Shown here piece after piece: positions 1 to 64,000 of a DNA stretch of 64,000 nt. Both the position numbers and the translations under genes were made by a program. The notes beneath the pieces are model-generated. The model was not told the origin of the DNA. It did no database searches and worked only from the letters and a program-made list of their open reading frames with translations. The number at the start of each line of letters is the position of its first letter. Positions within the stretch are counted from its first letter, which is position 1. Source of the stretch: Bacilli bacterium (GTDB lineage: Bacteria > Bacillota_I > Bacilli_A > RFN20 > CAG-826). The stretch spans positions 2,039 to 66,038 of the forward strand of contig JAGBLE010000001.1 in assembly GCA_017635565.1 (NCBI GenBank). The letters run 5' to 3'.

Positions 1-136
1 TTCTACGTGGAGAAATTTTTCCATTAGAAGCAATAAACATTTTTAATGTTTCAACATCTTTGTAATCGATGTGGGTAATATTATTTTTCTTAAAGTAACA
101 GACTTTCTTGTGTGGTCTAACTTTTTTGAATGCCAT
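1..136 (-). CDS. rpsR: 30S ribosomal protein S18 (5' part only; gene runs off the left edge)
   Basis: Reverse translation from ATG (136-134) gives [45 protein letters not shown], the conserved S18 N-terminus. Canonical rpsF-ssb-rpsR order. Confidence 0.85.
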
Positions 137-152
137 TTTTTAATCTTCCTTT

Positions 153-590
153 CTAAAATGGGAGATCGTCGTCTGTGATTTCAATGCTATCTAAGTTTTT
201 GCTTTCAGCACTGTCAGGTGCCACTTGATTCATGTCATCAAATGGTGGAATATCCATTTCTTCATTAGCGACATTTTGTTCTCTCTTTTCTAAGAATTGA
301 ACTGAGTCACAAATGACTTCAAGGACGCTTCCTTTGCTTCCATCTTGTCTAACGAAGCTTCTTTGAACGAGACGACCTTCGACTCCTACTAATAAACCTT
401 TTCTTGCAAATTTACTGACTGTTTCAACGCGTTGTTCATTAAAGACAACACATGGGATGAAACTAGTTGATTTTTCTTTGCTAAGATTGTCCACTGCAAC
501 GGTGAAAGTTACAACGGATGAACCAGTGTTGGTCTTTCTTAATTCTGGATCGCGGGTTAAGCGACCGACTAAGATAATACGATTAATCAT
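153..590 (-). CDS. ssb: single-stranded DNA-binding protein
   Basis: OB-fold N-terminus MINRIILVGRLTRDPELRKT and an acidic tail ending DDDLPF. Lies between rpsF and rpsR. Confidence 0.9.
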   Translation of the reverse strand: MINRIILVGRLTRDPELRKTNTGSSVVTFTVAVDNLSKEKSTSFIPCVVFNEQRVETVSKFARKGLLVGVEGRLVQRSFVRQDGSKGSVLEVICDSVQFLEKREQNVANEEMDIPPFDDMNQVAPDSAESKNLDSIEITDDDLPF

Positions 591-603
591 TTAATGATGC
601 CTC

Positions 604-894
604 CTATTTGTGTTCTACTACAATTAAATGACGTAAGACACTTGGGTTAATACGAACTAAACGATTGAATTCGTTGATTGCAACGTTGTCCATAGAAACC
701 TTGAGTACAACATAATAGCCTTTGGTTTGTTCCTTAATAGGATACGCTAATTCACGTAATCCCATGGATTCATCAGTGTTTTCAACTTTACCACCATTAT
801 CAGTGATAATAGCAGCGAGCTTATCCATGACATCTTTACGTGAAGCGTCATCTAAATCGGCTTTCAAAATGTACATAATTTCATATTTGCGCAT
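604..894 (-). CDS. rpsF: 30S ribosomal protein S6
   Basis: MRKYEIMYILKADLDD... is a typical S6 N-terminus, 96 aa. GGAGG sits 8 nt upstream of the ATG. Confidence 0.9.
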   Translation of the reverse strand: MRKYEIMYILKADLDDASRKDVMDKLAAIITDNGGKVENTDESMGLRELAYPIKEQTKGYYVVLKVSMDNVAINEFNRLVRINPSVLRHLIVVEHK

Positions 895-921
895 TTCTTT
901 TACCTCCTCTTTGGTCTAATG

Positions 922-940
922 GCTGTTATTTACTAACAGC
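922..940 (-). promoter_or_regulatory. hairpin in the rpsF 5' UTR (possible S6:S18 autoregulatory leader)
   Basis: GCTGTTA-N5-TAACAGC, a 7-bp stem between the predicted promoter and the RBS. r-protein leaders of this kind are known for rpsF operons in Firmicutes; the assignment here is by position only. Confidence 0.3.
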
Positions 941-968
941 AGAGTATTGCTAACAAATTAGCATATGT

Positions 969-997
969 ATTATACATATCGACTTAAATGTTGTAAA
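969..997 (-). promoter_or_regulatory. sigma-A type promoter for rpsF-ssb-rpsR
   Basis: On the minus strand: TTTACA (997-992), 17 nt, TATAAT (974-969). Confidence 0.5.
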
Positions 998-1213
998 GTG
1001 ACATTTCCGTCTTTTTTATTTAAAGAGTTGAAATGGCAAACAACTCTATTAATCGAATTAGTAGGGGCTCACAGAAAGGATTTGTGTTTGGGTGAATAAG
1101 GATGAACAAGAAGTTATGAAAAGTTTGCCCCTACATATATAATACGGAATTACATAGTAATTCCTTGAGGCGAAAAATTTAAAAATTGTGAAAAAAATTT
1201 TCATATAAAAAAA

Positions 1214-1229
1214 TAGACCTAAAGGTCTA
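1214..1229 (-). terminator. rho-independent terminator, now separated from the mscS-like gene by the IS
   Basis: Minus strand: TAGACC-TTTA-GGTCTA followed by a T-run (rc of the A-run at 1207-1213). Lies just outside the left IS inverted repeat. Confidence 0.55.
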
Positions 1230-1253
1230 CTTTCCTATATATTTTTTTATTAT

Positions 1254-2448
1254 AGTCCAATAAAGCAAAGTGTTGATTTTTTTATTTGATAACATCACGA
1301 AATTTTATCTTTGCATCAGCTAAAAATAGTAGTTTAAGCAATAAATTTGATGCGAAATATAGATTTTCATCCTTCATTTTGCAATTCGTTATAAAAGAAT
1401 ATAAGTTCAAATAGTCTTGAATATTGTCTTTATCAATGCCTTTATGTTTTGAAAGAAAATATTTTAGTTTCCTACATTCATCATTAATCGGTTGTAACTC
1501 TTTCATAGCTAATTCTTTTAATATTTTGCCACCTGCTGCATTATAAGCTCTAGATTTCAAATTCAATTCTTTAATTAATACATTATGGACGTGCTCTTCA
1601 TCGTGTATTAAAGTACTGCCTTCTTTAATATGCCGCCAGCACGTCTGATAATATTTATCTTCCTTTGGTCTGCCAAAACCACATTTGATTGCTAAAACAT
1701 GTTCGCCGTTATTCATAAGAACTATGCAAATTTTATTTTTGCTTAGTCCTCTCATCTTCTTGTTATATATTTTCTTTTCTTTAGATTCTTCAACACCAAC
1801 ATATGTTTCATCTAAATAGATATTTCCGTTCATAACTATGTTATTTTGAAAATTTTCAAGCACTTTAAATATCTTTTTCATCCAATAATGACCCGTGGTA
1901 TATGATATTTTGGCTTTTATACAAGCCGCTTTAGTTGATGTTTCAGAAACAATTCCTTCAATGAAACTATGCCAGGCATTAATGTTGACTTTAGTTCCAA
2001 AAAATAAAGAATTAGATGCCGCCGAAAATACTTTTCCACATGAACATCTATATCTCTGAGTCCCATTTTTTGTATGCCCGTTGGATACAAAACTAAAAGA
2101 ACCACAATAGGGACAATTAATTTCTCTAATTTCTAAAACGTTTCTTTCAATCGCCTTAAAATTCGGCTGGTGATGTTTGTCATATTCTTCATTGATGTTT
2201 TTAATTAACTGTTTGGTAACTAAATCATCGTCGCTTAAAAGCACATCAAAAAGTTTTCGATAAGATTTGTTGGTTTGGCTCATAATATCTCTTTATCTTT
2301 AAGCAACAATCTAGAAGAGATTGATCGCCAAACCAGAATCCAGGACTAGATTGCTTCTTAAAAATATCCTTTCTGGCTTGGCAAAAATATAATACCACAA
2401 AAAGAAAAGCGCTGATGGTTAATCATCAACACTTTGCTTTATTGGACT
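1254..2448 (-). mobile_element. IS1595-family insertion sequence (complete, 1195 bp)
   Basis: Perfect 24-bp terminal inverted repeats: AGTCCAATAAAGCAAAGTGTTGAT at 1254-1277 and its exact reverse complement at 2425-2448. They enclose a single transposase ORF. Confidence 0.8.
1282..2283 (-). CDS. IS1595/ISXO2-like DDE transposase with N-terminal zinc ribbon
   Basis: Zinc ribbon CPYCGSFSF...RYRCSCGKVF, then a DDE region with the IYLDETYV motif typical of the IS1595 family. Confidence 0.75.
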   Translation of the reverse strand: MSQTNKSYRKLFDVLLSDDDLVTKQLIKNINEEYDKHHQPNFKAIERNVLEIREINCPYCGSFSFVSNGHTKNGTQRYRCSCGKVFSAASNSLFFGTKVNINAWHSFIEGIVSETSTKAACIKAKISYTTGHYWMKKIFKVLENFQNNIVMNGNIYLDETYVGVEESKEKKIYNKKMRGLSKNKICIVLMNNGEHVLAIKCGFGRPKEDKYYQTCWRHIKEGSTLIHDEEHVHNVLIKELNLKSRAYNAAGGKILKELAMKELQPINDECRKLKYFLSKHKGIDKDNIQDYLNLYSFITNCKMKDENLYFASNLLLKLLFLADAKIKFRDVIK

Positions 2449-2454
2449 TTTTTA

Positions 2455-3345
2455 TTAGTCTCTATTTTTAATATTAATATCGGTGCTACTAGGAATATCG
2501 AGTTTATTGTTTCGACAAGTGATTAAAATCTTTTCACCAAGCTCGTTATAAAGTGGCCAATAATTATCGACACCTGTCCAACATCTGATTTTGAAAACAA
2601 CAGAATAACTATCGAGTTTAGCGATATAGACTGTCTTTTCATCTTCTTTAATTACTTTTTCATCATTATCAATTAATTCGAATAAAACTTTTTTGGCTAA
2701 TTCAACATCGACGTCATACGCTAAACCGACATCATAATCCAATCTTCTCTTTCCGATTCTTGAATAGTTTGTAATAGTTGCAGCGGTCATATTCTTGTTG
2801 GGAATAGTAATCATTTGACCTTGTGGAGTTCTTAAATGAGTAAAGAAGAAGAAAATCTTATCCACTGTTCCTTCTGCAGTTCCATATGAATTTGTAACAG
2901 CGATATATTCTCCGGTTTTGATATTCTTCTGTTGCAAAAGAAGTAATCCAGAAAAGAAAGAACCGATTAAATCTTGTAACGCTAAACCAATTGCGACAGT
3001 CACTGCTGAAATAACTCCAGCGGCTCCAGTTACATCAATCTTAAGAACTGAAATAACCATGAACGCAATTGCTAACCAAAGGAATATTTTGATGAATTGA
3101 ACAATAAAATATTTAGCGGATACATCAATATCTGGTCCCTTTTTATTAATCTTAAAAGCACGAGTAAGAAGCATGCTGACAAGTTTAACAAAAATCCAAC
3201 CAATGATAATTAAAATAACCGCGGTTAAAATACGATAAATATACGGGATTCCGTTAGAGTCTGGTTTAATAAAGAAATCTCCGACCTTTTGCCAGAACTC
3301 AACCCATGATTCATAAGCGTCTAAAATATGTACATTCGTTTTCAT
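2455..3345 (-). CDS. small-conductance mechanosensitive channel (MscS family)
   Basis: N-terminal TM helices, then ALQDLIGSFFSGLLLL...GEYIAV...GTVDKI...TIPNKNM, the MscS pore/beta-domain pattern. Confidence 0.8.
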   Translation of the reverse strand: MKTNVHILDAYESWVEFWQKVGDFFIKPDSNGIPYIYRILTAVILIIIGWIFVKLVSMLLTRAFKINKKGPDIDVSAKYFIVQFIKIFLWLAIAFMVISVLKIDVTGAAGVISAVTVAIGLALQDLIGSFFSGLLLLQQKNIKTGEYIAVTNSYGTAEGTVDKIFFFFTHLRTPQGQMITIPNKNMTAATITNYSRIGKRRLDYDVGLAYDVDVELAKKVLFELIDNDEKVIKEDEKTVYIAKLDSYSVVFKIRCWTGVDNYWPLYNELGEKILITCRNNKLDIPSSTDINIKNRD

Positions 3346-3427
3346 AGCATTACTATTTTATTGAATTATATTTCAGATATCTACATTATTTTTTGAAGGT
3401 TTATAATGGAAAAAGAGGAATTCCAAA

Positions 3428-4723
3428 ATGAATGTTACAAAACTCGGTATTAGAAAATGGTTGTCATTTATCGTGGCAGGATTAATCGGCCAATTAGCGT
3501 GGGCTATTGAAAATAATTATCTCAATGTATATGTCTTTGATTGTACTGGAGATTATAAATATATTCCTATTATGACTGCTTTAAGCGCAGTTGCAGCGAC
3601 AATTACCACGTTATTTATGGGAGCGCTTAGCGATCGACTTGGAAAAAGAAAATTATTCATTTCTTCTGGATATATTATCTGGGGCATTTCAATCATCTTA
3701 TTTGCGTTTTTAGACCCTCATTCAAGCGTTACTTTTGTCGCTAATTCGGCAATGTTAAGTGGAACGATGATTGTTATTATGGACTGTGTCATGACTTTCT
3801 TTGGTAGCACCGCTAACGATGCAGCTTTCAATGCTTTTGTTACTGACAATACCGATGAAACAAATCGAGGAAAAGTTGAATCGGTTCTTTCAATTCTTCC
3901 TTTAGTAGCAATGATTGCGGTTGTTCTTTTACAAGGAATGCTCGTTAATAAAGATAACAAGGATTGGAGCGTTTTCTTTTATGTTTTTGGTGGATTAACT
4001 TCTCTATCTGGTATTATTTGCATTTTCCTTTTACCAAAAGATAATAAGGAAGCGAATAAAGATGAACCATATTTAAAAAACTTAATCCATGGATTTAGAC
4101 CAAGCGTTATAAAACAAAACCCAGAATTATATCTTTCCCTTTTAGCGTTCATGATTTTTTCAATTGGAATTCAAGTATTCATGCCATATTTTATGGTGTA
4201 TATTCAACAAGTCCTCGGTTTTGATTTAGTAACCACTGTTGGTCCAATACTTGTCGTTGCCTGTATCATAACTGTTATAGGCGGTTTCTTTATGGATAAA
4301 ATCGGAAAATATAAGGTTGTATTTACTTCTTTAGGCGCCACAATCTTTGGAGGAATTATCTTAGGAATATTTACTCAACAAGCAGCGATTATTGTTGGTG
4401 GTATCGTCCTTATGACTGGATATTTACTTTCTACCGCTGTTATAAGCGCTAAAATTAGAGACTACACTCCTTCTAACCAAGTTGGATTATTCCAAGGAGT
4501 AAGAATGGTCTTTGTCGTTATGATTCCAATGATTACTGGTCCATATATCGGTCAAGGTGCATCAATGATTAATGGAACGACTTATGTTAACGAATTTAAT
4601 CAAACATCAATCCAACCAAATTCATATATTTTCATCTTTACTGCGATTGTTATGTTATTTGTTTTAATTCCAATCATTTTGTTATTAAGAAAGGAAAAGA
4701 AGAATGAAGAACACTCCTCTTAA
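3428..4723 (+). CDS. MFS-type sugar/glycoside transporter
   Basis: 431 aa with ~12 predicted TM helices. AGAGGA RBS. Overlaps the downstream GH2 gene by 20 nt (translational coupling). Confidence 0.65.
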   Translation: MNVTKLGIRKWLSFIVAGLIGQLAWAIENNYLNVYVFDCTGDYKYIPIMTALSAVAATITTLFMGALSDRLGKRKLFISSGYIIWGISIILFAFLDPHSSVTFVANSAMLSGTMIVIMDCVMTFFGSTANDAAFNAFVTDNTDETNRGKVESVLSILPLVAMIAVVLLQGMLVNKDNKDWSVFFYVFGGLTSLSGIICIFLLPKDNKEANKDEPYLKNLIHGFRPSVIKQNPELYLSLLAFMIFSIGIQVFMPYFMVYIQQVLGFDLVTTVGPILVVACIITVIGGFFMDKIGKYKVVFTSLGATIFGGIILGIFTQQAAIIVGGIVLMTGYLLSTAVISAKIRDYTPSNQVGLFQGVRMVFVVMIPMITGPYIGQGASMINGTTYVNEFNQTSIQPNSYIFIFTAIVMLFVLIPIILLLRKEKKNEEHSS

Positions 4724-6374
4724 TGAATATCCTCGTCCTCAGTTATATCGAGAATCTTATCTTTCTCTTAATGGCTATTGGGATTACTGCATTAGTAAAA
4801 ATGATGAGATTCCTACAAATTATGAAGGGAAAATATTGGTTCCTTTTTCTCCAGAAACTGAATTGAGTGAAGTAAATAAAATTGTTAAACCAGATGAGTA
4901 TCTTTTTTATCGTTTAAATTTTTCTATATCCGATTTTGTAATCAAGGACAAAGTTATCCTCCACTTTTTAGCGGTTGATCAAATCGCTGATGTATATCTT
5001 AATGGTCATTATTTAGGGAATCATGTCGGTGGATTTCTTCCTTTTGAATTTGAAATCCAAAAATATATCACCACTGATAAAAACGAATTAGTGGTAAGGG
5101 TAAAAGATTATTCTGACACTTCATATCATTCTCGGGGAAAACAAAAAATTGAAAGAGGTGGGATATGGTATACCCCACAAAGTGGAATATATTTTCCTGT
5201 TTGGATTGAAAGTGTTTCTTCCGATTATATTCAGAATGTTAAATTCACACCTGATATCGATAAAAGCGAAATTGTAATTAATATTAAAACTGTTGCTAAA
5301 GAAGCAACAATACATATTTTTGGTATGGATCGACCAATCGATACCAATAAGGATGTTCATGTCAAAGTTAAAGATATGCATTTATGGTCTCCTGAAGATC
5401 CATATTTATATTTTGTAAGAATAAATACAGATAACGATGAAGTTACTTCATATTTTGCGATGAGAAAATTTTCTATTATCAAAGATGAGAGTAATATTTC
5501 TCGTATTGCATTAAATAATAAACCATATTTCATGAAAGGAATATTAGACCAAGGATATTATAAAAAAGGGTTATTAACTCCTAGTTCCTATGATGATTAT
5601 GTCAAAGACATTGAACTTGTCAAATCCCTTGGCTTTAACACGATAAGAAAGCACATCAAAATTGAAATGCCACGATGGTATTTTGAATGCGATAAAAGAG
5701 GAATCGTTGTTTGGCAAGATTTTGTTAATGGAGGAGAAAAATATAAGTTCTCCACGATTGCGTTTCCATTAATTACTGGAAGGCATCATAAGGATACGAA
5801 TTATAAAAAATTCGCTAGAGAAAATATCGAAGGACGAAAAGAAGCTCTTCAAGAGTTTAAAAACACAATAAATTATCTATATAATGTTCCTTCTATCGCC
5901 TTATGGACCATCTTTAACGAAGGATGGGGTCAATTTGATTCAAAATATATTTATGAAGAGATGAAGAAAATTGATAACACGAGATTATATGATCACGCCT
6001 CTGGGTGGCACGATCAAGGAATTAGTGATGTCAAATCATATCATGTTTATTTCAAAAATTTTAAATGTAAAAAAGATAAAAATGATAGAGCGGTTATTCT
6101 TTCTGAATTTGGAGGATTCGTTTATAAAATTGAAAATCACTCTCAAGGTGGAAAGAAGACCTATAAAGAGTTTGATAATCCTGATAATTGGTTAAAAAGA
6201 TATAAGAAATCAATTGAAATCGATATTTTAAATAATATCCCAAAAGGATTAAGTGCGATGATATACACTCAACTTAGTGATGTCGAAGATGAATGTAACG
6301 GCTTTGTAACTTTTGATCGGGAAATAGTAAAAATAGACCCAAAAGAAATAAAACTGATAAATAGTAAAATTTAA
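4704..6374 (+). CDS. glycoside hydrolase family 2 enzyme
   Basis: GH2 sugar-binding-domain pattern YLNGHYLGNHVGGFLPFEFEI and a TIM-barrel acid/base-type motif WTIFNEGWG. Confidence 0.75.
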   Translation: MKNTPLNEYPRPQLYRESYLSLNGYWDYCISKNDEIPTNYEGKILVPFSPETELSEVNKIVKPDEYLFYRLNFSISDFVIKDKVILHFLAVDQIADVYLNGHYLGNHVGGFLPFEFEIQKYITTDKNELVVRVKDYSDTSYHSRGKQKIERGGIWYTPQSGIYFPVWIESVSSDYIQNVKFTPDIDKSEIVINIKTVAKEATIHIFGMDRPIDTNKDVHVKVKDMHLWSPEDPYLYFVRINTDNDEVTSYFAMRKFSIIKDESNISRIALNNKPYFMKGILDQGYYKKGLLTPSSYDDYVKDIELVKSLGFNTIRKHIKIEMPRWYFECDKRGIVVWQDFVNGGEKYKFSTIAFPLITGRHHKDTNYKKFARENIEGRKEALQEFKNTINYLYNVPSIALWTIFNEGWGQFDSKYIYEEMKKIDNTRLYDHASGWHDQGISDVKSYHVYFKNFKCKKDKNDRAVILSEFGGFVYKIENHSQGGKKTYKEFDNPDNWLKRYKKSIEIDILNNIPKGLSAMIYTQLSDVEDECNGFVTFDREIVKIDPKEIKLINSKI

Positions 6375-6508
6375 ATATATGTAAACAAATACATAACAAC
6401 TTTCACCCGAAGTTTTTTTGTAATGAAAGTAAAACTTGGCGCTCGTTCAATGAATTTTCCAATCATTAACAATAATAAAACAAAAACGCAAAAAGAAGAG
6501 CAAGAAAA

Positions 6509-6551
6509 AAGATGACTTGCTAGAGACGCAACAGTCTAATGAAGTCATCTT
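6509..6551 (-). terminator. terminator hairpin downstream of the 6560-8008 gene
   Basis: 10-bp stem AAGATGACTT (6509-6518) / AAGTCATCTT (6542-6551). On the minus strand it is followed by TTTTTTCTT. Confidence 0.5.
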
Positions 6552-6559
6552 TGTAATTA

Positions 6560-8008
6560 TTATTTTCCTTTAACTGCAAGCTTAATCACTTCATATCCAC
6601 CATCATATATGCCAGTAGCTTTTAATTTAACAATTTGGTTATTTAGATGAATAAGCAAATCCTTATCATTAGTGAGTCGGTCAAGCATCTCGGTCATGCT
6701 CTTCTTATCTGGACATTCAAATGTTGAATCACCAATTTCTTGAGCGTGAACCGCTCCATAAACTTCATGACCACCAATATGTTTCATCATAACTTTCACT
6801 ACAGGATAGAAAGCTAATTCACTTGGCTTAGTAATAAGAAGTTCAACTTGTCTCATTAACAAATTAGTGGAATAAACTGCTTCAAAAATATTTTTATGAT
6901 AGAAGATATGGATGCCTTTAATCACTTCGTTTTCCATTTTAGAAACAAATTCTTTAGTCTCGTCATATTGGTCAAAATGAGTGACACACATTTTTTCAAA
7001 TCCTTTAATCTTTTTCTTTAAGAACTCAAACATATCAAGGTGATCACCTAAATTAATAAATAATGAAACTTTATCTTCTTTTACCATTGGTAAGAGATGA
7101 TTAACAATTTCTAAAAATGATTTAGCACCCGCTCCTGCTCCACCGACAGAAGTTAAAATTCTAATTGGTTCATTGTTTTTAATTCTTCGATTACGAGCTC
7201 CAACATCTTTTTCAATATTTGCGACTAATTCGTGATCAATATAATGACCAACTTCTTTTAATTCGGTTTCAGGAATTCCTTTTAATGGTTTCTTTGCCAT
7301 TCCATTAAGCATTTTATATCCGAGATACGCGAAAGGAGTTTGAACTGCGTGAATGGCTCCTTCAGAAAGGTGTAACGCCATTGGCCAGTTATCAGGAATG
7401 GCATTAACAACGTGATTCATACCAGCGTGAACTGCTCCTTGAGAAGGCCATACATGAGTGGCAACATAAGGGGTTTCTTTCGGTAAATCACGATATAAAG
7501 GCGCTAATAATTCAGAGTTTTTTTGATCGGTTGAATTATAAGTAATTTGTCTAAAGCCTTCACTATTAAGTGGTTCCCAAAATAATTTATTAAACAAATA
7601 TATTTTTTGAGATAATCGGCTCGCTGTTGAATAAAGATCATTTTGATATCTAATCATCTTACTTCCAGTTGCATCAAAACTTGCTAAGTCCATCCAAATT
7701 GGCTCATATCCAAGCGCTTTAGCGCAGCTCGCAAGAGCAATTGAAATACGATAATGTCCAAATCCCATTCTGATATTTCCAACAACAACCGCGTTATTCG
7801 GTAATTGAAGTGGTTTATCTGAGAGAACAAGATTTTGAGCGCCAATAAAATCAAGGGTAGGAATTGGTTCTAATCCAAGATGATATTCTTTGTTTGTGTC
7901 ATCTCCGAATTTTTTAATAAATTTTTGTTTTCCTTTAATTCCTTTTTTAATGGTTTTCTTATCGATTTGATTGCCAAATATGACACTTGATCTATCTTTA
8001 ATTTCCAT
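6560..8008 (-). CDS. GT-B-fold glycosyltransferase-like protein (MGDG-synthase/GT28-like), function unassigned
   Basis: N-terminal GNIRMGFGHYRISIALA resembles the G-x-GH motif of UgtP/MGDG synthases, and ILTSVGGAGAG resembles the C-terminal nucleotide-sugar loop. Start moved to ATG 8008 (GGAGA RBS 7 nt upstream) because the track start at 8044 lies inside a hairpin. Confidence 0.4.
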   Translation of the reverse strand: MEIKDRSSVIFGNQIDKKTIKKGIKGKQKFIKKFGDDTNKEYHLGLEPIPTLDFIGAQNLVLSDKPLQLPNNAVVVGNIRMGFGHYRISIALASCAKALGYEPIWMDLASFDATGSKMIRYQNDLYSTASRLSQKIYLFNKLFWEPLNSEGFRQITYNSTDQKNSELLAPLYRDLPKETPYVATHVWPSQGAVHAGMNHVVNAIPDNWPMALHLSEGAIHAVQTPFAYLGYKMLNGMAKKPLKGIPETELKEVGHYIDHELVANIEKDVGARNRRIKNNEPIRILTSVGGAGAGAKSFLEIVNHLLPMVKEDKVSLFINLGDHLDMFEFLKKKIKGFEKMCVTHFDQYDETKEFVSKMENEVIKGIHIFYHKNIFEAVYSTNLLMRQVELLITKPSELAFYPVVKVMMKHIGGHEVYGAVHAQEIGDSTFECPDKKSMTEMLDRLTNDKDLLIHLNNQIVKLKATGIYDGGYEVIKLAVKGK

Positions 8009-8033
8009 ATATAAGTCTCCAAAATCTAAAGTA

Positions 8034-8059
8034 AACCCTACCACAAACGCAGTAGGGTT
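8034..8059 (-). terminator. hairpin (attenuator or partial terminator) between the GPH transporter and the GT-B-like gene
   Basis: AACCCTAC (8034-8041) / GTAGGGTT (8052-8059). Followed on the minus strand by TTTACTTT. Confidence 0.4.
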
Positions 8060-8071
8060 ATAAATTATTAA

Positions 8072-9778
8072 TTAGTTGTGTTGTTCTGCAGCAGCAAAAT
8101 CTTGTTTATGTCTTTCTTCAAGAGCGTCAACAATTTCTTTATGTTTTTCTTCAGTAATTGTGTATCCAAAATGCATGAGTAACCATGCAGCAACTACTGA
8201 GGCAACTAAAACAACAACAATTAAGATACCAGCAATACGTAACATATCGCTTGTTGCGGCATCTTTTGCCGCCATAACGTTGTTATAGAAATCTTCTGCT
8301 TCAGGAATTTCAGCTCCGCCACCAATAGGAGTGACAGTAGTTGTTCCAGAACCAGTAAAGATATTATGTCTATTTTCTGCATCAGAAATAGCTTGAACAG
8401 CTGGCATTAATCCTGCCACTAAGAAGATGATGTATTGGAATCCTCTAAGTAAAGCAGATGATAATTTAACATCAAGTGGTCTCCAAGCAGAAATGATTGA
8501 TTCCTTTCTTTCACCAAATTGATATTCGTTATAATCGATAGCGTCTTGGAACATAACCATGATTGCAAGATACATCATGCCCATTCCAAAGAAGAAGATG
8601 AATGGGAAGACATAATATAAGAACATTGTTCCACCAAAAGCCCATCCTAAATCCATATTGAAGAATTTTTCATATCCGACTGACGCTGCTTCGTTATACG
8701 CGATAGCGTGTTCTCCAAAAAGAGGAATACAGCAGAGGAAGAATCCAGCAAATCCAATCATTTGGATAATAAATGAAATAGTTAAAATCTTTTGTTTACT
8801 AATTTTCTTAGCAATAACAGGATATAAAGCCTGAGAAGAGACCATTGCAAGAACGTACATTACAGAAATGACTGTTGAAACAAGTCCACCTCTACCAGAA
8901 CCATATCCTAAGGATAAATAGAAATAGTTAAGTCCGATACCACCGGTAAGAACTCCACTAGCTAAGTAATATAAGAACATTGAGATAATCGCAACTCTAA
9001 GTTCTTTATTTTTACCAAATACTTTAAATAAATCTAAGAAGTGAGTTTCTTCACTTGCTTGTACTTGGTTAGGATCTTCTTTTCTTTCCTTACAGAATAA
9101 GAAAACCGCTAATTGAGATAATAAGAATAATACTGATACCACTATCGCTAGTATCATGTACATCTGTGCTGAGGATAAATTTGAGAACATGGTTGGAAGT
9201 AACATACATCCAGCAGTCATAATAAATCCACCAATAGAGGCACAAACTGTCATTTTAGAAGTGATAGATGCTCTTTCGTGTTCATCATTTGTTAATGATG
9301 GAAGCATTGACCAATAACCAATATCGTTAATGGTAAAGAATAAGTCCCATAAGAAATAGAAGGCAATCATAACGCCGACAAATGCCCATCCATCAGCATT
9401 ACCTGCTCCATCTACAGGTCTTATTAAGAACATACAAACGACCGCGATTGCATTACCAATAGCGCCGAGTAAAATCCATGGTTTAAATTTACCAAGGTTC
9501 TTGAAACGGAATTTCTCAACAATGAATCCCATAATAGGATCGTTAATTCCATCCCAAATAAGTGCAATAATCATTGCGATTGTGATGACTCCATATTGCG
9601 CTTTAAAAGCCTCTGGGTCCGAACTTAAAACACCACTGTTAATGGCGTATTGAAGTAAGAAGGATCCAACTAAGGCGTAGCAAGCATCTCTAAAAATGCC
9701 TGATAATGGGAATAACCACTTAGTTAATTTAGGAATCTTATTTCCTTCATAAGTGGCGTTTACATTCAAAAAGCCCAT
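8072..9778 (-). CDS. glycoside-pentoside-hexuronide (GPH):cation symporter family transporter
   Basis: 568 aa polytopic protein with a MelB/GPH-like N-terminus (...DACYALVGSFLLQYA..., DPIMGFIVEK). AAAGGAGAA RBS. Confidence 0.7.
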   Translation of the reverse strand: MGFLNVNATYEGNKIPKLTKWLFPLSGIFRDACYALVGSFLLQYAINSGVLSSDPEAFKAQYGVITIAMIIALIWDGINDPIMGFIVEKFRFKNLGKFKPWILLGAIGNAIAVVCMFLIRPVDGAGNADGWAFVGVMIAFYFLWDLFFTINDIGYWSMLPSLTNDEHERASITSKMTVCASIGGFIMTAGCMLLPTMFSNLSSAQMYMILAIVVSVLFLLSQLAVFLFCKERKEDPNQVQASEETHFLDLFKVFGKNKELRVAIISMFLYYLASGVLTGGIGLNYFYLSLGYGSGRGGLVSTVISVMYVLAMVSSQALYPVIAKKISKQKILTISFIIQMIGFAGFFLCCIPLFGEHAIAYNEAASVGYEKFFNMDLGWAFGGTMFLYYVFPFIFFFGMGMMYLAIMVMFQDAIDYNEYQFGERKESIISAWRPLDVKLSSALLRGFQYIIFLVAGLMPAVQAISDAENRHNIFTGSGTTTVTPIGGGAEIPEAEDFYNNVMAAKDAATSDMLRIAGILIVVVLVASVVAAWLLMHFGYTITEEKHKEIVDALEERHKQDFAAAEQHN

Positions 9779-9927
9779 TTATGTTTTTCTCCTTTATGAA
9801 AAAATAGATACAAAATGATTTTATAGGAAATTCGAAACTTAAACAACTTTTAAATATTTTTTAAAATATCCATTATAAAAGAATAACGAAAAGGATGTGA
9901 TTACATCTGATTTTTTTTAAAAAGAAA

Positions 9928-9943
9928 AGGAGATTTCTCTCCT
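9928..9943 (-). terminator. rho-independent terminator of rubrerythrin
   Basis: AGGAGA-TTTC-TCTCCT. The minus-strand hairpin is followed by TTTCTTTTT. Confidence 0.6.
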
Positions 9944-9952
9944 AATTTTCTA

Positions 9953-10492
9953 TTAATAGTTTTTAGCTTGTCTTTCAAAATAGCTTTGTGGATGAGCACA
10001 TGTTGGGCAGATTTTTGGTGCTTCTTTTCCAACGTGGATATGTCCACAGTTACGACATTTCCAAATAACTACATCCTCAGCAACATAGAATTTATCAGCC
10101 TTAACTTTTTCAAGTAAAGCAAGATATCTTTCTTCGTGTTCTTTTTCAATTTTTCCAACGAGTTCAAATTTTAAAGCGATTTCTTTAAATCCTTCTTCTC
10201 GAGCAACTTCAGCGAAATGTTTATACATATCAGTCCATTCGAAGTTTTCTCCCGCTGCAGCGTCTTGAAGGTTTTCAATTGTTGTTGGGACTTGTCCATC
10301 GTGAAGATATTTGAACCAAAGTTCAGCGTGTTCTTTTTCATTATCTGCGGTTTCTAAAAAAATCGCTGCAATTTGTTCATATCCTTCTTTTTTTGCTTTT
10401 GAAGCATAATAAGTGTATTTGTTTCTAGCTTGGCTTTCTCCAGCAAAAGCTGCTAACAAATTTTGTTCTGTTTTACTTCCTTTTAATTCCAT
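9953..10492 (-). CDS. rbr: rubrerythrin
   Basis: Ferritin-like diiron domain ([19 protein letters not shown]...EKEHAELW) plus a C-terminal rubredoxin-like WKCRNCGH...CPTCAHP. Confidence 0.9.
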
Positions 10493-10501
10493 AAGTAACT
10501 C

Positions 10502-11677
10502 CTATCTTTTTAAATTATACAATGTAATTGGTCCATCTTTCCTTATAAAAATCTCAATAACATTGTCTTTACCATATTTTTTTGAAAGTTCTTTAATGGC
10601 TTTATCCAAATATTCATCTTGAATAACCCCAATCACACTTCCAGCAAATCCACCACCATTGATTTTTATTGCACCATGGTTATTAGTGGCTTTCATAAAT
10701 AAATCACAAGCCTGAAGAGGACTACCTTCATATTGGTTTTCCACCATCATATTTTTTAAGTTATTAGTGGATGATAACCTCGATTCATTAATCGCATCTA
10801 AGAAAGCTTGTTCATCTTTATTTTTAAGAGCATCCATCGCGTTTCTTACGCGTTTATTTTCTGTATAGAAATGAACGCTTCGAGAATATTGGATATCAGT
10901 TAAGTTATGTTTAACACTTTCAAGTTCTTCTAAAGATCCTTCAACCAAGAAACGTTTTTTCATCTCGTTAGCGGCAAAAATCATATCGCTTGGAATTGAA
11001 GAATATAAATTGCTTAAAGAAGAATGATCTCCACCGGTATTGATTAATAGGAAGTGAAGATTATCAAATGGGAATTCGATTTGTTCAACAGTTGGGTTAT
11101 CAATATCTTTAAAATCCATTTGAACAACCCCGCCAAAACCAACTCCGATTTGATCAAGAAGTCCACTCTTTTTGCCAAAATATTCATTTTCTGCAAATTG
11201 TCCAGCCTTGCATAAAACCATATGAGGAACATTTCCTTCATTAAAGAAAACATTAAATAAATGAGCAACTAATAATTCAAAGGCCGCGCTTGAAGAAACA
11301 CCTGCCCCTCTAAAAATTGTTGAAATAGTATAAGCATCAAATCCACCGATTTTATATCCGTGTTTATCTAAATAATAAGCAATGCCTCTAATTAAAGAAG
11401 CGCTGTGTTCTTTTTCTTCTTGATGCATTGATAAATCAGAAACATCTAATTCATCCATAGGATAACCTAAAGATTTTAAATTAATTTGAGTGTCTTTTCT
11501 TTTTCTAGCAGCCGCCATAATTTGTAAATTACACGCTGAAGCAATGCATAGACCATGGTTATGATCAGTGTGATTACCTAAAATTTCAAATCTTCCGCCA
11601 CAAGAAGCAACAATGTCTGCTTGTCCCTGGAAATAAGCTTCAAAGTTATCGAGTAAAGTTTTAATTTGTTCTTCCAT
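10502..11677 (-). CDS. galactokinase-family GHMP sugar-1-kinase
   Basis: GGRFEILGNHTDHNHG corresponds to the GalK signature GRVNLIGEHTDY. GHMP motif GAGVSSSAAFELL and C-terminal GGGFAG. Confidence 0.75.
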   Translation of the reverse strand: MEEQIKTLLDNFEAYFQGQADIVASCGGRFEILGNHTDHNHGLCIASACNLQIMAAARKRKDTQINLKSLGYPMDELDVSDLSMHQEEKEHSASLIRGIAYYLDKHGYKIGGFDAYTISTIFRGAGVSSSAAFELLVAHLFNVFFNEGNVPHMVLCKAGQFAENEYFGKKSGLLDQIGVGFGGVVQMDFKDIDNPTVEQIEFPFDNLHFLLINTGGDHSSLSNLYSSIPSDMIFAANEMKKRFLVEGSLEELESVKHNLTDIQYSRSVHFYTENKRVRNAMDALKNKDEQAFLDAINESRLSSTNNLKNMMVENQYEGSPLQACDLFMKATNNHGAIKINGGGFAGSVIGVIQDEYLDKAIKELSKKYGKDNVIEIFIRKDGPITLYNLKR

Positions 11678-11686
11678 ATTGTTTAA

Positions 11687-12667
11687 TTACCTATTAGAAA
11701 ATATATACTTAATTGTTCGAGAATATAAGTGGTCTTTTTTCAAAAGATGTAACTTCAAATGTGAGTCACTTGGTTCAGCAGCGATGCTATCAAATATTTT
11801 ATCGCATTCTGGAGCAAGAACTGCACTACAAGAAAAGCCAGAAGTATAAATTTGCATCCCCTCAAAATCAGTGTATATATCCATTACATATTTTGAATTA
11901 GATAAAGAGGCATTTTTAATATTTATATCCTTATTAATAAAATAGAAATAATGATCATATCCATTAAGTTTAGGAGCTTTTAATGATTCGCTTTCAATAT
12001 CTTTGCCAATTAATTTTGGATTTCTAAAATCAAAAACATCAGTGACTTTTTCAATCCCAAGAGGAATTAAGTCATTACCATTTGGATTTAAATATCTATC
12101 TGAATTAATGAAAAGAGTGAGGTTCTTGCATGTTTTCTCACCTAAAGTAAAGTAAGTATGATTAGTTAATGATAAGACTGTATCCTTATCGCTTTTAGCA
12201 GAAAAAATAATATCTATTTCATTATTGAATAAGAAAACAATATATTTAATCTCAAGATTTAAATTACCTGGATAACCATCTTCTAAATCTTTTACTAGTG
12301 TTGAATAAATAACTTCTACCTTATTAGAATCACAATTAGTTTTGACATCAAATTTTCGATATGAAAGTCCATGCCTTCCACCATGAAGAACGTTATTGCC
12401 TTCGTTAGCAGCTAATTCATATATTTCTCCATTAAGAGAAAATTTGTTTCCTTTAATTCTATTCGCAGTTCTTCCAACTGTTTTTCCATAATATAAATCT
12501 GAATTTGAATAATCTAAAAGATTCTTAACGTTTCTTGTTAAAGATTCTTCGTTAAGTTTAATTTCAAAGATTGCAGCCCCTTCATCACAAAAAGTAACTT
12601 CTAAGCCACATTCATTTGTCACCTTAGTAAATTGTCTTTTGTTAATAATAGAAGTAGAGATATTCAT
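11687..12667 (-). CDS. galM: aldose 1-epimerase (mutarotase)
   Basis: YGKTVGRTANRIKGNKFSLNGEIYELAANEGNNVLHGG matches the aldose-1-epimerase core. Confidence 0.8.
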   Translation of the reverse strand: MNISTSIINKRQFTKVTNECGLEVTFCDEGAAIFEIKLNEESLTRNVKNLLDYSNSDLYYGKTVGRTANRIKGNKFSLNGEIYELAANEGNNVLHGGRHGLSYRKFDVKTNCDSNKVEVIYSTLVKDLEDGYPGNLNLEIKYIVFLFNNEIDIIFSAKSDKDTVLSLTNHTYFTLGEKTCKNLTLFINSDRYLNPNGNDLIPLGIEKVTDVFDFRNPKLIGKDIESESLKAPKLNGYDHYFYFINKDINIKNASLSNSKYVMDIYTDFEGMQIYTSGFSCSAVLAPECDKIFDSIAAEPSDSHLKLHLLKKDHLYSRTIKYIFSNR

Positions 12668-12669
12668 AT

Positions 12670-13230
12670 TTACTTCATAAATTTACGGCCATCGCTAAAA
12701 GCTTGTCCAACTTTTTCGCCAACAACATAATAGCCGTGATTAAATGGATCATAAGCAATAATTTTTAGCTTAGCGACATCAACCTTACCTTTATTATCCA
12801 AATATTCTTCATCAACGGAAAGTCTAACGATGTCACCTAATACTCCATATTCGCCTTGGAAAGGAGCATCTGTACATTCCATGCAAATTGCAAAATCATC
12901 TAAAATTGGAGCATCAACTAAATCTGATTTATGAGACTTCAATCCAGTTTTTGCAAATTTGTCTTTGACTTTTTTTGCTGAAACTAAGCCAAGATAATCA
13001 GCTTCCGCAATATGATTAGCGTCAGCAACAGTTACAGTAAAGGCGCCTGTTCTTTTGATGTTAATAAATGTTTGATGTTCAGCACTGATATTGAGCTGAA
13101 TTTGCTTATAATCATAGGCAACTCCCCAGGCTGCATTCATGACATCAACTGTACCATCTTCGTTATAAGTTGCGATTAAAATGACTGGCATTGGAAAAAT
13201 CGCAGGGACGGTAGGAATTTTCTTTTTCAT
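12670..13230 (-). CDS. flavin reductase-like (FMN-binding split-barrel) protein
   Basis: PMPVILIATYNEDGTVDVMNAAWGV is typical of flavin-reductase-domain proteins. 186 aa. Confidence 0.65.
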   Translation of the reverse strand: MKKKIPTVPAIFPMPVILIATYNEDGTVDVMNAAWGVAYDYKQIQLNISAEHQTFINIKRTGAFTVTVADANHIAEADYLGLVSAKKVKDKFAKTGLKSHKSDLVDAPILDDFAICMECTDAPFQGEYGVLGDIVRLSVDEEYLDNKGKVDVAKLKIIAYDPFNHGYYVVGEKVGQAFSDGRKFMK

Positions 13231-14384
13231 TACTCTCTCTCCTTTAAAAACCTAAGTAATCTATTACAGAATTGAAGGATAATTTCCTTCTGTGTAGCAA
13301 TATTAATTCTAATAAAACTAGAATAGTGTTCATGATAATGTTTCCCGCTGCCAACAATAATCTTAGCGCTCCTTTTTAATTCTTCAGTAAACGCTTCTGA
13401 ATCATTGGAATAATAGGAAATGTCAATCCACAATAAGTAAGTAGCGAAACCACTAATAATTTTCATTTTAATATCGTTTTTGACCAAAAATTCCGCTAAA
13501 ATTCTTCTATTTTCTTTAATATATTCGTTTTCTTCATTTACGTATTGTTCACATTTTGTATACGCTGCAATAACTGGTTCAATCGAGAAATATGATGGCT
13601 CACCCACATCATCTTCGTAAACACCTTTTTGAATTAGTTCTCTTAAGTCTTTATCTCTAATAATTATTACGGAAGAATGTAATCCAGCGAGGTTAAAAGT
13701 TTTCCCAGGAGAAACAAGCATTATTGCCTTTTCATAATCTACAAATTTAAGAACTGGATTATATCTTTTTTCGTTATAATCTAAGTCCGAATGTATCTCA
13801 TCACTAATGATGTAAATATTATATTTTTTACATATCTCAACAATACGTTTAATCTCGTTTTCTGAAAATTGAATTCCAATTGGATTATGTGGATTACAGA
13901 GTATAAATATTTTTGATTTCTGAACTTCTTTTTCAAACAAATCCCAATCAATGGAATATTGATAATCTTTGTAGACAAAAGGAATTTCTAATACTTTGCG
14001 ATTATTATTTTCAATGCAGTTAAAGAAGACGTTGTAATTTGGTGCAAATAAGGAAATATAATCTCCAACTTTCGATATTCTTTTGATGATTGAATCAATC
14101 GACGCCACAACACTAGTGGAAAAAATAAAATATTCTTCTTTTAAATCTAATCCATAGCGGTTCTTCCACCAATGAATATAAGCTTTATAGTATTCATTTG
14201 GCACGAAAGTATATCCATATGTTGCATCATTTGAACGAGAAATAATCGCTTCTTGAATTTCATTAGCCACCAAAAAATCTGTGTCAGCAATGGACAGAGA
14301 AATTTCGTCTTGAGAAACATCCCATTTATATGAATGGGTTTTTCTTCTATCGATTTTTTGATCAAAGTTATATTTATTTGCCAT
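13230..14384 (-). CDS. PLP-dependent C-S lyase, MalY/PatB family (cystathionine beta-lyase-like aminotransferase)
   Basis: N-terminus KYNFDQKIDRRKTHSYKWD is the MalY/PatB hallmark. Start set to ATG 14384 (the track starts at a TTG at 14390). Overlaps the DUF3737 stop codon. Confidence 0.75.
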   Translation of the reverse strand: MANKYNFDQKIDRRKTHSYKWDVSQDEISLSIADTDFLVANEIQEAIISRSNDATYGYTFVPNEYYKAYIHWWKNRYGLDLKEEYFIFSTSVVASIDSIIKRISKVGDYISLFAPNYNVFFNCIENNNRKVLEIPFVYKDYQYSIDWDLFEKEVQKSKIFILCNPHNPIGIQFSENEIKRIVEICKKYNIYIISDEIHSDLDYNEKRYNPVLKFVDYEKAIMLVSPGKTFNLAGLHSSVIIIRDKDLRELIQKGVYEDDVGEPSYFSIEPVIAAYTKCEQYVNEENEYIKENRRILAEFLVKNDIKMKIISGFATYLLWIDISYYSNDSEAFTEELKRSAKIIVGSGKHYHEHYSSFIRINIATQKEIILQFCNRLLRFLKERE

Positions 14385-15225
14385 TTCCAATAATTATTTC
14401 AGTTTTATTCTTGTCGATATTATTGTCGTCAAATATTAATTCCTTAACGCCTAATACTTTTATTTTCCCAGAGATTGGATTTTTAATCGAATCAACAACA
14501 CTTCTAATCTCCGCATCAATATCTGAACAATATTCAAAGCAAAGTGTTGTATTGATTAATTCACAATTGATGAGCTTCACGTTTTCCATATAACAAAGCC
14601 CTTGGTTTGAAGAAATTTTGCAGTTTATGAATGTGATATTTTTACTATTCCATGCGAGATATTCGCCGTCAATCGTGCAATTAATGATCGTGACATTTTC
14701 ACAATTCCAGAAACTATCTTTACTATTGAGAACTGAATTTCTAATAACAATATTTCTTCCACCATCGAAACAATAATTACCATCTAAATATAAATCAGTA
14801 ACATCAACATCTTCAGAATTAAATCCAAAATAATCACCAGTTGCTTTTACATGATTGATGGTAACGTTTTTACATTTCCAGAATGTTTCTTGGGCATTAG
14901 GAAGGTCGGTGTTAATTAATTTAACTCCATCACATCTTCTAAATGTTTTTGGAGCGATAATATTACAATCGACAAATTCAATATTATTTGTATACCAGAC
15001 TCCACTTCTTGCGGTTTCTAAAAAAGTGACTCTGTTACATTTAACATCTTTACAATACCAAAGAGGATATTTCCACCTAAATTCAGTATTTTCAATTGAA
15101 AGGTTTCTACTTTCTTTAAGTGGAGATTCACCATCTTCAAAAACACAATTTGAAATATGAGCGTCCTTACTCATAAATAGAGCGCGCTCACCAGTATATG
15201 TTCCTTCTTGATATTCGTATTTCAT
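14374..15225 (-). CDS. DUF3737-family right-handed beta-helix protein
   Basis: GERALF...GESPLKESRNL...WKYPLWY motifs and periodic N/C-rich beta-helix repeats, recalled as DUF3737. Confidence 0.55.
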   Translation of the reverse strand: MKYEYQEGTYTGERALFMSKDAHISNCVFEDGESPLKESRNLSIENTEFRWKYPLWYCKDVKCNRVTFLETARSGVWYTNNIEFVDCNIIAPKTFRRCDGVKLINTDLPNAQETFWKCKNVTINHVKATGDYFGFNSEDVDVTDLYLDGNYCFDGGRNIVIRNSVLNSKDSFWNCENVTIINCTIDGEYLAWNSKNITFINCKISSNQGLCYMENVKLINCELINTTLCFEYCSDIDAEIRSVVDSIKNPISGKIKVLGVKELIFDDNNIDKNKTEIIIGNGK

Positions 15226-15268
15226 GGCTGAATAATATTAACAAAATAGATATTTTGTTTCAATACGA

Positions 15269-15931
15269 TTATTTAGAACTTATCAATTTATCGAGATAAT
15301 ACGCTAATTCTTCTGTCCCTTCATCGTTTAATGCAGACACTTTGAAAACTTTTGCATTCTTATTTCTTTTGTGAATATATTCTTTACATTTTTCAAAATC
15401 AAAATCGAAAACAGGTAATGTATCGATTTTAGTAATGACTGCGATATTGCTTACTTGGAACATAAGTGGATATTTTAATGGTTTATCATCGCCTTCTGGC
15501 ACTGAAAGAAGCATCATATTGATATCACTACCAGTGTCAAATTCGGCAGGACACACTAAATTTCCAATATTTTCTAAAATCACTACATCTAAACCATCGA
15601 CATCAAACTCATTAATCGCATCACTAGTCATTTGGGCTGTTAAGTGACACGCTCCTGAAGTATGAACTTGGATAGATTTTACTCCGGTTAATTCTGATAT
15701 CCTTTGAGCGTCAACTTCTCCATCAATATCAGCTTCCATAACTCCGATTTTATATTTATTTTTTAATTTGTTGATTAAATTCACCAAAAGTGTCGTCTTT
15801 CCTGCTCCAGGAGAAGCCATGACATTGATAAAATAAATTCCTTTGTTTTTTAAGAAATTCCTCACTTGTTCTGCTTTTTTATTGTTTTCTACTAAAATAT
15901 CTTCTTTAACTTTAATAACTCGATAATCCAT
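15269..15931 (-). CDS. hypB: hydrogenase/urease-type nickel-incorporation GTPase HypB (paralog 1)
   Basis: P-loop SPGAGKTT, GACH metal-site motif, ENIGNLVCPAEFD and TKID (NKxD-like) motifs. Confidence 0.85.
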   Translation of the reverse strand: MDYRVIKVKEDILVENNKKAEQVRNFLKNKGIYFINVMASPGAGKTTLLVNLINKLKNKYKIGVMEADIDGEVDAQRISELTGVKSIQVHTSGACHLTAQMTSDAINEFDVDGLDVVILENIGNLVCPAEFDTGSDINMMLLSVPEGDDKPLKYPLMFQVSNIAVITKIDTLPVFDFDFEKCKEYIHKRNKNAKVFKVSALNDEGTEELAYYLDKLISSK

Positions 15932-16044
15932 AAGCTAATTCTTTCTTTTTCTCTAATATTATAAATATTTATTTGAAAGTCGTGCAAAATTTAATAAAAT
16001 AAACCTGGTCTCGCATATACGCGATAAATTAATTAAAAAGAAAT

Positions 16045-16719
16045 ATGTCAGAAATCAAAACTATTGTCGTCAACCGTTCAGCCTACGCTGATAATGATTT
16101 AGAAGCCGATTATTTACGTAAATATCTTAAGGAAAAAGGTACTTATGTTGTTAATCTTATGTCTTCTCCTGGAGCAGGAAAGACCACGACATTAACTAAG
16201 CTTATCAATATTCTTAAATCAACATTCCGCATTGGAGTAATGGAAGCCGACATCGATAGTGATGTTGACGCAATCTCAATTGCTAAAAATACTGGAGTTA
16301 AATCAATTCAACTCCACACTTCTGGAATGTGCCATCTCGACGCTGGCATGACCAAAAGTGGACTTGATGGAATAAACATTGAAGACCTTGACCTCGTCTT
16401 CCTTGAAAATGTTGGCAATCTTGTTTGCCCTGCTGAGTTTGATACAGGGGCTTGCTTAGATATCATGATTCTTTCCATCCCAGAAGGCGATGATAAACCA
16501 TTAAAATATCCTCTCGTCTTTGAAAAATGCGATTTAGTTATCATCAACAAGATAGACACAATTAGTTACTTCAATTTCGACTTTAAGAAATGTGAAGAAA
16601 CAATAAAGATGCGCAACCCTAACGCCACTATTATCCCAATAAGTGCTAAAACGGGAGAAAATGTCGATAAGGTTGCCCAATATTTCATAGAAAAAGTTAA
16701 TAACTGGAAGGAGAAATAA
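16045..16719 (+). CDS. hypB: nickel-incorporation GTPase HypB (paralog 2)
   Basis: SPGAGKTT, GMCH, ENVGNLVCPAEFD, NKID. Divergent from paralog 1. Its stop codon is 1 nt from the next ATG. Confidence 0.85.
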   Translation: MSEIKTIVVNRSAYADNDLEADYLRKYLKEKGTYVVNLMSSPGAGKTTTLTKLINILKSTFRIGVMEADIDSDVDAISIAKNTGVKSIQLHTSGMCHLDAGMTKSGLDGINIEDLDLVFLENVGNLVCPAEFDTGACLDIMILSIPEGDDKPLKYPLVFEKCDLVIINKIDTISYFNFDFKKCEETIKMRNPNATIIPISAKTGENVDKVAQYFIEKVNNWKEK

Positions 16720-16720
16720 C

Positions 16721-19615
16721 ATGCCAGAGAAAAATACAAAAATCGTCTCTAAGTACGAAGGTGAAAAAGGCTATGCTTATGAAAAGAAGCTTTGCAAAGT
16801 CGCCAAAAAAATCACCGACATTGTTCCACACAAATTAGGCGGTGTGAAAACAACTGATCACGAATACTGGGGATTAAGAGAAGTTCTTACCGAACCAATG
16901 ATTGACGTTCTCTTAAAAATGAAACAACGTCAACACTACACATTTGAAGAAATGTGCAAATTGTGCAAGGAATTCAAACCAGTCGAACTTCAAAAATTAT
17001 TAGACGAAATGTCAGTCGTCGGTATTATTGAATACGATTACGGTGATAATTACGCTTGGGATCATCCAATTGAAGATGCACCAAAAATCAAACGTTATAT
17101 GCTTTCATATTTCGTTCCTGGAAGTGCAGAATTAATGAACTCATCCGTTGATAGAATTGCCAAAAACCCTGCAGTTGCATCATTCTTTGAAAGAATGACA
17201 TTCAGCCCACTTGCTGGAATTACTGAAATGGTTCCTCCAGGAGGAGACGGAATTGGAATGCATGTTATTCCAGTTGAAAAAGCGATTGAAAACGAACAAA
17301 CATCCATCGATGTAGAACACATCTCACACTGGATGAAAAAATATGAAGGTCATATCTCCGCTGGTATTTGCTCTTGTAGAGCAAGTAGAGCCATGCTTGG
17401 AGAAGGCTGTATTGATGATGTCGATGATTGGTGTATCCAATTCGGTGATATGGCGGATTACACAGTTGAAACTAATCGTGCCCATTACATCACTAAAGAA
17501 AGAGCCTTAGAAATCTTTGAATTAGCAGAAAAGAATGGCTTCGTTCACCAAATCACCAATATCGATGGTGAAAACAAAATCTTCGATATTTGTAACTGTG
17601 ATGTCAAGATTTGTAACGCTTTAAGAACTGCATTACTCTTCAATACGCCTAACCTTGAAAGAAGTGCTTATACCGCTAAAGTAACAACCGAGAACTGTGT
17701 TGCTTGTGGACAATGTGTTTCAAATTGTCCTGCAGGCGCAGTTAAATTAGGTCAAAAGCTTTGTAAGAAAGATGGTAAGCCAGTTGAATATCCACAAGCA
17801 CCACTCCCAGATAAAATCAAATGGGGTAAATATGCTTGGGATGAAAATTATCGTGATACCGCTAGAAAACACGATACATATGAAACAGGAACCGCTCCAT
17901 GTAAAGTTGCCTGTCCTGCTCACGTTCCAGTTCAAGGATATCTCAAAATGGCCAAAGAAGGCCGTTATAGAGAAGCTCTTGCTTTAATTAAAACTCAAAA
18001 CCCATTCCCTGCTGTTTGTGGTCGAGTTTGTAATAAAAAATGTGAAGAAGCTTGTACAAGAGGAACAATTGATAAACCAGTCAGTATTGACGCCGTTAAG
18101 AAATTCTTAGCAGATTTGGAAATCAAATCAGAAAATAGATATGTTCCAGAAAAGATTGTCGCTAGCGTTTACGGCAAATTCGATGAAAAAATCGCCATTA
18201 TCGGTGCTGGTCCAGCTGGATTAAGTGCAGCCTATTATTTATGCGAAATGGGCTTCAAACCAACAGTTTTTGAGAAAAATGAAAAACCTGGTGGAATGAT
18301 GATGTATGGCATTCCAACTTATAAACTCGAAAAAGACGTTATCGAAGCTGAAATCGATATCATTAGAGCACTTGGTGCTGAAATCAAATGCGGAGTTGAA
18401 GTTGGTAAAGATATCACCATCGAAGAACTCAAAAAACAAGGATATAAAGCCTTCTATATCGCAATTGGTTGCCAAGGTGGAAAACGTCCTAACGTTCCAA
18501 ACGACACCGCTAAAGGAACAGATATCGCTGTCAATTACTTAAAAGATGTCTTTGAAAACAAAAAAGATTTCACCGGTGATGTTGTTGTTGTCGGTGGAGG
18601 TAATGTCGCCATTGACTGTGTCAGAGCCGCACATAGATTACACGCCAAGAGTGTAAAAATGTTCTGCCTTGAAAGTAGAGACACAATGCCTGCTACTAAC
18701 GAAGAAGTTAGAGAAGCTCTTGAAGAAAATGTTGAACTCAACAACGGTTGGGGTCCAAAAGAAGTCAAAGTCAACGCTAAAGGTGAAGTTACTAGCATCG
18801 TCTTTAAGAAGTGTTTATCAACAATTGACCCAGAAACTGGCAAGTTCTCACCTAAATATGATGAAAACGAAACCATGGAAGTCAGTGCTGATAAGATTGT
18901 CTTCGCTATCGGACAAGAAATCGTTTGGGGAGATTTACTCAAAGGAAGCAAAGTTACTTTCTGGCATGGTAATTACCCACTCGCAGATAAAGTTACTTAT
19001 CAAACCGCTGATGAAGATATCTTCGTTGGTGGAGATGTCTTCACTGGACCAAAATTTGTTATTAACGCTATCGCAGCTGGTCATGAAGTCGCTGATGCTT
19101 TAGCAAGACACGTTAGACCAAACGCTCACCCAACTATCGCCTTCAACCACCGCGGATTCACTCCACTCAATAAAGAAGATATTACTCTTCCTGGATATGA
19201 TGATGCTGGTCGACAAGAAGCCGGAATGGATGAATCTGTTGATTACAAGAATTCCTTCAAAGATGCTCATAAGACCTTAACTGAAGAACAAGTTAAAGTT
19301 GAAACAAGTAGATGTTTATCTTGTGGTCAAGCAGTCGTTGATCCTCATAAATGTATTGGATGTGGTATTTGTACCACAAAGTGTCATTTCGACGCCATCC
19401 ACTTAGTGAGAGATCATCCACAAAATTCCAATATGAGAAAAGCCGAAAATAAAGTCGGTGGACTCCTCAAATACGCTCTTAAACGTGAAATTAAGATTCT
19501 CTTCTATTCCGGTTCTAAAGAAGCAAAGATGATGAGAAAGAAACGCAAAGAGTGGAATAAATACTATAAAGAAGCGAAAAAGACAAAACCAGACACAGGT
19601 TACGCTGTTGAATAG
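16721..19615 (+). CDS. 964-aa multidomain Fe-S flavoprotein oxidoreductase (Cys-rich N-domain + ferredoxin + GltD/NfnB-like FAD/NAD(P) module + C-terminal ferredoxin)
   Basis: CSCRASRAMLGEGC...ICNCDVKIC; CVACGQCVSNCP; GltD-type CKVACPAHV...CGRVCNKKCEEACTRG; Rossmann IAIIGAGPAGLSAAYYL; CLSCGQ...CIGCGICTTKC. Confidence 0.65.
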   Translation: MPEKNTKIVSKYEGEKGYAYEKKLCKVAKKITDIVPHKLGGVKTTDHEYWGLREVLTEPMIDVLLKMKQRQHYTFEEMCKLCKEFKPVELQKLLDEMSVVGIIEYDYGDNYAWDHPIEDAPKIKRYMLSYFVPGSAELMNSSVDRIAKNPAVASFFERMTFSPLAGITEMVPPGGDGIGMHVIPVEKAIENEQTSIDVEHISHWMKKYEGHISAGICSCRASRAMLGEGCIDDVDDWCIQFGDMADYTVETNRAHYITKERALEIFELAEKNGFVHQITNIDGENKIFDICNCDVKICNALRTALLFNTPNLERSAYTAKVTTENCVACGQCVSNCPAGAVKLGQKLCKKDGKPVEYPQAPLPDKIKWGKYAWDENYRDTARKHDTYETGTAPCKVACPAHVPVQGYLKMAKEGRYREALALIKTQNPFPAVCGRVCNKKCEEACTRGTIDKPVSIDAVKKFLADLEIKSENRYVPEKIVASVYGKFDEKIAIIGAGPAGLSAAYYLCEMGFKPTVFEKNEKPGGMMMYGIPTYKLEKDVIEAEIDIIRALGAEIKCGVEVGKDITIEELKKQGYKAFYIAIGCQGGKRPNVPNDTAKGTDIAVNYLKDVFENKKDFTGDVVVVGGGNVAIDCVRAAHRLHAKSVKMFCLESRDTMPATNEEVREALEENVELNNGWGPKEVKVNAKGEVTSIVFKKCLSTIDPETGKFSPKYDENETMEVSADKIVFAIGQEIVWGDLLKGSKVTFWHGNYPLADKVTYQTADEDIFVGGDVFTGPKFVINAIAAGHEVADALARHVRPNAHPTIAFNHRGFTPLNKEDITLPGYDDAGRQEAGMDESVDYKNSFKDAHKTLTEEQVKVETSRCLSCGQAVVDPHKCIGCGICTTKCHFDAIHLVRDHPQNSNMRKAENKVGGLLKYALKREIKILFYSGSKEAKMMRKKRKEWNKYYKEAKKTKPDTGYAVE

Positions 19616-19624
19616 GGGCGTCTA

Positions 19625-19969
19625 ATGCACGAACTTGGTATCGTTGTTCACGTCATTAATCAAATTGAAGAACTCGCAAAGAAAAACAAAGTAAACAAAG
19701 TCGTTGAACTCACTCTCGAAGTTGGTGAAGTCAGCGGAGTTGTTAAAGAATACTTTGTCGACGCCTTTGAATGGGCAAAGAAAAAAACCGAATATATGAA
19801 AGAGTGTCATCTTGACTATATTACCATTCAAGGAATCACTTATTGTGAGGACTGTCAAAAAACTTACCCAACTGTTCAATATGGAAAAGAATGTCCATAT
19901 TGCCACAGCCCGCATACTTATCTAGTAACGGGTAAAGATGTAATGATTAAGAACATCAAAGTCGAATAG
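19625..19969 (+). CDS. hypA: nickel insertion metallochaperone HypA
   Basis: MHELGIV N-terminus (MHE nickel site) and a zinc site CEDC...CPYC. 114 aa. Confidence 0.85.
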   Translation: MHELGIVVHVINQIEELAKKNKVNKVVELTLEVGEVSGVVKEYFVDAFEWAKKKTEYMKECHLDYITIQGITYCEDCQKTYPTVQYGKECPYCHSPHTYLVTGKDVMIKNIKVE

Positions 19970-19973
19970 TTAA

Positions 19974-19993
19974 AAGAGAGGGTTCCCTCTCTT
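19974..19993 (+). terminator. rho-independent terminator after hypA
   Basis: AAGAGAGGG-TT-CCCTCTCTT followed by a T-run. Confidence 0.75.
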
Positions 19994-20027
19994 TTTTCAT
20001 ATTTCGAAAATATGTATAATAAAAGAA

Positions 20028-21281
20028 ATGTTTGATCAGTTTGAAAAATTTGACACAAAAGCTAATCCAAAAAATCCTACTCTAGTAGGTCTTTCGACAT
20101 TGATTGGCGCTCTTGAAGTTTGGAAGCATAAACCAAAAATCAGTAAAGTCAATATGAGAGGAATCAAACCTCCATATATTTTGCTCGCTAATCATAACGC
20201 TTTTCTTGATATTCAAATGTTAAGATATATCACTTTCCCTCATAAAATGAGTTATATCGTTGCCATCGATGGTTTTTTAGGAAGAAAAAGTTTTCTTGAA
20301 GCGATTGGCTGTATTTGCAAAAGAAAATTCACAAATGATCCATATTTAATCAAAAATATCGATTATGTTTTGAATAAGCAAAAACACATTATGGCGATGT
20401 TCCCAGAAGCGAGATATTCATTATGTGGCACGACCGCGATTATTCCAAAAAGTGTTGCTCGACTCGTTAAACACTTCAAAGTTCCTCTCGTCATTCTTAA
20501 GATGAATGGCCATCATATCAATTCTCCTTTCTGGAATTTGAAAATGAGAAATGTAAAAGGAATTGAAGCAGAACTCAAATGTGTCGCAACAAGTGAAGAA
20601 GTTGAAAATATGTCAATCGATGAGATTGATGAGATTATTCAAAATGAGTTCATCTATGATGAATATGCTTGGCAAAAGAAGAAAAATATTCATATCAAAT
20701 ATAATTGGAGAGCAGAAGGTCTCCACAAAGTCTTATATAAATGTCCTCACTGCGGAAAAGAATATGAAATGAGTACTTCTGGTTCCATTTTGAAATGTAA
20801 TAGCTGTGGAAAAGAATGGTTTTATACCGAACTTGGTGAATTAGAAGCTAAAGAAGGGGAAACTGAATTTTCTCATATTCCAGATTGGTATGAATGGGAA
20901 AGAGAAGAAGTGAGAAAAGAAGTCGAAAATGGGACTTATTATTTTGAAAGCGAAGTTCACACTGATATTCTTCCAAAAGATAAATTCATTCCTATTGGAA
21001 AGGGGAAATTAATTCATGATTTATCTGGTTTCAAATTAACTGGAATTTATGAAGATAAACCATACGAATTAAAGATTGCTTCCAATAGTATTTATGGCGT
21101 TCATATTGAATACGAATATTTAGGAAAAAACGGGGACTGTGTCGATTTAAACACCCTTGATAACACCTATTACGTTTATCCAGAGAGAAAAGATTTTTCA
21201 GTCACTAAAATCTCTTTAGCGGTTGAAGAAATATATAAGCATATCTTTAAAGAAAAGGAGAAGAAAAATAATGGACAATAA
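20028..21281 (+). CDS. PlsC-family lysophospholipid acyltransferase with C-terminal zinc-ribbon domain
   Basis: HX4D motif NHNAFLD, FPEARYS motif, and later CPHCGKEY...CNSCGKEW. Confidence 0.6.
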   Translation: MFDQFEKFDTKANPKNPTLVGLSTLIGALEVWKHKPKISKVNMRGIKPPYILLANHNAFLDIQMLRYITFPHKMSYIVAIDGFLGRKSFLEAIGCICKRKFTNDPYLIKNIDYVLNKQKHIMAMFPEARYSLCGTTAIIPKSVARLVKHFKVPLVILKMNGHHINSPFWNLKMRNVKGIEAELKCVATSEEVENMSIDEIDEIIQNEFIYDEYAWQKKKNIHIKYNWRAEGLHKVLYKCPHCGKEYEMSTSGSILKCNSCGKEWFYTELGELEAKEGETEFSHIPDWYEWEREEVRKEVENGTYYFESEVHTDILPKDKFIPIGKGKLIHDLSGFKLTGIYEDKPYELKIASNSIYGVHIEYEYLGKNGDCVDLNTLDNTYYVYPERKDFSVTKISLAVEEIYKHIFKEKEKKNNGQ

Positions 21282-22497
21282 TCGATTAAAAGAATACGCC
21301 GAATTATTAGCCAAAAAAGGAATTAATGTTCTTAAAGGCGAAGAAGTTTGGATTAACTGTCAACTCGATCAAATCGAATTCGTAAGATTATGTGTTGAAG
21401 AATGTTATAAAGCAGGCGCTAAAAAAGTTAGAGTTAGATTTTCAGACAACAAAATTTCTCGACTCAATTATCAATATATGGCCCTAAACGACCTAAAGAA
21501 AGTACCTGAATATTCAATAAGTGAATATAAATATATGGTGAAACACTTACCAAGTATGCTTCATATCATTAGTGATGATCCAGATGCATTTAAAGGAATT
21601 AAACAATCAATTCTTTCTAAATCATCTCTTGCCGTAAGAAAGAAAGTAAAACCGTATCGAAATAAAATGGACGGGAACTACAAATGGTGTATCGCTGCTG
21701 TCCCAAATACCGAATGGGCTGAAAGAGTGTTCCCAAATCTCAAAGGAGAAGACGCCGTTAACGCTTTGTGGGAGGCAATTTTAAAAACTTCTCGAGTGGA
21801 TGGAAACGCCATTCAAAATTGGGAAAATCATAACCAAAACTTATATAACAAAAGACAGATTTTAGAAAGCTTAGACCTCCAATATCTTGAATACCATTCA
21901 AGTAATGGAACAAATTTCAAAGTTGAACTCATTAAAGGCATTCACTGGGGAGGAGGAGCAGAATATACTTCTGATCACAGAATCTATAATCCAAATATTC
22001 CAAGTGAAGAAGTTTTCACTTCCCCTTTAGCGGGGTCATGCGAAGGAATTGTTTATGCGAGCAAACCTCTTTCATATAACGGACAATTAATCGAAGGATT
22101 CTCAATTAGGTTTGAAGGCGGAAAAGTTACTGAAGTTAAAGCGAAAAAGAATCAAAAACTTTTAGAACAAATGGTCAATATGGATATGGGAGCACGCCAA
22201 CTCGGTGAAGTCGCTTTAGTCCCATTTGATTCTCCAATCCAAAATAGCGGATTACTTTTCTATGAAACCCTTTTTGATGAAAACGCTGCCTGTCACCTCG
22301 CTCTCGGCCAAGGATTTAAAGAACTTCTTCCAGATGGAGGAGCTTCTTTATCAATTGAAGAAGCAAAACAAAGAGGGCTTAACGACTCAATGATTCACGT
22401 TGATTTCATGATTGGAACAAGTGACTTAGAAATCATTGGAACAAGCTTCTCAGGAAAGAAAACCACAATCTTCAAAAACGGAAATTGGGCTATTTAA
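21271..22497 (+). CDS. aminopeptidase, M29 (AmpS/PepS) family
   Basis: MDNNRLKEYAELLAKKGINVLKGEEVWI and ...DENAACHLALG motifs. Start set to ATG 21271 (AAGGAG RBS upstream) rather than the overlapping 21223. Confidence 0.8.
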   Translation: MDNNRLKEYAELLAKKGINVLKGEEVWINCQLDQIEFVRLCVEECYKAGAKKVRVRFSDNKISRLNYQYMALNDLKKVPEYSISEYKYMVKHLPSMLHIISDDPDAFKGIKQSILSKSSLAVRKKVKPYRNKMDGNYKWCIAAVPNTEWAERVFPNLKGEDAVNALWEAILKTSRVDGNAIQNWENHNQNLYNKRQILESLDLQYLEYHSSNGTNFKVELIKGIHWGGGAEYTSDHRIYNPNIPSEEVFTSPLAGSCEGIVYASKPLSYNGQLIEGFSIRFEGGKVTEVKAKKNQKLLEQMVNMDMGARQLGEVALVPFDSPIQNSGLLFYETLFDENAACHLALGQGFKELLPDGGASLSIEEAKQRGLNDSMIHVDFMIGTSDLEIIGTSFSGKKTTIFKNGNWAI

Positions 22498-22593
22498 TAA
22501 TTTTTATATTGCCACCCGTTTAACAATTATGATATTGTTATCAAGCGAACTTTCTTAGAGCGAAGCACTGCTCTAGGCGGAAGGAGAAAAGAC

Positions 22594-22806
22594 ATGAAGA
22601 AAGATATTCATCCAAAGTACTATCGTTGCACAGTGACATGTGTCAGCTGCGGAGCAACATTTGAAACCGGTTCAACTCAAAAAGAAATTAGAGTCGATAC
22701 TTGCAGTAATTGCCACCCATTCTACACTGGCAAACAAAGATACGTACAAGCTGACGGAAGAATCGATAGATTCAACCGTAAATACGGTCTTACCGACAAA
22801 AAATAA
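22594..22806 (+). CDS. rpmE: 50S ribosomal protein L31 (Cys-containing type A)
   Basis: [10 protein letters not shown]...CSCGATF...[12 protein letters not shown]. Confidence 0.9.
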
Positions 22807-22821
22807 ATTTAAGAAAGATTT

Positions 22822-22840
22822 AAACCGGCGTTGCCGGTTT
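22822..22840 (+). terminator. rho-independent terminator after rpmE
   Basis: AAACCGGC-GTT-GCCGGTTT followed by CTTTT. Confidence 0.7.
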
Positions 22841-22851
22841 CTTTTAACTCT

Positions 22852-24444
22852 ATGAAGAAAAGATTTTACATTACTACCCCAATTTATTATCCGAGTGCAA
22901 AACTCCATATCGGTCACGCTTATTGCACTACTTTGACCGATGTTTTTGCCCGTTCCAAAAGAGAAAGAGGATTTGAATGCTATTTCCTTACAGGTGCGGA
23001 TGAACACGGATTAAAGATTGAAAAAAACGCTGAAGCAAAAGGAGTTACTCCACAAGCGTTTGTCGATGAAATTGTTGAAGGCTTTTATAAACTTTGGGAT
23101 TTATTAAAAATTACTAACGATGATTTCATTAGAACCACTCAAGAACGTCACGTCAAAGTCGTTCAAGATGTCTTCACCAAAATGTATAACAAAGGAGACA
23201 TTTATTTAGGAAAATATGAAGGCTGGTATTGCCGTTACTGTGAAGCTTTCTGGACTGATACCCAAGCCGGAAAAGACCATATTTGCCCTGACTGTGGTCG
23301 AGAAGTTCAACGCGCTGAAGAAGAAGCTTATTTCTTTAAAACCAGTAAATACGTTGATTCTCTTCTTAAATTCTACGAAGATAATCCAAAATTCCTCATT
23401 CCAGAATCTCGTAAAAACGAAATGATTAATACGTTTATTAAACCTGGATTAGAAGATTTATGTGTTAGTAGAACTTCATTCTCCTGGGGAATTCCAGTTA
23501 AAGAAAATCCAAAGCATGTCGTTTATGTCTGGCTTGATGCCTTAACTAATTACATAAGCGCACTTGGATATAACAGTGATAACCCAGAATTATTTAAGAA
23601 ATATTGGGAAGATGAAGACACAGAAATTATCCATATATTAGGCGCTGATATCACAAGATTCCATGCGATTTATTGGCCAATGTTCTTAGAATCTCTTGGA
23701 ATTAGAAAACCTGATAGAGAATTCGTTCATGGATTATTGATGATGAGAGAAAGCAAGATGAGCAAATCAAAAGGAAATGTTGTTGATCCATATCCTCTTG
23801 TTGAAAGATTTGGAGTGGACGCAGTTAGATATTATCTTGCACGTGAAGTCAATTTCGGAAGCGATGGAAGTTTCTCTCCAGAACAATTTGTTGAAAGAAT
23901 TAATTCTGATCTCGCTAATTCGTTTGGAAACTTACTCAATCGTACCGTTTCAATGATTAACAAATATTTTGAAGGAGTCATCCCAGAATATAAAGGTCAA
24001 ATTACTGAATTTGATGGCAACCTTGAATCAGTTATTAACGCCACCATTTCTAATTATGAAAAAGCGATGGATGATTTAAAGATTACCGAAGCGATTACTT
24101 ATGTTAATGAACTCGTTAATCGCGCCAATAAATATATTGACGAAACAACTCCATGGGCCCTTGCAAAAGATGAAAATAAAAAAGAGGCCCTTGCAAGCGT
24201 TATGAACCATCTCGCTTATTCAATATATGTCGCAAGTCGCCTTTATCATCCAGTGTTAGTCACTGCTTCAGATAAAGCATTTGACCAATTAGGAATCGAT
24301 GAAAAAGAAAGAGAATATATTAATATCACCAACAAAAATATTCTTGATAATCACAAAGTTAATAAAGGTGAACCATTATTCCCAAGACTTGATCCAAATA
24401 TTGAAGTTCCATTCATCAGTGAACTGATGGGAGAAAATAAATAA
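22852..24444 (+). CDS. metG: methionyl-tRNA synthetase
   Basis: MKKRFYITTPIYYPSAKLHIGHAY (HIGH), zinc knuckle CRYCE...CPDCG, KMSKS. Start set to ATG 22852 because the track TTG at 22831 lies inside the rpmE terminator. Confidence 0.9.
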   Translation: MKKRFYITTPIYYPSAKLHIGHAYCTTLTDVFARSKRERGFECYFLTGADEHGLKIEKNAEAKGVTPQAFVDEIVEGFYKLWDLLKITNDDFIRTTQERHVKVVQDVFTKMYNKGDIYLGKYEGWYCRYCEAFWTDTQAGKDHICPDCGREVQRAEEEAYFFKTSKYVDSLLKFYEDNPKFLIPESRKNEMINTFIKPGLEDLCVSRTSFSWGIPVKENPKHVVYVWLDALTNYISALGYNSDNPELFKKYWEDEDTEIIHILGADITRFHAIYWPMFLESLGIRKPDREFVHGLLMMRESKMSKSKGNVVDPYPLVERFGVDAVRYYLAREVNFGSDGSFSPEQFVERINSDLANSFGNLLNRTVSMINKYFEGVIPEYKGQITEFDGNLESVINATISNYEKAMDDLKITEAITYVNELVNRANKYIDETTPWALAKDENKKEALASVMNHLAYSIYVASRLYHPVLVTASDKAFDQLGIDEKEREYINITNKNILDNHKVNKGEPLFPRLDPNIEVPFISELMGENK

Positions 24445-24461
24445 CATTATCAAAGGCAATT

Positions 24462-24519
24462 AAAAAGACTGGTCAATTCGTTTTGATGAGTATCCATCAG
24501 TTTATAGCCAGTCTTTTTT
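24462..24519 (+). terminator. long-loop terminator hairpin after metG
   Basis: AAAAAGACTGG ... CCAGTCTTTTTT, with an inner GATG/CATC stem. Confidence 0.45.
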
Positions 24520-24571
24520 AGTAGAGTAAATATTCCGATAATGATATGATTTGAACAACGAGGAAATTTTT

Positions 24572-25552
24572 ATGAAGAAATATTTAGGAATGACCTTAAC
24601 AATTTTAGTTGTTATTACATTATCAGTTTTAGGGTTTGTTTTTGGTGGAGTATCACTATCGCAAAATCAGCAAGACACTCTTATTATCTTGGCTATTATC
24701 TGCGGTAGCAGTGCCTTATATTGTTTTGTTGTTGGAGAAATCGCACGTAACAATTCTCAAATGGATAAATTATGGAGTTTACTCCCAATCGCTTATGTTT
24801 GGGTAATTGCGGCGAAAGGTAATTTTTCACCAAGATTAATTGTTTACGCAGTCCTTGTTACCTTGTGGGGAATTAGATTAACATTCAATTTTGCACGTAA
24901 AGGCGCTTATAGCATTAAATTCTGGACTGGAGAAGAAGATTATCGCTGGGCAGCAGTATTAAGAAGCAAGAAACCGCTTAATAATCGCTTTATGTGGGGT
25001 TTATTCGATTTATTCTTCATTTCCATTTATCAAAACGCTCTTGTTTTAGCAATTTGCCTTCCTGCTTTAGCAGTTATGGACTCCACTGCACCTTTTGCCA
25101 CTTTTGATTATGTTGCCACCTTCTCAGTGTTCTTATTCTTAGTTATTGAAACAGTTTCTGATGAACAACAATGGAAATTCCATCAAAATAAAAAGAAATA
25201 TCTTAACGAAGGAAAGAGTTTAGAAGAACTCCCAGAACCATATAACAAAGGGTTTAACACAACTGGATTATGGGGATATGCTAGACATCCAAATTATTTA
25301 GGCGAACAAGCTTTTTGGCTTTGCTTATATTTGTTCACTCTCAGTGCTTCAGTGAATACACATTATGTTTTTAACTGGACAATGTTTGGACCACTTTTCT
25401 TAGTCTTTTTGTTCTTAGGTAGTTCCGCTTTTGGAGAATCAGTATCTTCAAGCAAATATCCTGAATATCGTTATTATTTAGCGTATGTAAGCAAATACAT
25501 TCCATTTAGAAAATACGACTTAGAAAAGGCAAAAATAAAGCTAGATAAATAA
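24572..25552 (+). CDS. DUF1295 / steroid-5-alpha-reductase-like membrane protein
   Basis: GLWGYARHPNYLGEQAFW motif in a polytopic protein. Start set to ATG 24572 after a GAGGA RBS. Confidence 0.6.
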   Translation: MKKYLGMTLTILVVITLSVLGFVFGGVSLSQNQQDTLIILAIICGSSALYCFVVGEIARNNSQMDKLWSLLPIAYVWVIAAKGNFSPRLIVYAVLVTLWGIRLTFNFARKGAYSIKFWTGEEDYRWAAVLRSKKPLNNRFMWGLFDLFFISIYQNALVLAICLPALAVMDSTAPFATFDYVATFSVFLFLVIETVSDEQQWKFHQNKKKYLNEGKSLEELPEPYNKGFNTTGLWGYARHPNYLGEQAFWLCLYLFTLSASVNTHYVFNWTMFGPLFLVFLFLGSSAFGESVSSSKYPEYRYYLAYVSKYIPFRKYDLEKAKIKLDK

Positions 25553-25571
25553 TGTTATATTTTGATTAACA

Positions 25572-25603
25572 AATAAGAGGCCCGTTAAATCGAGCCTCTT
25601 ATT
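25572..25603 (+). terminator. rho-independent terminator
   Basis: AATAAGAGGC-N12-GCCTCTTATT. Confidence 0.6.
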
Positions 25604-25834
25604 TCGTTATGTTCTTATTTTTTTATTCTTTTTAAGTGATATTCCCACTAATGCGAGCCTATTAAAAAGAGAAGACGAAGAATGTAATCTCGCACTTTCT
25701 TTTCCGTTAAAAATGAATAATCAAATTTTCTAACCATAATTGATTTTACTAACTAAAACTTATATGAAATTAGGCAGTAAAAAGTAATTTAAAAGAATCT
25801 ATTTATATTGGATATACCAAATATATCAAATTAA

Positions 25835-26287
25835 TTATCCTTGATATTTTCTTACAGATTCATGAGGAACATGGGCAATACGCTTTTCTTCGCCGTCTTT
25901 AAAGCAAACTTCGAGATAATCAGTGTATTGTTTGCTTACTTTTCCAATTGAGCCCATTGGAAGCGTTTTCTTTTGATCAATAGTAGTTACAGCAGCGGTC
26001 AAAATAACGACATCCCCAGCTTCATATGATGGCTTTTTAGGTGCCGGTTTTGCTTGTTCTTTATATACAATGTGATCATGTATATCAACAACAAGCACAA
26101 TTAATAATGCAGGAACTGGACCAAATATGACAATTATCGCTAAATAAAAGGCGTTAAGTAAATTATTTGCTTCGAGTTTACCAGAAACCCAATAAACAAC
26201 AAAAATTACAACTCCAATCGCGTAAAATATCAAATCCAAAATTGCCGCAAATCTTAAAAATCTTTTTGTGCCTTCCATAATTACCAT
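25835..26287 (-). CDS. hypothetical membrane protein (2-3 TM helices plus a small C-terminal soluble domain)
   Basis: Hydrophobic N-terminal half and a charged C-terminal ~70 aa. No recognisable family. Confidence 0.4.
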   Translation of the reverse strand: MVIMEGTKRFLRFAAILDLIFYAIGVVIFVVYWVSGKLEANNLLNAFYLAIIVIFGPVPALLIVLVVDIHDHIVYKEQAKPAPKKPSYEAGDVVILTAAVTTIDQKKTLPMGSIGKVSKQYTDYLEVCFKDGEEKRIAHVPHESVRKYQG

Positions 26288-26353
26288 CGCCTTCAGCCTC
26301 TATATCATTCTAGTTTGTATTGATTTAGCTTTTATTTATAAGTGGTTTTATCT

Positions 26354-26632
26354 TTACATTCTCAATAAGTCACTGTGTGATCCTGTTTCAACTAAGGTCA
26401 ATGTCAATATATCATCCTCAATCATATAGATAAGAAGCCAATCCGGTTTGACATGACACTCGCGAAACAGCTCAAAATTACCAGTAAGCTGATGATCCTT
26501 ATATTTAGCATCCAACGGTTTTCCAAGTCTTAATGTTTCAATTACTTCATCCAATAGTGAGATATCCTTACCTTGTTTTACCATCAGCTTATAACTCTTT
26601 TTAAACCTGCTGGTGAATTTGATTGTGTACAT
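26354..26632 (-). CDS. yafQ: type II toxin, YafQ/RelE family mRNA interferase
   Basis: FTSRFKKSYKLMVKQGKD...YKDHQLTGNF..RECHVKPDWLLIY...TGSHSDL matches the YafQ pattern. Start overlaps the antitoxin stop. Confidence 0.8.
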   Translation of the reverse strand: MYTIKFTSRFKKSYKLMVKQGKDISLLDEVIETLRLGKPLDAKYKDHQLTGNFELFRECHVKPDWLLIYMIEDDILTLTLVETGSHSDLLRM

Positions 26633-26904
26633 TAATCCTCCATCAAGTCTTTCTTGGCCTCTTCTACCGAGGTATATCCTTTTACATTCGGATCTTTAGA
26701 GATGCGCATAGCTTCCGCCATAGCGGCAAGAGTCTCATCATTATATTTTGGTCGCTCAACATTGAATGGGAGGCCTCCTCTTAAGACACATTGATAAAGA
26801 AAAAGATTAACTGCTGTGGACATATCAAGCCCAATGGCAGAAAATAGTTCATTTGCCTGTTTTTTGATTTCGGAATCAATTCTAATTTGAGTTGGTGTAG
26901 TCAT
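26632..26904 (-). CDS. dinJ: type II antitoxin, DinJ/RelB family
   Basis: TQIRIDSEIKKQANELFSAIGLDMSTAVNLFLYQCV ribbon-helix-helix pattern. Start set to ATG 26904 after AGGAGG. Confidence 0.8.
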   Translation of the reverse strand: MTTPTQIRIDSEIKKQANELFSAIGLDMSTAVNLFLYQCVLRGGLPFNVERPKYNDETLAAMAEAMRISKDPNVKGYTSVEEAKKDLMED

Positions 26905-27008
26905 ATAAAGCCTCCTGACATAACTCAATGATATTATGTTCGAAATGGTTTACATTGTCAATCATTATGACAACACTTGATATAGATATAAGTTCGTAAA
27001 AAACAAAA

Positions 27009-27036
27009 AAGCCACCAGAATTATCTTCTTAGTGGC
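27009..27036 (-). terminator. rho-independent terminator of the 27050-27577 gene
   Basis: AGCCAC-N16-GTGGCT. The minus strand continues with a T-run. Confidence 0.55.
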
Positions 27037-27049
27037 TCTAATAAACTAG

Positions 27050-27577
27050 TTATTCTTCTTCGCCGGTTGATCTACGAATTTTGTTTTTGATGATTTCTTT
27101 AGCCTCAGCTTCGTGATCTTCAGTTTTGAATTTTTTTACTCCCACGACTTTTGGATTTTCAATATCGTAATCATCAACAAGGACATAACCAACTTCACTT
27201 AATAAGCGATATAACCCATTTCTTAATAAGACTTTGCTATCTTTCTTAAGAGTGGTTACTTTTTCTGGGTCAACAACGTAATAAACGCGTCTATTGTCTT
27301 TTTCGACTTTTTCAACGTAATCTCCGTTGACGGAATAAACATCTTTGAATAAGTTATCTCTTATTGCTTTGACTGTCTTATCTTCACTGATTGTGGTGAT
27401 ATCTCGATCATCAATATAACGATAACGTGGAGAACCATCTTTATTAGTGATTGCCTTTCCTTCTTTGTTGAACATTGGCTCGATATAAGCTTCGTAAACG
27501 GAATATGAACTTGATAATTTGTATTCTCCATATTCCTTATAATAAGTTTCATCGTGCGCTAATTCTTTTCCAAACAT
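27050..27577 (-). CDS. hypothetical protein
   Basis: 175-aa charged soluble ORF with its own terminator. No family recognised. Confidence 0.4.
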   Translation of the reverse strand: MFGKELAHDETYYKEYGEYKLSSSYSVYEAYIEPMFNKEGKAITNKDGSPRYRYIDDRDITTISEDKTVKAIRDNLFKDVYSVNGDYVEKVEKDNRRVYYVVDPEKVTTLKKDSKVLLRNGLYRLLSEVGYVLVDDYDIENPKVVGVKKFKTEDHEAEAKEIIKNKIRRSTGEEE

Positions 27578-27828
27578 TTGAATATCTCACTTTCTTATAT
27601 AAATATAGCTGAATATATTTTAATTCTTTGTTTAAGATAATGAGTAGATTTTTTTATAAACTACTCAATTAACGGTGAAAATGTGGTCTTGAAAGCCATA
27701 AAATATATATTTTTTTGCATTTTTTTAATTTCTTAGTTCAAGAATTTTGAAAAATCCCATATTATTTAATTAAAGAAAGGTCTCGTCAACGCAACAAAAG
27801 TTTGCTTTTTGATGAGTGGAAAAAAATA

Positions 27829-27999
27829 ATGACAACAGTCGAACAACTCAAAGCTGCTTACGAAACATTCGTCACTGAAAACGAAAAATTCGTCGAAAAG
27901 GGAAACAAAGCCGCTGCTGGAAGAGCACGTAAAGCCCTTATGGAACTTGCTAAATTATGCAAAGTTCGTAGAGCAGAAATTCTCGAAGAAAAGAAATAA
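27829..27999 (+). CDS. small histone-H1-like basic DNA-binding protein
   Basis: 56 aa. KGNKAAAGRARKALMELAKLCKVRRAEILEEKK resembles the bacterial histone-H1-like small proteins annotated in Bacteroidota. Start set to ATG 27829. Confidence 0.45.
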   Translation: MTTVEQLKAAYETFVTENEKFVEKGNKAAAGRARKALMELAKLCKVRRAEILEEKK

Positions 28000-28022
28000 G
28001 AGAATTATCAATTTGAAAAGAA

Positions 28023-28051
28023 AACCACAGTGATTAATTTCATCTGTGGTT
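28023..28051. terminator. bidirectional terminator between convergent genes
   Basis: AACCACAG-N13-CTGTGGTT, with T-runs on both strands. Confidence 0.65.
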
Positions 28052-28094
28052 CTTTTTTGTCCTTAGTCAATTTAGTAAGAATGTAAGATCAATA

Positions 28095-29921
28095 TTAGTC
28101 AAAGATTATTGGATTATCTTCAGGAACCCAATTTTCATTTCTAACATCAACGACAACACCGTAATTGAAGATTTCATCTGCAATAACACCAACGAAATCC
28201 TTAACAATATAAATTTTCATTGTGAGGTGAATTGTCTCAGTCTTATAGACATAAACATCCTTTTGGGCATCATAAGTGAAGAATCCACCTTCATCAGCTT
28301 GTTTAATCGCATCATTAAAGGCTTTAACCGCTTCATTACATGTATCAAATTGATGTGTGGTTTTAATGAATTGAACATCTTCAAGAGTTTCTTCAATGTG
28401 TGGATATGGTTCCATGACAAATTCTGACTCGCCCTTTGTGTTCATACTTCTTTCATAATCATATGGAGTATACAAATAAGGAATTGCCTCTGGATGATTG
28501 CCGGTTAAAAGATTAAGAGCATCCATTGTGTTTTGTGCCCAACGTTGATTTGCTTCATACCATCCTTGCCATGTGGTAATTGGAGTGCAAGGAGCAATAT
28601 CACTTATTGATAATGGTAAAACGGTTGTCCCAATATTTTTAACAACACCTCTACAAGTAATGGAGCCATCATCATTACCATAAACATAAGTCAAAGTGTC
28701 ATTGACTTCATCAAGAGTAATCTTAATATTGGTTGGTGAAGTTGGTCCATAAATTGTTCCATCAGTAATGAGGTTTAACCATAAATAATTTGCAAAACCT
28801 TCAATATTTGCTAATGTGAACGAACCATCTTCATTAACATCAAATGATTGTGGTGAATATGTCCAGAAATTGCCAAAAACATTTTCAACAGTTCTAATTT
28901 GTCTTGGAGTTTTTGTGGCAACATAGCCAGTATCAGTTTTTTCAAAAGAAACTAATCCTTCTGGTGTTTCAATTTCGCCTTGAGAAGTTCTTCCGTTAAC
29001 AGTGCCAACGATATCATGGTAATAACCGGTAGGAGTGAGATAAGTAGTTAAGCTACTGTCTTCAATATATGGTTCTTCGTATCCATAATCTTCACCTAAC
29101 TCCATATGACAGTTCCAATCAACTGTGTAATTCATATTGTGGAGTCGATCAAAGAAGGATTTAAGTTTATCTTGTCCTGGTTGAACTGCTCGTGGGGTTG
29201 GAACAGGATTGACATTTACTTCACTTGCATCAATGAATTCACCATCGAATTCATAATAGGTTGTATTCCATTCAGTTTCTTGGCCAAACATAACATAAAT
29301 GTTGGTTGGCTTATAATTTTCATCATAACCGATTTCAAAATCCATAAGTGGATAGCCAATTTGTTCTCCACCCATAACAACATTGAAAAAATAATTAGCG
29401 TTTAATCCAGCTGGATCCAACAAAAGTAATCTGTTATTTTCGCTGTCATTCATAAAGCCAGAAGCAAAGGCGTTATTAAATGGATTACCAAACGCAGCAT
29501 CAAATGGAACTGGTTGTCTAGTTGCATAATCAGTAACTGGAATTGAATCAACTGCGTTTGTAAGTGGGTTTAATTGATATATGACCACACTTCCATCAGT
29601 GGCTCTATCATATCTCGCTGTTACAACTCCTCCCCACATTTCTTGGCTCTTGAAGAAATAGTTTTGAGAAAGCAAGACCGTAAGTACTCCATTGTCTTGA
29701 ACGTAAGGTTCATCTTCTCCATATTGCATGGTCAATGTTCTTTGTGCTGTTAGCGATAAAGGAGATTTTGCAAGATTGGCAAAAACATCAGCGACTACTT
29801 TGTCGTCACTTCCTCCACCACCTTCTCCACTGCCACTAGGTGAACTTGCTGCCGACGAACAAGCACCTAAGACAAGCGAGAATAATGAAATTACCGCTAA
29901 GGATAAAAATTTCTTCTTCAT
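28095..29921 (-). CDS. 608-aa lipoprotein of unknown function
   Basis: Signal peptide plus lipobox MKKKFLSLAVISLFSLVLGAC, then a Ser/Gly linker. The rest is unassigned. Confidence 0.5.
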   Translation of the reverse strand: MKKKFLSLAVISLFSLVLGACSSAASSPSGSGEGGGGSDDKVVADVFANLAKSPLSLTAQRTLTMQYGEDEPYVQDNGVLTVLLSQNYFFKSQEMWGGVVTARYDRATDGSVVIYQLNPLTNAVDSIPVTDYATRQPVPFDAAFGNPFNNAFASGFMNDSENNRLLLLDPAGLNANYFFNVVMGGEQIGYPLMDFEIGYDENYKPTNIYVMFGQETEWNTTYYEFDGEFIDASEVNVNPVPTPRAVQPGQDKLKSFFDRLHNMNYTVDWNCHMELGEDYGYEEPYIEDSSLTTYLTPTGYYHDIVGTVNGRTSQGEIETPEGLVSFEKTDTGYVATKTPRQIRTVENVFGNFWTYSPQSFDVNEDGSFTLANIEGFANYLWLNLITDGTIYGPTSPTNIKITLDEVNDTLTYVYGNDDGSITCRGVVKNIGTTVLPLSISDIAPCTPITTWQGWYEANQRWAQNTMDALNLLTGNHPEAIPYLYTPYDYERSMNTKGESEFVMEPYPHIEETLEDVQFIKTTHQFDTCNEAVKAFNDAIKQADEGGFFTYDAQKDVYVYKTETIHLTMKIYIVKDFVGVIADEIFNYGVVVDVRNENWVPEDNPIIFD

Positions 29922-30120
29922 AGTATAGTTTTCTCCCTTCTTTAAGAATTATTTTTATGGTTATTATAATAAGAATATAGAAAGGAGATTTCCACAATAT
30001 AAAAAATAGAAAATTTATGATGTTATCATAACTTTTCTAAAATTTTTTGTCTAATATTGCTATGTTTTTTGCCCAGCGAATATCATTTTACTAATATTTT
30101 TTTATTTGGCAAATATTATT

Positions 30121-31044
30121 TCAAAAATTATGTTTTTTTATTAGCTCTTCTATTTCATCTAATGAAGGAACAACATCAATAGCGCCTTTCTTTTGAGTGG
30201 CAAGCCCTCCCGCTATATTAGCTCTTAAAAGGCAATTTTTAATTTCTTCTTTATTAGCTAAATCAAATCCTTTATCAAAAGCGTATAAGAAATAAGAATA
30301 GAAAGCATCTCCCGCTCCTGTAGTGTCAATAGGAGTTAATTTATAAGTAGGAACTTCAACATATAAATCTTTGCTATAAAATAATGATCCATCTTTTCCA
30401 AACGTCACTACAGCAACTTGTTTATCATTTAATATCGATTTTAGGGCTTCTAAGAGATTTTTTTGAGAAGTTAATAATTCTAACTCTTCTTCAGTAAATT
30501 TAACGATATCGGCCTCTTTTAAAGCAGAAAGGAAAATTTCTTTAGCTTCTTTTTCACTACTAAAGATATCATCACGATAATTGACATCGAAAGAGACTAA
30601 CGCTTTTGAATGTTCATGAACATATTTCACTGCCTCAAAGAAGAACTTTCTTCCTTTTTCGTAGGAAAGCATTAAAGAACCAATATGAACAATCTTTACA
30701 TTATTCAAATCGAATTTAGAAAGATTACTAACATCTAAGATGTAATCACTACCATTATCTCTTACAAACTTAAACGATCTTTCTCCATTATCAAGAGTGA
30801 CAATCGCTTGAGTAGTATCTCTATTTTCAATTTTATCAATATATACGTTATTAAGATTTTTATGAGCAAAGTCTAATAAGAATTTTCCATATTCATCATT
30901 ACCAACCGCTCCATAAAAAGATATATCTCCATTAAAGTTAGAAATATTAGAAGCAACATTAAAAGGCGCTCCTCCTGGAAAAACAGTTTTGTTATTTCCA
31001 TCCACAAATATATCTACTAAAATTTCTCCAATTGATAAAACCAT
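30121..31044 (-). CDS. fructokinase (PfkB family)
   Basis: GEILVD...GGAPFNVA N-terminal motif and DTTGAGDAF ATP motif. Last gene of the fructan locus. Confidence 0.8.
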   Translation of the reverse strand: MVLSIGEILVDIFVDGNNKTVFPGGAPFNVASNISNFNGDISFYGAVGNDEYGKFLLDFAHKNLNNVYIDKIENRDTTQAIVTLDNGERSFKFVRDNGSDYILDVSNLSKFDLNNVKIVHIGSLMLSYEKGRKFFFEAVKYVHEHSKALVSFDVNYRDDIFSSEKEAKEIFLSALKEADIVKFTEEELELLTSQKNLLEALKSILNDKQVAVVTFGKDGSLFYSKDLYVEVPTYKLTPIDTTGAGDAFYSYFLYAFDKGFDLANKEEIKNCLLRANIAGGLATQKKGAIDVVPSLDEIEELIKKHNF

Positions 31045-31066
31045 ATAAGAAGTCCTTCCTTTTAAA

Positions 31067-31087
31067 AAGAACCTTGGACAGGTCCTT
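31067..31087 (-). terminator. weak hairpin between the 599-aa gene and fructokinase
   Basis: Minus-strand AAGGACC-UGUCCAA-GGUUCUU (one G-U pair) followed by UUU. Confidence 0.3.
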
Positions 31088-31099
31088 TTTGTTAATTTT

Positions 31100-32899
31100 T
31101 TACTTAATTCCTAAATATGATAATGCTTCGCCTACTGTGTAAGTTGTTATAATAGTTGACTTATACATGTCTTCATTATTAGAAGTGTTATACCCAGAAT
31201 ATTGGTAATCAGGAGCAGCATCAACTATTGCTTTTACTTGATCAGTTAAAGCATTATAAGCTTCACTAATAGCTGTTTTAATATTACCATCATAAGCATT
31301 TGTTCCAGTGCAGAATGTGGCTGCATTAGTGTTGCCATATGAACGTGCTTTTGGGAAATACGTATTTTCTAAGAAGTTATACGCTTTTGTTAAATCGTTA
31401 TCTTCTCCGCCAAAGAGAATGTCTCTACAAACACCATGTCCAGTAACGCCTTCAAATGTTTGCTCAATTAAATCATACCCAAGAATTGGCTTTTCTGGAT
31501 AATATGAAACAAATTCATCAAATCTTGATAATCCCCAGGCACCACCTGTGCGATAATCTTCTAAAGAGACAAATAATTTTCTTCCTTTATATTCTGTACA
31601 ATCGACATAAACTCTAGTCATCGTTCCTAATCTGCTACCATCGACACATGTATTTTTAACACTCCAACCTTTGTCATTAAAGATTCTTAAATTATCATTG
31701 CCATCATCAACAACGCTGATTAATTCTGCATATGTGTCAGCATCCCAAACGGTGAATTTGGCGCTTGCTCCGGCCATTTTTATAGAAATGTATCCAGAGC
31801 CTCTCAAAATGAATGGAGATGAGAAGAATCTGCCTCTATCATCTTCTGCGGTTGCACTACCATTGCCATCCATAGTTGGTGATAAGAAATATTTTCCTGT
31901 TTGGTTAAATGGCATGTTGCTAGCCCAAGCAGCAACTTTAAGATCGGTTCTAAAATGATTAGAGAAAATGTGAAAACGATTTCCATTATTATCATCAGAG
32001 AACAAATAATCTTCAGTGAAAGTTGGATATCCTTCTTCAGATTCAAAATCATCGCTTATGTTGTTGACTTCGCCTAAAGCATCTGCTTTTGTTCTTACAG
32101 CAGAATACTCATCTTTTGTCGAAAGAATGTTTTTAATATGATCTGATTCTTTCTTATTATTGATATTTTCAGTATTTCCAGTAGATCCTTCTAACTTGAC
32201 ATCTGTTAATGCTAATTTGTATAAATTATAAAGTTTAGCAGCGCTATCTAACGTACATGCTCCAGTAAATGCGCCAAATGTCAGCATTCCAAAATCACCA
32301 GGGCTATTATCTACAAACGTTGCGCGAAGTGTAGAATTTCTATATTGTTCATCAACCGTAACAACACGGAAAACTAATTGTTGACACGCAAGAGGATCAT
32401 TAAAATAATCGTTATAAACCTCTTCAATAACTTCCCACTCTTCGTTTACCTTTGCTTCAATGACACATTTATTTCTATTTGTTAGTTTATCTCCTCCCAT
32501 TTGGAAGCAAATATATGGATTGCCTTTTTGATTAAATTCCCGAGATACAAATTTTCCAGTCCAGCCTTCTCTATTTCCAGCTAAACTAGTATCACAGAAG
32601 TAATCCATCCCAAAATATCTCATTTTTTCTTGCCAAAATGTATCATTTCTAAATCTAGCAAGTGACTCATTACTAACTGCCGCATTGGCATCTTGCACTG
32701 CAAAGCCTGTCATAAAATCAATATATTCGGCTTCAGTATCGCTAATCACATATGGCGTCTCAATTGTTCTACTACTTTTTATAGTGGTGAAAATAGGGTT
32801 AGAAACAATATTGTTGTCAAGATTGTAGCCAACGCAAATAACTGTAGCGCTTATGCCTACAGACAAAAGGATTGATGGTACTAAAAATTTTGCTTTCAT
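31100..32899 (-). CDS. 599-aa membrane-anchored surface protein with a two-domain module paralogous to the N-terminal half of 33067-35817
   Basis: N-terminal signal anchor. Shares EGWTG...ICFQMGGDK, SNMPFNQTGKYF, FILRGSGYISIKMAGAS and DEFVSYYPEKP motifs with the 916-aa protein. Confidence 0.55.
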   Translation of the reverse strand: MKAKFLVPSILLSVGISATVICVGYNLDNNIVSNPIFTTIKSSRTIETPYVISDTEAEYIDFMTGFAVQDANAAVSNESLARFRNDTFWQEKMRYFGMDYFCDTSLAGNREGWTGKFVSREFNQKGNPYICFQMGGDKLTNRNKCVIEAKVNEEWEVIEEVYNDYFNDPLACQQLVFRVVTVDEQYRNSTLRATFVDNSPGDFGMLTFGAFTGACTLDSAAKLYNLYKLALTDVKLEGSTGNTENINNKKESDHIKNILSTKDEYSAVRTKADALGEVNNISDDFESEEGYPTFTEDYLFSDDNNGNRFHIFSNHFRTDLKVAAWASNMPFNQTGKYFLSPTMDGNGSATAEDDRGRFFSSPFILRGSGYISIKMAGASAKFTVWDADTYAELISVVDDGNDNLRIFNDKGWSVKNTCVDGSRLGTMTRVYVDCTEYKGRKLFVSLEDYRTGGAWGLSRFDEFVSYYPEKPILGYDLIEQTFEGVTGHGVCRDILFGGEDNDLTKAYNFLENTYFPKARSYGNTNAATFCTGTNAYDGNIKTAISEAYNALTDQVKAIVDAAPDYQYSGYNTSNNEDMYKSTIITTYTVGEALSYLGIK

Positions 32900-32917
32900 A
32901 CAAGTAACCTCTTAATT

Positions 32918-32933
32918 TTGGAAACGTTTCCAA
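32918..32933. promoter_or_regulatory. LacI-family/cre-type palindromic operator (site 1)
   Basis: TTGGAAACGTTTCCAA, a perfect 16-bp palindrome with central CG, about 10 nt downstream of a predicted -10 box. Near-identical twin at 51015-51028. Confidence 0.6.
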
Positions 32934-32942
32934 TTTTTCCTC

Positions 32943-32972
32943 ATTTTATCATACATTTTTTAAATAAAACAA
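32943..32972 (-). promoter_or_regulatory. promoter of the 599-aa gene / fructokinase unit
   Basis: Minus strand: TTGTTT (32972-32967), 18 nt, TAAAAT (32948-32943). Confidence 0.4.
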
Positions 32973-33016
32973 CATTTTTGTATTAATTCTTCTAAATAGA
33001 AGAAGAAGAAGAAGAA

Positions 33017-33061
33017 AGCACTCAAGGTTTTTGAGTGCTAATTACTGAATTTCATTCAGTA
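33017..33061 (-). terminator. tandem terminator hairpins after the 916-aa gene
   Basis: TACTGAA-N5-TTCAGTA (33043-33061) and AGCACTCAA-N5-TTGAGTGCT (33017-33039). The latter is followed on the minus strand by TTCTTCTTC. Confidence 0.55.
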
Positions 33062-33066
33062 AAATA

Positions 33067-35817
33067 CTATTTTTCTTTCTTTGAAACTTTTCTCATAAAA
33101 ATGAGAGAGAACCCTAATAATGAGAGAGTTGAAAGTAACACGCTAGTCATTGCGATATTACCACCACAACCACCTGATCTTTGAGGAGTGACTGGTGTAA
33201 CATCTTTCCAAGTAGCGGTAACAACTGTGTTTTCGGTGATTGTTACTTTTTCTCCTGGTTGATGTTTTTCACCATTTACAGTCCAGGAATCAAATTCTTT
33301 TCCCTCAGGAGCGGTAAATGTACAAGTTGGTAATTCATATTCAGTATTTTCAAGTACTTCAACGCTTTCCATGGTGCCAGTTCCACTATTAGAATTGAAT
33401 GAAACAACATATTTAACTGGTTCAGGTGTAGGAATGTCTTTCCATGTTGCGGTAACGGTTGTATTTTCATTTACAACAATTTCATCACCTGGTTGATATT
33501 TATTTCCGTTAACCATCCAAGAGTCAAATTCTTTTCCTTCTGGTGCAACGAAATCACAAGTAGGGAGTTCATAATTTGTATTTTCAAGTACTTCAACACT
33601 TTTCATATTTCCAGAACCTGAATTAGCGTCAAATGAAACAACATATTTGACTGGATCTGGAGTTGGAATATCTTTCCAAGTAGCAACAACAGTTGTGTTT
33701 TCATTAACAGTGATTTCTTCACCTGGTTGATATTCGACTTCATTTACTAACCAAGAATTAAATTCTTTTCCTTCTGGAGCAGTGAATGTACAGGTTGGTA
33801 ATTCATATTCAGTATTTTCAAGTGCTTCAACATTTTCCATTGTTCCACTTCCAGTATTTGAATCGAATGAAACGACATATTTGACTGGTTCAGGTGTAGG
33901 AATGTCTTTCCATGTTGCTTTGATTTCAATATCTTTTGTGACATTAATTTCTTCACCTGGTGCATATTTGGTTTCCCCTACCATCCAAGAGTCAAATTCT
34001 TTTCCTTCTGGAGCAGTAAATGTACATGTTGGTAAAGTATAAGCACCTCTAATTTCAACATCGTCCATGATGCCACTTCCTCCGTTAGAAGAGAAAGAGA
34101 CAACATAATCTCTAAATTCATCATTAATCGCGGATAAAGTATCTCCAACAGTGCCATTTTTGTTTGGTGAAGATTTATACCATTCTTCTCCAAGTTCTTC
34201 ATAAGCGAAATCAGTTGATTTAATAACAATCTTTTTCGCATCATCACTTAATTCGTTATATTTTGCTAATAATCCTTTTTTGCTTTCTTCGCTTAATTTA
34301 GAAACATCAAATCCATTTTCAAGATTACGATAATTATCAAAGTAATCATTTAAGAATTTATAAGCTTCATATGAAGGAGTTTCATCCACTCTTGTGACTT
34401 CTTCTTTTGTTGCAGTGTATTTAACTCCATTAGAGTCGTTATCAATATGAGTGCTTGAAATATATTGGTCACGATAAATTTTATACGAAGTTGCTGTTTC
34501 ATTTTCTTGTTCGACAACGTCAAAGTCAAAGGCTGGGTATTCACTGTAATTAGTGACAAGTTCATCAAAATAAGAAGCTGCCCAGTTATTATCGAAAACA
34601 TCCGCTAAAGCGAGTTGAATGGTTTTTCCTTTGAATTCTTCTAAATTGATTAAGTGTCTAACCATGGTGACTGTATTAAAGCCAGTTAAAGCTTGAATGT
34701 TTTGGTCTTCATCAGTGCCACCTTTAAATGTTCTTAAGTCAACCCACGCTAAATCTTTTTGTGTTTCTGTGTCAATGACATGAAGAGAAGCAGATCTTCC
34801 AGCCATTTTAATGCTTACTAAACCAGTATTTGATAAGACAAATGGGCGGGAAACAAATCGATATATTGGTTTATCACTATCGATATATCCAGCGTCAAGA
34901 GAATGCTCGTACCATCCTTTGAAATATCCTTCTCCAGTTTTATTGAATGGCATATTGCTGCCACCACGAACTATGTCTGTTCCAATAACGTTATCAACGT
35001 GTCTAGCAGTGTCCAAATAATTATCGTAATTAAGATCTAAATACCAATTATTTGTAAATTTAGCATTATCTTCAAAATCTTCATCGATATTATCCGCGGT
35101 TTTTAAGAACACTCTTCTTAAGTCGCCATTAGCGAAATAATGTCCATAAATTGCTTTATTATTATTCTTTTTCCAATCTCTTGTATCAGTAATATCGACG
35201 TGGTTGAGATAATAATACATCGCTTCACGAACTTGTTCTTCATTTTGGTTAACATGAAGATATCCAAAGTTATGGAAACCATAATCTCCAGTTTTTCCAT
35301 CAATAAGTTCGATATACATATCAAATGGATTGCCGTTAAAGGAAGAATATATATCGCTTGGAACTTCAAAATATCTAAGAAGCATTGGGTTTTCTGCAAA
35401 AGTGTTGTTCATCACTTTACTGACATGCATATTTCCTTCAGTGCCATAATGGATATTGAGATATACTTCTCCTTCTACCCCTTCGGCGTTATAATCTTTC
35501 GCTCCACCCCACTGGAAATAAATAAATGGAGTAGTTTGTTTCCATGTTTTGGTGGTTAAGGAACCAGTCCATCCTTCCTTACTTTCTCCGCGATAGAAAT
35601 TATCCAAAGCGTTAAATGAATATCCTTCTCCCCAGAAAGTTGCGTTTTTGTCTGCGATACTTCCTTTGTCCTCATTAAAATCGAGGAATAAATCAGAAAC
35701 ATTAATATAAGTTTCTAATTCTTCAGCGTGCGCTTCTTTAAGGCCTTGTCCTTTTAATTGGCTAATTGATAAGACCGACAAAGTAAGAAGTGGAAAAATG
35801 AAAATGCTTTTTTTCAT
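33067..35817 (-). CDS. 916-aa surface protein: signal peptide, two-domain putative glycan-binding module, four Listeria-Bacteroides-type repeats, C-terminal TM anchor
   Basis: MKKSIFIFPLLTLSVLS signal. EGWTGSL...IYFQWGGAKD; SNMPFNKTGEGYF; FVLSNTGLVSIKMAGRS. Four ~78-aa YVVSF.SN.GSG.M...LPTC.F.APEGKEF.SW.V...PGE...ATWKD repeats. Tail GGCGGNIAMTSVLLSTLSLLGFSLIFMRKVSKKEK. Confidence 0.6.
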   Translation of the reverse strand: MKKSIFIFPLLTLSVLSISQLKGQGLKEAHAEELETYINVSDLFLDFNEDKGSIADKNATFWGEGYSFNALDNFYRGESKEGWTGSLTTKTWKQTTPFIYFQWGGAKDYNAEGVEGEVYLNIHYGTEGNMHVSKVMNNTFAENPMLLRYFEVPSDIYSSFNGNPFDMYIELIDGKTGDYGFHNFGYLHVNQNEEQVREAMYYYLNHVDITDTRDWKKNNNKAIYGHYFANGDLRRVFLKTADNIDEDFEDNAKFTNNWYLDLNYDNYLDTARHVDNVIGTDIVRGGSNMPFNKTGEGYFKGWYEHSLDAGYIDSDKPIYRFVSRPFVLSNTGLVSIKMAGRSASLHVIDTETQKDLAWVDLRTFKGGTDEDQNIQALTGFNTVTMVRHLINLEEFKGKTIQLALADVFDNNWAASYFDELVTNYSEYPAFDFDVVEQENETATSYKIYRDQYISSTHIDNDSNGVKYTATKEEVTRVDETPSYEAYKFLNDYFDNYRNLENGFDVSKLSEESKKGLLAKYNELSDDAKKIVIKSTDFAYEELGEEWYKSSPNKNGTVGDTLSAINDEFRDYVVSFSSNGGSGIMDDVEIRGAYTLPTCTFTAPEGKEFDSWMVGETKYAPGEEINVTKDIEIKATWKDIPTPEPVKYVVSFDSNTGSGTMENVEALENTEYELPTCTFTAPEGKEFNSWLVNEVEYQPGEEITVNENTTVVATWKDIPTPDPVKYVVSFDANSGSGNMKSVEVLENTNYELPTCDFVAPEGKEFDSWMVNGNKYQPGDEIVVNENTTVTATWKDIPTPEPVKYVVSFNSNSGTGTMESVEVLENTEYELPTCTFTAPEGKEFDSWTVNGEKHQPGEKVTITENTVVTATWKDVTPVTPQRSGGCGGNIAMTSVLLSTLSLLGFSLIFMRKVSKKEK
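33205..34107 (-). repeat. four in-frame tandem repeats (76, 78, 78 and 69 codons) encoding Listeria-Bacteroides (Flg_new-like) repeats
   Basis: Repeat boundaries counted from the protein (aa 571-871). Stretches such as GGTGTAGGAATGTCTTTCCATGTTGC recur at the DNA level. Confidence 0.75.
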
Positions 35818-35830
35818 ATGTTATCTTCTC

Positions 35831-37165
35831 CTATAAATATTTAATAAGCTTTGTATTTTTGCTTTTAATAACAATTTGTAATAAATCATCACTTAAATCT
35901 GGATAAATAAGTGAAGATAATGATTTTCCATCGACGAATAATTCAACTGAAAATTCATCCATGACCAAATAGATTTCATGTTTCTTATTTTTGATATAAG
36001 GAAGCTTTCTTATTCCATTTAATGAATCAGAATCAGTTTCGTTTCCTTTTATTTCTTTTCCAGAATGACTTCGATCAAAAACCCATTCGTTTTCATTTAA
36101 ATAGAAAATGGTTTGATGTTCATCTCCTTTTCTAAAAGAAATATGTAAAGATTCTAAATCGGTTATTTCTAATTTGTAGAAGCCATATTTTACGTGTTCA
36201 ACATATTCTATATCAGTAATATCTTTTTCTTCTTTTTTGTTTTTTGGTAAAACAGGCTTTTGATATAATTCGTTATTTTTAACGCTTATATGACGAGGAA
36301 CAGTAAGACTTCCCGCAAAACCATATTCTTCGCTTGGATTATTTCTGTCCCACATATCAAGCCACCCGATTAAGATGTTATCTCCCAAAATCACTTGAGG
36401 AGCGTAAAAATCAAAACCGTAATCAATCATTCCTTTATTAGTTTTATTAAATTTATGATCAACAAATTTACCAATTTCCCAATCAGTGGAATGAATGTTA
36501 TGGTGAAGATATCCATTTACTGGTTGAAATTGTTCACAGTAAAGAAGAAGATTTAAATCTGAAACATAATCAGGACATTCAATCATGACGCCTTCACTAT
36601 CGGAAGGTAAGATTGAAGAAACAAATGTCCAAGATAACAAATCATTTGATTCATATCTTAAGATATTTCCTCTTCCTTCTTTTCTTCTAGCGGCGACAAG
36701 CATAACGAAATGATTATTTTCTTTGAACACCATTGGATCTCTAAAATCATTTGGAGCAAATTCTTTTGGAAGATTATCTTCTCCGATGATTAATCCAAGC
36801 TTTTTAAAGTGGATTCCATCTTCGCTATAAGCAAGACATTGTTGTTGCCTAATCTTTTCTGGATCTTCGTTAAATATAAAGCCAGTATAAACAACATATA
36901 ATTTGTCTTCATAAACAAAAGCGGAGCCAGAAAAACATCCATCTTTATCAAAAGTATCACCCGGAGTTAAAGCGATAGGGAGATGTTCCCAATTTAATAA
37001 GTCATCACTGATAACATGTCCCCAATGCATTGGTCCCCATGTAATTCCGTAAGGATGGTGTTGATAAAAAACATGATATTTTCCTTTAAATTTAATTACT
37101 CCATTAGGATCATTAATCCAATTACTTGGAGCGGTGATGTGAAATTTTGGTCGAATATTATTCAT
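35831..37165 (-). CDS. cytoplasmic GH32 beta-fructofuranosidase (sucrose-6-P hydrolase / FOS hydrolase-like)
   Basis: FHITAPSNWINDPNG, FRDP and ECPD catalytic motifs, no signal peptide. Start set to ATG 37165 (MNNIRPKFH), overlapping the upstream stop as ATGAATAA. Confidence 0.85.
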   Translation of the reverse strand: MNNIRPKFHITAPSNWINDPNGVIKFKGKYHVFYQHHPYGITWGPMHWGHVISDDLLNWEHLPIALTPGDTFDKDGCFSGSAFVYEDKLYVVYTGFIFNEDPEKIRQQQCLAYSEDGIHFKKLGLIIGEDNLPKEFAPNDFRDPMVFKENNHFVMLVAARRKEGRGNILRYESNDLLSWTFVSSILPSDSEGVMIECPDYVSDLNLLLYCEQFQPVNGYLHHNIHSTDWEIGKFVDHKFNKTNKGMIDYGFDFYAPQVILGDNILIGWLDMWDRNNPSEEYGFAGSLTVPRHISVKNNELYQKPVLPKNKKEEKDITDIEYVEHVKYGFYKLEITDLESLHISFRKGDEHQTIFYLNENEWVFDRSHSGKEIKGNETDSDSLNGIRKLPYIKNKKHEIYLVMDEFSVELFVDGKSLSSLIYPDLSDDLLQIVIKSKNTKLIKYL

Positions 37166-39635
37166 ATTTTGCTTCGAGTCCTGTGACAAGAGAGTCGCTA
37201 TTTTCGTAATAAGTGACAAAATCATCCGCAAATAATAATCCCCAATCAGAAGAAGCATTATCCACTAAACGGATTTTGACTTTTCTTCCCATGAAGCTGC
37301 TTAAATCAGCGACATATTGGACCATATTTGCCATATAAATGTCATCATTACTTAAATCAATTGGTTGACCATTATAGAAATAACGTCTCGCCATTTGATC
37401 ATTGAATTTATAATTTGAGAATTTGATTAAAGATTCTTCAGTGGTTGAATCAATAATTTCAACATAAGTATTCTCTTTATTCTTTCCTCCACCGAGTTTA
37501 AATGAAATATATCCAGTTCCACCGATAGTGAATTCACTACTAGTTAATGAACCAGTTGCTTCTTCTTTTCCATTCCATCCAGAGAAGAAATATGTTCCTG
37601 TTTTATTGAAATCATACCATTCATTCCACCAGACTTCGTCATAGCCAATATTACCGATTTCTTCTCCACCAGTTGAGAAAGTCCAACCAGTGAAATCACC
37701 TTTTTCAAATCCACCATTGAGAACTTGATATTCATTAGTGGTTTCCGTAGTTGGTAAAATATCAACCGCATCATAATAAGAAAGAGGTAATGAATTTTCA
37801 TTTACATAATAAGTAATGAAGCTATCAACAGTAACTAAGCCCCAATTATTTGTAGCGAAGTCATTAACGCGGATATATACTTCTTTATCCATGAATTCAC
37901 TGATATCAGCGACATATTGAACCATGTTCATTAAATTTGAACCTTTGTTAAGTAGAGAAGTTCCTAAATCATGGAAATATCGATTTGCATATCTCGCTAA
38001 TTCTTGATTTGTTTCTTTGTCATATAAGGAGATATAGCAGAATCTTGGATCTTTTCCTCCGCCAAATCTAAATGACATCTTTCCAATGCCGCCTACTTTA
38101 AAGCTTTCACTTTGAATGTATCCGGTTAAGCTTTCTGAAGTTTCTCCAGATAATAAATATCTTCCATTTTTATTAAATGTGAATCCTTCATCCCACCATC
38201 CATCTTTATCGGTGACGGTTGCAAAAGCATCACCCACTAAAGTCCAATTCTCGAGATTTCCTTTTTCGAAAGTACCGTTTTTAACTTGGCATTCACTTTC
38301 AATTTCTGTTTCGATATTAATCATTGAATGAGCTTCAAAATGATCCTGGTTATAGAAAGTTGGTTTCTCAGGATAATATGTATAAATTGAATCTAAAGTC
38401 ATGCACGCTAAATCATCAGGACTTGTGTTATTATCCACAACTTCAATATATAAAGTGTCACCAATATATTCTCTTAAATCAGCGATATATTGGATTAAAT
38501 TAAGCAATCTCATTCCGTTAGCGACATACGGGAATTGGAAATCCCAATATGTGCGGTGAGAATATCTCGCCACTTCAGTTGAAGTTGAGTCATCAATAAC
38601 TTTGTAAATTGATAAATATGTTAAATAATTTTCACGACATCCACCGAGTTTAAAGGAAATATAACCACTACCGCCAAGTTTAAAACGAGTTGATCTCATT
38701 TTTCCAGTTGCGGAAGGTTTATAGTAGCCATAATGGTAATCGCCTTCTCTTTGATAAGAGATATTTTCATTCCACCATGTTGATTCGTGATTAATTCCTT
38801 CATTTGAAAACGCTAATCCTTCAATTACTTCCCAACCCGCTAAAGAGCCAAGTTCAAAATCTCCGTTAGCGATTTCATATTCACTAGGAGCGGTTGCTTC
38901 TTCAACGTATTGACGGGTTTTGACGTAATATTCGCCTTCTTCTTGAGGATCTTCTCCGCCAATGCGAATATCATCAACAGAAAGGTAGCCATAATATACA
39001 TCTTTGTCGTTATCAACGATACGAACATATAATTCTTCGCCGATATATTCTGCTAAGTCGATTTCATAATCAACAAAGTTATCAGTGCTATAAACACCAG
39101 CGTTATATTTCTTAACGTCAACATATTCTTCCGTATGTTCGATGAAATATTCGTTGATTTGTTTAGCAATCATTCTGTCATCACTAGCGCGATAAACACC
39201 GAAATAACAAATTTCTGCGTCACTTTTTCTTGCTGCTCCAGTTCCTTTTCCTCTAGTTGAAGCTCCGCCTGCTAATTTAACAGCAATCGAACCATCTCCA
39301 CCGAGTTTGAAGTTATTGGATCTAATCGCACCAATTCTTCCATTTGAATAAGTTCCATCAAAACCTTTACCAGAAAGATACCAATTACCTTCTTGTCCAA
39401 TTTTGATTTCGACGTGTTCTGGATCATAAGAATAAGTAAATGTTTTGTTTGATGAAACCGAACCATCATCAAAAGCGTTACCGTATTCAATCGTCCATCC
39501 AGATAAATTTGATGATTCAAATCCACCATTGATGAGAGTTTCTCTAACTGGATCAATTATCTTAGTTTCGGTATTAGAACAACCACTTACCGCAAAAGCA
39601 ATAATTGGTAAAAGAAGACAATATTTCTTATGCAT
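37158..39635 (-). CDS. 825-aa lipoprotein made of four tandem ~190-aa beta-sandwich-like repeats (putative fructan-binding)
   Basis: Lipobox IIAFAVSGC. Four repeats, each opening NG.FE.G.L.GW and containing F.LGG.G.ISFKLGG and ...D.F.TYY. Confidence 0.6.
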   Translation of the reverse strand: MHKKYCLLLPIIAFAVSGCSNTETKIIDPVRETLINGGFESSNLSGWTIEYGNAFDDGSVSSNKTFTYSYDPEHVEIKIGQEGNWYLSGKGFDGTYSNGRIGAIRSNNFKLGGDGSIAVKLAGGASTRGKGTGAARKSDAEICYFGVYRASDDRMIAKQINEYFIEHTEEYVDVKKYNAGVYSTDNFVDYEIDLAEYIGEELYVRIVDNDKDVYYGYLSVDDIRIGGEDPQEEGEYYVKTRQYVEEATAPSEYEIANGDFELGSLAGWEVIEGLAFSNEGINHESTWWNENISYQREGDYHYGYYKPSATGKMRSTRFKLGGSGYISFKLGGCRENYLTYLSIYKVIDDSTSTEVARYSHRTYWDFQFPYVANGMRLLNLIQYIADLREYIGDTLYIEVVDNNTSPDDLACMTLDSIYTYYPEKPTFYNQDHFEAHSMINIETEIESECQVKNGTFEKGNLENWTLVGDAFATVTDKDGWWDEGFTFNKNGRYLLSGETSESLTGYIQSESFKVGGIGKMSFRFGGGKDPRFCYISLYDKETNQELARYANRYFHDLGTSLLNKGSNLMNMVQYVADISEFMDKEVYIRVNDFATNNWGLVTVDSFITYYVNENSLPLSYYDAVDILPTTETTNEYQVLNGGFEKGDFTGWTFSTGGEEIGNIGYDEVWWNEWYDFNKTGTYFFSGWNGKEEATGSLTSSEFTIGGTGYISFKLGGGKNKENTYVEIIDSTTEESLIKFSNYKFNDQMARRYFYNGQPIDLSNDDIYMANMVQYVADLSSFMGRKVKIRLVDNASSDWGLLFADDFVTYYENSDSLVTGLEAKYE

Positions 39636-42141
39636 AAACTAATTCCTCCAAAGTACCAGTATTGCCGTAATAGGCAGGGGTTGTTTCATCAAAATAAATG
39701 CTATCGAATTTTGTAATCTTAACATCGCTAACAGAAATATTAGCGTTATTATCAAAGAAGTGGAGATAATCACTATCGCTACATTTTGGATAAATACGAG
39801 ATGTGATTTGATCTTTGTTATTGATATAAACTTCTAAACAAGAACGATCCATCAATATTGTTAATTCGATATTTTTTTCATGAATTCCAAATGTATTTGT
39901 ATCTGATTTATCAACATAATCTAATAAAGTTGAATCAGTACGGTTGACAAAGACTCCATTATCATTGATAACAATTGAAGATCTTTCAGTTCTTCCAGCG
40001 ATAACATTTTTGTTATATCTAACATGGAGACCAGTAGAATAATTAGAATCACTATTAATATGAATCTTAGCTTTAATTTCTAAAGCATCTCCACGAATAT
40101 TTTCAATTTCACTATTGATTTCATTTACGTTTAATGAAGTACCTGCTTCTTGTTCGTAAAGAACTTCACTATAAGCAGAAGTGAGTTCTTTAATTGGTTC
40201 TCTAAGAACAGTTTTTCCATCAGTATCTAAATGAATTTCAACTGGCATGGCTAAGCTATGCGCCCAACCAGCGTCAATATTTTGAGCGGTTCCCGCTGAT
40301 TTACCTTGGGCTAAAGCAATGATGACTGTTCTTCCTTCATCATATCGAGTTTTACCATTAGCCTTATCTTCTTCAGTTAAATAACAGAAACCAGTTTGAC
40401 CTGTGTATATTCCTTTACCATAATCAAATAATTTTGGTTCATGATCATCAGGAATAAATTTACAAGTTGTTTTATCGAATTGACCAATCCAATAAAGACA
40501 ATCGACAACATATCCATCCACTGTATATTGTGGGCAATCGAATAAAATATATTTTTTAATGCTTCCATCTTTTGATGAAATTGGGAACATAACAACGCAT
40601 TCCCAGTGTGCACCTTGAACTGGATATTGATCAAATGGACATTCATATAAATAGCCGTGATACGTCCAGTCACGCATATTTTTAGAAGTAAATACGTTAG
40701 CGGAACCACCTCTTCCAGGGATTGAAGTTGAAACGAGCATATAGTAAATTCCATCATCAAACCAGACAAATGGATCTCTAAATTGTTCTCTTTCACCCAT
40801 GATATCTCCCGCTGGTTGAGTAATGGTTACTTTATCTTCCACTATCCAGTCAGTTAAATATGGATCATCAGGATCAGCGCAATGTGCAAAAGCGATATTT
40901 TGACCAGTCCATGTTGAGGTGTTAGTGCCAGCAGTAATGATAAGCCAAGGGGTTCCATCAGGACCAATAACAGATCCACCAGTCCAAACTCCTTCTGGGC
41001 ATATTCCTTCAGTTGGAACAACCGCATCTTTAACGCTTTCCCAATGAATTAAATCTCTTGAAGCGAGATGAGCCCATCTAATTTGTGACCAATATGGTCC
41101 GATTGGGTTATGTTGATAAAATAAATGATACATTCCTTTGTAATATATTGGAGCGTGTGGTTCATTCATCCAAACCGCTGAAGGGATTCCGTGATAAATA
41201 CTACGATAACGATCTCCTTCATATTGAGAGCGGTCTTCTTTGACTTCATCAAAAGGTAAGACTGGATGATTTCCATTAACGCATCCTGCTAAATATTCAT
41301 CTCTCACTGTTTTAAGTGGTAAAGAATCTTCATATAATTTGAAATCATCAATTAATCCAGCTGGATATTGTCTATGACAACCAAATTCAATTTGAGGGGA
41401 ATTGTAATAACAGACATACATTTTTTCATAGGAAGTAATGATTTCTGTATCCACTAATTCTGGGATATAAGATTCATACGCTCTTTGACCGTTATAAAAA
41501 AGAGCGATATATCCAGTTTTTCCATCATAACTCGCTGCGATATGATTCCATTCATATAATTTTAATTTATTAAGAGGATCATAAAATCCCATCATAAAAT
41601 CATCGTCAGTTTCATTGTTGTGTAAACAGAGTTGAAGACCCCATTTTCCAAGCCTTCCATATCCAAATGTAAAGCCTTCACCATTTTCCATATGACCTTG
41701 ATTAGCAATCGCAGATAAACGTGGATGACCACGAGCGATTGATTCCCAATCATAATCAACAAGGTTTTCAAATCCACGAGGCGCAATCCAACAAGAAATA
41801 GTTAATTTATCAGTTGGGGTATCAAAATCATTAAGAATCATTCTAGTTGAGTGACCATCAAGATATAAGGAAGAACCGTGGACTCCTTGTTTGAAAAGGG
41901 GATCGCTTGGCGCTTTAAATATCTTTTCAGCGTTTGATTCATTAAAAATATAATTGACTTTTTGCCTTTCTCCCGTGGCTTTGTTAATGATGTATTCTTT
42001 GTCATGAGAATCAAAATCAAAATTAATTTTTAAATTTTTTGAATAATCGTGAGAAGAACTTGAACCCGCTCCATTTGAAGTACAGGAAAAGAGAACAAAA
42101 CTAGTAAGAAATAACGTTAATAATTTATTGATTTTTGTCAT
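39628..42141 (-). CDS. 837-aa lipoprotein GH32 fructanase with N-terminal LamG-like domain (endo-type WMNEP motif)
   Basis: Lipobox FVLFSC. LamG pattern SLYLDGHS...ISCWIAP...NHIAASYDG...LIDDFKLY. GH32 motifs VWMNEPHAPIYYKGMYHLFYQHNP, FRDPFVW and WECV. Confidence 0.8.
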   Translation of the reverse strand: MTKINKLLTLFLTSFVLFSCTSNGAGSSSSHDYSKNLKINFDFDSHDKEYIINKATGERQKVNYIFNESNAEKIFKAPSDPLFKQGVHGSSLYLDGHSTRMILNDFDTPTDKLTISCWIAPRGFENLVDYDWESIARGHPRLSAIANQGHMENGEGFTFGYGRLGKWGLQLCLHNNETDDDFMMGFYDPLNKLKLYEWNHIAASYDGKTGYIALFYNGQRAYESYIPELVDTEIITSYEKMYVCYYNSPQIEFGCHRQYPAGLIDDFKLYEDSLPLKTVRDEYLAGCVNGNHPVLPFDEVKEDRSQYEGDRYRSIYHGIPSAVWMNEPHAPIYYKGMYHLFYQHNPIGPYWSQIRWAHLASRDLIHWESVKDAVVPTEGICPEGVWTGGSVIGPDGTPWLIITAGTNTSTWTGQNIAFAHCADPDDPYLTDWIVEDKVTITQPAGDIMGEREQFRDPFVWFDDGIYYMLVSTSIPGRGGSANVFTSKNMRDWTYHGYLYECPFDQYPVQGAHWECVVMFPISSKDGSIKKYILFDCPQYTVDGYVVDCLYWIGQFDKTTCKFIPDDHEPKLFDYGKGIYTGQTGFCYLTEEDKANGKTRYDEGRTVIIALAQGKSAGTAQNIDAGWAHSLAMPVEIHLDTDGKTVLREPIKELTSAYSEVLYEQEAGTSLNVNEINSEIENIRGDALEIKAKIHINSDSNYSTGLHVRYNKNVIAGRTERSSIVINDNGVFVNRTDSTLLDYVDKSDTNTFGIHEKNIELTILMDRSCLEVYINNKDQITSRIYPKCSDSDYLHFFDNNANISVSDVKITKFDSIYFDETTPAYYGNTGTLEELVYA

Positions 42142-43052
42142 AATTTTAATCCTCCTGCTCCAAATCCTTTGACAATATATTTTTGCGCGGCAACATAAAC
42201 GATGAAGATTGGAATTGATGTGATGACGAGTGATGCCATCTTTTGACCAGTTTCTGCCGCAGGGTCACTATTAATAACCGTAAGCGTTGCTTGAATTGGC
42301 CATGCTTCTTTTGGTAAGACCATCGTTGGCCAGAGATAATCATTCCATACTCCGATAAAGCAGAAGACAGCCACTGTTGCTAAAATCGGTTTTGATAATG
42401 GAAGAATAACTTTTAAGAATACTTGGAATGTATTTGCGCCATCCATTCTTGCAGCTTCTTCGAATTCTTTTGGAATTGAAGAGAAGAATTGGATGAATAA
42501 GAAGATATTGAATACGGATATTGATGCTGGACAAATGATTGCCAGAATTGAGAATTTATCAACAAATCCAAGCATCGACCGACATATGAGATATAAAGGA
42601 ATAATTGATGATTCAACAGGAACGATAATCAAAAACATGATGATGAAATTGAAGAAAGCTTTCCCAGGGAAACGAAGCTTACAAATCGCATAAGCCGCCA
42701 TACCATTAATCAAGATATTTAAAACGATGGTGATGCCTGCGTAAATAAAACTATTCAAAGCGTGTCTACCGACTTCATATTTTCCATTGAATAAAGTTGC
42801 ATAATTATCAAAGATGCTACTGAAGTGGGCAAAATCAGGAATAAACATTCTAATCGTTCCAGCATCGTTAGCGATTGCTATCTCACTTTTAGTGGAAGCT
42901 GCAATCATATAAATAAGAGGGAAAACGAAAATTAAAGATAAAATCGTTCCAAAAACGTAATAGATAATTTTTTCATAAATTGTCTTTTTTCTTTTTTTAA
43001 CAATCGTGACTTCGTTATCGTTAATTAATTCACGTATATGTTTCTCTTTCAT
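42138..43052 (-). CDS. carbohydrate ABC transporter permease (MalG-like)
   Basis: EAA loop FEEAARMDGANTFQVFLKVILPLSKP. 6 TM helices. Confidence 0.85.
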   Translation of the reverse strand: MKEKHIRELINDNEVTIVKKRKKTIYEKIIYYVFGTILSLIFVFPLIYMIAASTKSEIAIANDAGTIRMFIPDFAHFSSIFDNYATLFNGKYEVGRHALNSFIYAGITIVLNILINGMAAYAICKLRFPGKAFFNFIIMFLIIVPVESSIIPLYLICRSMLGFVDKFSILAIICPASISVFNIFLFIQFFSSIPKEFEEAARMDGANTFQVFLKVILPLSKPILATVAVFCFIGVWNDYLWPTMVLPKEAWPIQATLTVINSDPAAETGQKMASLVITSIPIFIVYVAAQKYIVKGFGAGGLKL

Positions 43053-44032
43053 TTTCTTTTTTCTCCAAGTAATTTCCTTTGTAAGAAGGTAATCGTGCCA
43101 GTAAAGATGGTCATAAGTAACGCGATTGCGCTTGAATAACCAACTAAATATGGGAAGTCATAAGCTTGTCCATACATGAAATAACTAATTGTGATGGCTT
43201 TTGGATCATATGATCCCACCATTAACATTGGTTGAACCATGATTCGACATGCGCCAATAAAAACAGTAATTAAAATATAAAGTAATGTTGGTTTTAATCC
43301 TGGGAGAGTTACTTTCCAGAATCTCTTCCAAGCATTACATCCATCCATTCTTGCGGCTTCATATAAATCTTTTCTAATACCACTAAGCGCGCTAGAGAAG
43401 ATTAACATTTGATATCCTGCTCCTTGCCAAGCTGAAACGATAACAATCCAAATCATTGTCGTATCTGGATTACGTAAGAATTCTTGTTGAGGAAGTCCAA
43501 AGGACATCAAGATTGTGTTCATTAATCCATCTGAACTTGGATCAAGTAAGATTAACCACAAATAAGAAGTAACCGCTAAAGAGATGACAACCGGAGCAAA
43601 GAAACAGACTTTGAATATCGTTCTTCCTTTGTATTTAACATTGCAGAATAACGCGAGAAGAAGAGCGACTGTGATTTGTAAAGGAACGACAAGAACGACA
43701 AATATCGCTGTATTTTTAATCGCAATAGCAAGCGTTCCACCATTTTTGATTTCTTCAAATGCTGCTTTGAAGTTTTCAAATCCAATGAATTTCCCGCCGT
43801 CTGGTTCAAATAATCCAGTATCAGTAAAGGCATAGCCTAATGAATATAAGATAGGTAAAGCAATGAAGAAGAATGCGAATATTGCTGCTGGTAAAATAAA
43901 TAAGAAAGCCGTTATCACCTGTTTAGTGTGATATTTAGTGTTATTTTTCTTCGCTAATAAGACGTCAACAAAAACAACAACACCGAAGATGAATAACAGA
44001 ACAGCAAATATTATGATCGCAATTTGAAACAT
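43049..44032 (-). CDS. carbohydrate ABC transporter permease (MalF-like)
   Basis: EAA loop YEAARMDGCNAWKRFWKVTLPGLKP. Overlaps neighbouring genes by 4 nt. Confidence 0.85.
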   Translation of the reverse strand: MFQIAIIIFAVLLFIFGVVVFVDVLLAKKNNTKYHTKQVITAFLFILPAAIFAFFFIALPILYSLGYAFTDTGLFEPDGGKFIGFENFKAAFEEIKNGGTLAIAIKNTAIFVVLVVPLQITVALLLALFCNVKYKGRTIFKVCFFAPVVISLAVTSYLWLILLDPSSDGLMNTILMSFGLPQQEFLRNPDTTMIWIVIVSAWQGAGYQMLIFSSALSGIRKDLYEAARMDGCNAWKRFWKVTLPGLKPTLLYILITVFIGACRIMVQPMLMVGSYDPKAITISYFMYGQAYDFPYLVGYSSAIALLMTIFTGTITFLQRKLLGEKRK

Positions 44033-44050
44033 GTTTACCTTCTATTTAAA

Positions 44051-45313
44051 CTATTTAATTTTGTCTAATTCGGTTTGTAAGCTTGATGTGAAGCTATCAA
44101 CAACTCCATTGACTTCTTGGTTATAAATACCATTGATGATATTGGCAAAATAAGCAGAGAATTTGCTATATCCCACCATTTCTGGTCTTGGTGTTCCAGA
44201 TAATTCGAGTTGTTTACGTAAAACATATTCTGCTGAATTAATTTCGTAATCATTTCCAAGTGTTTTATGAGCTGGAATCATTCCAGTAGCGTCAGTAATA
44301 ACTTGAGCAGATTCAGGAGTGGATAACCATTTTAAGAGGGCTCTTCCTGCTTCTGTATCTTTTGTTAAACCATAACTCCAGCTACCAGTAGCACTAGCAG
44401 CGGTAACATCTTTCGGATAAGGTAATAATCCCCATTCATCTCTATTTTTCTTATATTTGTGGAGTAAATCTGGGATTGTCCAACCACTAGAAAGATACAT
44501 ACCAGCTTTTCCAGTAAAGAAATCAGTTGCCCCAACAGAATAACTTGTATATCCGTTTGTCACTAAATCTTTGAAGAATTGGAAGCCACGTTTTGAAGCA
44601 TTACTGTTTAAGTGGCCAGTGACTTTTCCGTTTTCATCAACAAAATCACCGCCAGCCGCATAAATAAATGGATAAAGTAAATATGTGGCAGTTTCATCTC
44701 TAGTCGCATCTAATCTCATATCAACAGGAGTGGCAACTCCATGATCTTTAAGTCTTCTACAAACATCTTTGAATTGATCAAATGTCCAAGGGTTTTCTAC
44801 TGTGTAACCTGAAACATCAATTCCAGCTTCAGCAAAAATTGTTTTATTGTAATAAAATCCAGCACTTGATTCTTGAATTGGGATTCCATATGTTTTTCCT
44901 TGATAACGGTTAAGAGTGATGAATTCATTCTTTTCTTCTTCAGTAAAAACATCATCAACATTAACAACTAATTTGTAATGAGCGTAAGTTGAACAGTTTG
45001 GTGAGTCAAAAGTAATGATTGAAGGGAGGGTTCCTTCTTGTTTCATTGAAATAAGAACTTGTTCATAACTCGTTGTTCCTTGAGTTCTTGCAACAAAATC
45101 TGCAGAAGCTTTAATCTTTTGACTCTTATAAGCAGAGTTAAAGGCGTTAATACGTTTTTTATACGCCATACCTTCTTCAGATTGTCCATCGACGTGGAAC
45201 ATAACCTTAACAATTGTGTTTCCTGATGAATCTTGTCCACCATCTTTTTCAGAAGATCCACCACATGAAGTTAACACAAGGATTGGTAATGCTAATAAAC
45301 ATAATTTTTTCAT
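44051..45313 (-). CDS. extracellular sugar-binding lipoprotein of the ABC transporter
   Basis: Lipobox LVLTSCGG. 420-aa family-1 solute-binding-protein-like sequence. Confidence 0.8.
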   Translation of the reverse strand: MKKLCLLALPILVLTSCGGSSEKDGGQDSSGNTIVKVMFHVDGQSEEGMAYKKRINAFNSAYKSQKIKASADFVARTQGTTSYEQVLISMKQEGTLPSIITFDSPNCSTYAHYKLVVNVDDVFTEEEKNEFITLNRYQGKTYGIPIQESSAGFYYNKTIFAEAGIDVSGYTVENPWTFDQFKDVCRRLKDHGVATPVDMRLDATRDETATYLLYPFIYAAGGDFVDENGKVTGHLNSNASKRGFQFFKDLVTNGYTSYSVGATDFFTGKAGMYLSSGWTIPDLLHKYKKNRDEWGLLPYPKDVTAASATGSWSYGLTKDTEAGRALLKWLSTPESAQVITDATGMIPAHKTLGNDYEINSAEYVLRKQLELSGTPRPEMVGYSKFSAYFANIINGIYNQEVNGVVDSFTSSLQTELDKIK

Positions 45314-45327
45314 TTTATTTTTCTCCT

Positions 45328-46302
45328 TTATTTAGTTGTTTTTCCTTTGACGAATTTTGTTTTTAATAATGTGATTTGATTGACTTCTTTACCGTTAATA
45401 ATGTCAATCAATATTTTAAATGATTGTTCCGCCATTTCTTTTATTGGCTGCTCAATAGAAGTGACAATTGGAGCGTCTTCCCAAGAATTGAACACTCCAT
45501 CATAACTAATGAGTTGTATATCTTCTGGGAATTTCTTTCCCATAGAAACATATTTGTTATAGATGTATGTGGAAGAGGAACTTCCAGAAGCGAAGACTGC
45601 ATCAACATCTGGATATTTTTCGATGAATTTATCAACAAGTTCTTTTTCTTCTCCGTGTTTCACTACTTCATAAACGATATATGGCGTGTAGTTATGTTCT
45701 TTCATTACATCGAGATAAGCTTTTTCTCTAAGAGTAACTTCACTTTCCACGAATGGTTTAGTGCCGATAAATCCGATTTTTTTAGCCCCAGTACTAATGA
45801 GATATTCAATCGCTTCTTTTGTCGCCTCATAGTTATTACTAGAGACAAATGGGACAACATGATTTAAGTGACGGTCAATACTGACAAGTGGAAGGCCATT
45901 AATATCTTCGTTTTTATGTTCGTAGTGGGTGACAAATATCGCTCCATCGATTTCTTTCTTTCTTATTTTCCACAAGATGTCTTCCTCTTTTTGTTCATCC
46001 ATTTGTGAAGTTAATAAGATTAATGAATATCCTTCTTTTCCTGCGATATGTTCAAGACATTCGACAAATTCTGCAAAGAATGGGTGATTGATAACTGGAA
46101 CAAGAACTGCGATAACTCCACTATGCTTTTTTCTCAATCTCGCGCCATTGACATTAGGAACATAATGGAGTTCTTCAATGGTTTTAAGAATTTTTTCACG
46201 AGTGGAATCTTTAACAGACTTATCTCCAGAAATAACTCTTGAAACAGTCCCTAATCCGTATCCGCTTTTTTTCGCGACATCATTAATTGTTACTTTTGCC
46301 AT
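45328..46302 (-). CDS. LacI-family transcriptional regulator
   Basis: MAKVTINDVAKKSGYGLGTVSRVISG HTH plus a periplasmic-binding-fold C-domain. Embedded mid-operon, with a 20-nt overlap onto the upstream GH32 gene. Confidence 0.85.
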   Translation of the reverse strand: MAKVTINDVAKKSGYGLGTVSRVISGDKSVKDSTREKILKTIEELHYVPNVNGARLRKKHSGVIAVLVPVINHPFFAEFVECLEHIAGKEGYSLILLTSQMDEQKEEDILWKIRKKEIDGAIFVTHYEHKNEDINGLPLVSIDRHLNHVVPFVSSNNYEATKEAIEYLISTGAKKIGFIGTKPFVESEVTLREKAYLDVMKEHNYTPYIVYEVVKHGEEKELVDKFIEKYPDVDAVFASGSSSSTYIYNKYVSMGKKFPEDIQLISYDGVFNSWEDAPIVTSIEQPIKEMAEQSFKILIDIINGKEVNQITLLKTKFVKGKTTK

Positions 46303-49300
46303 GTGATTTCTTCTTTCTGATTAATAAGAATGCTACTGTTCCTAAGGCAACTACTCCAACGGAAGCAGCAATAACAACGATTAATAAAGTTACATTCATT
46401 TGTTTTGGAACCGTGACTTCAACTGGTCCGTTAATGATGTTATTAACGTAAACTGTAAATGTGTATTGATCATTGATTTCAACTTCAACTTCTTCTGAAT
46501 CAAATAATTCTGAATCGATATGGAGAACGTAATCAGAAACGTAATAATCAGTAATTTCTTCTCCATTAAGGGTGACTTTGTTAATCGCTAATGTATCGAC
46601 ATATATTGTCACTTCTTGACCATAATTGATGGTTTGATCAAAGAAGTAATAATTGCGGTTAATCGTGTTAGTTTTGATTTTGATATTGAAAGAAGAGAAT
46701 TCGCCTTCAACAAAGAATTCATATGTCTTATTATCTTCAAGTAAGCGCATATATTCTTTGCTTAAGATGATGTCTCGACCTTCAACTTTATAAAAGCCTT
46801 TTGCCACTAATTCGTTTTTCTTAGTGACGTTATAAATGTTTTTGATATATTGAGTAACACCCGCGTCAATATAGACATCATCATTATCGAATTCATAATA
46901 TTCTTTGATGATGGAGAACTCTTTAATGACCGCTCTTCCAGAGAAGACATTGAGTCCGATATATCCACTTTGCGGATCAGTATTATTTAAAACGTTATTA
47001 CCGGTTTGAACTCCATTAACATAAGTGATTAATCTATTTCCTTCAAATTTTGCAGTTAAAATGACATTCGTGTCACTCACTTCAATATTTGATGAAGAGA
47101 TACTTCTATCTTTTGTCCAAACTTTCGATACTTTTTCATTTTTGTCGTAATTGAACATGATATAAGAAGACATGTCCTTACTTGCTCTAAGTAACATTCC
47201 TCCAGCAGTCGCGGAAGATAAATCAAAAGTCACACTATAAGTTGTATCACTACTTTCTAAATCAGAAATGTAATATCCATCTCCATTTTTTTGTTCACCA
47301 ATTAAGTTACCTTGTTCAATTCTCCAAGTTCCTGAATAAATATCTTCTTTATTTAATGAGAAAGGAGAATCAAATGATGAATCATCGACTGTGACATTAA
47401 TGGTTTTTACATTATCTCCTGAAGTAGCTTCAATTACTGCTTCTCCACCTTTAAGAGCGGTTACTTTCGCTCCGGTTTTAGTCTCAGTAAGAGAAATAAC
47501 ATCTTCTCCAGTAATAATTGTCCAATTGATTTCTTCTCCAATTGAAGAATATGCAAAGATGTCTTTAGTGTCTAAAAGAGACATATCTAATTTCACATCA
47601 GCGGAATCGAGATATAAAATTCCATCTTCAATTTCTCCATCTTCTTTCCAAATGCTTTTCATTTCATTTACTTGGAGTTCATCAATGTTGATTTCTCCAG
47701 AAGAAGAAAGAGAAGCACCGATAGAATAAGGAGCAGCAAGAGTTAAATTATAGAAGTTATATTGATATTCACCTGCGAATAATTCAAGCGCTCCATTATC
47801 GACTAAAACGTAGAATGATAATGAGGTTTCATCTACTGGACCAGTAGTAAATTTGTGATGATAATGTTTAACAAAATTAATTCCAGCGTCACTTGTATTT
47901 CGACGGTCAAAATAATAACCGTCATCTTTATTCCATCCGAAAGCGGTATATTCAGAATCACTGACATTAACTCTAAATTCAACGCTTTCTTTGTTTGGAT
48001 TTGAAATTTTTGATTTGATTTCTAATAAATGAGAAGTAACTCCTTCTAATGGGTTAGTTTCATTATTAAATGTTTGATTATTTATTGAAACGATATTGGT
48101 TTTATCAAAATCGTTATTATCAACAGTAATTGGTGTTTGAGTGAGTTTATAAGTTTCTCCAACTTTGCGTAATCCTAACGCAACAGGGATAGTCATTCCA
48201 CCATTCCATGGATATCTCACTTGAGCGTAGACACCACTTTCTGCATCGCTAGGAAGACCAAAGTTCCAGCTGATAGAAATATGTTGTCCATAATATTTTG
48301 AAGTTGTGTCATCAATATAGAAGCATTGAGCAGCGTAACTATCTTCACCGTAATCCATCTTCACAAAATCAGTTAATTTGGTAAAAGAGAATTGACCAGT
48401 AAGTGGATTATAGTAAAAATCACCAACGATATAATCTCGACTAGAAATAGTTAAAGCGTAGTGAGTTGTTCCATCATCAGCTTCAATCATTGAAACGGTT
48501 GTACATTCAGCGTAAATATAATCAAGTTCACCGACATAAATCCAATCTAGTAAGTTATAAGAGGCTAAAAACCAAATCTTATTTTGGGTTCCACCAGAAA
48601 GCGCCATACCCCAAATTTCAGTTTCTTCTCCATTTTTAACAAGTGGGAAAATAGAAGGGTCACGGCAATCGACTTTATAATCGACATTAATAGCAGCGCT
48701 TTGAGGAATATGTTGTCTTTTTACCCAAGTAAAACCACCATCATCACTGGTGATAATGACTTGGTCTTGTCTCATTCCATCTCGAGTGTAATAACCGAGT
48801 AAACCACTTCCATCACCATTTGGGAACCATCCTTTGGAATCAACAATTCCACTCATGCCTTTGTGATAAACCATGGCGACTCCACTCCAAGCATAACCAA
48901 CTCCTAAACCAACACCCATATCTCCATCATCTGGGAATAAAGCGATTGGGAGTTCTTGCCAGTGGACTAAGTCTTTACTTCTTGCGTGTCCCCAATACAT
49001 TGGTCCCCATTGTTGTGAAAATGGGTTAGTTTGGTAATACATATGGTAATAGCCTTGATAATATACGAGTCCATTTGGATCGTTATTCCAGTGGGCATAT
49101 TGCGAATAATGGAATTGATTACGATATAATTCAGTGTAATAAGAGAAATCATTTTTTCCATATGTGATTTCATTAAAATCAACAGAGGCGCGATAGACGT
49201 TATATCCTAAATTTCCTCCGTTATAAGTTATATCAGCAAAAGAATTTAAATCGATATCGTTATCAACACCAAATCTTTTAATGTTATCGATATAGAATTC

Positions 49301-49753
49301 TCCAAATGTTTTATCTTCATCTTTAGTGATGACAACTTTGAAATTATATTCGCCATATTCTCTTAAAGCAGGATTGATGACTCTCAATTCACTTTCATGA
49401 ACTTTGTCGTTACCAATAAAGCGTTCTTCTTTGACAACATTTGCTTTTAATTCACTACCATCTTTATAAAAATAAATGAGTTTTGTCCAGTTATCATATC
49501 GATCAACGTTAAAAACCCAATAATGATCATCTTCTTGAGCACCAAAAACAAGGCCACATGCTTGGCCTTCATTAAAATGGATTCTTGATGTATAAACAAA
49601 ACTTTCGCTTGCTTCATAACTTTGTTCCACTAAAGCGAAATCATCACCATCAAGATTAGTTAATTTATAATTTTCACCAACACTTTTTTTATTTAAGAAG
49701 TTTGGAAGAGATAACAACAGAGATGTAAATAATATAAGAAGTTTGGAAATCAT
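46283..49753 (-). CDS. 1156-aa cell-surface GH32 fructanase (exo-type WNNDPNG) with ConA-like, Big_2-like and lectin-like domains and a C-terminal TM anchor
   Basis: Signal peptide. FHYSQYAHWNNDPNG, CRDPSIF, EC(T) motifs. Ig-like ...VTALKGGEAVIEATSGDNVKTINVTV. ConA-like GTWRIEQGNL...GYIGLNVF. Tail VTLLIVVIAASVGVVALGTVAFLLIRKKK. Confidence 0.8.
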   Translation of the reverse strand: MISKLLILFTSLLLSLPNFLNKKSVGENYKLTNLDGDDFALVEQSYEASESFVYTSRIHFNEGQACGLVFGAQEDDHYWVFNVDRYDNWTKLIYFYKDGSELKANVVKEERFIGNDKVHESELRVINPALREYGEYNFKVVITKDEDKTFGEFYIDNIKRFGVDNDIDLNSFADITYNGGNLGYNVYRASVDFNEITYGKNDFSYYTELYRNQFHYSQYAHWNNDPNGLVYYQGYYHMYYQTNPFSQQWGPMYWGHARSKDLVHWQELPIALFPDDGDMGVGLGVGYAWSGVAMVYHKGMSGIVDSKGWFPNGDGSGLLGYYTRDGMRQDQVIITSDDGGFTWVKRQHIPQSAAINVDYKVDCRDPSIFPLVKNGEETEIWGMALSGGTQNKIWFLASYNLLDWIYVGELDYIYAECTTVSMIEADDGTTHYALTISSRDYIVGDFYYNPLTGQFSFTKLTDFVKMDYGEDSYAAQCFYIDDTTSKYYGQHISISWNFGLPSDAESGVYAQVRYPWNGGMTIPVALGLRKVGETYKLTQTPITVDNNDFDKTNIVSINNQTFNNETNPLEGVTSHLLEIKSKISNPNKESVEFRVNVSDSEYTAFGWNKDDGYYFDRRNTSDAGINFVKHYHHKFTTGPVDETSLSFYVLVDNGALELFAGEYQYNFYNLTLAAPYSIGASLSSSGEINIDELQVNEMKSIWKEDGEIEDGILYLDSADVKLDMSLLDTKDIFAYSSIGEEINWTIITGEDVISLTETKTGAKVTALKGGEAVIEATSGDNVKTINVTVDDSSFDSPFSLNKEDIYSGTWRIEQGNLIGEQKNGDGYYISDLESSDTTYSVTFDLSSATAGGMLLRASKDMSSYIMFNYDKNEKVSKVWTKDRSISSSNIEVSDTNVILTAKFEGNRLITYVNGVQTGNNVLNNTDPQSGYIGLNVFSGRAVIKEFSIIKEYYEFDNDDVYIDAGVTQYIKNIYNVTKKNELVAKGFYKVEGRDIILSKEYMRLLEDNKTYEFFVEGEFSSFNIKIKTNTINRNYYFFDQTINYGQEVTIYVDTLAINKVTLNGEEITDYYVSDYVLHIDSELFDSEEVEVEINDQYTFTVYVNNIINGPVEVTVPKQMNVTLLIVVIAASVGVVALGTVAFLLIRKKKSHGKSNN

Positions 49754-50991
49754 TATTTTTTCCCCTCCAAAATTGATTGTTTACTTTCAGAATCGAATAA
49801 ATGAATTTTGTCTTCGTTAAACCCGATTGTTAATTCTGTTCCGCTTTCTAATGTAGAAACTTCATTTATTGAAATAATGTAATCATTACTAGCGTTTTCA
49901 AAATGTGCGAATAAATGAGTGTATGAACCGAGGATTTCAGAAACGGATAAATAGAGATGAATCCCTTTTTCTTGAAGCAAAATATGTTCCGCTCTTAAGC
50001 CTAAAATAACTTCATGAGCTTCTCCATCGAGGAACTTCTCTTCAATCTTGCGCATTTTATTAATATCTAAAGAAACTGATTCGCCATTTTCAAAAGTCAT
50101 CAATAATTTAGAGGACTTCTTATCTTCTAATTGAATTGTGACATTAAAGAAATTCATTTGAGGAGTGCCAATGAATCCAGCGACAAATTGGTTGACTGGA
50201 TATTGGAATAAATCAGTTGGTTTATCAACTTGTTGAATAACTCCATCTTTCATAACAACGATTTTATTACCCATGGTCATCGCTTCGACTTGATCATGAG
50301 TAACATAAATAAATGTTGTTTTTAATCTTTGATGAAGTTTAACAATTTCACTTCTCATCGAAGTTCTTAATTTCGCATCTAAGTTACTTAATGGTTCATC
50401 TAAAAGGAAAACTTTTGGTCCGCGAACAATCGCTCTTCCTAAAGCGACACGTTGACATTGACCACCACTCATTTCAGATGGTTTTCTATTTAATAATTGT
50501 TTGATATCTAATATTTCAGCAGCCCACTGAACCTTTTCATCAATTTCTTGTTTGGTTAAATGTCTTTTTCTTACTTTTTCAACACCTTTATCATCAGTGT
50601 ATTTTTCTTCAATTTTTCTAATCTTTAAGCCAAAAGCAATATTGTCATAGGCTGAAAGATGTGGATATAAGGCATAGCTTTGGAAAACCATCGCCATATC
50701 ACGATTCATTGCATCAACGTTATTCAATAATTGTCCATCAAGATATAATTCACCAGCGGAAATATCTTCAAGTCCGGCAATCATTCTCAATGTTGTGGAT
50801 TTACCACATCCAGAAGGTCCAACAAAAACAACGAATTCACCATCTTCAATTTCCAAGTTAAAATCTTTTACCGCTACAAAGTCTTTTGGTTTTTCTTCTT
50901 TATTCTTTGAAAATAACCTTTTAAATATTGAAGGTCCTTTATCTCTTGAAGGATAGATTTTGTAGATGTTTTTGAGCAAAAGTTTAACCAT
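49753..50991 (-). CDS. msmK: sugar ABC transporter ATP-binding protein (MsmK/MalK/UgpC type)
   Basis: GPSGCGKST, MSGGQCQRVALGRAI, LLDEPLSNLDA, and a C-terminal TOBE-like domain. First gene of the fructan operon. Confidence 0.85.
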   Translation of the reverse strand: MVKLLLKNIYKIYPSRDKGPSIFKRLFSKNKEEKPKDFVAVKDFNLEIEDGEFVVFVGPSGCGKSTTLRMIAGLEDISAGELYLDGQLLNNVDAMNRDMAMVFQSYALYPHLSAYDNIAFGLKIRKIEEKYTDDKGVEKVRKRHLTKQEIDEKVQWAAEILDIKQLLNRKPSEMSGGQCQRVALGRAIVRGPKVFLLDEPLSNLDAKLRTSMRSEIVKLHQRLKTTFIYVTHDQVEAMTMGNKIVVMKDGVIQQVDKPTDLFQYPVNQFVAGFIGTPQMNFFNVTIQLEDKKSSKLLMTFENGESVSLDINKMRKIEEKFLDGEAHEVILGLRAEHILLQEKGIHLYLSVSEILGSYTHLFAHFENASNDYIISINEVSTLESGTELTIGFNEDKIHLFDSESKQSILEGKK

Positions 50992-51014
50992 ATTGATGGC
51001 TCCTAGAACAATTT

Positions 51015-51028
51015 TGGAAACGTTTCCA
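51015..51028. promoter_or_regulatory. LacI-family/cre-type palindromic operator (site 2)
   Basis: TGGAAACGTTTCCA perfect palindrome. The 19-nt context AATTTTGGAAACGTTTCCA is identical to site 1. Lies 9 nt downstream of a predicted -10 box. Confidence 0.6.
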
Positions 51029-51037
51029 TTTTTCTAT

Positions 51038-51067
51038 ATTCTATATTTGTTTATAAACATAATTCAA
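51038..51067 (-). promoter_or_regulatory. promoter of the msmK-led fructan operon
   Basis: Minus strand: TTGAAT (51067-51062), 18 nt, TAGAAT (51043-51038). Confidence 0.4.
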
Positions 51068-51260
51068 GAGGCAAAAAGAAAAAGGAGCTAAATAATAACC
51101 CCTAGTATTTTCAACCAAATAAACTTGTCTTATTATTTTTCAAACATTAACTTGATGTGTTCAATTCTTTAATTCACTAATTCATTTACAAGTTTCAATT
51201 GATATTTATGATTCATTATTTGGTTATATCTTTCTTTTTGTTTTATCGGAAATAACGATG

Positions 51261-51321
51261 CACTTTTTCAGGAAAACGGAAAAACTGCACGACACTTTTT
51301 CAGGAAAACGGAAAAACTGCA
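51261..51321 (+). repeat. two perfect 29-bp direct repeats, period 32 bp
   Basis: CACTTTTTCAGGAAAACGGAAAAACTGCA at 51261-51289 and again at 51293-51321. Located 56-116 nt upstream of the DUF4143 ATPase start codon. Confidence 0.9.
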
Positions 51322-51376
51322 AAAAAACAGTATATAAATAATTCCCAATATTCTATAATGGTTATGGGTTAGAAAT

Positions 51377-52756
51377 ATGTTATACAGAAAAATAATTAAA
51401 GATTTGGAAAATTGGAAGGCTAAAGAAAAAACTGCTTTGCTCATTAAGGGAGCTAGACAAGTTGGAAAAACAAAAATAATTGAAAGCTTTATTGATGGCT
51501 TTGAAAATCACATTGAAATTGATTTTACCAAGGACTTAGAAGCATTAAATATGCTTTTAGAAGTTAAAAATTATAACGACTTCGTTAATCGCCTCTCTTT
51601 AATTTCAAAAACAAAACTAACCAGTTCATCAAATAGTGTGCTCTTTTTGGATGAGATTCAATATTATTACGAAGTTAGGGAAAATAGAATAAACAGAGAC
51701 CCTTTATTTAGAGATAAATTTATCGATATTATCACGTTGAGCAAGGAGATATCGGAAAAGGGGGAATTCCGACTTATTCTTTCTGGTTCTATGCTAGGAA
51801 TTATTATTTTTCAAATAAACCACAATCCAACTGGATATTTAAAGGAATTAACAATGTACCCAATGGATTTTGAAGAATTTTTATTAGCCAATAACATTAA
51901 CCAAACAATTATCGAAGAAGTAAAGCAATGTTTTGTTGATAAAGTAGAAGTCCCTGAATCAATAAATAATCTTTTTCTTCAAAAATATAATGAATACCTT
52001 TTTGTTGGTGGATATCCTGCTGCGGTGCAAGCTTACATTGATGATAAAAGTTTAGATTTGACCGAAAGCGCTCTTCAAACAATTGATAGCTGGTATAAAG
52101 AGGACATTATAAAATATGCCGCTAAGGAAGATAGATTAATCATTTTAGAAATGTATAATCTTCTTGCAAAAGAAATATCTAAAAAAAATAAGAAATTTGT
52201 TAAATCACATATGGATGTTCCAAACTTCAAAAACTTAGACTTAAAAGATCGTTTCTTATGGATGAGCAATGCAGGAATCGCTATTCCTACATACAATGTA
52301 ACAAATCCAATATACCCTCTATCAATTTCTGAAGATAGCAAAATAACCAAATTATTTATAAGCGATGTAGGCCTTTTAACATATAAATTATTTGATAAAG
52401 AAGGAAGAAGAAAATTAATAATCGACCCTAGCGGTGTGGATTTGGGATCGGTTACAGAAAATTTTGTCGCTCAGTCTTTAAAAGCTCATTACTTCAGCGA
52501 TGTTTATTTCCACTCAAATAAAAAGAGAGGCGAAATTGATTTTATCATTGAAAAAAATATGGAAATAATTCCACTAGAAATAAAATCATATGCACCAGAT
52601 AAGAATTCAAATAAATTTGAACACGCTGCACTCGATAATTTACTAGAAGCACATAAAGAAATTAAAGAAGCGTGGGTGTTTGGAATAAATAATGTAAGAA
52701 AAGAAGATAAAAACATTCAAATGTTCCCAATCTATATGGCGGATTTCATTAGATAA
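51377..52756 (+). CDS. AAA-family ATPase with C-terminal DUF4143-like domain
   Basis: N-terminus ...ALLIKGARQVGKTK (Walker A), LFLDEIQ (Walker B). 459-aa architecture typical of AAA_14/DUF4143 proteins. Confidence 0.65.
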   Translation: MLYRKIIKDLENWKAKEKTALLIKGARQVGKTKIIESFIDGFENHIEIDFTKDLEALNMLLEVKNYNDFVNRLSLISKTKLTSSSNSVLFLDEIQYYYEVRENRINRDPLFRDKFIDIITLSKEISEKGEFRLILSGSMLGIIIFQINHNPTGYLKELTMYPMDFEEFLLANNINQTIIEEVKQCFVDKVEVPESINNLFLQKYNEYLFVGGYPAAVQAYIDDKSLDLTESALQTIDSWYKEDIIKYAAKEDRLIILEMYNLLAKEISKKNKKFVKSHMDVPNFKNLDLKDRFLWMSNAGIAIPTYNVTNPIYPLSISEDSKITKLFISDVGLLTYKLFDKEGRRKLIIDPSGVDLGSVTENFVAQSLKAHYFSDVYFHSNKKRGEIDFIIEKNMEIIPLEIKSYAPDKNSNKFEHAALDNLLEAHKEIKEAWVFGINNVRKEDKNIQMFPIYMADFIR

Positions 52757-52762
52757 ATTTTT

Positions 52763-53323
52763 ATGAAAAACCAAAGAGCCAAATACAATAACGAAGAAGA
52801 AAGAAACGGTAAGAAAAGACTTATTGTCCTTATCATCTTATTTTTCGTTATTCTTCTAGGTGGCACCGCTACTGCAGTCATCATCCCATATATTAAAACT
52901 CTTCCAGTCTATAAATCTTTTAAAGTTACATATAACGCTTCAATGATTACCGATTCATCAGTGTTAGAAAGTGACTTATCTTTCAAATTAACCACAACTA
53001 ATAGTCTTAATAATCAAGAAACCCTCTCTTTTAGCACCACTAATACTTCTGTCTCATTAGGCCCAGTATCGACTCATCCATATATTTACGCTGCTAAAGG
53101 TGAAGAAAATAGCAATGTCACTTTAAAATTCACTGTCGATACAGCTCTTGAAATCAAAGATATTTATTTTGATATTTTTAAAAGTAACGCTGAAGGAAAT
53201 GTTATTACTGAACTAACTGATGCAGAATTTCAAACCAATAATAACGAAGCGCATTACGAGTCGAGTTCAAACATATATATAAACACTGTTGTTGTCACAT
53301 ATAAATTAAGAGTTAAAAATTAA
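52763..53323 (+). CDS. hypothetical membrane-anchored extracytoplasmic protein
   Basis: Single N-terminal TM helix (LIVLIILFFVILLGGTATAVII), then a Ser/Thr/Asn-rich beta-type domain. Confidence 0.4.
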   Translation: MKNQRAKYNNEEERNGKKRLIVLIILFFVILLGGTATAVIIPYIKTLPVYKSFKVTYNASMITDSSVLESDLSFKLTTTNSLNNQETLSFSTTNTSVSLGPVSTHPYIYAAKGEENSNVTLKFTVDTALEIKDIYFDIFKSNAEGNVITELTDAEFQTNNNEAHYESSSNIYINTVVVTYKLRVKN

Positions 53324-53359
53324 TTTTTCATACATTTAATAAGGCAAAATGATAATTTT

Positions 53360-53386
53360 TTAGCACTCCACTTGCAAGAGTGCTAA
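53360..53386. promoter_or_regulatory. CIRCE element (HrcA operator)
   Basis: TTAGCACTC-N9-GAGTGCTAA, an exact match to the CIRCE consensus. Overlaps a putative TTGCAA-16-TACAAT promoter (53372-53399) upstream of htpG. Confidence 0.85.
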
Positions 53387-53441
53387 AAATGATTACAATA
53401 TATCTTGTGACCACTGAAAAAGTGGAAGGAGGATTTTAAAA

Positions 53442-55337
53442 ATGAAAGAAACAATGGAGTTTCAAACAGAATCAAAAGAACTGTTATCTTTAATGATTAA
53501 TTCTATATATAGTAACCAAGAGATTTTCTTAAGAGAACTAATCTCAAACGCAAGCGATGCGATTGATAAATATCGTTATCTCTCCATGTCTAGCGAAGGC
53601 AAATACCCTCTTAGAGAAGGAGAAATTCGCTTAGAGTTTGATAAAAAGCAAAGAACAATTACCATCTCCGATAACGGAATTGGTATGTCAAAAGAAGATT
53701 TGATCAATCACTTAGGAACAATCGCTAAAAGTGGTTCGAAAGACTTCGTTAGCAAATTAAAAGAAGCTAAAGAAAAACAAGATTTAAATATCATCGGTCA
53801 ATTCGGTGTTGGCTTCTATAGTGCTTTCATGGTTGCAAGTGAAGTTGAAGTTCTCACTAAGACTGTTGATTCAGAAGCATATTTATTCTCAAGTAATGGA
53901 GAGAGTTCATTTACCATTGAAGAAGCCAAAAAAGAAGAAGTTGGAACAACAATTACTCTTCATCTAAAAAAGAAAACCAAAGAAACCGATTACGACAGGT
54001 ATTTAAATGAATATGAGCTTAAGAATTTGGTGAAGAAATATAGTGATTATGTCCATTACCCAATCAAGATGAAAGTCACCAAAACCAAAAAGGAAAACGA
54101 TAAAGATGTCGAATATACTGAAGATGAAACACTTAATTCAATGACTCCTCTTTGGAAGAAAAATAAAAGAGATGTTACTGATAAAGAATTAAATGAATTT
54201 TATAAATCGAAATTTAATGACTATGAAGATCCTCTCATCTCTTTATTTGTTAAAGTCGATGGAGCGATTACTTATGACGCTTTACTTTTCATTCCTGCTC
54301 ATGCACCATATAACCTTTATAGTGATAGCTTTGAAAAAGGATTATCTCTATATTCCAAAGGTGTCTTCATCAAAGATAAATGCGCTGAACTAGTTCCTGA
54401 TTATCTCAAGTTTGTTAAAGGTTTAGTGGATTCACCAGACTTCAATCTCAATATTTCTCGAGAAATACTTCAACAATCTCCAATGATGAAAAAGATTTCT
54501 GAAAATATTGAAAAGAAAATCATTTCTAAACTTGAAGAAGTAAAGAAAGATGATTTCGATAAATATCTTAAATTCTGGGAATCATTTGGAGAAATAATCA
54601 AATACGGCATTTATTCTTCTTATGGATTCAATAAAGAAAAACTTCAAAACCTACTTGTTTTCCATTCTCTTAAACATGAAGACAAATATATTTCCTTAGA
54701 AACTTATAAATCCGAAATGCAAAAAGATCAGAAATATATTTATTACGTTTCTGGAGAAAGCGTTGAAGCGATTAAGCTATTGCCTCAAATTGAAAAATAT
54801 CGTAAAGAAGATATCGATGTCCTTCTCTTTGATAAAAAGATTGATGAATTCACCATTATGATGATGAGAGAATTTGATAAAGTTGAATTTAAACTCATCT
54901 CGGATGAATCCGCATCAGAACTCAGTAAAGAAGAACAAGAAAAAGTTGATGAATTAACCACAAATAATAAGAGATTAATTGACACCTTGAAAGAAGAACT
55001 CAAAGACAAAGTCAGTGATGTTGTCATTTCAAGTAAACTCGTCGATTCTCCTCTTTGCTTATCAACAAAAGATGGAATGTCTCTTGAAATGGAAAAGACT
55101 CTTCAAGAAGAAGCTCTCGAAAATAAAGAAGATATCAAAGCCACGAAGATTTTGGAACTCAATCCAAATCACCCATTATTTGAATCTTTAAGCGCTATTC
55201 AAAATAATGATGAGATGGTAAAAGAATATGCTTCCTTGTTATATGATGAAGCAATGCTTCTTGAAGGAAGAGAAATCTCCGATAAAGCTGAATTCATTAA
55301 AAAACTTAATTCCCTACTTATAAAAGCTTCAAAATAA
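53442..55337 (+). CDS. htpG: molecular chaperone HtpG (Hsp90)
   Basis: FQTESKELLSLMINSIYSNQEIFLRELISNASDAIDK and GQFGVGFYSAFMVA GHKL ATPase motifs. 631 aa. Confidence 0.92.
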   Translation: MKETMEFQTESKELLSLMINSIYSNQEIFLRELISNASDAIDKYRYLSMSSEGKYPLREGEIRLEFDKKQRTITISDNGIGMSKEDLINHLGTIAKSGSKDFVSKLKEAKEKQDLNIIGQFGVGFYSAFMVASEVEVLTKTVDSEAYLFSSNGESSFTIEEAKKEEVGTTITLHLKKKTKETDYDRYLNEYELKNLVKKYSDYVHYPIKMKVTKTKKENDKDVEYTEDETLNSMTPLWKKNKRDVTDKELNEFYKSKFNDYEDPLISLFVKVDGAITYDALLFIPAHAPYNLYSDSFEKGLSLYSKGVFIKDKCAELVPDYLKFVKGLVDSPDFNLNISREILQQSPMMKKISENIEKKIISKLEEVKKDDFDKYLKFWESFGEIIKYGIYSSYGFNKEKLQNLLVFHSLKHEDKYISLETYKSEMQKDQKYIYYVSGESVEAIKLLPQIEKYRKEDIDVLLFDKKIDEFTIMMMREFDKVEFKLISDESASELSKEEQEKVDELTTNNKRLIDTLKEELKDKVSDVVISSKLVDSPLCLSTKDGMSLEMEKTLQEEALENKEDIKATKILELNPNHPLFESLSAIQNNDEMVKEYASLLYDEAMLLEGREISDKAEFIKKLNSLLIKASK

Positions 55338-55348
55338 TAAAAATCCAT

Positions 55349-55377
55349 GGCTCTCTTAAAACAAAATTAAGGGAGCC
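55349..55377 (+). terminator. rho-independent terminator after htpG
   Basis: GGCTCTCTTAA-N7-TTAAGGGAGCC (one G-U pair) followed by TTTTATTTT. Confidence 0.7.
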
Positions 55378-55460
55378 TTTTATTTTGAATTTAAATAAAT
55401 AATATCGATATTCCTATTTTTCCGATAAAATAATTATTAAGAACTTAGGAGAGATATTGT

Positions 55461-56108
55461 ATGGATATCATTAAAGTCGAAAAAGGTTATTTAACTATAC
55501 TTACAGGAAAACCTGATATGGGGAAAAGCACAATCACTGTGTACGATTGTAGTGAAAACCTCAAGCAAGGCAAAAACGTCATGTTCTTTTCTTATGAATA
55601 TTGTCAATCAATCATTTATAACAAAATGATCTCTCACTTCAAAACCAATTGGTCTCAATTATTTAATCTCAATGTTCTCGATGCGAATGGATTAAACCTT
55701 CAATCACTCATGAACATCATTAGAAATAAAAAGAAACATGTCGATATCGTTTATATTGATTTCCTTGATTTGCTTAAGACTAGCACTTATGGGGAAGGAA
55801 ATAGCGAGCACGATTTAGAACAAACTCAAGAAATCGTTAAAGAACTCGCTGCGTTAGCAATGGAAGTTAATATCCCAATCGTTTTATTATCGCAAATCGG
55901 TAGTTCCACTGATTTTGAAAAATCCGTTGAAAGACTAAATTCCATTGGAGAAAAAGCAGGAACTAATGTCATTAAGATGTTTATTGGAAAGAGCAACATC
56001 ATCGACGAAAGAATCGATTATAGCGATATCGTTCATATCATTTTAGTGGATGGATATAATTTAAGACATTTCTCTTCATTAAATATTAAAGAAATATATA
56101 ACGATTAA
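55461..56108 (+). CDS. stand-alone DnaB-C-terminal/RecA-like P-loop ATPase
   Basis: Walker A GKPDMGKST, Walker B VDIVYIDFLD, DnaB-like VLLSQ motif. 215 aa with no N-terminal helicase or primase-interaction domain. Confidence 0.5.
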   Translation: MDIIKVEKGYLTILTGKPDMGKSTITVYDCSENLKQGKNVMFFSYEYCQSIIYNKMISHFKTNWSQLFNLNVLDANGLNLQSLMNIIRNKKKHVDIVYIDFLDLLKTSTYGEGNSEHDLEQTQEIVKELAALAMEVNIPIVLLSQIGSSTDFEKSVERLNSIGEKAGTNVIKMFIGKSNIIDERIDYSDIVHIILVDGYNLRHFSSLNIKEIYND

Positions 56109-56123
56109 GTTAATAACTTAAAA

Positions 56124-56146
56124 GGCGAGGTTTATTGGACCTCGTC
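56124..56146 (+). terminator. rho-independent terminator
   Basis: GGCGAGGT-N7-ACCTCGTC followed by TTTTTT. Confidence 0.7.
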
Positions 56147-56428
56147 TTTTTTATTAATGAAGTAAATTATATTTATCTACTAAGTCGATGTTATATTGAT
56201 TGTTTTTTCTTAATAAGGAATCCACTACTGCGGCTCTTTTACGAGAATTTTCAATTGGAGAAGCATGTTCCTAGTAATAAAAGATATGTTTCATGTAAAC
56301 GCGAATAACAATATAAGAAACCCCATCAAATTGTTATATAAGCAATTTCACCACTCTTCAAAATAATGAAATTGACAATTTCATCTTGTTATTTTTAATT
56401 CAATTAGTAATAATTTTTAGTAAAAACT

Positions 56429-57658
56429 ATGAAAAAAGATTTTAGATCAAACCTTCAATTTCTTTTTCCAAAATTAGCGTTATCGCTAAATCATTTGAAT
56501 AAGAATGATGAGAAGCAAATTAAAGATGAATTATGTGACAAGATGAGTTCTGCCACTATTTTCATCGCTATCGCTATGGCCATCATTTCGATTGCAGTTT
56601 CTCTCCTTTTACAAATTGAAAGTGGATGGAAGCAAATTGAAGTATATGGCATAAGCTCTTTTGTTTGTGATCTTGTTTGCCTAACGTTAGCAATAACCTC
56701 AATCATCTTAAAAGCGGTGTCTTATTTCAATAAAGATAAAAATGAAAATAAGAAAAACATCTTAAATAGATTAAGCATTGATGCGTTATTTGTTGCCATA
56801 TTGTCAATGATGGCGGGTTCCTTTTACGCTGATTCAGAAAAAGGGTTCTTATCCGTAACACCAACAATGTCTATATCAATCACCATCATTTCTTTCTTAT
56901 TAATTGTCCAGCCAATACACGCTCTTGATGCTTGGATATTGAATTCTCTTGTTTCGGTTATAATGCTATTCTTATCAATATACGCAAAAATTCAATTTGA
57001 TATTCAAGGATTCCCATATTACATCATAATCACCGCAGTTTTCGTATTAATGTCACGATTAGTGAATTCCATTCTCTTTTATGCAGGAATTCAAAAATAC
57101 ATTCAAGAATCAATTAGTAATTCTTTAATGGATACAGCGATGTATGATGAATTAACACACTGCAAAAACCGTTATGCATTAAAGAAATCTTTGGAAAAGA
57201 ATATTCCTCTTTGGAAAAATAACAATTCCGATTTATTGATTGCAATGTTCGACATTGATAACTTCAAAGAATATAACGATTATTTCTCTCACCAAGGTGG
57301 AGATGGCTGCTTAAAACAAATCGCTAATGTTGTTAAATTAACTTTCCCTTCTCCTAACTTAGAATTTTATCGATACGGTGGAGAAGAGTTCTTGCTTATA
57401 TTTGAATTAGATGATATTGCCACTGCTTCAGAAACATTAGAAACATTAAGAAAAGCGGTTGCTGATTTAAATCTTAAAGCCCCACCAAAAGCGCCTAAAG
57501 ATTATGTCACAATTTCTATCGGAGGATTATTCTTCGAAGTAAATGATGAATTCGATTTCAATAAATCATTAAGTGAAGTTGACGCTAATCTATATAAAGC
57601 AAAATCATCAGGAAAAGATATTTGTTTCTTGAATGATAAATTAATTGATAATCAATAA
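56429..57658 (+). CDS. membrane-bound diguanylate cyclase (GGDEF)
   Basis: ~6 TM N-terminal domain, then FDIDNFKEYND...YRYGGEEFLLIF (GGEEF active site). Confidence 0.85.
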   Translation: MKKDFRSNLQFLFPKLALSLNHLNKNDEKQIKDELCDKMSSATIFIAIAMAIISIAVSLLLQIESGWKQIEVYGISSFVCDLVCLTLAITSIILKAVSYFNKDKNENKKNILNRLSIDALFVAILSMMAGSFYADSEKGFLSVTPTMSISITIISFLLIVQPIHALDAWILNSLVSVIMLFLSIYAKIQFDIQGFPYYIIITAVFVLMSRLVNSILFYAGIQKYIQESISNSLMDTAMYDELTHCKNRYALKKSLEKNIPLWKNNNSDLLIAMFDIDNFKEYNDYFSHQGGDGCLKQIANVVKLTFPSPNLEFYRYGGEEFLLIFELDDIATASETLETLRKAVADLNLKAPPKAPKDYVTISIGGLFFEVNDEFDFNKSLSEVDANLYKAKSSGKDICFLNDKLIDNQ

Positions 57659-57660
57659 TA

Positions 57661-57691
57661 AAAATAGGGAGTCCACTGGATTCCCTATTTT
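57661..57691. terminator. bidirectional terminator between convergent genes
   Basis: AAAATAGGGA-N11-TCCCTATTTT. Overlaps the stop codon of the minus-strand gene. Confidence 0.65.
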
Positions 57692-59928
57692 CTACTTCTC
57701 TTATAATATTCTTCAATTCTTTCTCTTGCCCTAGCAAAATATTTTTCTAGTCCAGGATCGAATTGTTTTCCCATATTTTCAATAATGATGCGATAAGCTT
57801 CATCAAAAGTAAATTCATCTTTATACACACGTTTGCTGACAAGAGCGTCATAAACATCCGCAATCGCCATAATACGTGCTTCAAGAGGGATATTATCTCC
57901 CACTAATCCATCAGGATATCCTTTTCCATCCCATCTTTCATGATGGTAATGAGCGACATTAATTGCAATTGTTTCAAGGTTTTTATCAGTGACACCACTA
58001 AGAATTTGATTTAAGATTTTCGCTCCTTCAGGAGAGTGGGTTTTCATCACATCATATTCTTCTTTGGTGAACTTTCCTGGTTTTCTTAAAATTGCGTCAT
58101 CAATCGTAATTTTTCCTAAGTCATGCATAGGAGCGGCTTTAATCAAACATTGATAGAAGGAAGGACTTAAATCAATAGAAGGATCTTTCATCATTTCTTC
58201 GACTAAAAAGCGAACAACATTGCTTGTTCTTTTAATATGTCCACCTGTGGAATTATCTCTTCCTTCAACCATGGTGGCCATACCTAAAACCAATTTGTCT
58301 TGGAGATTCACTTCTCTTTTCTTAACGATTGAGAAAACAAAGAAGAAAACGATTTGAGCAATAATTAAGATAACCGTACTTGCAATAATCCCAATAACAG
58401 CTTCTTGTTTATCAGCGCCTTCTGTTCCAACAAGCTTCATAATCCAAGAACCAACAGAATAAATGATTAAGATGAATAATCCGAATAGGGCCACCATTGA
58501 GTGACCAAATAATCTCTTATTGTCTTTCTTTAATAAGAACGCGTAATAAATAAGACCGATTAAAGACCAAATGATAAAGATTAAAACTGATTCTCTTGCT
58601 AAATAATCCGAATTAGCGAAATCGTTATATATAACTGAACCAGCAAAAACAATGCCAAGCGTTAATCCTAAGATTCCAAAAATTGTTCCTTCTAATTTAC
58701 GAGTGTTATCTCTTTTCGCAGCGATAAATGTAATCGCAGAAATATAAATATAAACAATAATTCCACACAAAGTGTTAATATCAACAATCCACCCGATTAA
58801 CACTCTTCCAAAAAAGAGCATAACTGCGGATATCGCTGTTATCGCAATGATAACATTTCTAGGATTATCGTTTTTATCTAACTTACTAAACACTTTAGGG
58901 AAGATGTTATCTTCTGCCATAGAGTGTAAAAGATTTGATAATGCTAAGATATTACCGATTAAACTTGTCATGATGATTGCTAATAAAGCAATAATAAACA
59001 TCACAAGTCCACCAGTTCCTAAATATTGATTTATGACATAGAAAGCAGGAATACCGTTTAATCCGCTTAATGAAGAAGAACTAGTCAAATATTCATACCA
59101 GTTCGCATATTCACTTGGATAAGCGTTAATTGAAATAAAACAGATGAGAATATAAATAACCGCACTGATAATGACAGAAGAAGCCAAAATCTTAAAAGCG
59201 TTTCTATGACGGAATTTATAATCTTTTGAGAAATGAGATATATTTTCAAAACCAATAAAGGCCCAAGGCATCATTCCAATAACACTGATGATTTGATTGA
59301 ATTCATTATTGCCGTTTAATGCAAAATCTGGCTTATATGATTCAACTCCGCCTTGGTGCATAATAACACCAACAATATATCCAGCAACAATCAAAGCAAC
59401 AAAGATTAAAACTAATCCTGCTTGAATTGAAGTCGAAATATTCTTTTTAAGTAAACAAATGCCAGCAAATAAAAGTAGGAACACCAAGGATAATAATATT
59501 TCTCCTAACCAAATATCGTATCCACCTATTGCATAATGGAATCCAAATTGGAAAGTATTACCAAATATATATCTGGCAAATAAAGATATTGAAGAAACAT
59601 TAGCCCAAAGAATTGCCCCATAAGTAATGATTAAAAACCAAGAAACTAGGAAGGCGTGATCTCCTCCTAATGTGTTTTTAGCAAATGTATAAATACCACC
59701 ATTGGAGTCTGGATATTTGTTAATCATGTAATGGTAGTTATATGCAAAAGCTAGCATGATGACCATGCCAACGATAATGCCAATCAAACTACCAAGCGGA
59801 CCAGCTTTGCTTAAAAAGGAACTACCAGTTACAACGAAAGAACCCCATCCAATCGCGGTTCCGATTGATAAGCCTAAAGCTCCTAAAGCAGATATCCTTT
59901 TATTTCTCGATTTTTCCATGTTAGTCAA
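57685..59928 (-). CDS. APC-family amino-acid-permease-like domain fused to a C-terminal HD-GYP c-di-GMP phosphodiesterase domain
   Basis: N-terminal ~530 aa is a polytopic APC-like region (GTAIGWGSFVVTG..., GGIYTFAKN). C-terminus has HDLGK...HHERWDGKGYPDGL. Confidence 0.75.
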   Translation of the reverse strand: MTNMEKSRNKRISALGALGLSIGTAIGWGSFVVTGSSFLSKAGPLGSLIGIIVGMVIMLAFAYNYHYMINKYPDSNGGIYTFAKNTLGGDHAFLVSWFLIITYGAILWANVSSISLFARYIFGNTFQFGFHYAIGGYDIWLGEILLSLVFLLLFAGICLLKKNISTSIQAGLVLIFVALIVAGYIVGVIMHQGGVESYKPDFALNGNNEFNQIISVIGMMPWAFIGFENISHFSKDYKFRHRNAFKILASSVIISAVIYILICFISINAYPSEYANWYEYLTSSSSLSGLNGIPAFYVINQYLGTGGLVMFIIALLAIIMTSLIGNILALSNLLHSMAEDNIFPKVFSKLDKNDNPRNVIIAITAISAVMLFFGRVLIGWIVDINTLCGIIVYIYISAITFIAAKRDNTRKLEGTIFGILGLTLGIVFAGSVIYNDFANSDYLARESVLIFIIWSLIGLIYYAFLLKKDNKRLFGHSMVALFGLFILIIYSVGSWIMKLVGTEGADKQEAVIGIIASTVILIIAQIVFFFVFSIVKKREVNLQDKLVLGMATMVEGRDNSTGGHIKRTSNVVRFLVEEMMKDPSIDLSPSFYQCLIKAAPMHDLGKITIDDAILRKPGKFTKEEYDVMKTHSPEGAKILNQILSGVTDKNLETIAINVAHYHHERWDGKGYPDGLVGDNIPLEARIMAIADVYDALVSKRVYKDEFTFDEAYRIIIENMGKQFDPGLEKYFARARERIEEYYKRSRK

Positions 59929-59939
59929 TTAGACCTCAA

Positions 59940-60827
59940 TTATTTTTCAAATTTTGGTGTACAGGCAACAATTTCTTCTTTAGGAATGGAAACAAAAATT
60001 TCCACTAATTCTTCATCAAACTTTTTGCCAGCTTCTTGTTTGATTATTTCAATCGCTTCTTCGTGTGTTTTAGGAGCGCTATAAACTCTTCCTAAAGTAA
60101 TTGCGGAATATGTATCAATGATAGAAAGCATTTTGCTTGGGAAAGGAATAGAAGATGCATTTTTAAAATAATATCCTTTGCCATCCACTCTTTCATGGTG
60201 ATATAAAATCCAATCAGCGACATAATCAAACGATTTGATTGGTCTTAATAATCTAACTCCAATTTGTGGGTGAGTACGCATTATTGCCTCTTCTTCTTCG
60301 TTTAAGTTGCCTTCCTTATTTAAAATTTCATCAGGCATTCCTAATTTACCAATATCGTGAAGTAAGGCCGCATATTCCAAACTAATTAAGTTATAATCGC
60401 CTTTTAGATAACGCGGTAAATGATGATAAAAAACAGTCATTAAATTTTTAACATGTAAACTATGTCCTTGAAGATTTGGTCCTCTAGCGTCAATAACACT
60501 TATCAAAATTTGAGCAATTTCTAATGATCTCTCTTTTGTGGTATTGATTAATCGGTTTAATAAGATGATAACGAGGCTAACAAAGATACTTCCAAAGAAT
60601 AAGATAAGCGCAGTAACAAGGCTTGGATTTGCCGCAACACTGACATAGATATATCCTGCTAAAAAGAAGATGATTAAGATTAATCCAATGACAATCATGA
60701 CATTGTCTTTTTTAACCCCTCCTGAAATAACATCTCTCATTTTTAAGGAGAAGAGAATGTAAAAAATAATGTTGGACACCATGTTTGCAGCGCCAACCCA
60801 AATAAGTACCAAAATCAATGTTTCCAT
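59940..60827 (-). CDS. membrane-anchored HD-GYP domain protein
   Basis: 4 TM helices, then HDIGKLGMPDEIL and YHHERVDGKGYY. Start set to ATG 60827 (METLILV); the track GTG at 60971 would add 48 non-hydrophobic residues. Confidence 0.75.
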   Translation of the reverse strand: METLILVLIWVGAANMVSNIIFYILFSLKMRDVISGGVKKDNVMIVIGLILIIFFLAGYIYVSVAANPSLVTALILFFGSIFVSLVIILLNRLINTTKERSLEIAQILISVIDARGPNLQGHSLHVKNLMTVFYHHLPRYLKGDYNLISLEYAALLHDIGKLGMPDEILNKEGNLNEEEEAIMRTHPQIGVRLLRPIKSFDYVADWILYHHERVDGKGYYFKNASSIPFPSKMLSIIDTYSAITLGRVYSAPKTHEEAIEIIKQEAGKKFDEELVEIFVSIPKEEIVACTPKFEK

Positions 60828-61063
60828 GTCACGTATATCCTTTTTACAAATATTATAAACACACTTTTTTAAAGTGATTAGTTTTTTATTATTAGAAGGC
60901 TGATTTTGATATATTTTTGTATAAATCGAAAATATATATTTCAAAAAATAGTGAAAATAAAAACATCTCACAAGACAAATTTTTGGAGATTATATTCTTT
61001 TAAAAATTGATATATTCTTGGCAATCGGTGCCAGCAATGTTGTTACAATAATGATTTATTCCT

Positions 61064-61471
61064 TTACCAAAACAATCGTTCAGCAGCAGCAATATCAATC
61101 TCTGCTGGATTCATATAAGAAACTAAGTGAATTCCATAGAAGAAGGTTCCAAGTGAGAACAAAGCATATAAGCCCACCACTATAATTCCTAATTTGAACA
61201 CTACTTTATTAAAATCAATTCGCTTATGAGCTTTTGAAAGCACAAAATACATTGGAACGATTAAGAAAGCACAAATGGTCTCGTCAATGAGATCAAACCA
61301 TTCCATTTGACCAACAATATCTAGTGCACCAGGATTGGTGTTAACTGTAATTAGCTTAGTAACAACTGTTTGGTAAATAGCAGGCACCAATGCTAGCAAG
61401 CAAAGGGCCAAATACATTTTCCAGTCGAATGTTTTAAAGTTATTCCACCATTGTTTAATTCGTTCTTTCAT
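61064..61471 (-). pseudogene. 5' fragment of a polytopic transporter gene (MATE/MOP-like?), apparently truncated
   Basis: 135-aa ORF (MKERIKQWW..., 4 TM helices) ends abruptly. Only stop-riddled remnants (e.g. IVTTLLAPIAKNISIFKRI in another frame) lie downstream before the next gene. Start ATG 61471 after AAGGAAG. Confidence 0.35.
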
Positions 61472-61722
61472 AAAACCACTTCCTTTAATTATATATCTAA
61501 TAATAAATAGTTCCCCACCAGCCATTTGATCGGATAACTGATGGGGATTGAATTACGCCGCCGATAATCCTGCTTAGAAAATTTTGCGAAAGGAGGGATG
61601 AACATGCGTCGATGACGGCTTGATTCCTATTCTCAACCATAGGAACCTAAGTGTGAGATCCTGCTAAGGAGGTTCATGAGCAGGGACGTCAATAGAGGCA
61701 ACTACTGACGAGATTATTTTCT
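61472..61722 (-). promoter_or_regulatory. GC-rich structured 5' leader (candidate riboswitch/attenuator, class not recognised)
   Basis: 76 G+C in the 160 nt at 61541-61700 (~47%) against an AT-rich background. Three-way junction closed by TGACG/CGTCA (61614-61692) enclosing hairpins at 61623-61648 and 61661-61685. Terminator-like 9-bp hairpin at 61514-61547. G-U pairs form only in the minus-strand RNA. Confidence 0.5.
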
Positions 61723-61729
61723 GACATTA

Positions 61730-61758
61730 TTGTAAATTGGAAGTTATTTGCTAACAAT
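61730..61758 (-). promoter_or_regulatory. promoter of the structured leader
   Basis: Minus strand: TTGTTA (61758-61753), 17 nt, TACAAT (61735-61730). Confidence 0.45.
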
Positions 61759-61787
61759 GAACACTCTGTTCAAACAAAAAAGACCCC

Positions 61788-62012
61788 TCATACGAGAAGG
61801 TCATCCACCGATATGGAGAGATATTTTGTAATCTCTAAGATTGCGTTAAGGTTAGGAATTCTTTGTCCGCTAGTCCAATAATATATCGTTCTAGTTGCAA
61901 CTCCTAAATCATCAGCTATATCTTCAATTGACTTATTCGTCTTTTGAAAATAATTGTAGAGATTGATGGCAATATTACTTGCGCTTCTCTCTGGTGTTAT
62001 ACAGTTTTTCAT
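61788..62012 (-). CDS. XRE-family helix-turn-helix protein (74 aa)
   Basis: KSIEDIADDLGVATRTIYYWTSGQRIPNLNAILEITKYLSISVDDLL HTH pattern. Start set to ATG 62012, 7 nt after AGGAGG. A terminator hairpin plus T-run overlaps the stop codon. Confidence 0.7.
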   Translation of the reverse strand: MKNCITPERSASNIAINLYNYFQKTNKSIEDIADDLGVATRTIYYWTSGQRIPNLNAILEITKYLSISVDDLLV

Positions 62013-62091
62013 CCGAATACCTCCTAGCTTCCGCCTTTCGGTATTCAAACTGTGTATAAATAATAATCGATTCGTCATTGAAAATAAATAT

Positions 62092-63579
62092 CTATAAATT
62101 GCCTCCTCTTTCCGCAAGAAGTCTATTATATCCATCGATTAAATATTTCATTTTCTTTTGTTTGTCCCCATTACCAAGAAAATCAAGTTGTTTTAAATTA
62201 TATGTATCGTTGTACGATTCCAAATAAAATTCATAGATATAAATATTTTCATTGAAGTCTTTATAGATGTCGGCTAATAACTCTTCAAAGATTGAGACTA
62301 CGTCATTTTCTGATTTGCAGCCTTGTTCTGTGCACCACTTAATAACATCGTTGAACTTGCTGTTCATTAAATTATTAGCGTAATTAACAATGATATTTTC
62401 AATCTTCTCATTGCTTTTTGTAACCGATTTATATTGCGACTCGTGTTCCAAACAATATTCAAAAGCACTAAATACTTTATCTGGTTTATTAAACCCAACC
62501 CAATTCTTCGATTCGTTAATAAGTAAGGAATTAATATAAATCATTTCTTTTTTGTTGAGTTTCTTAGCTTTGTATTCAAAAGTATCCATCGGAAGATATA
62601 GTCCTTTGAGTAAATAATTAGTTTTAGGAACTTCAAATAATAATTTATTTTGAATTACAGCAGGCCAAATATCTGGAACTTTTACTTTGTAAATTTCAGA
62701 TATTCTTCCATCTTTTTCGTATATCATTGTTTCAGTTTTAGAATCATATAATTTAAAAAATGGATTAATGGCGACAATACACCTTGTTGATGAAATATTA
62801 AATAAATCATAATTTTCATACATCATTAAAGTAGTTTGCATTGGTTTTACATATGCACCAATCCTATTTTTATCACCTTTTTTAATTTGATGGTTTAAAT
62901 AACTAGTTTTTGATGCGCTTAACCCGCCAGTTAATTGATAGAATCCTTCATATTCTGAAACAATACCAGCATCACTTAAAACAAATTCAGAATCATCTTC
63001 TGCATCCCAAAATGCAACATAAGAAAAATAAAATGAACATGCCCAACACGCCATTTCTAAAGATAGTCTTGTGTCTTTAAAAATCTCATAAGGTTGCAAT
63101 AGTTTCTCAGTGCTAAATTCAGCTAACGCCAATAGTTGTTGGTTGAAGAAATCGAACGGGGTCATTGTTTTTAGCATTTCTTCAGAAGTTTTTAAAGAAA
63201 CGTTTTTTAGCCCTTCTAACTTAGCAAAATTTATAAATCCATTAGAGTTTTTATTTAGCGACTTTAGTAAATAGCAAAAATGATCCAACTCTTGAGATCT
63301 AATAGAAGTAACGAACATATATTTCTTTATAAGAAACAAATCTTCTCTAGTGATAATTATTTCATTATCAGTAAGTAGTTTGCTCTTAAGCAATTTAGAA
63401 AAAGGGGCCTCTAAATATCTAGACAGAGCAACCTCAACTTCGTCCTTATATATATTGCGAGTAAAAAATATCTTATTAGAGGGGCGCTTTTCTCTTATTT
63501 CGGCAGTATTTAAATTGAATACATTTACCGCTGTAGAAAACCTATTGATAATGAATTGAGGAATGTAGTGATTTTTCAT
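62092..63579 (-). CDS. DUF4238-family protein with long C-terminal extension
   Basis: N-terminus MKNHYIPQFIINRFS matches the DUF4238 hallmark (HYVPQFYLRxF). 495 aa from ATG 63579 (the track start at 63597 adds 6 aa). Confidence 0.55.
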   Translation of the reverse strand: MKNHYIPQFIINRFSTAVNVFNLNTAEIREKRPSNKIFFTRNIYKDEVEVALSRYLEAPFSKLLKSKLLTDNEIIITREDLFLIKKYMFVTSIRSQELDHFCYLLKSLNKNSNGFINFAKLEGLKNVSLKTSEEMLKTMTPFDFFNQQLLALAEFSTEKLLQPYEIFKDTRLSLEMACWACSFYFSYVAFWDAEDDSEFVLSDAGIVSEYEGFYQLTGGLSASKTSYLNHQIKKGDKNRIGAYVKPMQTTLMMYENYDLFNISSTRCIVAINPFFKLYDSKTETMIYEKDGRISEIYKVKVPDIWPAVIQNKLLFEVPKTNYLLKGLYLPMDTFEYKAKKLNKKEMIYINSLLINESKNWVGFNKPDKVFSAFEYCLEHESQYKSVTKSNEKIENIIVNYANNLMNSKFNDVIKWCTEQGCKSENDVVSIFEELLADIYKDFNENIYIYEFYLESYNDTYNLKQLDFLGNGDKQKKMKYLIDGYNRLLAERGGNL

Positions 63580-64000
63580 ATGGGAACATTTTACCAAACT
63601 TATAAGAAGATTAAATGAACAACTTGTTCAAAAGACATATTCCTAGCGGCACTAATGGTACCTCACTTAAAAAGAAAAATCACCAGTTGAATATTCTTTA
63701 ATTTCTGGCAACTTTTCAAATGCTTAATTCCATTATATTTTCACTATTCCATGATGTTTTTTACCCTTAAAGTATTAAAAATAGAATCTCTGCCTAATAC
63801 ATTTGAAGTAAATCTAAAAGCGTTATCAAAGATTTCATTAAGTACTTGATATTTATCTTCTAACACTAGTTTTAAATCTTTTAGATATTTATCAAAATCA
63901 GAATATCTTTCTCTATATTTAATAACTTGCTTTTTAACATAGTTAGAACGCCTTATGAATTCGCAAAAAGATTTTTGGGTGATGAAATATTAAATAATTT

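Follow-up and report, generated by a model that had tools for sequence, protein, structure and literature searches.

The stretch of DNA analysed here (the window, 64,000 nucleotides) carries a three-gene operon, hypB-isrA-like-hypA, with a second hypB divergently transcribed upstream of it. The trio of hypB-2, the gene for a 964-aa oxidoreductase and hypA lies on the plus strand, its members separated by gaps of 1 nt and then 9 nt. A preliminary description of the window had proposed these four open reading frames, both gaps and a terminator 3' of hypA; our check of the open reading frames returned all four at the same coordinates and with the same spacing, and the terminator is recognizable as a stem followed by a T-run. 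The features are:

15269–15931, minus strand: hypB-1, the divergent HypB paralog, 220 aa (TIGR00073, 226 bits against a cut-off of 121)
15932–16044, no strand: divergent intergenic region of 113 nt, containing a site that resembles a promoter for hypB-2 and its operon (consensus match only)
16045–16719, plus strand: hypB-2, HypB GTPase encoded within the operon, 224 aa (TIGR00073, 223 bits against a cut-off of 121)
16721–19615, plus strand: predicted IsrA-type Fe-S flavoprotein, 964 aa (Pfam and NCBIfam matches)
19625–19969, plus strand: hypA, nickel metallochaperone, 114 aa (PF01155, 101.8 bits against a cut-off of 28.9)
19972–19995, plus strand: intrinsic-terminator-like hairpin ending the operon (10-bp stem, 4-nt loop, then a T-rich tail)

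The promoter-like site on the plus strand reads TTGAAA-16-TAAAAT (15973–16000), and sites of this kind are about as frequent in the 113-nt region as in shuffled sequence. On the other side, a gap of 43 nt with no terminator separates hypB-1 from a neighboring operon of DUF3737, PatB, flavin reductase, galM, and galK, and this spacing fits the proposal that the divergent hypB-1 heads that operon. The arrangement was encountered only in the loci of the organism's own genus and in L024, which of the other loci stands closest to these.

The two HypB proteins are 53% identical, both exceed the cut-off of the TIGR00073 equivalog, and a His- or Cys-rich N-terminal extension is absent from both sequences. 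The operon copy carries a GAGKT P-loop, GMCH, NLVCP, and NKID, and the divergent copy GAGKT, GACH, NLVCP, and TKID as its G4 motif. The metal site that had been described as kept in both paralogs is indeed present in each, formed by the CH of GMCH or GACH together with the Cys in NLVCP. The TKID/GACH variant recurs in nearly all of the listed genus copies, the G4 pattern being missed in two, and in a quick HypB tree the divergent copies group apart from the others in a clade with good support; the node bearing on shared ancestry with the tandem second HypBs found elsewhere is open in that tree (SH-aLRT 85). The hypA product scores 75.6 against the TIGR00100 equivalog, under its cut-off of 88.1, and is therefore taken as a HypA-family protein and not as the curated hydrogenase equivalog. 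It has MHE at its N-terminus and a zinc site of C74-x2-C77 and C90-x2-C93; all 67 of the reductase-adjacent HypA proteins examined carry the nickel-binding MHE and the two CxxC motifs.

The 964-aa protein begins with a winged-helix-like part (approximately residues 40–135), followed by a module of six cysteines (C217, C219, C238, C291, C293, and C298), here called Cys6, which also contains R220, H276, and N292. After this come a Fer4 motif (C326–C336) and a Fer4_20 module of the GltD/DPD type, then an FAD/NAD(P) module (with GAGPAG and GGGNVA) and a C-terminal Fer4. Pfam places Fer4 at 320–341, Fer4_20 at 390–470, Pyr_redox_2 at 490–787, and the second Fer4 at 872–893, with no match to residues 1–310; the Cys motifs quoted for the protein in the preliminary description are all found in its sequence. 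Sequence matches in the PDB are restricted to residues 371–870 (NfnA/NfnB, GltD, and DPD), and the best NCBIfam match, scoring 436 under a cut-off of 516, is to a generic model (NF009410, "NAD(P)-binding protein"). The six cysteines do not vary among 23 diverse homologs, and 83 of the 84 homologs from the loci compared retain them together with R220, H276, and N292. In a model of the N-terminal domain (pLDDT 67.7), likeness to wHTH regulators is confined to approximately residues 40–135 (VIA Z 6–7, Foldseek E at least 0.04). For the modeled Cys6 core (residues 196–352, pLDDT 75), VIA Z did not exceed 3.5 and Foldseek gave nothing at E < 0.001; judged from this model, we found no analogue of the module among solved folds, which does not in itself prove a new fold. 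A complex prediction for the N-terminal domain with HypA, run without controls, returned "no answer" (score 0.00) and so bears on binding in neither direction.

In its architecture, in the two CxC motifs of its Cys6 site and in its hypA/hypB neighborhood, the 964-aa protein resembles IsrA of Acetobacterium wieringae ISORED-2, a putative isoprene reductase, and the homologs grouped with it as "clade 9" (Kronen et al. 2023, mSystems, PMC10134865), and by these features it appears to be a new member of an already described family of putative function. IsrA (VUZ27132.1) was compared by published architecture, residue positions and spacings, and no Acetobacterium or Pelotomaculum entries were among the matches listed in our protein searches, including the one with P0163, the representative of a closer subgroup. 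Two protein searches each gave at least about 8000 clusters at E ≤ 0.001, and the reductase family is, as far as such matches indicate, very common among rumen and gut anaerobes. Both the association with HypA and HypB and the hypothesis of nickel at Cys6 were already given for the IsrA family by Kronen et al. (2023; PMC10134865), so the nickel-client reading developed below is not new. Of the 988 IsrA homologs in that study, 73% have HypA and 56% have HypB no more than 5 genes away, and isoprene induces IsrA, HypA, and HypB in A. wieringae, an organism without a [NiFe]-hydrogenase (PMC10134865).

The gene neighborhood was compared across 80 named genome loci with an N-domain identity of at least 52%, representing the Bacillota, Bacteroidota, Spirochaetota, Fibrobacterota, and Actinomycetota. 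A same-strand hypA adjoins the reductase gene in 69 of the 71 informative loci. A same-strand hypB lies directly upstream of it in 49 of the 74 homologous loci; counting any hypB up to 6 kb away gives 57 of the 74, and approximately one quarter of the loci have none inside that distance. Five more distant homologs (33–47% identity), with otherwise unrelated neighborhoods, all have hypA immediately 3' of the reductase gene. The linkage that had been noticed in this one window is strongly conserved, over five phyla. The neighbor-cluster analysis of the loci revealed no second conserved enzyme beside the reductase/hypA pair; its largest "cluster" was an antisense-ORF artefact. Recurrent neighbors elsewhere are DUF5692 (15 loci), a GntR/FCD regulator (15), and an ABC/FtsX transporter (9), all of which are absent in the organism's own genus and none of which points to a substrate.

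The codistribution of the reductase and hypA was followed in a set of 41 related genomes, of which 31 reach a completeness of 90% or more; the organism's own genome (G000) is a MAG of 1.07 Mb that is 73% complete, and its relatives have approximately 1–2 Mb. The reductase is found in 26 genomes, and in 25 of these an intact hypA lies on the same contig, about 2–3 kb off; in the remaining one the reductase gene is interrupted by the contig end. None of the 15 reductase-less genomes has an intact hypA, that of G038 being a pseudogene with two in-frame stops. Above-cut-off matches to [NiFe]-hydrogenase (large subunit, PF00374), Prismane (CODH/HCP), urease alpha, LarA, and HypD (PF01924) were found in none of the 41 genomes, and the organism's own genome, at its 73% completeness, has neither HypC (PF01455) nor an arginase-family protein. 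The absence of hydrogenase, urease, CODH, and LarA genes that had been claimed for the window thus extends to the whole MAG and 40 relatives, and neither of the two genomic findings that the preliminary description had named as speaking against its nickel proposal, a hydrogenase or urease cluster elsewhere and a lack of synteny, was encountered.

Two readings in which the reductase would not be the client can be weighed with these data. The hyp genes could be functionless remnants, left over from a [NiFe]-hydrogenase cluster that has disappeared, in keeping with the missing hydrogenase and hypCDEF genes (PF00374 and PF01924 in the 41 genomes, PF01455 in the organism's own). However, they are intact and tightly coupled, with metal ligands invariant over many taxa; relics would not persist in reduced genomes of approximately 1–1.9 Mb, and G038, without the reductase, shows that decay of hypA does happen. 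This reading is strongly disfavored and, in our estimate, extremely improbable. Alternatively, the hyp genes might serve a distant or unrecognized nickel enzyme, their position reflecting co-regulation or gene-order inertia and the reductase being perhaps a mere electron supplier. HypA/HypB-like chaperones also serve urease and nickel-dependent enzymes of the ureohydrolase family, of which metformin hydrolase is reportedly an example, and an incomplete MAG could hide such a client; but hydrogenase, CODH, urease, LarA, and HypD are missing from all 41 genomes and arginase-family proteins from the organism's own, hypA is lost or pseudogenised where the reductase is absent, and the adjacency persists over five phyla despite unrelated neighborhoods, with no second conserved enzyme beside the pair. 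We consider a distant client very improbable.

Because adjacency across phyla coincides with strict phyletic coupling, and because no other known nickel enzyme was found in the 41 genomes, the reductase is the likely nickel client of HypA and HypB. Between the two alternatives that the preliminary description had left standing, the reductase as a nickel-dependent client is the better supported one; nothing was found for delivery of electrons to another nickel enzyme, since no candidate partner is conserved beside the reductase. It is most likely, with a confidence somewhat better than even, that HypB and HypA load nickel into the reductase at its N-terminal Cys6 module. The metal and where it sits, the route of the electrons, and the chemistry we infer as follows: HypB, the GTPase, and HypA would insert nickel into Cys6; the FAD of the GltD/NfnB-type module would take electrons from NAD(P)H; through a series of [4Fe-4S] clusters, namely the pair in Fer4_20 and those of the N-terminal and C-terminal ferredoxin motifs, they would reach the Cys6 site; and the substrate would be reduced there. 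If IsrA is a guide, what is reduced may be an unactivated C=C bond.

HypA and HypB might also be needed by the reductase while Cys6 holds an iron-only cluster, double-cubane or P-cluster-like; the chaperones would then bring nickel to another site, supply another metal, such as Zn, or serve as a scaffold or as an assembly factor that depends on GTP. We regard this as unlikely, given the MHE in 67 of 67 HypA copies, the retained CH...C nickel site of HypB, and the established role of HypA and HypB as nickel-handling proteins. HypA also has a structural Zn site, which agrees with the iron-only alternative, as does the finding of dedicated nickel importers (NikM/CbiM or NiCoT) in none of the 41 genomes, these two kinds being the ones searched for; without these importers the route of nickel uptake has no explanation, and this we count against the nickel reading. 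The geometry of Cys6 is also likened by Kronen et al. to P-cluster and [8Fe-9S] double-cubane sites (PMC10134865); the module could hold an all-iron cluster. It should be noted that we further count against nickel that it is as yet a suggestion for every member of the IsrA family, still so in a 2026 preprint; that a 943-aa paralog in the organism's own genome (C31) retains all Cys6 residues with hyp neighbors absent; that about a quarter of the loci lack hypB within 6 kb; and that the organism's own genome is incomplete.

A bolder extension of the nickel-client reading, and a quite unlikely one, is that Cys6 forms a new Ni-Fe-S centre hydrogenating unactivated C=C bonds, that the substrate is a dietary conjugated diene, and that the HypB pair is a heterodimeric GTPase for the enzyme. 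Candidate dienes could, by analogy, be plant terpenes or conjugated polyunsaturated fatty acids. The idea of a diene substrate derives only from the IsrA analogy and from the habitat of the carriers, with loci of Pseudobutyrivibrio and Roseburia among them; the neighbor analysis of homologous loci showed no conserved fatty-acid genes beside the operon, and our literature search turned up nothing that ties a conjugated linoleic acid reductase to the IsrA-type family, its one yield being a citation of the older CLA-R assignment (Fukuda 2007).

Should nickel be confirmed, IsrA and its homologs would make up a new nickel-enzyme class and a third type of HypA/HypB client, beside hydrogenase/urease and the nickel ureohydrolases; if the diene proposal holds, the reductase would contribute to gut biohydrogenation. 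The lineage offers a clean natural test case, with genomes of approximately 1–2 Mb, one hypA and no other known nickel enzyme found, so that any nickel requirement of these organisms should trace to the reductase. For annotation, hypA and hypB beside an IsrA-type gene should not be taken to indicate a hydrogenase.

Among known systems, IsrA shares with the 964-aa protein a length of about 900 aa, an unannotated N-terminus of approximately 270–300 aa, Fer4, a DPD/GltD-type Fer4_20, an FAD/NAD(P) module, and a C-terminal Fer4. The published "cluster V" Cys6 site of IsrA (C180/C182 and C254/C256, with Fer4 from 289; PMC10134865) has 74 residues from CxC to CxC, equal to the distance between C217/C219 and C291/C293 here, and in both proteins the ferredoxin motif starts 35 residues past the second CxC. 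IsrA is, however, 63 residues shorter, the CxC motifs here sitting approximately 37 residues further from the N-terminus. Both genes are flanked by hypA and hypB in hosts without a [NiFe]-hydrogenase, but the order differs: the isr operon comprises isrA, a pair of hypA genes, a single hypB, and a ferredoxin of 350 aa reported solely in the two isoprene-reducing strains of A. wieringae (PMC10134865), whereas here it is hypB-reductase-hypA with an extra divergent hypB. IsrA has its link to isoprene, to which nothing at this locus points, and its host is an acetogen, whereas the present one belongs to a rumen or gut Bacilli lineage of small genomes.

NfnB/NfnA, GltD, and DPD (PDB 9n5u, 5jca, 2vdc, and 1gt8) align to residues approximately 371–800 with E-values of 1e-41 to 1e-73 and have in common with the 964-aa protein the two [4Fe-4S] sites and the FAD and NAD(P)H Rossmann folds, but lack its 330-aa N-terminal wHTH and Cys6 domain and its C-terminal ferredoxin. 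The NCBIfam equivalog cut-offs are all missed (GltD 195 vs. 447, gltA 254 vs. 472). YgfK, AegA, and YgfT likewise combine a GltD-like core with extra ferredoxin modules, but with another N-terminal domain; selenium or purine-pathway neighbors are absent here, and the protein scores far under the cut-offs for YgfK (264 vs. 835) and AegA (224 vs. 1003).

The HypB of the isr operon was placed by Kronen et al. in the Helicobacter pylori-like "type 1" class (PMC10134865), whose lack of a His/Cys-rich N-terminal extension matches both HypBs here. With the HypA/HypB systems of [NiFe]-hydrogenase and of H. pylori urease, the present one shares the MHE nickel and Zn(Cys)4 sites of HypA and a SIMIBI GTPase HypB with a bridging CH...C nickel site. 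It differs from them in having no hydrogenase, urease, or hypCDEF, in its two HypB paralogs, the divergent one with TKID in place of NKID, and in its putative client, a flavo-Fe-S reductase.

The gene layout given in the preliminary description, in which a 964-aa Fe-S flavoprotein (identified here as IsrA-type and called the reductase below) is encoded between genes for the nickel chaperones HypB and HypA, was matched exactly by the ORF map, from which the four gene entries below are taken.

15269–15931, minus strand: hypB-1, the divergent paralog
16045–16719, plus strand: hypB-2
16721–19615, plus strand: 964-aa reductase ORF
19625–19969, plus strand: hypA
19972–19995, 3' of hypA: hairpin with a 10-bp stem and a T-rich tail

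The two hypB genes are separated by a divergent spacer of 113 nt; the reductase ORF starts 1 nt past the hypB-2 stop, and hypA starts 9 nt past the end of the reductase ORF. An imperfect small palindrome, TCGCATATACGCGA (16010–16024), separates the hypB-2 start from a promoter-like -10 site and could be an operator.

Codistribution of the reductase and hypA was followed across 41 genomes, comprising the source MAG (1.07 Mb, 73% complete) and 40 relatives, 31 of them at least 90% complete. The reductase is found in 26 of these genomes; in 25 of them an intact hypA lies 2–3 kb away on the contig that carries the reductase, the sole exception being a genome whose reductase gene is truncated by the contig end. 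All 15 genomes that lack the reductase also lack an intact hypA. One of these 15 (G038) has a hypA-like sequence (contig C1, 57449–57751; 84.8 bits) with two in-frame TAA stops, which looks like a decaying gene. No [NiFe]-hydrogenase large subunit, Prismane protein (CODH/HCP), urease alpha, LarA or HypD scored over the cut-off in any of the 41 genomes. NikM/CbiM and NiCoT importers were likewise found in none of the 41, a caveat to the nickel reading, and HypC and arginase-family proteins were not found in the 73% complete source genome.

The chaperone linkage is also seen across taxa. Among distant homologs, hypA lies directly downstream in all five with 33–47% identity, which have unrelated neighbourhoods, and not directly downstream in a sixth with 28% identity. 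Scanning species-representative genomes gave 80 named loci that share 52% or more identity in the N-domain, the majority from rumen or gut MAGs, representing Erysipelotrichaceae and other Bacilli, many Clostridia, Bacteroidales, Spirochaetia, Hallerella and Atopobiaceae. With neighbours called by ORF and jackhmmer analysis, 69 of the 71 loci that were informative have hypA next to the reductase gene and in the same orientation. Of 74 loci, 49 have hypB as the immediate upstream neighbour and 57 have it no more than 6 kb away. The linkage between chaperones and reductase is genuine and strong; the preliminary description had named a nickel enzyme elsewhere together with a lack of synteny as evidence against its reading, and neither was found. 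L032 and L034 are two IsrA-type genes arranged in tandem at one locus, where a single hypA is shared by the pair. In 15 loci within L062–L098, from Oscillospiraceae, Lachnospiraceae and Bacteroidales, DUF5692 (PF18948, 473 bits; e.g., L098, 8728–9840) is encoded closely downstream of hypA, with a GntR/FCD regulator recurring upstream; DUF5692 was a frequent IsrA-family neighbour in Kronen et al. (2023; PMC10134865) too.

Both HypB proteins score far over the cut-off of the curated equivalog TIGR00073 (226 and 223 bits; cut-off 121) and have the P-loop, CH pair and NLVCP cysteine. They are 53% identical, the operon copy hypB-2 showing NKID and GMCH and the divergent hypB-1 TKID and GACH, a split kept in nearly all genus copies listed (the G4 pattern was undetected in two). 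HypA matches PF01155 (101.8 bits) and has the Met-His-Glu nickel-binding N-terminus and two CxxC zinc motifs, features present in all 67 reductase-adjacent HypA proteins. Among the loci examined, the divergent arrangement of hypB-1 is confined to those of its own genus and to L024, the locus nearest to them, and the divergent copies form a separate, well-supported clade with a long stem in the HypB tree. Within the minus-strand stretch 10502–15931, hypB-1 is followed after 43 nt by a compact operon encoding DUF3737 (PF12541, 390 bits), a PatB-type C-S lyase, a flavin-reductase-like protein, GalM (aldose 1-epimerase) and GalK (galactokinase); the gap between hypB-1 and DUF3737 contains a promoter-like site, and no terminator-like site was seen there. 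Tandem hypB pairs stand beside the reductase in L050, L054, L057, L058 and L063, and because these occur in several unrelated taxa (Bacteroidaceae, Christensenella, Oscillospiraceae and Lachnospiraceae), there are hints that a two-HypB arrangement is recurrent in the IsrA-type family.

In the reductase itself, residues 1–310 have no Pfam match, and the remainder is assigned by Pfam as follows.

Residues 320–341: ferredoxin motif
Residues 390–470: Fer4_20, DPD/GltD-type double-cluster domain
Residues 490–787: FAD/NAD(P) module
Residues 872–893: C-terminal ferredoxin

Sequence matches to solved structures (NfnA/NfnB, GltD, DPD and formate-dehydrogenase-associated subunits) are restricted to residues 371–870. 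Tried as a GltD, YgfK or AegA equivalog, the protein missed every NCBIfam cut-off by a wide margin. Across 23 aligned diverse homologs (24–58% identity), C217, C219, R220, C238, H276, C291, N292, C293 and C298 are invariant in the N-domain, the six cysteines constituting the Cys6 module, and the ferredoxin motif C326/C329/C332/C336 is likewise invariant; the same N-domain residues are retained in 83 of 84 genome-locus homologs. AlphaFold predicts a winged-helix-like unit at about residues 40–135 (model of residues 1–385, pLDDT 67.7), with only middling similarity scores to wHTH regulators. For the Cys6 core, modelled separately (residues 196–352, pLDDT 75), no solved analogue was found (best VIA Z 3.5; nothing in Foldseek at E < 0.001).

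Such a Cys6 site might hold an iron-only cluster. Linkage and co-occurrence point to nickel, and the reductase is the likely, still unproven nickel client of HypA and HypB; the earlier proposal is partly supported, and the idea itself was published in 2023. From the observed genomic associations and residue conservation we infer which metal is bound and where, the route of the electrons and the reaction catalysed. GTP-dependent HypB would hand nickel to HypA, and HypA would load the apo-reductase with the metal at its Cys6 module. In the resulting holo-enzyme, FAD would be reduced by NAD(P)H and the electrons would be relayed by the [4Fe-4S] clusters to the Cys6 site for reduction of the substrate, maybe an unactivated C=C bond by analogy with IsrA. 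Taken as a whole, we consider this mechanism rather probable. As a further caveat, the source genome also encodes a 943-aa IsrA-type paralog on another contig (C31; locus L015, 6912–9743, minus strand), 43–47% identical and retaining all Cys6, His, Arg and Asn residues; neither hypA nor hypB is found beside it, the neighbours being a NERD nuclease, Lgt and a CAAX protease, and it may be served in trans by the same HypA and HypB. Two IsrA-type copies are also present in one relative (G004).

What this analysis adds is a clean phyletic coupling, together with the finding of no other known nickel enzyme in this small-genome lineage, which makes the lineage a good test case. The locus is a further member of a known, biochemically untested family. 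IsrA, a putative isoprene reductase from Acetobacterium wieringae ISORED-2, is an oxidoreductase of 901 aa that is induced by isoprene; its operon also contains two hypA genes, one hypB and a ferredoxin gene, and the genome has no [NiFe]-hydrogenase. Its 'clade 9' homologs occur widely among anaerobes, and among 988 homologs HypA is encoded within five genes in 73% and HypB in 56% (Kronen et al. 2023; PMC10134865). The same study describes four canonical [4Fe-4S] sites and a Cys6 'cluster V' with the CxC motifs C180/C182 and C254/C256, proposed as a possible nickel site; a 2026 preprint still terms nickel dependence of the family a suggestion. Compared by IsrA's published description, the window reductase has the same spacing of 74 residues between CxC motifs and the same ferredoxin-motif offset of 35.

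Follow-up and report, generated by a model that had tools for sequence, protein, structure and literature searches.

Gene organization of the locus

The window (the whole stretch of DNA analyzed, 64,000 nt) contains a gene for an 825-aa protein, P825, at 37158..39635 on the minus strand, delimited by its open reading frame and by four HMM matches to CBM38-type modules. All other genes described here also lie on the minus strand. Both immediate neighbors of P825 encode GH32 proteins (Pfam Glyco_hydro_32N, 1.4e-55 and 1.8e-86). Directly upstream is GH32L (39628..42141), a predicted lipoprotein (LFSC) in which Pfam recognizes Laminin_G_3 and the N- and C-terminal GH32 domains. Directly downstream is GH32S (35831..37165; Pfam and NCBIfam), a scrB-like GH32 protein of 444 aa with no signal peptide that is presumed to be cytoplasmic. 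The original prediction placed 8-nt overlaps on both sides of P825, and both were recovered: ATGCATAA at 39628-39635 joins the GH32L stop to the P825 start, and ATGAATAA at 37158-37165 joins the P825 stop to the GH32S start. The latter overlap assumes that GH32S begins at the ATG at 37165 (MNNIRPKFHIT) and not at 37258, the start of the longer open reading frame; the shorter start is backed by orthologues. The -8 overlap is kept in three orthologues, and the gap ranges from -11 to +94 nt in the others. A GGAGG motif lies 9 nt 5' of the P825 ATG.

The string of genes is headed by a MalK/MsmK-type ABC ATPase (49753..50991; Pfam ABC_tran and OB_MalK), followed by GH32_1156 (46283..49753; Pfam and sequence), a secreted GH32 protein whose C-terminus carries a transmembrane (TM) anchor and which also matches PF06439 (DUF1080) at 27.9 bits, a family which we take to be CBM66-like. 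A LacI-family regulator (45328..46302) was assigned from its synteny label and sequence, and the orthologous position in the related locus L081 carries LacI Pfam domains. The ABC importer (42138..45313) comprises a solute-binding lipoprotein (44051-45313; Pfam SBP_bac_8/1) and two permeases assigned by conserved synteny (43049-44032 and 42138-43052), with -4-nt overlaps. Downstream of GH32S, P916 (33067..35817; HMM and Pfam) has a signal peptide, two divergent CBM38-like modules (module HMM, E = 8.5e-14 and 2.9e-4), four Flg_new repeats, and a C-terminal TM anchor. In P599 (31100..32899; HMM), a hydrophobic anchor at the N-terminus precedes two divergent CBM38-like modules (E = 3.9e-17 and 1.4e-9), and a 130-aa tail follows them. 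A fructokinase-like, PfkB-family sugar kinase (Pfam PfkB, 3.3e-44) lies at 30121..31044. Intergenic gaps from the ABC ATPase through P916 were between -20 and +18 nt. Besides P825, other proteins encoded at the locus carry lipoprotein or TM anchors according to their sequences. The P825 locus has no SusC/SusD pair and instead carries the ABC importer with its solute-binding protein, two permeases, and ATPase. Rfam and tRNA scans across the window gave no match.

Modular structure of P825

The N-terminus of P825, MHKKYCLLLPIIAFAVSGC, contains a canonical lipobox. The signal peptide (aa 1-19; 39579..39635, minus strand) ends in ...AFAVSG|C, and MHKKYCLLLPIIAFAVSG|C conforms to the pattern [LVI][ASTVI][GAS]C. 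Cys19 is invariant in an alignment of 43 orthologues, with the consensus LxGC. The protein consists entirely of modules, but for a 19-aa signal peptide, a tether of about 15 aa, and linkers of 20 to 25 aa. These are R1 (aa 33-230; 38946..39539), R2 (aa 254-426; 38358..38876), R3 (aa 450-614; 37794..38288), and R4 (aa 637-814; 37194..37727), all defined by module alignment and HMM, with lengths of 165 to 198 aa. The module HMM gave four full-length matches to P825 (aa 35-229, 255-423, 451-612, and 638-813) of 191 to 226 bits each, which together with the lipobox Cys19 bears out the predicted lipoprotein of four tandem modules. The opening, core, and closing motifs that had been described for each repeat were also all present and aligned in register, namely the NGxFE openings at aa 36, 257, 453, and 640, the core motif FKLGGDGSIAVKLAGG and its three counterparts, and the ends VDDIRIGG, LDSIYTYY, VDSFITYY, and ADDFVTYY.

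Pairwise identity among R1 to R4 was 25 to 41%. BLASTP comparisons among the modules gave E values from 6e-10 (R1 versus R4) to 3e-39 (R3 versus R4), so their likeness far exceeds chance. R1 is the most divergent module, with a 13-aa insertion C-terminal to the GG motif and no WW(N/D)E loop. Invariance across the modules mainly concerns Gly and, in the strand motifs, Phe, Ser, and Asn, along with three acidic residues (one Glu and two Asp) of a kind typical of a structural metal site. A recent tandem amplification of the modules was ruled out because each of the four positions is conserved across orthologues and the mutual identity is merely 25 to 41%.

In Pfam and NCBIfam, P825 gave only subthreshold matches (LTD, CBM_4_9, and the initial 20 residues of NTTRR-F1), and neither database holds a model for the module. 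The CBM_4_9 (PF02018) match, at 12.2 bits (E = 0.24; gathering threshold, 25.9 bits), is confined to the ~30 N-terminal residues of one module. Neither PF06439 (3keto-disac_hyd, DUF1080) nor LamG was matched in Pfam at an E value of ≤1, and no catalytic family was matched in Pfam, NCBIfam, or the PDB. A PDB sequence search with P825 found nothing, and a search with the module profile returned only 8xmz (E = 0.007), a match driven by the N-terminal motif.

Predicted fold

The AF2 model of R4 alone was all-beta with a pLDDT of 93.6 and a pTM of 0.89. The best PDB neighbors of the single module in Foldseek were CBM27, CBM61, CBM4-2, and CBM16 (TM, 0.5 to 0.65), along with newer CBMs that bind porphyran or alginate. 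Stig cyclases were also among these neighbors, and the single-module and full-length searches taken together further matched gingipain adhesin domains, MAM domains, and reelin repeats. The module is thus confidently predicted to be a beta-jelly-roll resembling CBM27, CBM61, CBM4, and CBM16. The kinship with the CBM4/9/22 and galactose-binding-like group that had been proposed from the opening motif found support in these neighbors and in weak CBM_4_9 matches in 35 of 43 orthologues (best E = 7.5e-5). The modules share with CBM_4_9 proteins and this superfamily their general fold as well as an opening strand of the NGxFE...GW type and a closing strand of the (V)DD(F) type, which supports membership in the CBM4/9/22-like, galactose-binding-like jelly-roll superfamily; kinship with CBM_4_9 is at the superfamily level only.

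Full-length P825 was modeled with a pLDDT of 87.2 and a pTM of 0.65, with aa 1-28 below a pLDDT of 50. Foldseek with the full-length model was uninformative because it mostly returned multi-jelly-roll proteins (reelin, Cry1Ac, GH101, and MAM proteases) at a TM below 0.2. With its high pTM and with linkers that are well ordered and conserved, P825 looks more like a rigid body than like flexible beads.

Relationship to CBM38

CBM38 is said to be based solely on a biochemical study from 2004. According to PMC10076258, CBM38 comprises residues 32-389 of the cycloinulo-oligosaccharide fructanotransferase (CFTase) of P. macerans, consists of two beta-sandwiches, and has low micromolar affinity for inulin and levan. 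We compared P825 with two CFTases, that of P. polymyxa, with 1333 aa, and that of B. circulans, with 1503 aa, using a module HMM made solely from P825-family modules. The HMM matched the P. polymyxa CFTase QDY82655.1, whose cluster includes AAL82574.1, at 77-245 (202 bits, the highest score), 262-397, and 1170-1329, and the B. circulans CFTase BAA24360.1 at 59-227, 244-412, 425-558, and 1333-1490. In BLASTP, CFTase module 1 was 44% identical to R2 over 174 aa, 40 to 42% identical to R3 over 168 aa, and 41 to 42% identical to R4 over 177 aa; R1 was 29 to 31% identical to CFTase modules. GH32L was 32 to 33% identical to the LamG-GH32 core of the CFTases over ~800 aa. dbCAN reportedly places CBM38 in a Defluviitalea enzyme at 44-189, 221-367, 409-527, and 1313-1448 around GH32 (PMC7355431). 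These calls coincide with our module HMM matches in P0136, a protein of the same architecture (40-208, 224-392, 407-557, and 1332-1493).

By homology, the P825 module is of the CBM38 type, a known but poorly studied inulin- and levan-binding family. The CBM38 regions of the P. macerans, P. polymyxa, and B. circulans CFTases have in common with P825 the module family, the tandem array, and the association with GH32, which in P825 takes the form of gene overlaps on both sides, synteny, and gene fusions; the beta-sandwich of CBM38 likewise recurs in the AF2 model of the module. The view that the remainder of the module matches nothing known therefore does not hold, as it equals the CFTase repeat, CAZy CBM38 (PMC10076258; PMC7355431). 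Nor do the findings support a new type of glycan-binding protein, and the novelty of P825 lies in its architecture and context, not in its domain. A match to a characterized family with a different ligand had been named as a possible refutation; a family was matched, but its ligand is fructan, which strengthens the functional hypothesis instead of refuting it. Divergence is much greater for R1 and for the P599 and P916 modules (about 20 to 30% identity), whose ligand may differ.

Distribution and synteny

The P825 family comprises 2,208 clusters at 50% identity, with more than 844 orthologue clusters of 820 to 860 aa. Four-module orthologues occur in 119 species or more, and almost all of these are uncultured Bacilli and Clostridia of the rumen or gut. 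The members of the orthologue group all come from metagenome-assembled genomes (MAGs) and are unnamed or annotated as "hypothetical protein"; we found no names or cultured carriers for them. The family is not specific to wall-less bacteria and spans both Bacilli-labeled (Erysipelotrichaceae and Anaeroplasma) and Clostridia-labeled (Christensenellaceae and others) MAGs. Exactly four modules were present in 78 of 80 orthologues, and a lipobox-like N-terminus in 76 of 142 full-length family representatives.

In all 78 related loci that included upstream sequence, a GH32L homologue lies directly upstream of the P825 orthologue. The gene order in related loci is LacI, solute-binding protein, permease, permease, GH32L, P825, (further module proteins), and GH32S, with the fructokinase after the cytoplasmic GH32. 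Many related loci contain one or two extra multi-module proteins without extra enzymes. In 18 of the best 150 family representatives, the modules are fused to a LamG-GH32 core that is a homologue of GH32L, and GH32 was the only fused catalytic domain detected. Such fusions occur in Paenibacillus, Bacillus, and Caldicellulosiruptor. They came to light only when the whole library was searched, and none was present among the module proteins of the 80 related loci.

Proposed function and alternatives

For ruminants, the fructans of grasses and cereals are a major carbohydrate that ferments rapidly, and the most common prebiotic is inulin. Taken together, the evidence makes it likely that P825 is a noncatalytic, tetravalent, surface-anchored fructan-binding lipoprotein that feeds co-anchored GH32 enzymes. 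The multivalent, lipid-anchored fructan capture put forward originally is the best-supported function. Once exported through Sec and lipidated at Cys19, P825 would sit on the outward side of the membrane of a single-membrane Firmicute, where its four modules could retain soluble plant fructan (inulin, levan/phlein, or graminan) through avidity. The bound polymer would be kept beside the lipoprotein GH32L and the TM-anchored GH32_1156, and the fructo-oligosaccharides released would be taken up via the adjacent ABC transporter, cleaved in the cytoplasm by GH32S, and then phosphorylated by the fructokinase. Control of the locus is probably exerted by the LacI-family regulator.

P825 might instead be an obligate, noncovalent subunit of GH32L and not an independent capture protein, a reading that we consider rather unlikely. 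The two proteins would then be a split form of the fused CBM38 x3, LamG-GH32, CBM38 enzymes, which have four modules around a core related to GH32L, and P825 would mainly set the substrate targeting, processivity, or product profile of GH32L, possibly including transfructosylation or cyclization. The overlap of the two genes, the position of GH32L in every related locus with upstream sequence, the predicted lipidation of both proteins, and the fairly rigid multidomain body predicted for P825 are consistent with this, although a rigid P825 fits a fixed enzyme complex and free capture equally well. However, the P825 modules do not have one-to-one counterparts in the CFTases, R2 to R4 all resembling CFTase module 1 or 2 and R1 being close to none. 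Simple gene fission, in which R1 to R4 would each match one CFTase repeat, was therefore not found. The further multi-module proteins that come without extra enzymes also look more like members of a binding-protein family.

Changes of specificity are frequent in jelly-roll CBM families. This, the divergence of R1, and a generic fold that also matches gingipain adhesin, MAM, and reelin domains would suit an adhesin that lies fortuitously in a fructan locus and binds a nonfructan ligand, such as a protein or a different glycan of plant or host origin. Such a ligand is improbable given that GH32 synteny is invariant across 80 related loci, that GH32 is the only fused catalytic domain detected, and that R2 to R4 are 40 to 44% identical to a CFTase region which, according to PMC10076258, binds inulin and levan. 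It is more improbable still that P825 is itself an enzyme of CBM-like fold acting on fructans or their products, as the Stig cyclases among its structural neighbors might suggest. Its invariant residues are mostly Gly, strand-motif residues, and a Glu and two Asp of the kind seen at structural metal sites, matches to catalytic families are absent from Pfam, NCBIfam, and the PDB, and the homologous CFTase modules are described as binding modules in PMC10076258.

Comparison with known systems

The ligand expected for P825 from its sequence is that of the CFTase CBM38, namely inulin and levan. In contrast to P825, a stand-alone four-module lipoprotein with no catalytic domain whose GH32 core is encoded by a separate, overlapping upstream gene, the CFTases and their Paenibacillus, Bacillus, and Caldicellulosiruptor relatives carry the modules on a catalytic LamG-GH32 core and are secreted or SLH anchored. 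The hosts also differ, in that P825 occurs in uncultured Bacilli and Clostridia of the gut and rumen.

Surface glycan-binding proteins (SGBPs) of Bacteroidota such as BT1761, the levan-binding SGBP of the B. thetaiotaomicron fructan PUL, are likewise noncatalytic lipoproteins in fructan loci beside GH32 enzymes, and both they and P825 presumably hold the polymer at the cell surface. Context for that system is given in 10.1101/2022.08.15.503959. P825 differs in having no SusC/SusD, no outer membrane, ABC uptake, and a tetravalent array of unrelated CBM38 jelly-rolls. By analogy, P825 may be SGBP-like in function, but it is not a member of the Bacteroidota SGBP/Sus-like system. CBM66, which Cuskin et al. 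reportedly described in 2012 as the levan-binding module of B. subtilis SacC, is a beta-sandwich tied to GH32 systems that binds fructan, as the P825 modules are predicted to do; it belongs to a different family, P825 having no PF06439 or LamG match. Ruminococcus bromii Sas6 is a noncatalytic surface protein with CBM26 and CBM74, and P825 may resemble it as a CBM-only cell surface protein that helps a Firmicute capture dietary polysaccharide. Sas6 differs in its starch substrate, dockerin/cohesin anchoring, and CBM families. CBM66 is mentioned in PMC10076258 and PMC12678895. Our literature searches turned up no description of CBM38 proteins that stand alone or of Gram-positive surface proteins that bind fructan.

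To our knowledge, the capture of fructan polymers at the Firmicute cell surface is largely undescribed, unlike the Bacteroides levan system, and the P825 family is a concrete and widespread candidate for this role. A bolder and doubtful extension is that P825 and GH32L form a defined two-protein membrane machine, the split counterpart of the CBM38 x3, LamG-GH32, CBM38 enzymes. Each of its four nonequivalent modules would be adapted to a fructan feature of its own (beta-2,1 linkages, beta-2,6 linkages, branch points, or chain ends), and with P916, P599, and the ABC transporter it would constitute a single-membrane "fructan utilisome" for grass fructans in the herbivore gut. CBM38 has neither a Pfam model nor a solved structure detectable by sequence, and the P825 family offers a route to the first CBM38 structure and to definition of its binding site. 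A Pfam or NCBIfam model for the module would annotate hundreds of "hypothetical proteins" in gut MAGs as components of fructan loci.

Architecture and gene borders of P825

P825 is encoded by a minus-strand open reading frame (ORF) at 37158 to 39635 and is 825 aa long, with an N terminus, MHKKYCLLLPIIAFAVSGC, that comprises a signal peptide with a lipobox at its end. The module HMM found four full-length copies in the protein (R1 to R4; residues 35 to 229, 255 to 423, 451 to 612, and 638 to 813), with NGxFE openings at residues 36, 257, 453, and 640, and no further copy elsewhere in it. The modules share 25 to 41% pairwise identity and match each other by BLASTP with E values of 6e-10 to 3e-39. 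The lipobox, the HMM copies, and the intermodule BLASTP matches confirm the four-module lipoprotein of the original prediction, whose core and closing motifs were all found and align in register.

The predicted 8-nt overlaps with the flanking GH32 genes are also real, being ATGCATAA at 39628 to 39635 with the upstream LamG-GH32 lipoprotein gene (GH32L) and ATGAATAA at 37158 to 37165 with the downstream GH32 gene (GH32S). A GGAGG motif lies 9 nt 5' of the P825 ATG. A 475-aa ORF for GH32S (35831 to 37258, minus strand) begins 93 nt too early, within P825; the ATG at 37165 (MNNIRPKFHIT) is favored by orthologues, which begin M..RP.FHIT. Spacing between these starts and the stop codon of the neighboring P825 orthologue ranges from -11 to +94 nt, with the same -8 overlap in three. 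From this ATG, GH32S has 444 aa and is presumably a cytoplasmic enzyme.

Relationship of the modules to CBM38

Pfam and NCBIfam searches with P825 gave no match above threshold, and no sequence relative was found in the PDB. Pfam CBM_4_9 matched weakly in 35 of 43 orthologues (best, 7.5e-5). A profile built from P825-family modules only, searched against a library of 1.84 billion representative proteins, matched 2,208 clusters at an E value of ≤1e-3, 882 at ≤1e-10, and 328 at ≤1e-30. Of the 150 best matches, 18 are fusions of the modules with a LamG-GH32 core that is a homologue of GH32L. One such fusion, P0136, carries modules at 40 to 208, 224 to 392, and 407 to 557, followed by GH32 and another module at 1332 to 1493, and its homologues include two named cycloinulo-oligosaccharide fructanotransferases (CFTases), from B. 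circulans (BAA24360.1/O52973; 1503 aa) and P. polymyxa (QDY82655.1; 1333 aa; AAL82574.1 in its cluster). The module HMM matched the P. polymyxa enzyme at 77 to 245 (202 bits, full length), 262 to 397, and 1170 to 1329 and the B. circulans enzyme four times. R2, R3, and R4 are 40 to 44% identical to CFTase module 1 over 168 to 177 residues, and R1 is 29 to 31% identical to CFTase modules.

The CAZy family CBM38 corresponds to residues 32 to 389 of the P. macerans CFTase, which form two beta-sandwich domains (PMC10076258) and bind inulin and levan with low micromolar affinity (PMC10076258, citing Lee et al. 2004). This defining region is covered by two tandem modules of the P825-derived HMM. In addition, dbCAN annotated an enzyme as three CBM38 modules, GH32, and CBM38 (PMC7355431), at coordinates that coincide with the module HMM matches in P0136, which has the same architecture. 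From the CFTase matches and identities, the CBM38 boundaries, and the coinciding dbCAN calls, we conclude at the sequence level that the P825 repeat is a CBM38-type module. Beyond its opening motif, the module had originally been considered unlike anything recognized, but the domain is already known.

A "CBM38" has also been described between propeller blades IV and V of a marine Pseudoalteromonas GH32 (PMC13000452), raising the question of whether dbCAN CBM38 comprises both the CFTase-type repeat and the propeller insertion. The profile search also returned two giant module-bearing lipoproteins, P0123 (3900 aa, 10 modules) and P0135 (3220 aa, 6 modules). Their module copies are separated by unexplained segments of ~275 aa with a regular period, which suggests a larger composite repeat containing CBM38.

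Full-length P825 was modeled by AlphaFold as four all-beta domains with ordered linkers (pLDDT, 87.2; pTM, 0.65), and R4 alone gave a pLDDT of 93.6 and a pTM of 0.89. The Foldseek neighbors of a single module were beta-jelly-roll CBMs (CBM27, CBM61, CBM4-2, CBM16, and newer families that bind porphyran and alginate), together with domains of the gingipain adhesin, MAM, and Stig-cyclase types. With TM-scores of ~0.5 to 0.65 and 10 to 17% identity, these model-based matches place the module at the superfamily level only. One Glu (NGxFE) and two Asp (VDN... and ...DDF) are invariant in all modules. A structural metal site is common in the CBM4/6/22-type fold, and by analogy these residues resemble it. 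A putative sugar-binding element is the WW(N/D)E loop, which R2 to R4 share with CFTase module 1; conserved Tyr and Trp residues are further candidates for the CBM38 binding site.

Locus organization and other binding modules

The 12 genes of the locus are all on the minus strand. They encode, in order, a MalK-type ABC ATPase (49753 to 50991), a further GH32 (GH32_1156; 46283 to 49753), a LacI regulator (45328 to 46302), a solute-binding lipoprotein (44051 to 45313), two permeases (42138 to 44032), the lipoprotein GH32L with Laminin_G_3 and GH32 domains (39628 to 42141), P825, the scrB-like GH32S without a signal peptide (35831 to 37165), the module-bearing proteins P916 (33067 to 35817) and P599 (31100 to 32899), and a PfkB kinase (30121 to 31044). 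The gaps from the ATPase through P916 are -20 to +18 nt, and this gene string is therefore probably one long operon. The LacI gene is internal to this string and shares 20 nt with the end of GH32_1156; between the ATPase gene and GH32_1156, the overlap is 1 nt.

The module HMM found two divergent copies each in P599 (E values, 1e-9 to 4e-17) and P916 (3e-4 to 9e-14), making eight in the locus with the four of P825, all in proteins predicted to be secreted and membrane anchored. P916 additionally has four Listeria-Bacteroides (Flg_new) repeats and, at its C terminus, a transmembrane anchor, and P599 has a tail of 130 aa that matched no family. Both probably serve as additional fructan-binding proteins at the surface. 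Clostridia-type loci have in their stead proteins of 740 to 2113 aa with three to five modules. The secreted GH32_1156 has a signal peptide and a C-terminal transmembrane anchor without LPXTG; no Pfam family matched its N-terminal 200 aa, and a PF06439 domain (3keto-disac_hyd, DUF1080) at about aa 807 to 946 scored 27.9 bits (cutoff, 26.8). If PF06439 is indeed the family of the levan-binding CBM66, the locus would bring together two kinds of fructan binder, CBM66-like and CBM38. Surface proteins encoded here carry lipoboxes or C-terminal transmembrane anchors, never LPXTG. A host whose cell wall is reduced or absent would be consistent with this pattern, and Anaeroplasma is the label of some relatives.

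Distribution and conservation

Full-length matches to P825 fall into more than 844 clusters at 90% identity (54 to 99% identical, almost all 820 to 860 aa), unnamed or "hypothetical protein" and all from metagenomes or metagenome-assembled genomes (MAGs). Among 185,579 species-representative genomes, relatives were encoded on 119 stretches. The 80 loci taken in were mostly from rumen and hindgut MAGs (cattle, goat, sheep, roe deer, reindeer, and buffalo) and otherwise from chicken- and mouse-gut catalogues. Within these 80, the closest relatives (53 to 64% identity) are labeled Erysipelotrichaceae, Bacilli, or Anaeroplasma and the others Clostridia, Eubacteriales, or Christensenellaceae. Four contigs with the same locus are labeled Coriobacteriaceae, Hallerella, Sodaliphilus, and Prevotella (L007, L015, L052, and L076), reflecting either misbinned Firmicute contigs or horizontal transfer.

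Gene order is nearly invariant: (GH32), LacI, solute-binding protein, two permeases, GH32L, P825, none to two further multimodule proteins, and GH32S. A GH32L homologue lies immediately upstream of the P825 orthologue in all 78 loci with upstream sequence. Orthologues have exactly four modules in 78 of 80 loci and five in the other two. Among 43 orthologues, Cys19 does not vary, and neither do many residues that are specific to a given module. Each of the four positions is therefore old and conserved in its own right, and recent amplification was rejected.

Proposed role of P825

P825 is probably a surface-anchored, multivalent fructan-capture lipoprotein feeding GH32 enzymes. We infer its anchoring, binding, and cooperation from the lipobox, the four CBM38-type jelly-rolls, and the tight coupling to a lipoprotein GH32. 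Lipid anchored on the outer side of a single-membrane cell, it would bind soluble fructan multivalently and hold the polymer near coanchored GH32 enzymes, whose oligosaccharide products would be imported via the ABC importer, split by GH32S, and then phosphorylated by the kinase. The operon encodes a complete import and catabolism set, and gene fusions link the modules to GH32L-like cores. That P825 binds a ligand other than fructan is very unlikely. A catalytic role is more improbable still, with no catalytic domain found in Pfam, NCBIfam, and PDB searches.

In the main rival reading, which we regard as possible but rather unlikely, P825 would belong to GH32L as a fixed subunit, the pair being the fused enzymes in split form. 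The existence of LamG-GH32 module fusions, the overlap of the two genes, and the apparent rigidity of the P825 model speak for such a subunit. However, the modules of P825 and of CFTases have no one-to-one correspondence, and many loci encode extra module-only proteins.

The suggestion that P825 represents a new type of surface glycan-binding protein was not supported; noncatalytic proteins that bind glycans at the surface are already known as a concept from Bacteroides SGBPs and Gram-positive multi-CBM proteins. Literature searches turned up no account of three features combined: a CBM38 lipoprotein that stands alone and is tetravalent, its strict pairing with a LamG-GH32 lipoprotein, and its wide conservation in uncultured herbivore-gut Firmicutes. 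The finding would not surprise a specialist, but the family is useful for annotation and offers a way into CBM38 structure and fructan capture by Firmicutes.

Other genes in the window

A 608-aa predicted lipoprotein (LVLGAC; no Pfam family) is encoded at 28095 to 29921 on the minus strand, 199 nt downstream of the fructokinase gene. A separate sugar-related cluster at 3428 to 9778 encodes an MFS transporter, a GH2 enzyme, an MFS_2 transporter, and a DUF6937/DUF6938 protein (E values, 1e-107 and 1e-92).
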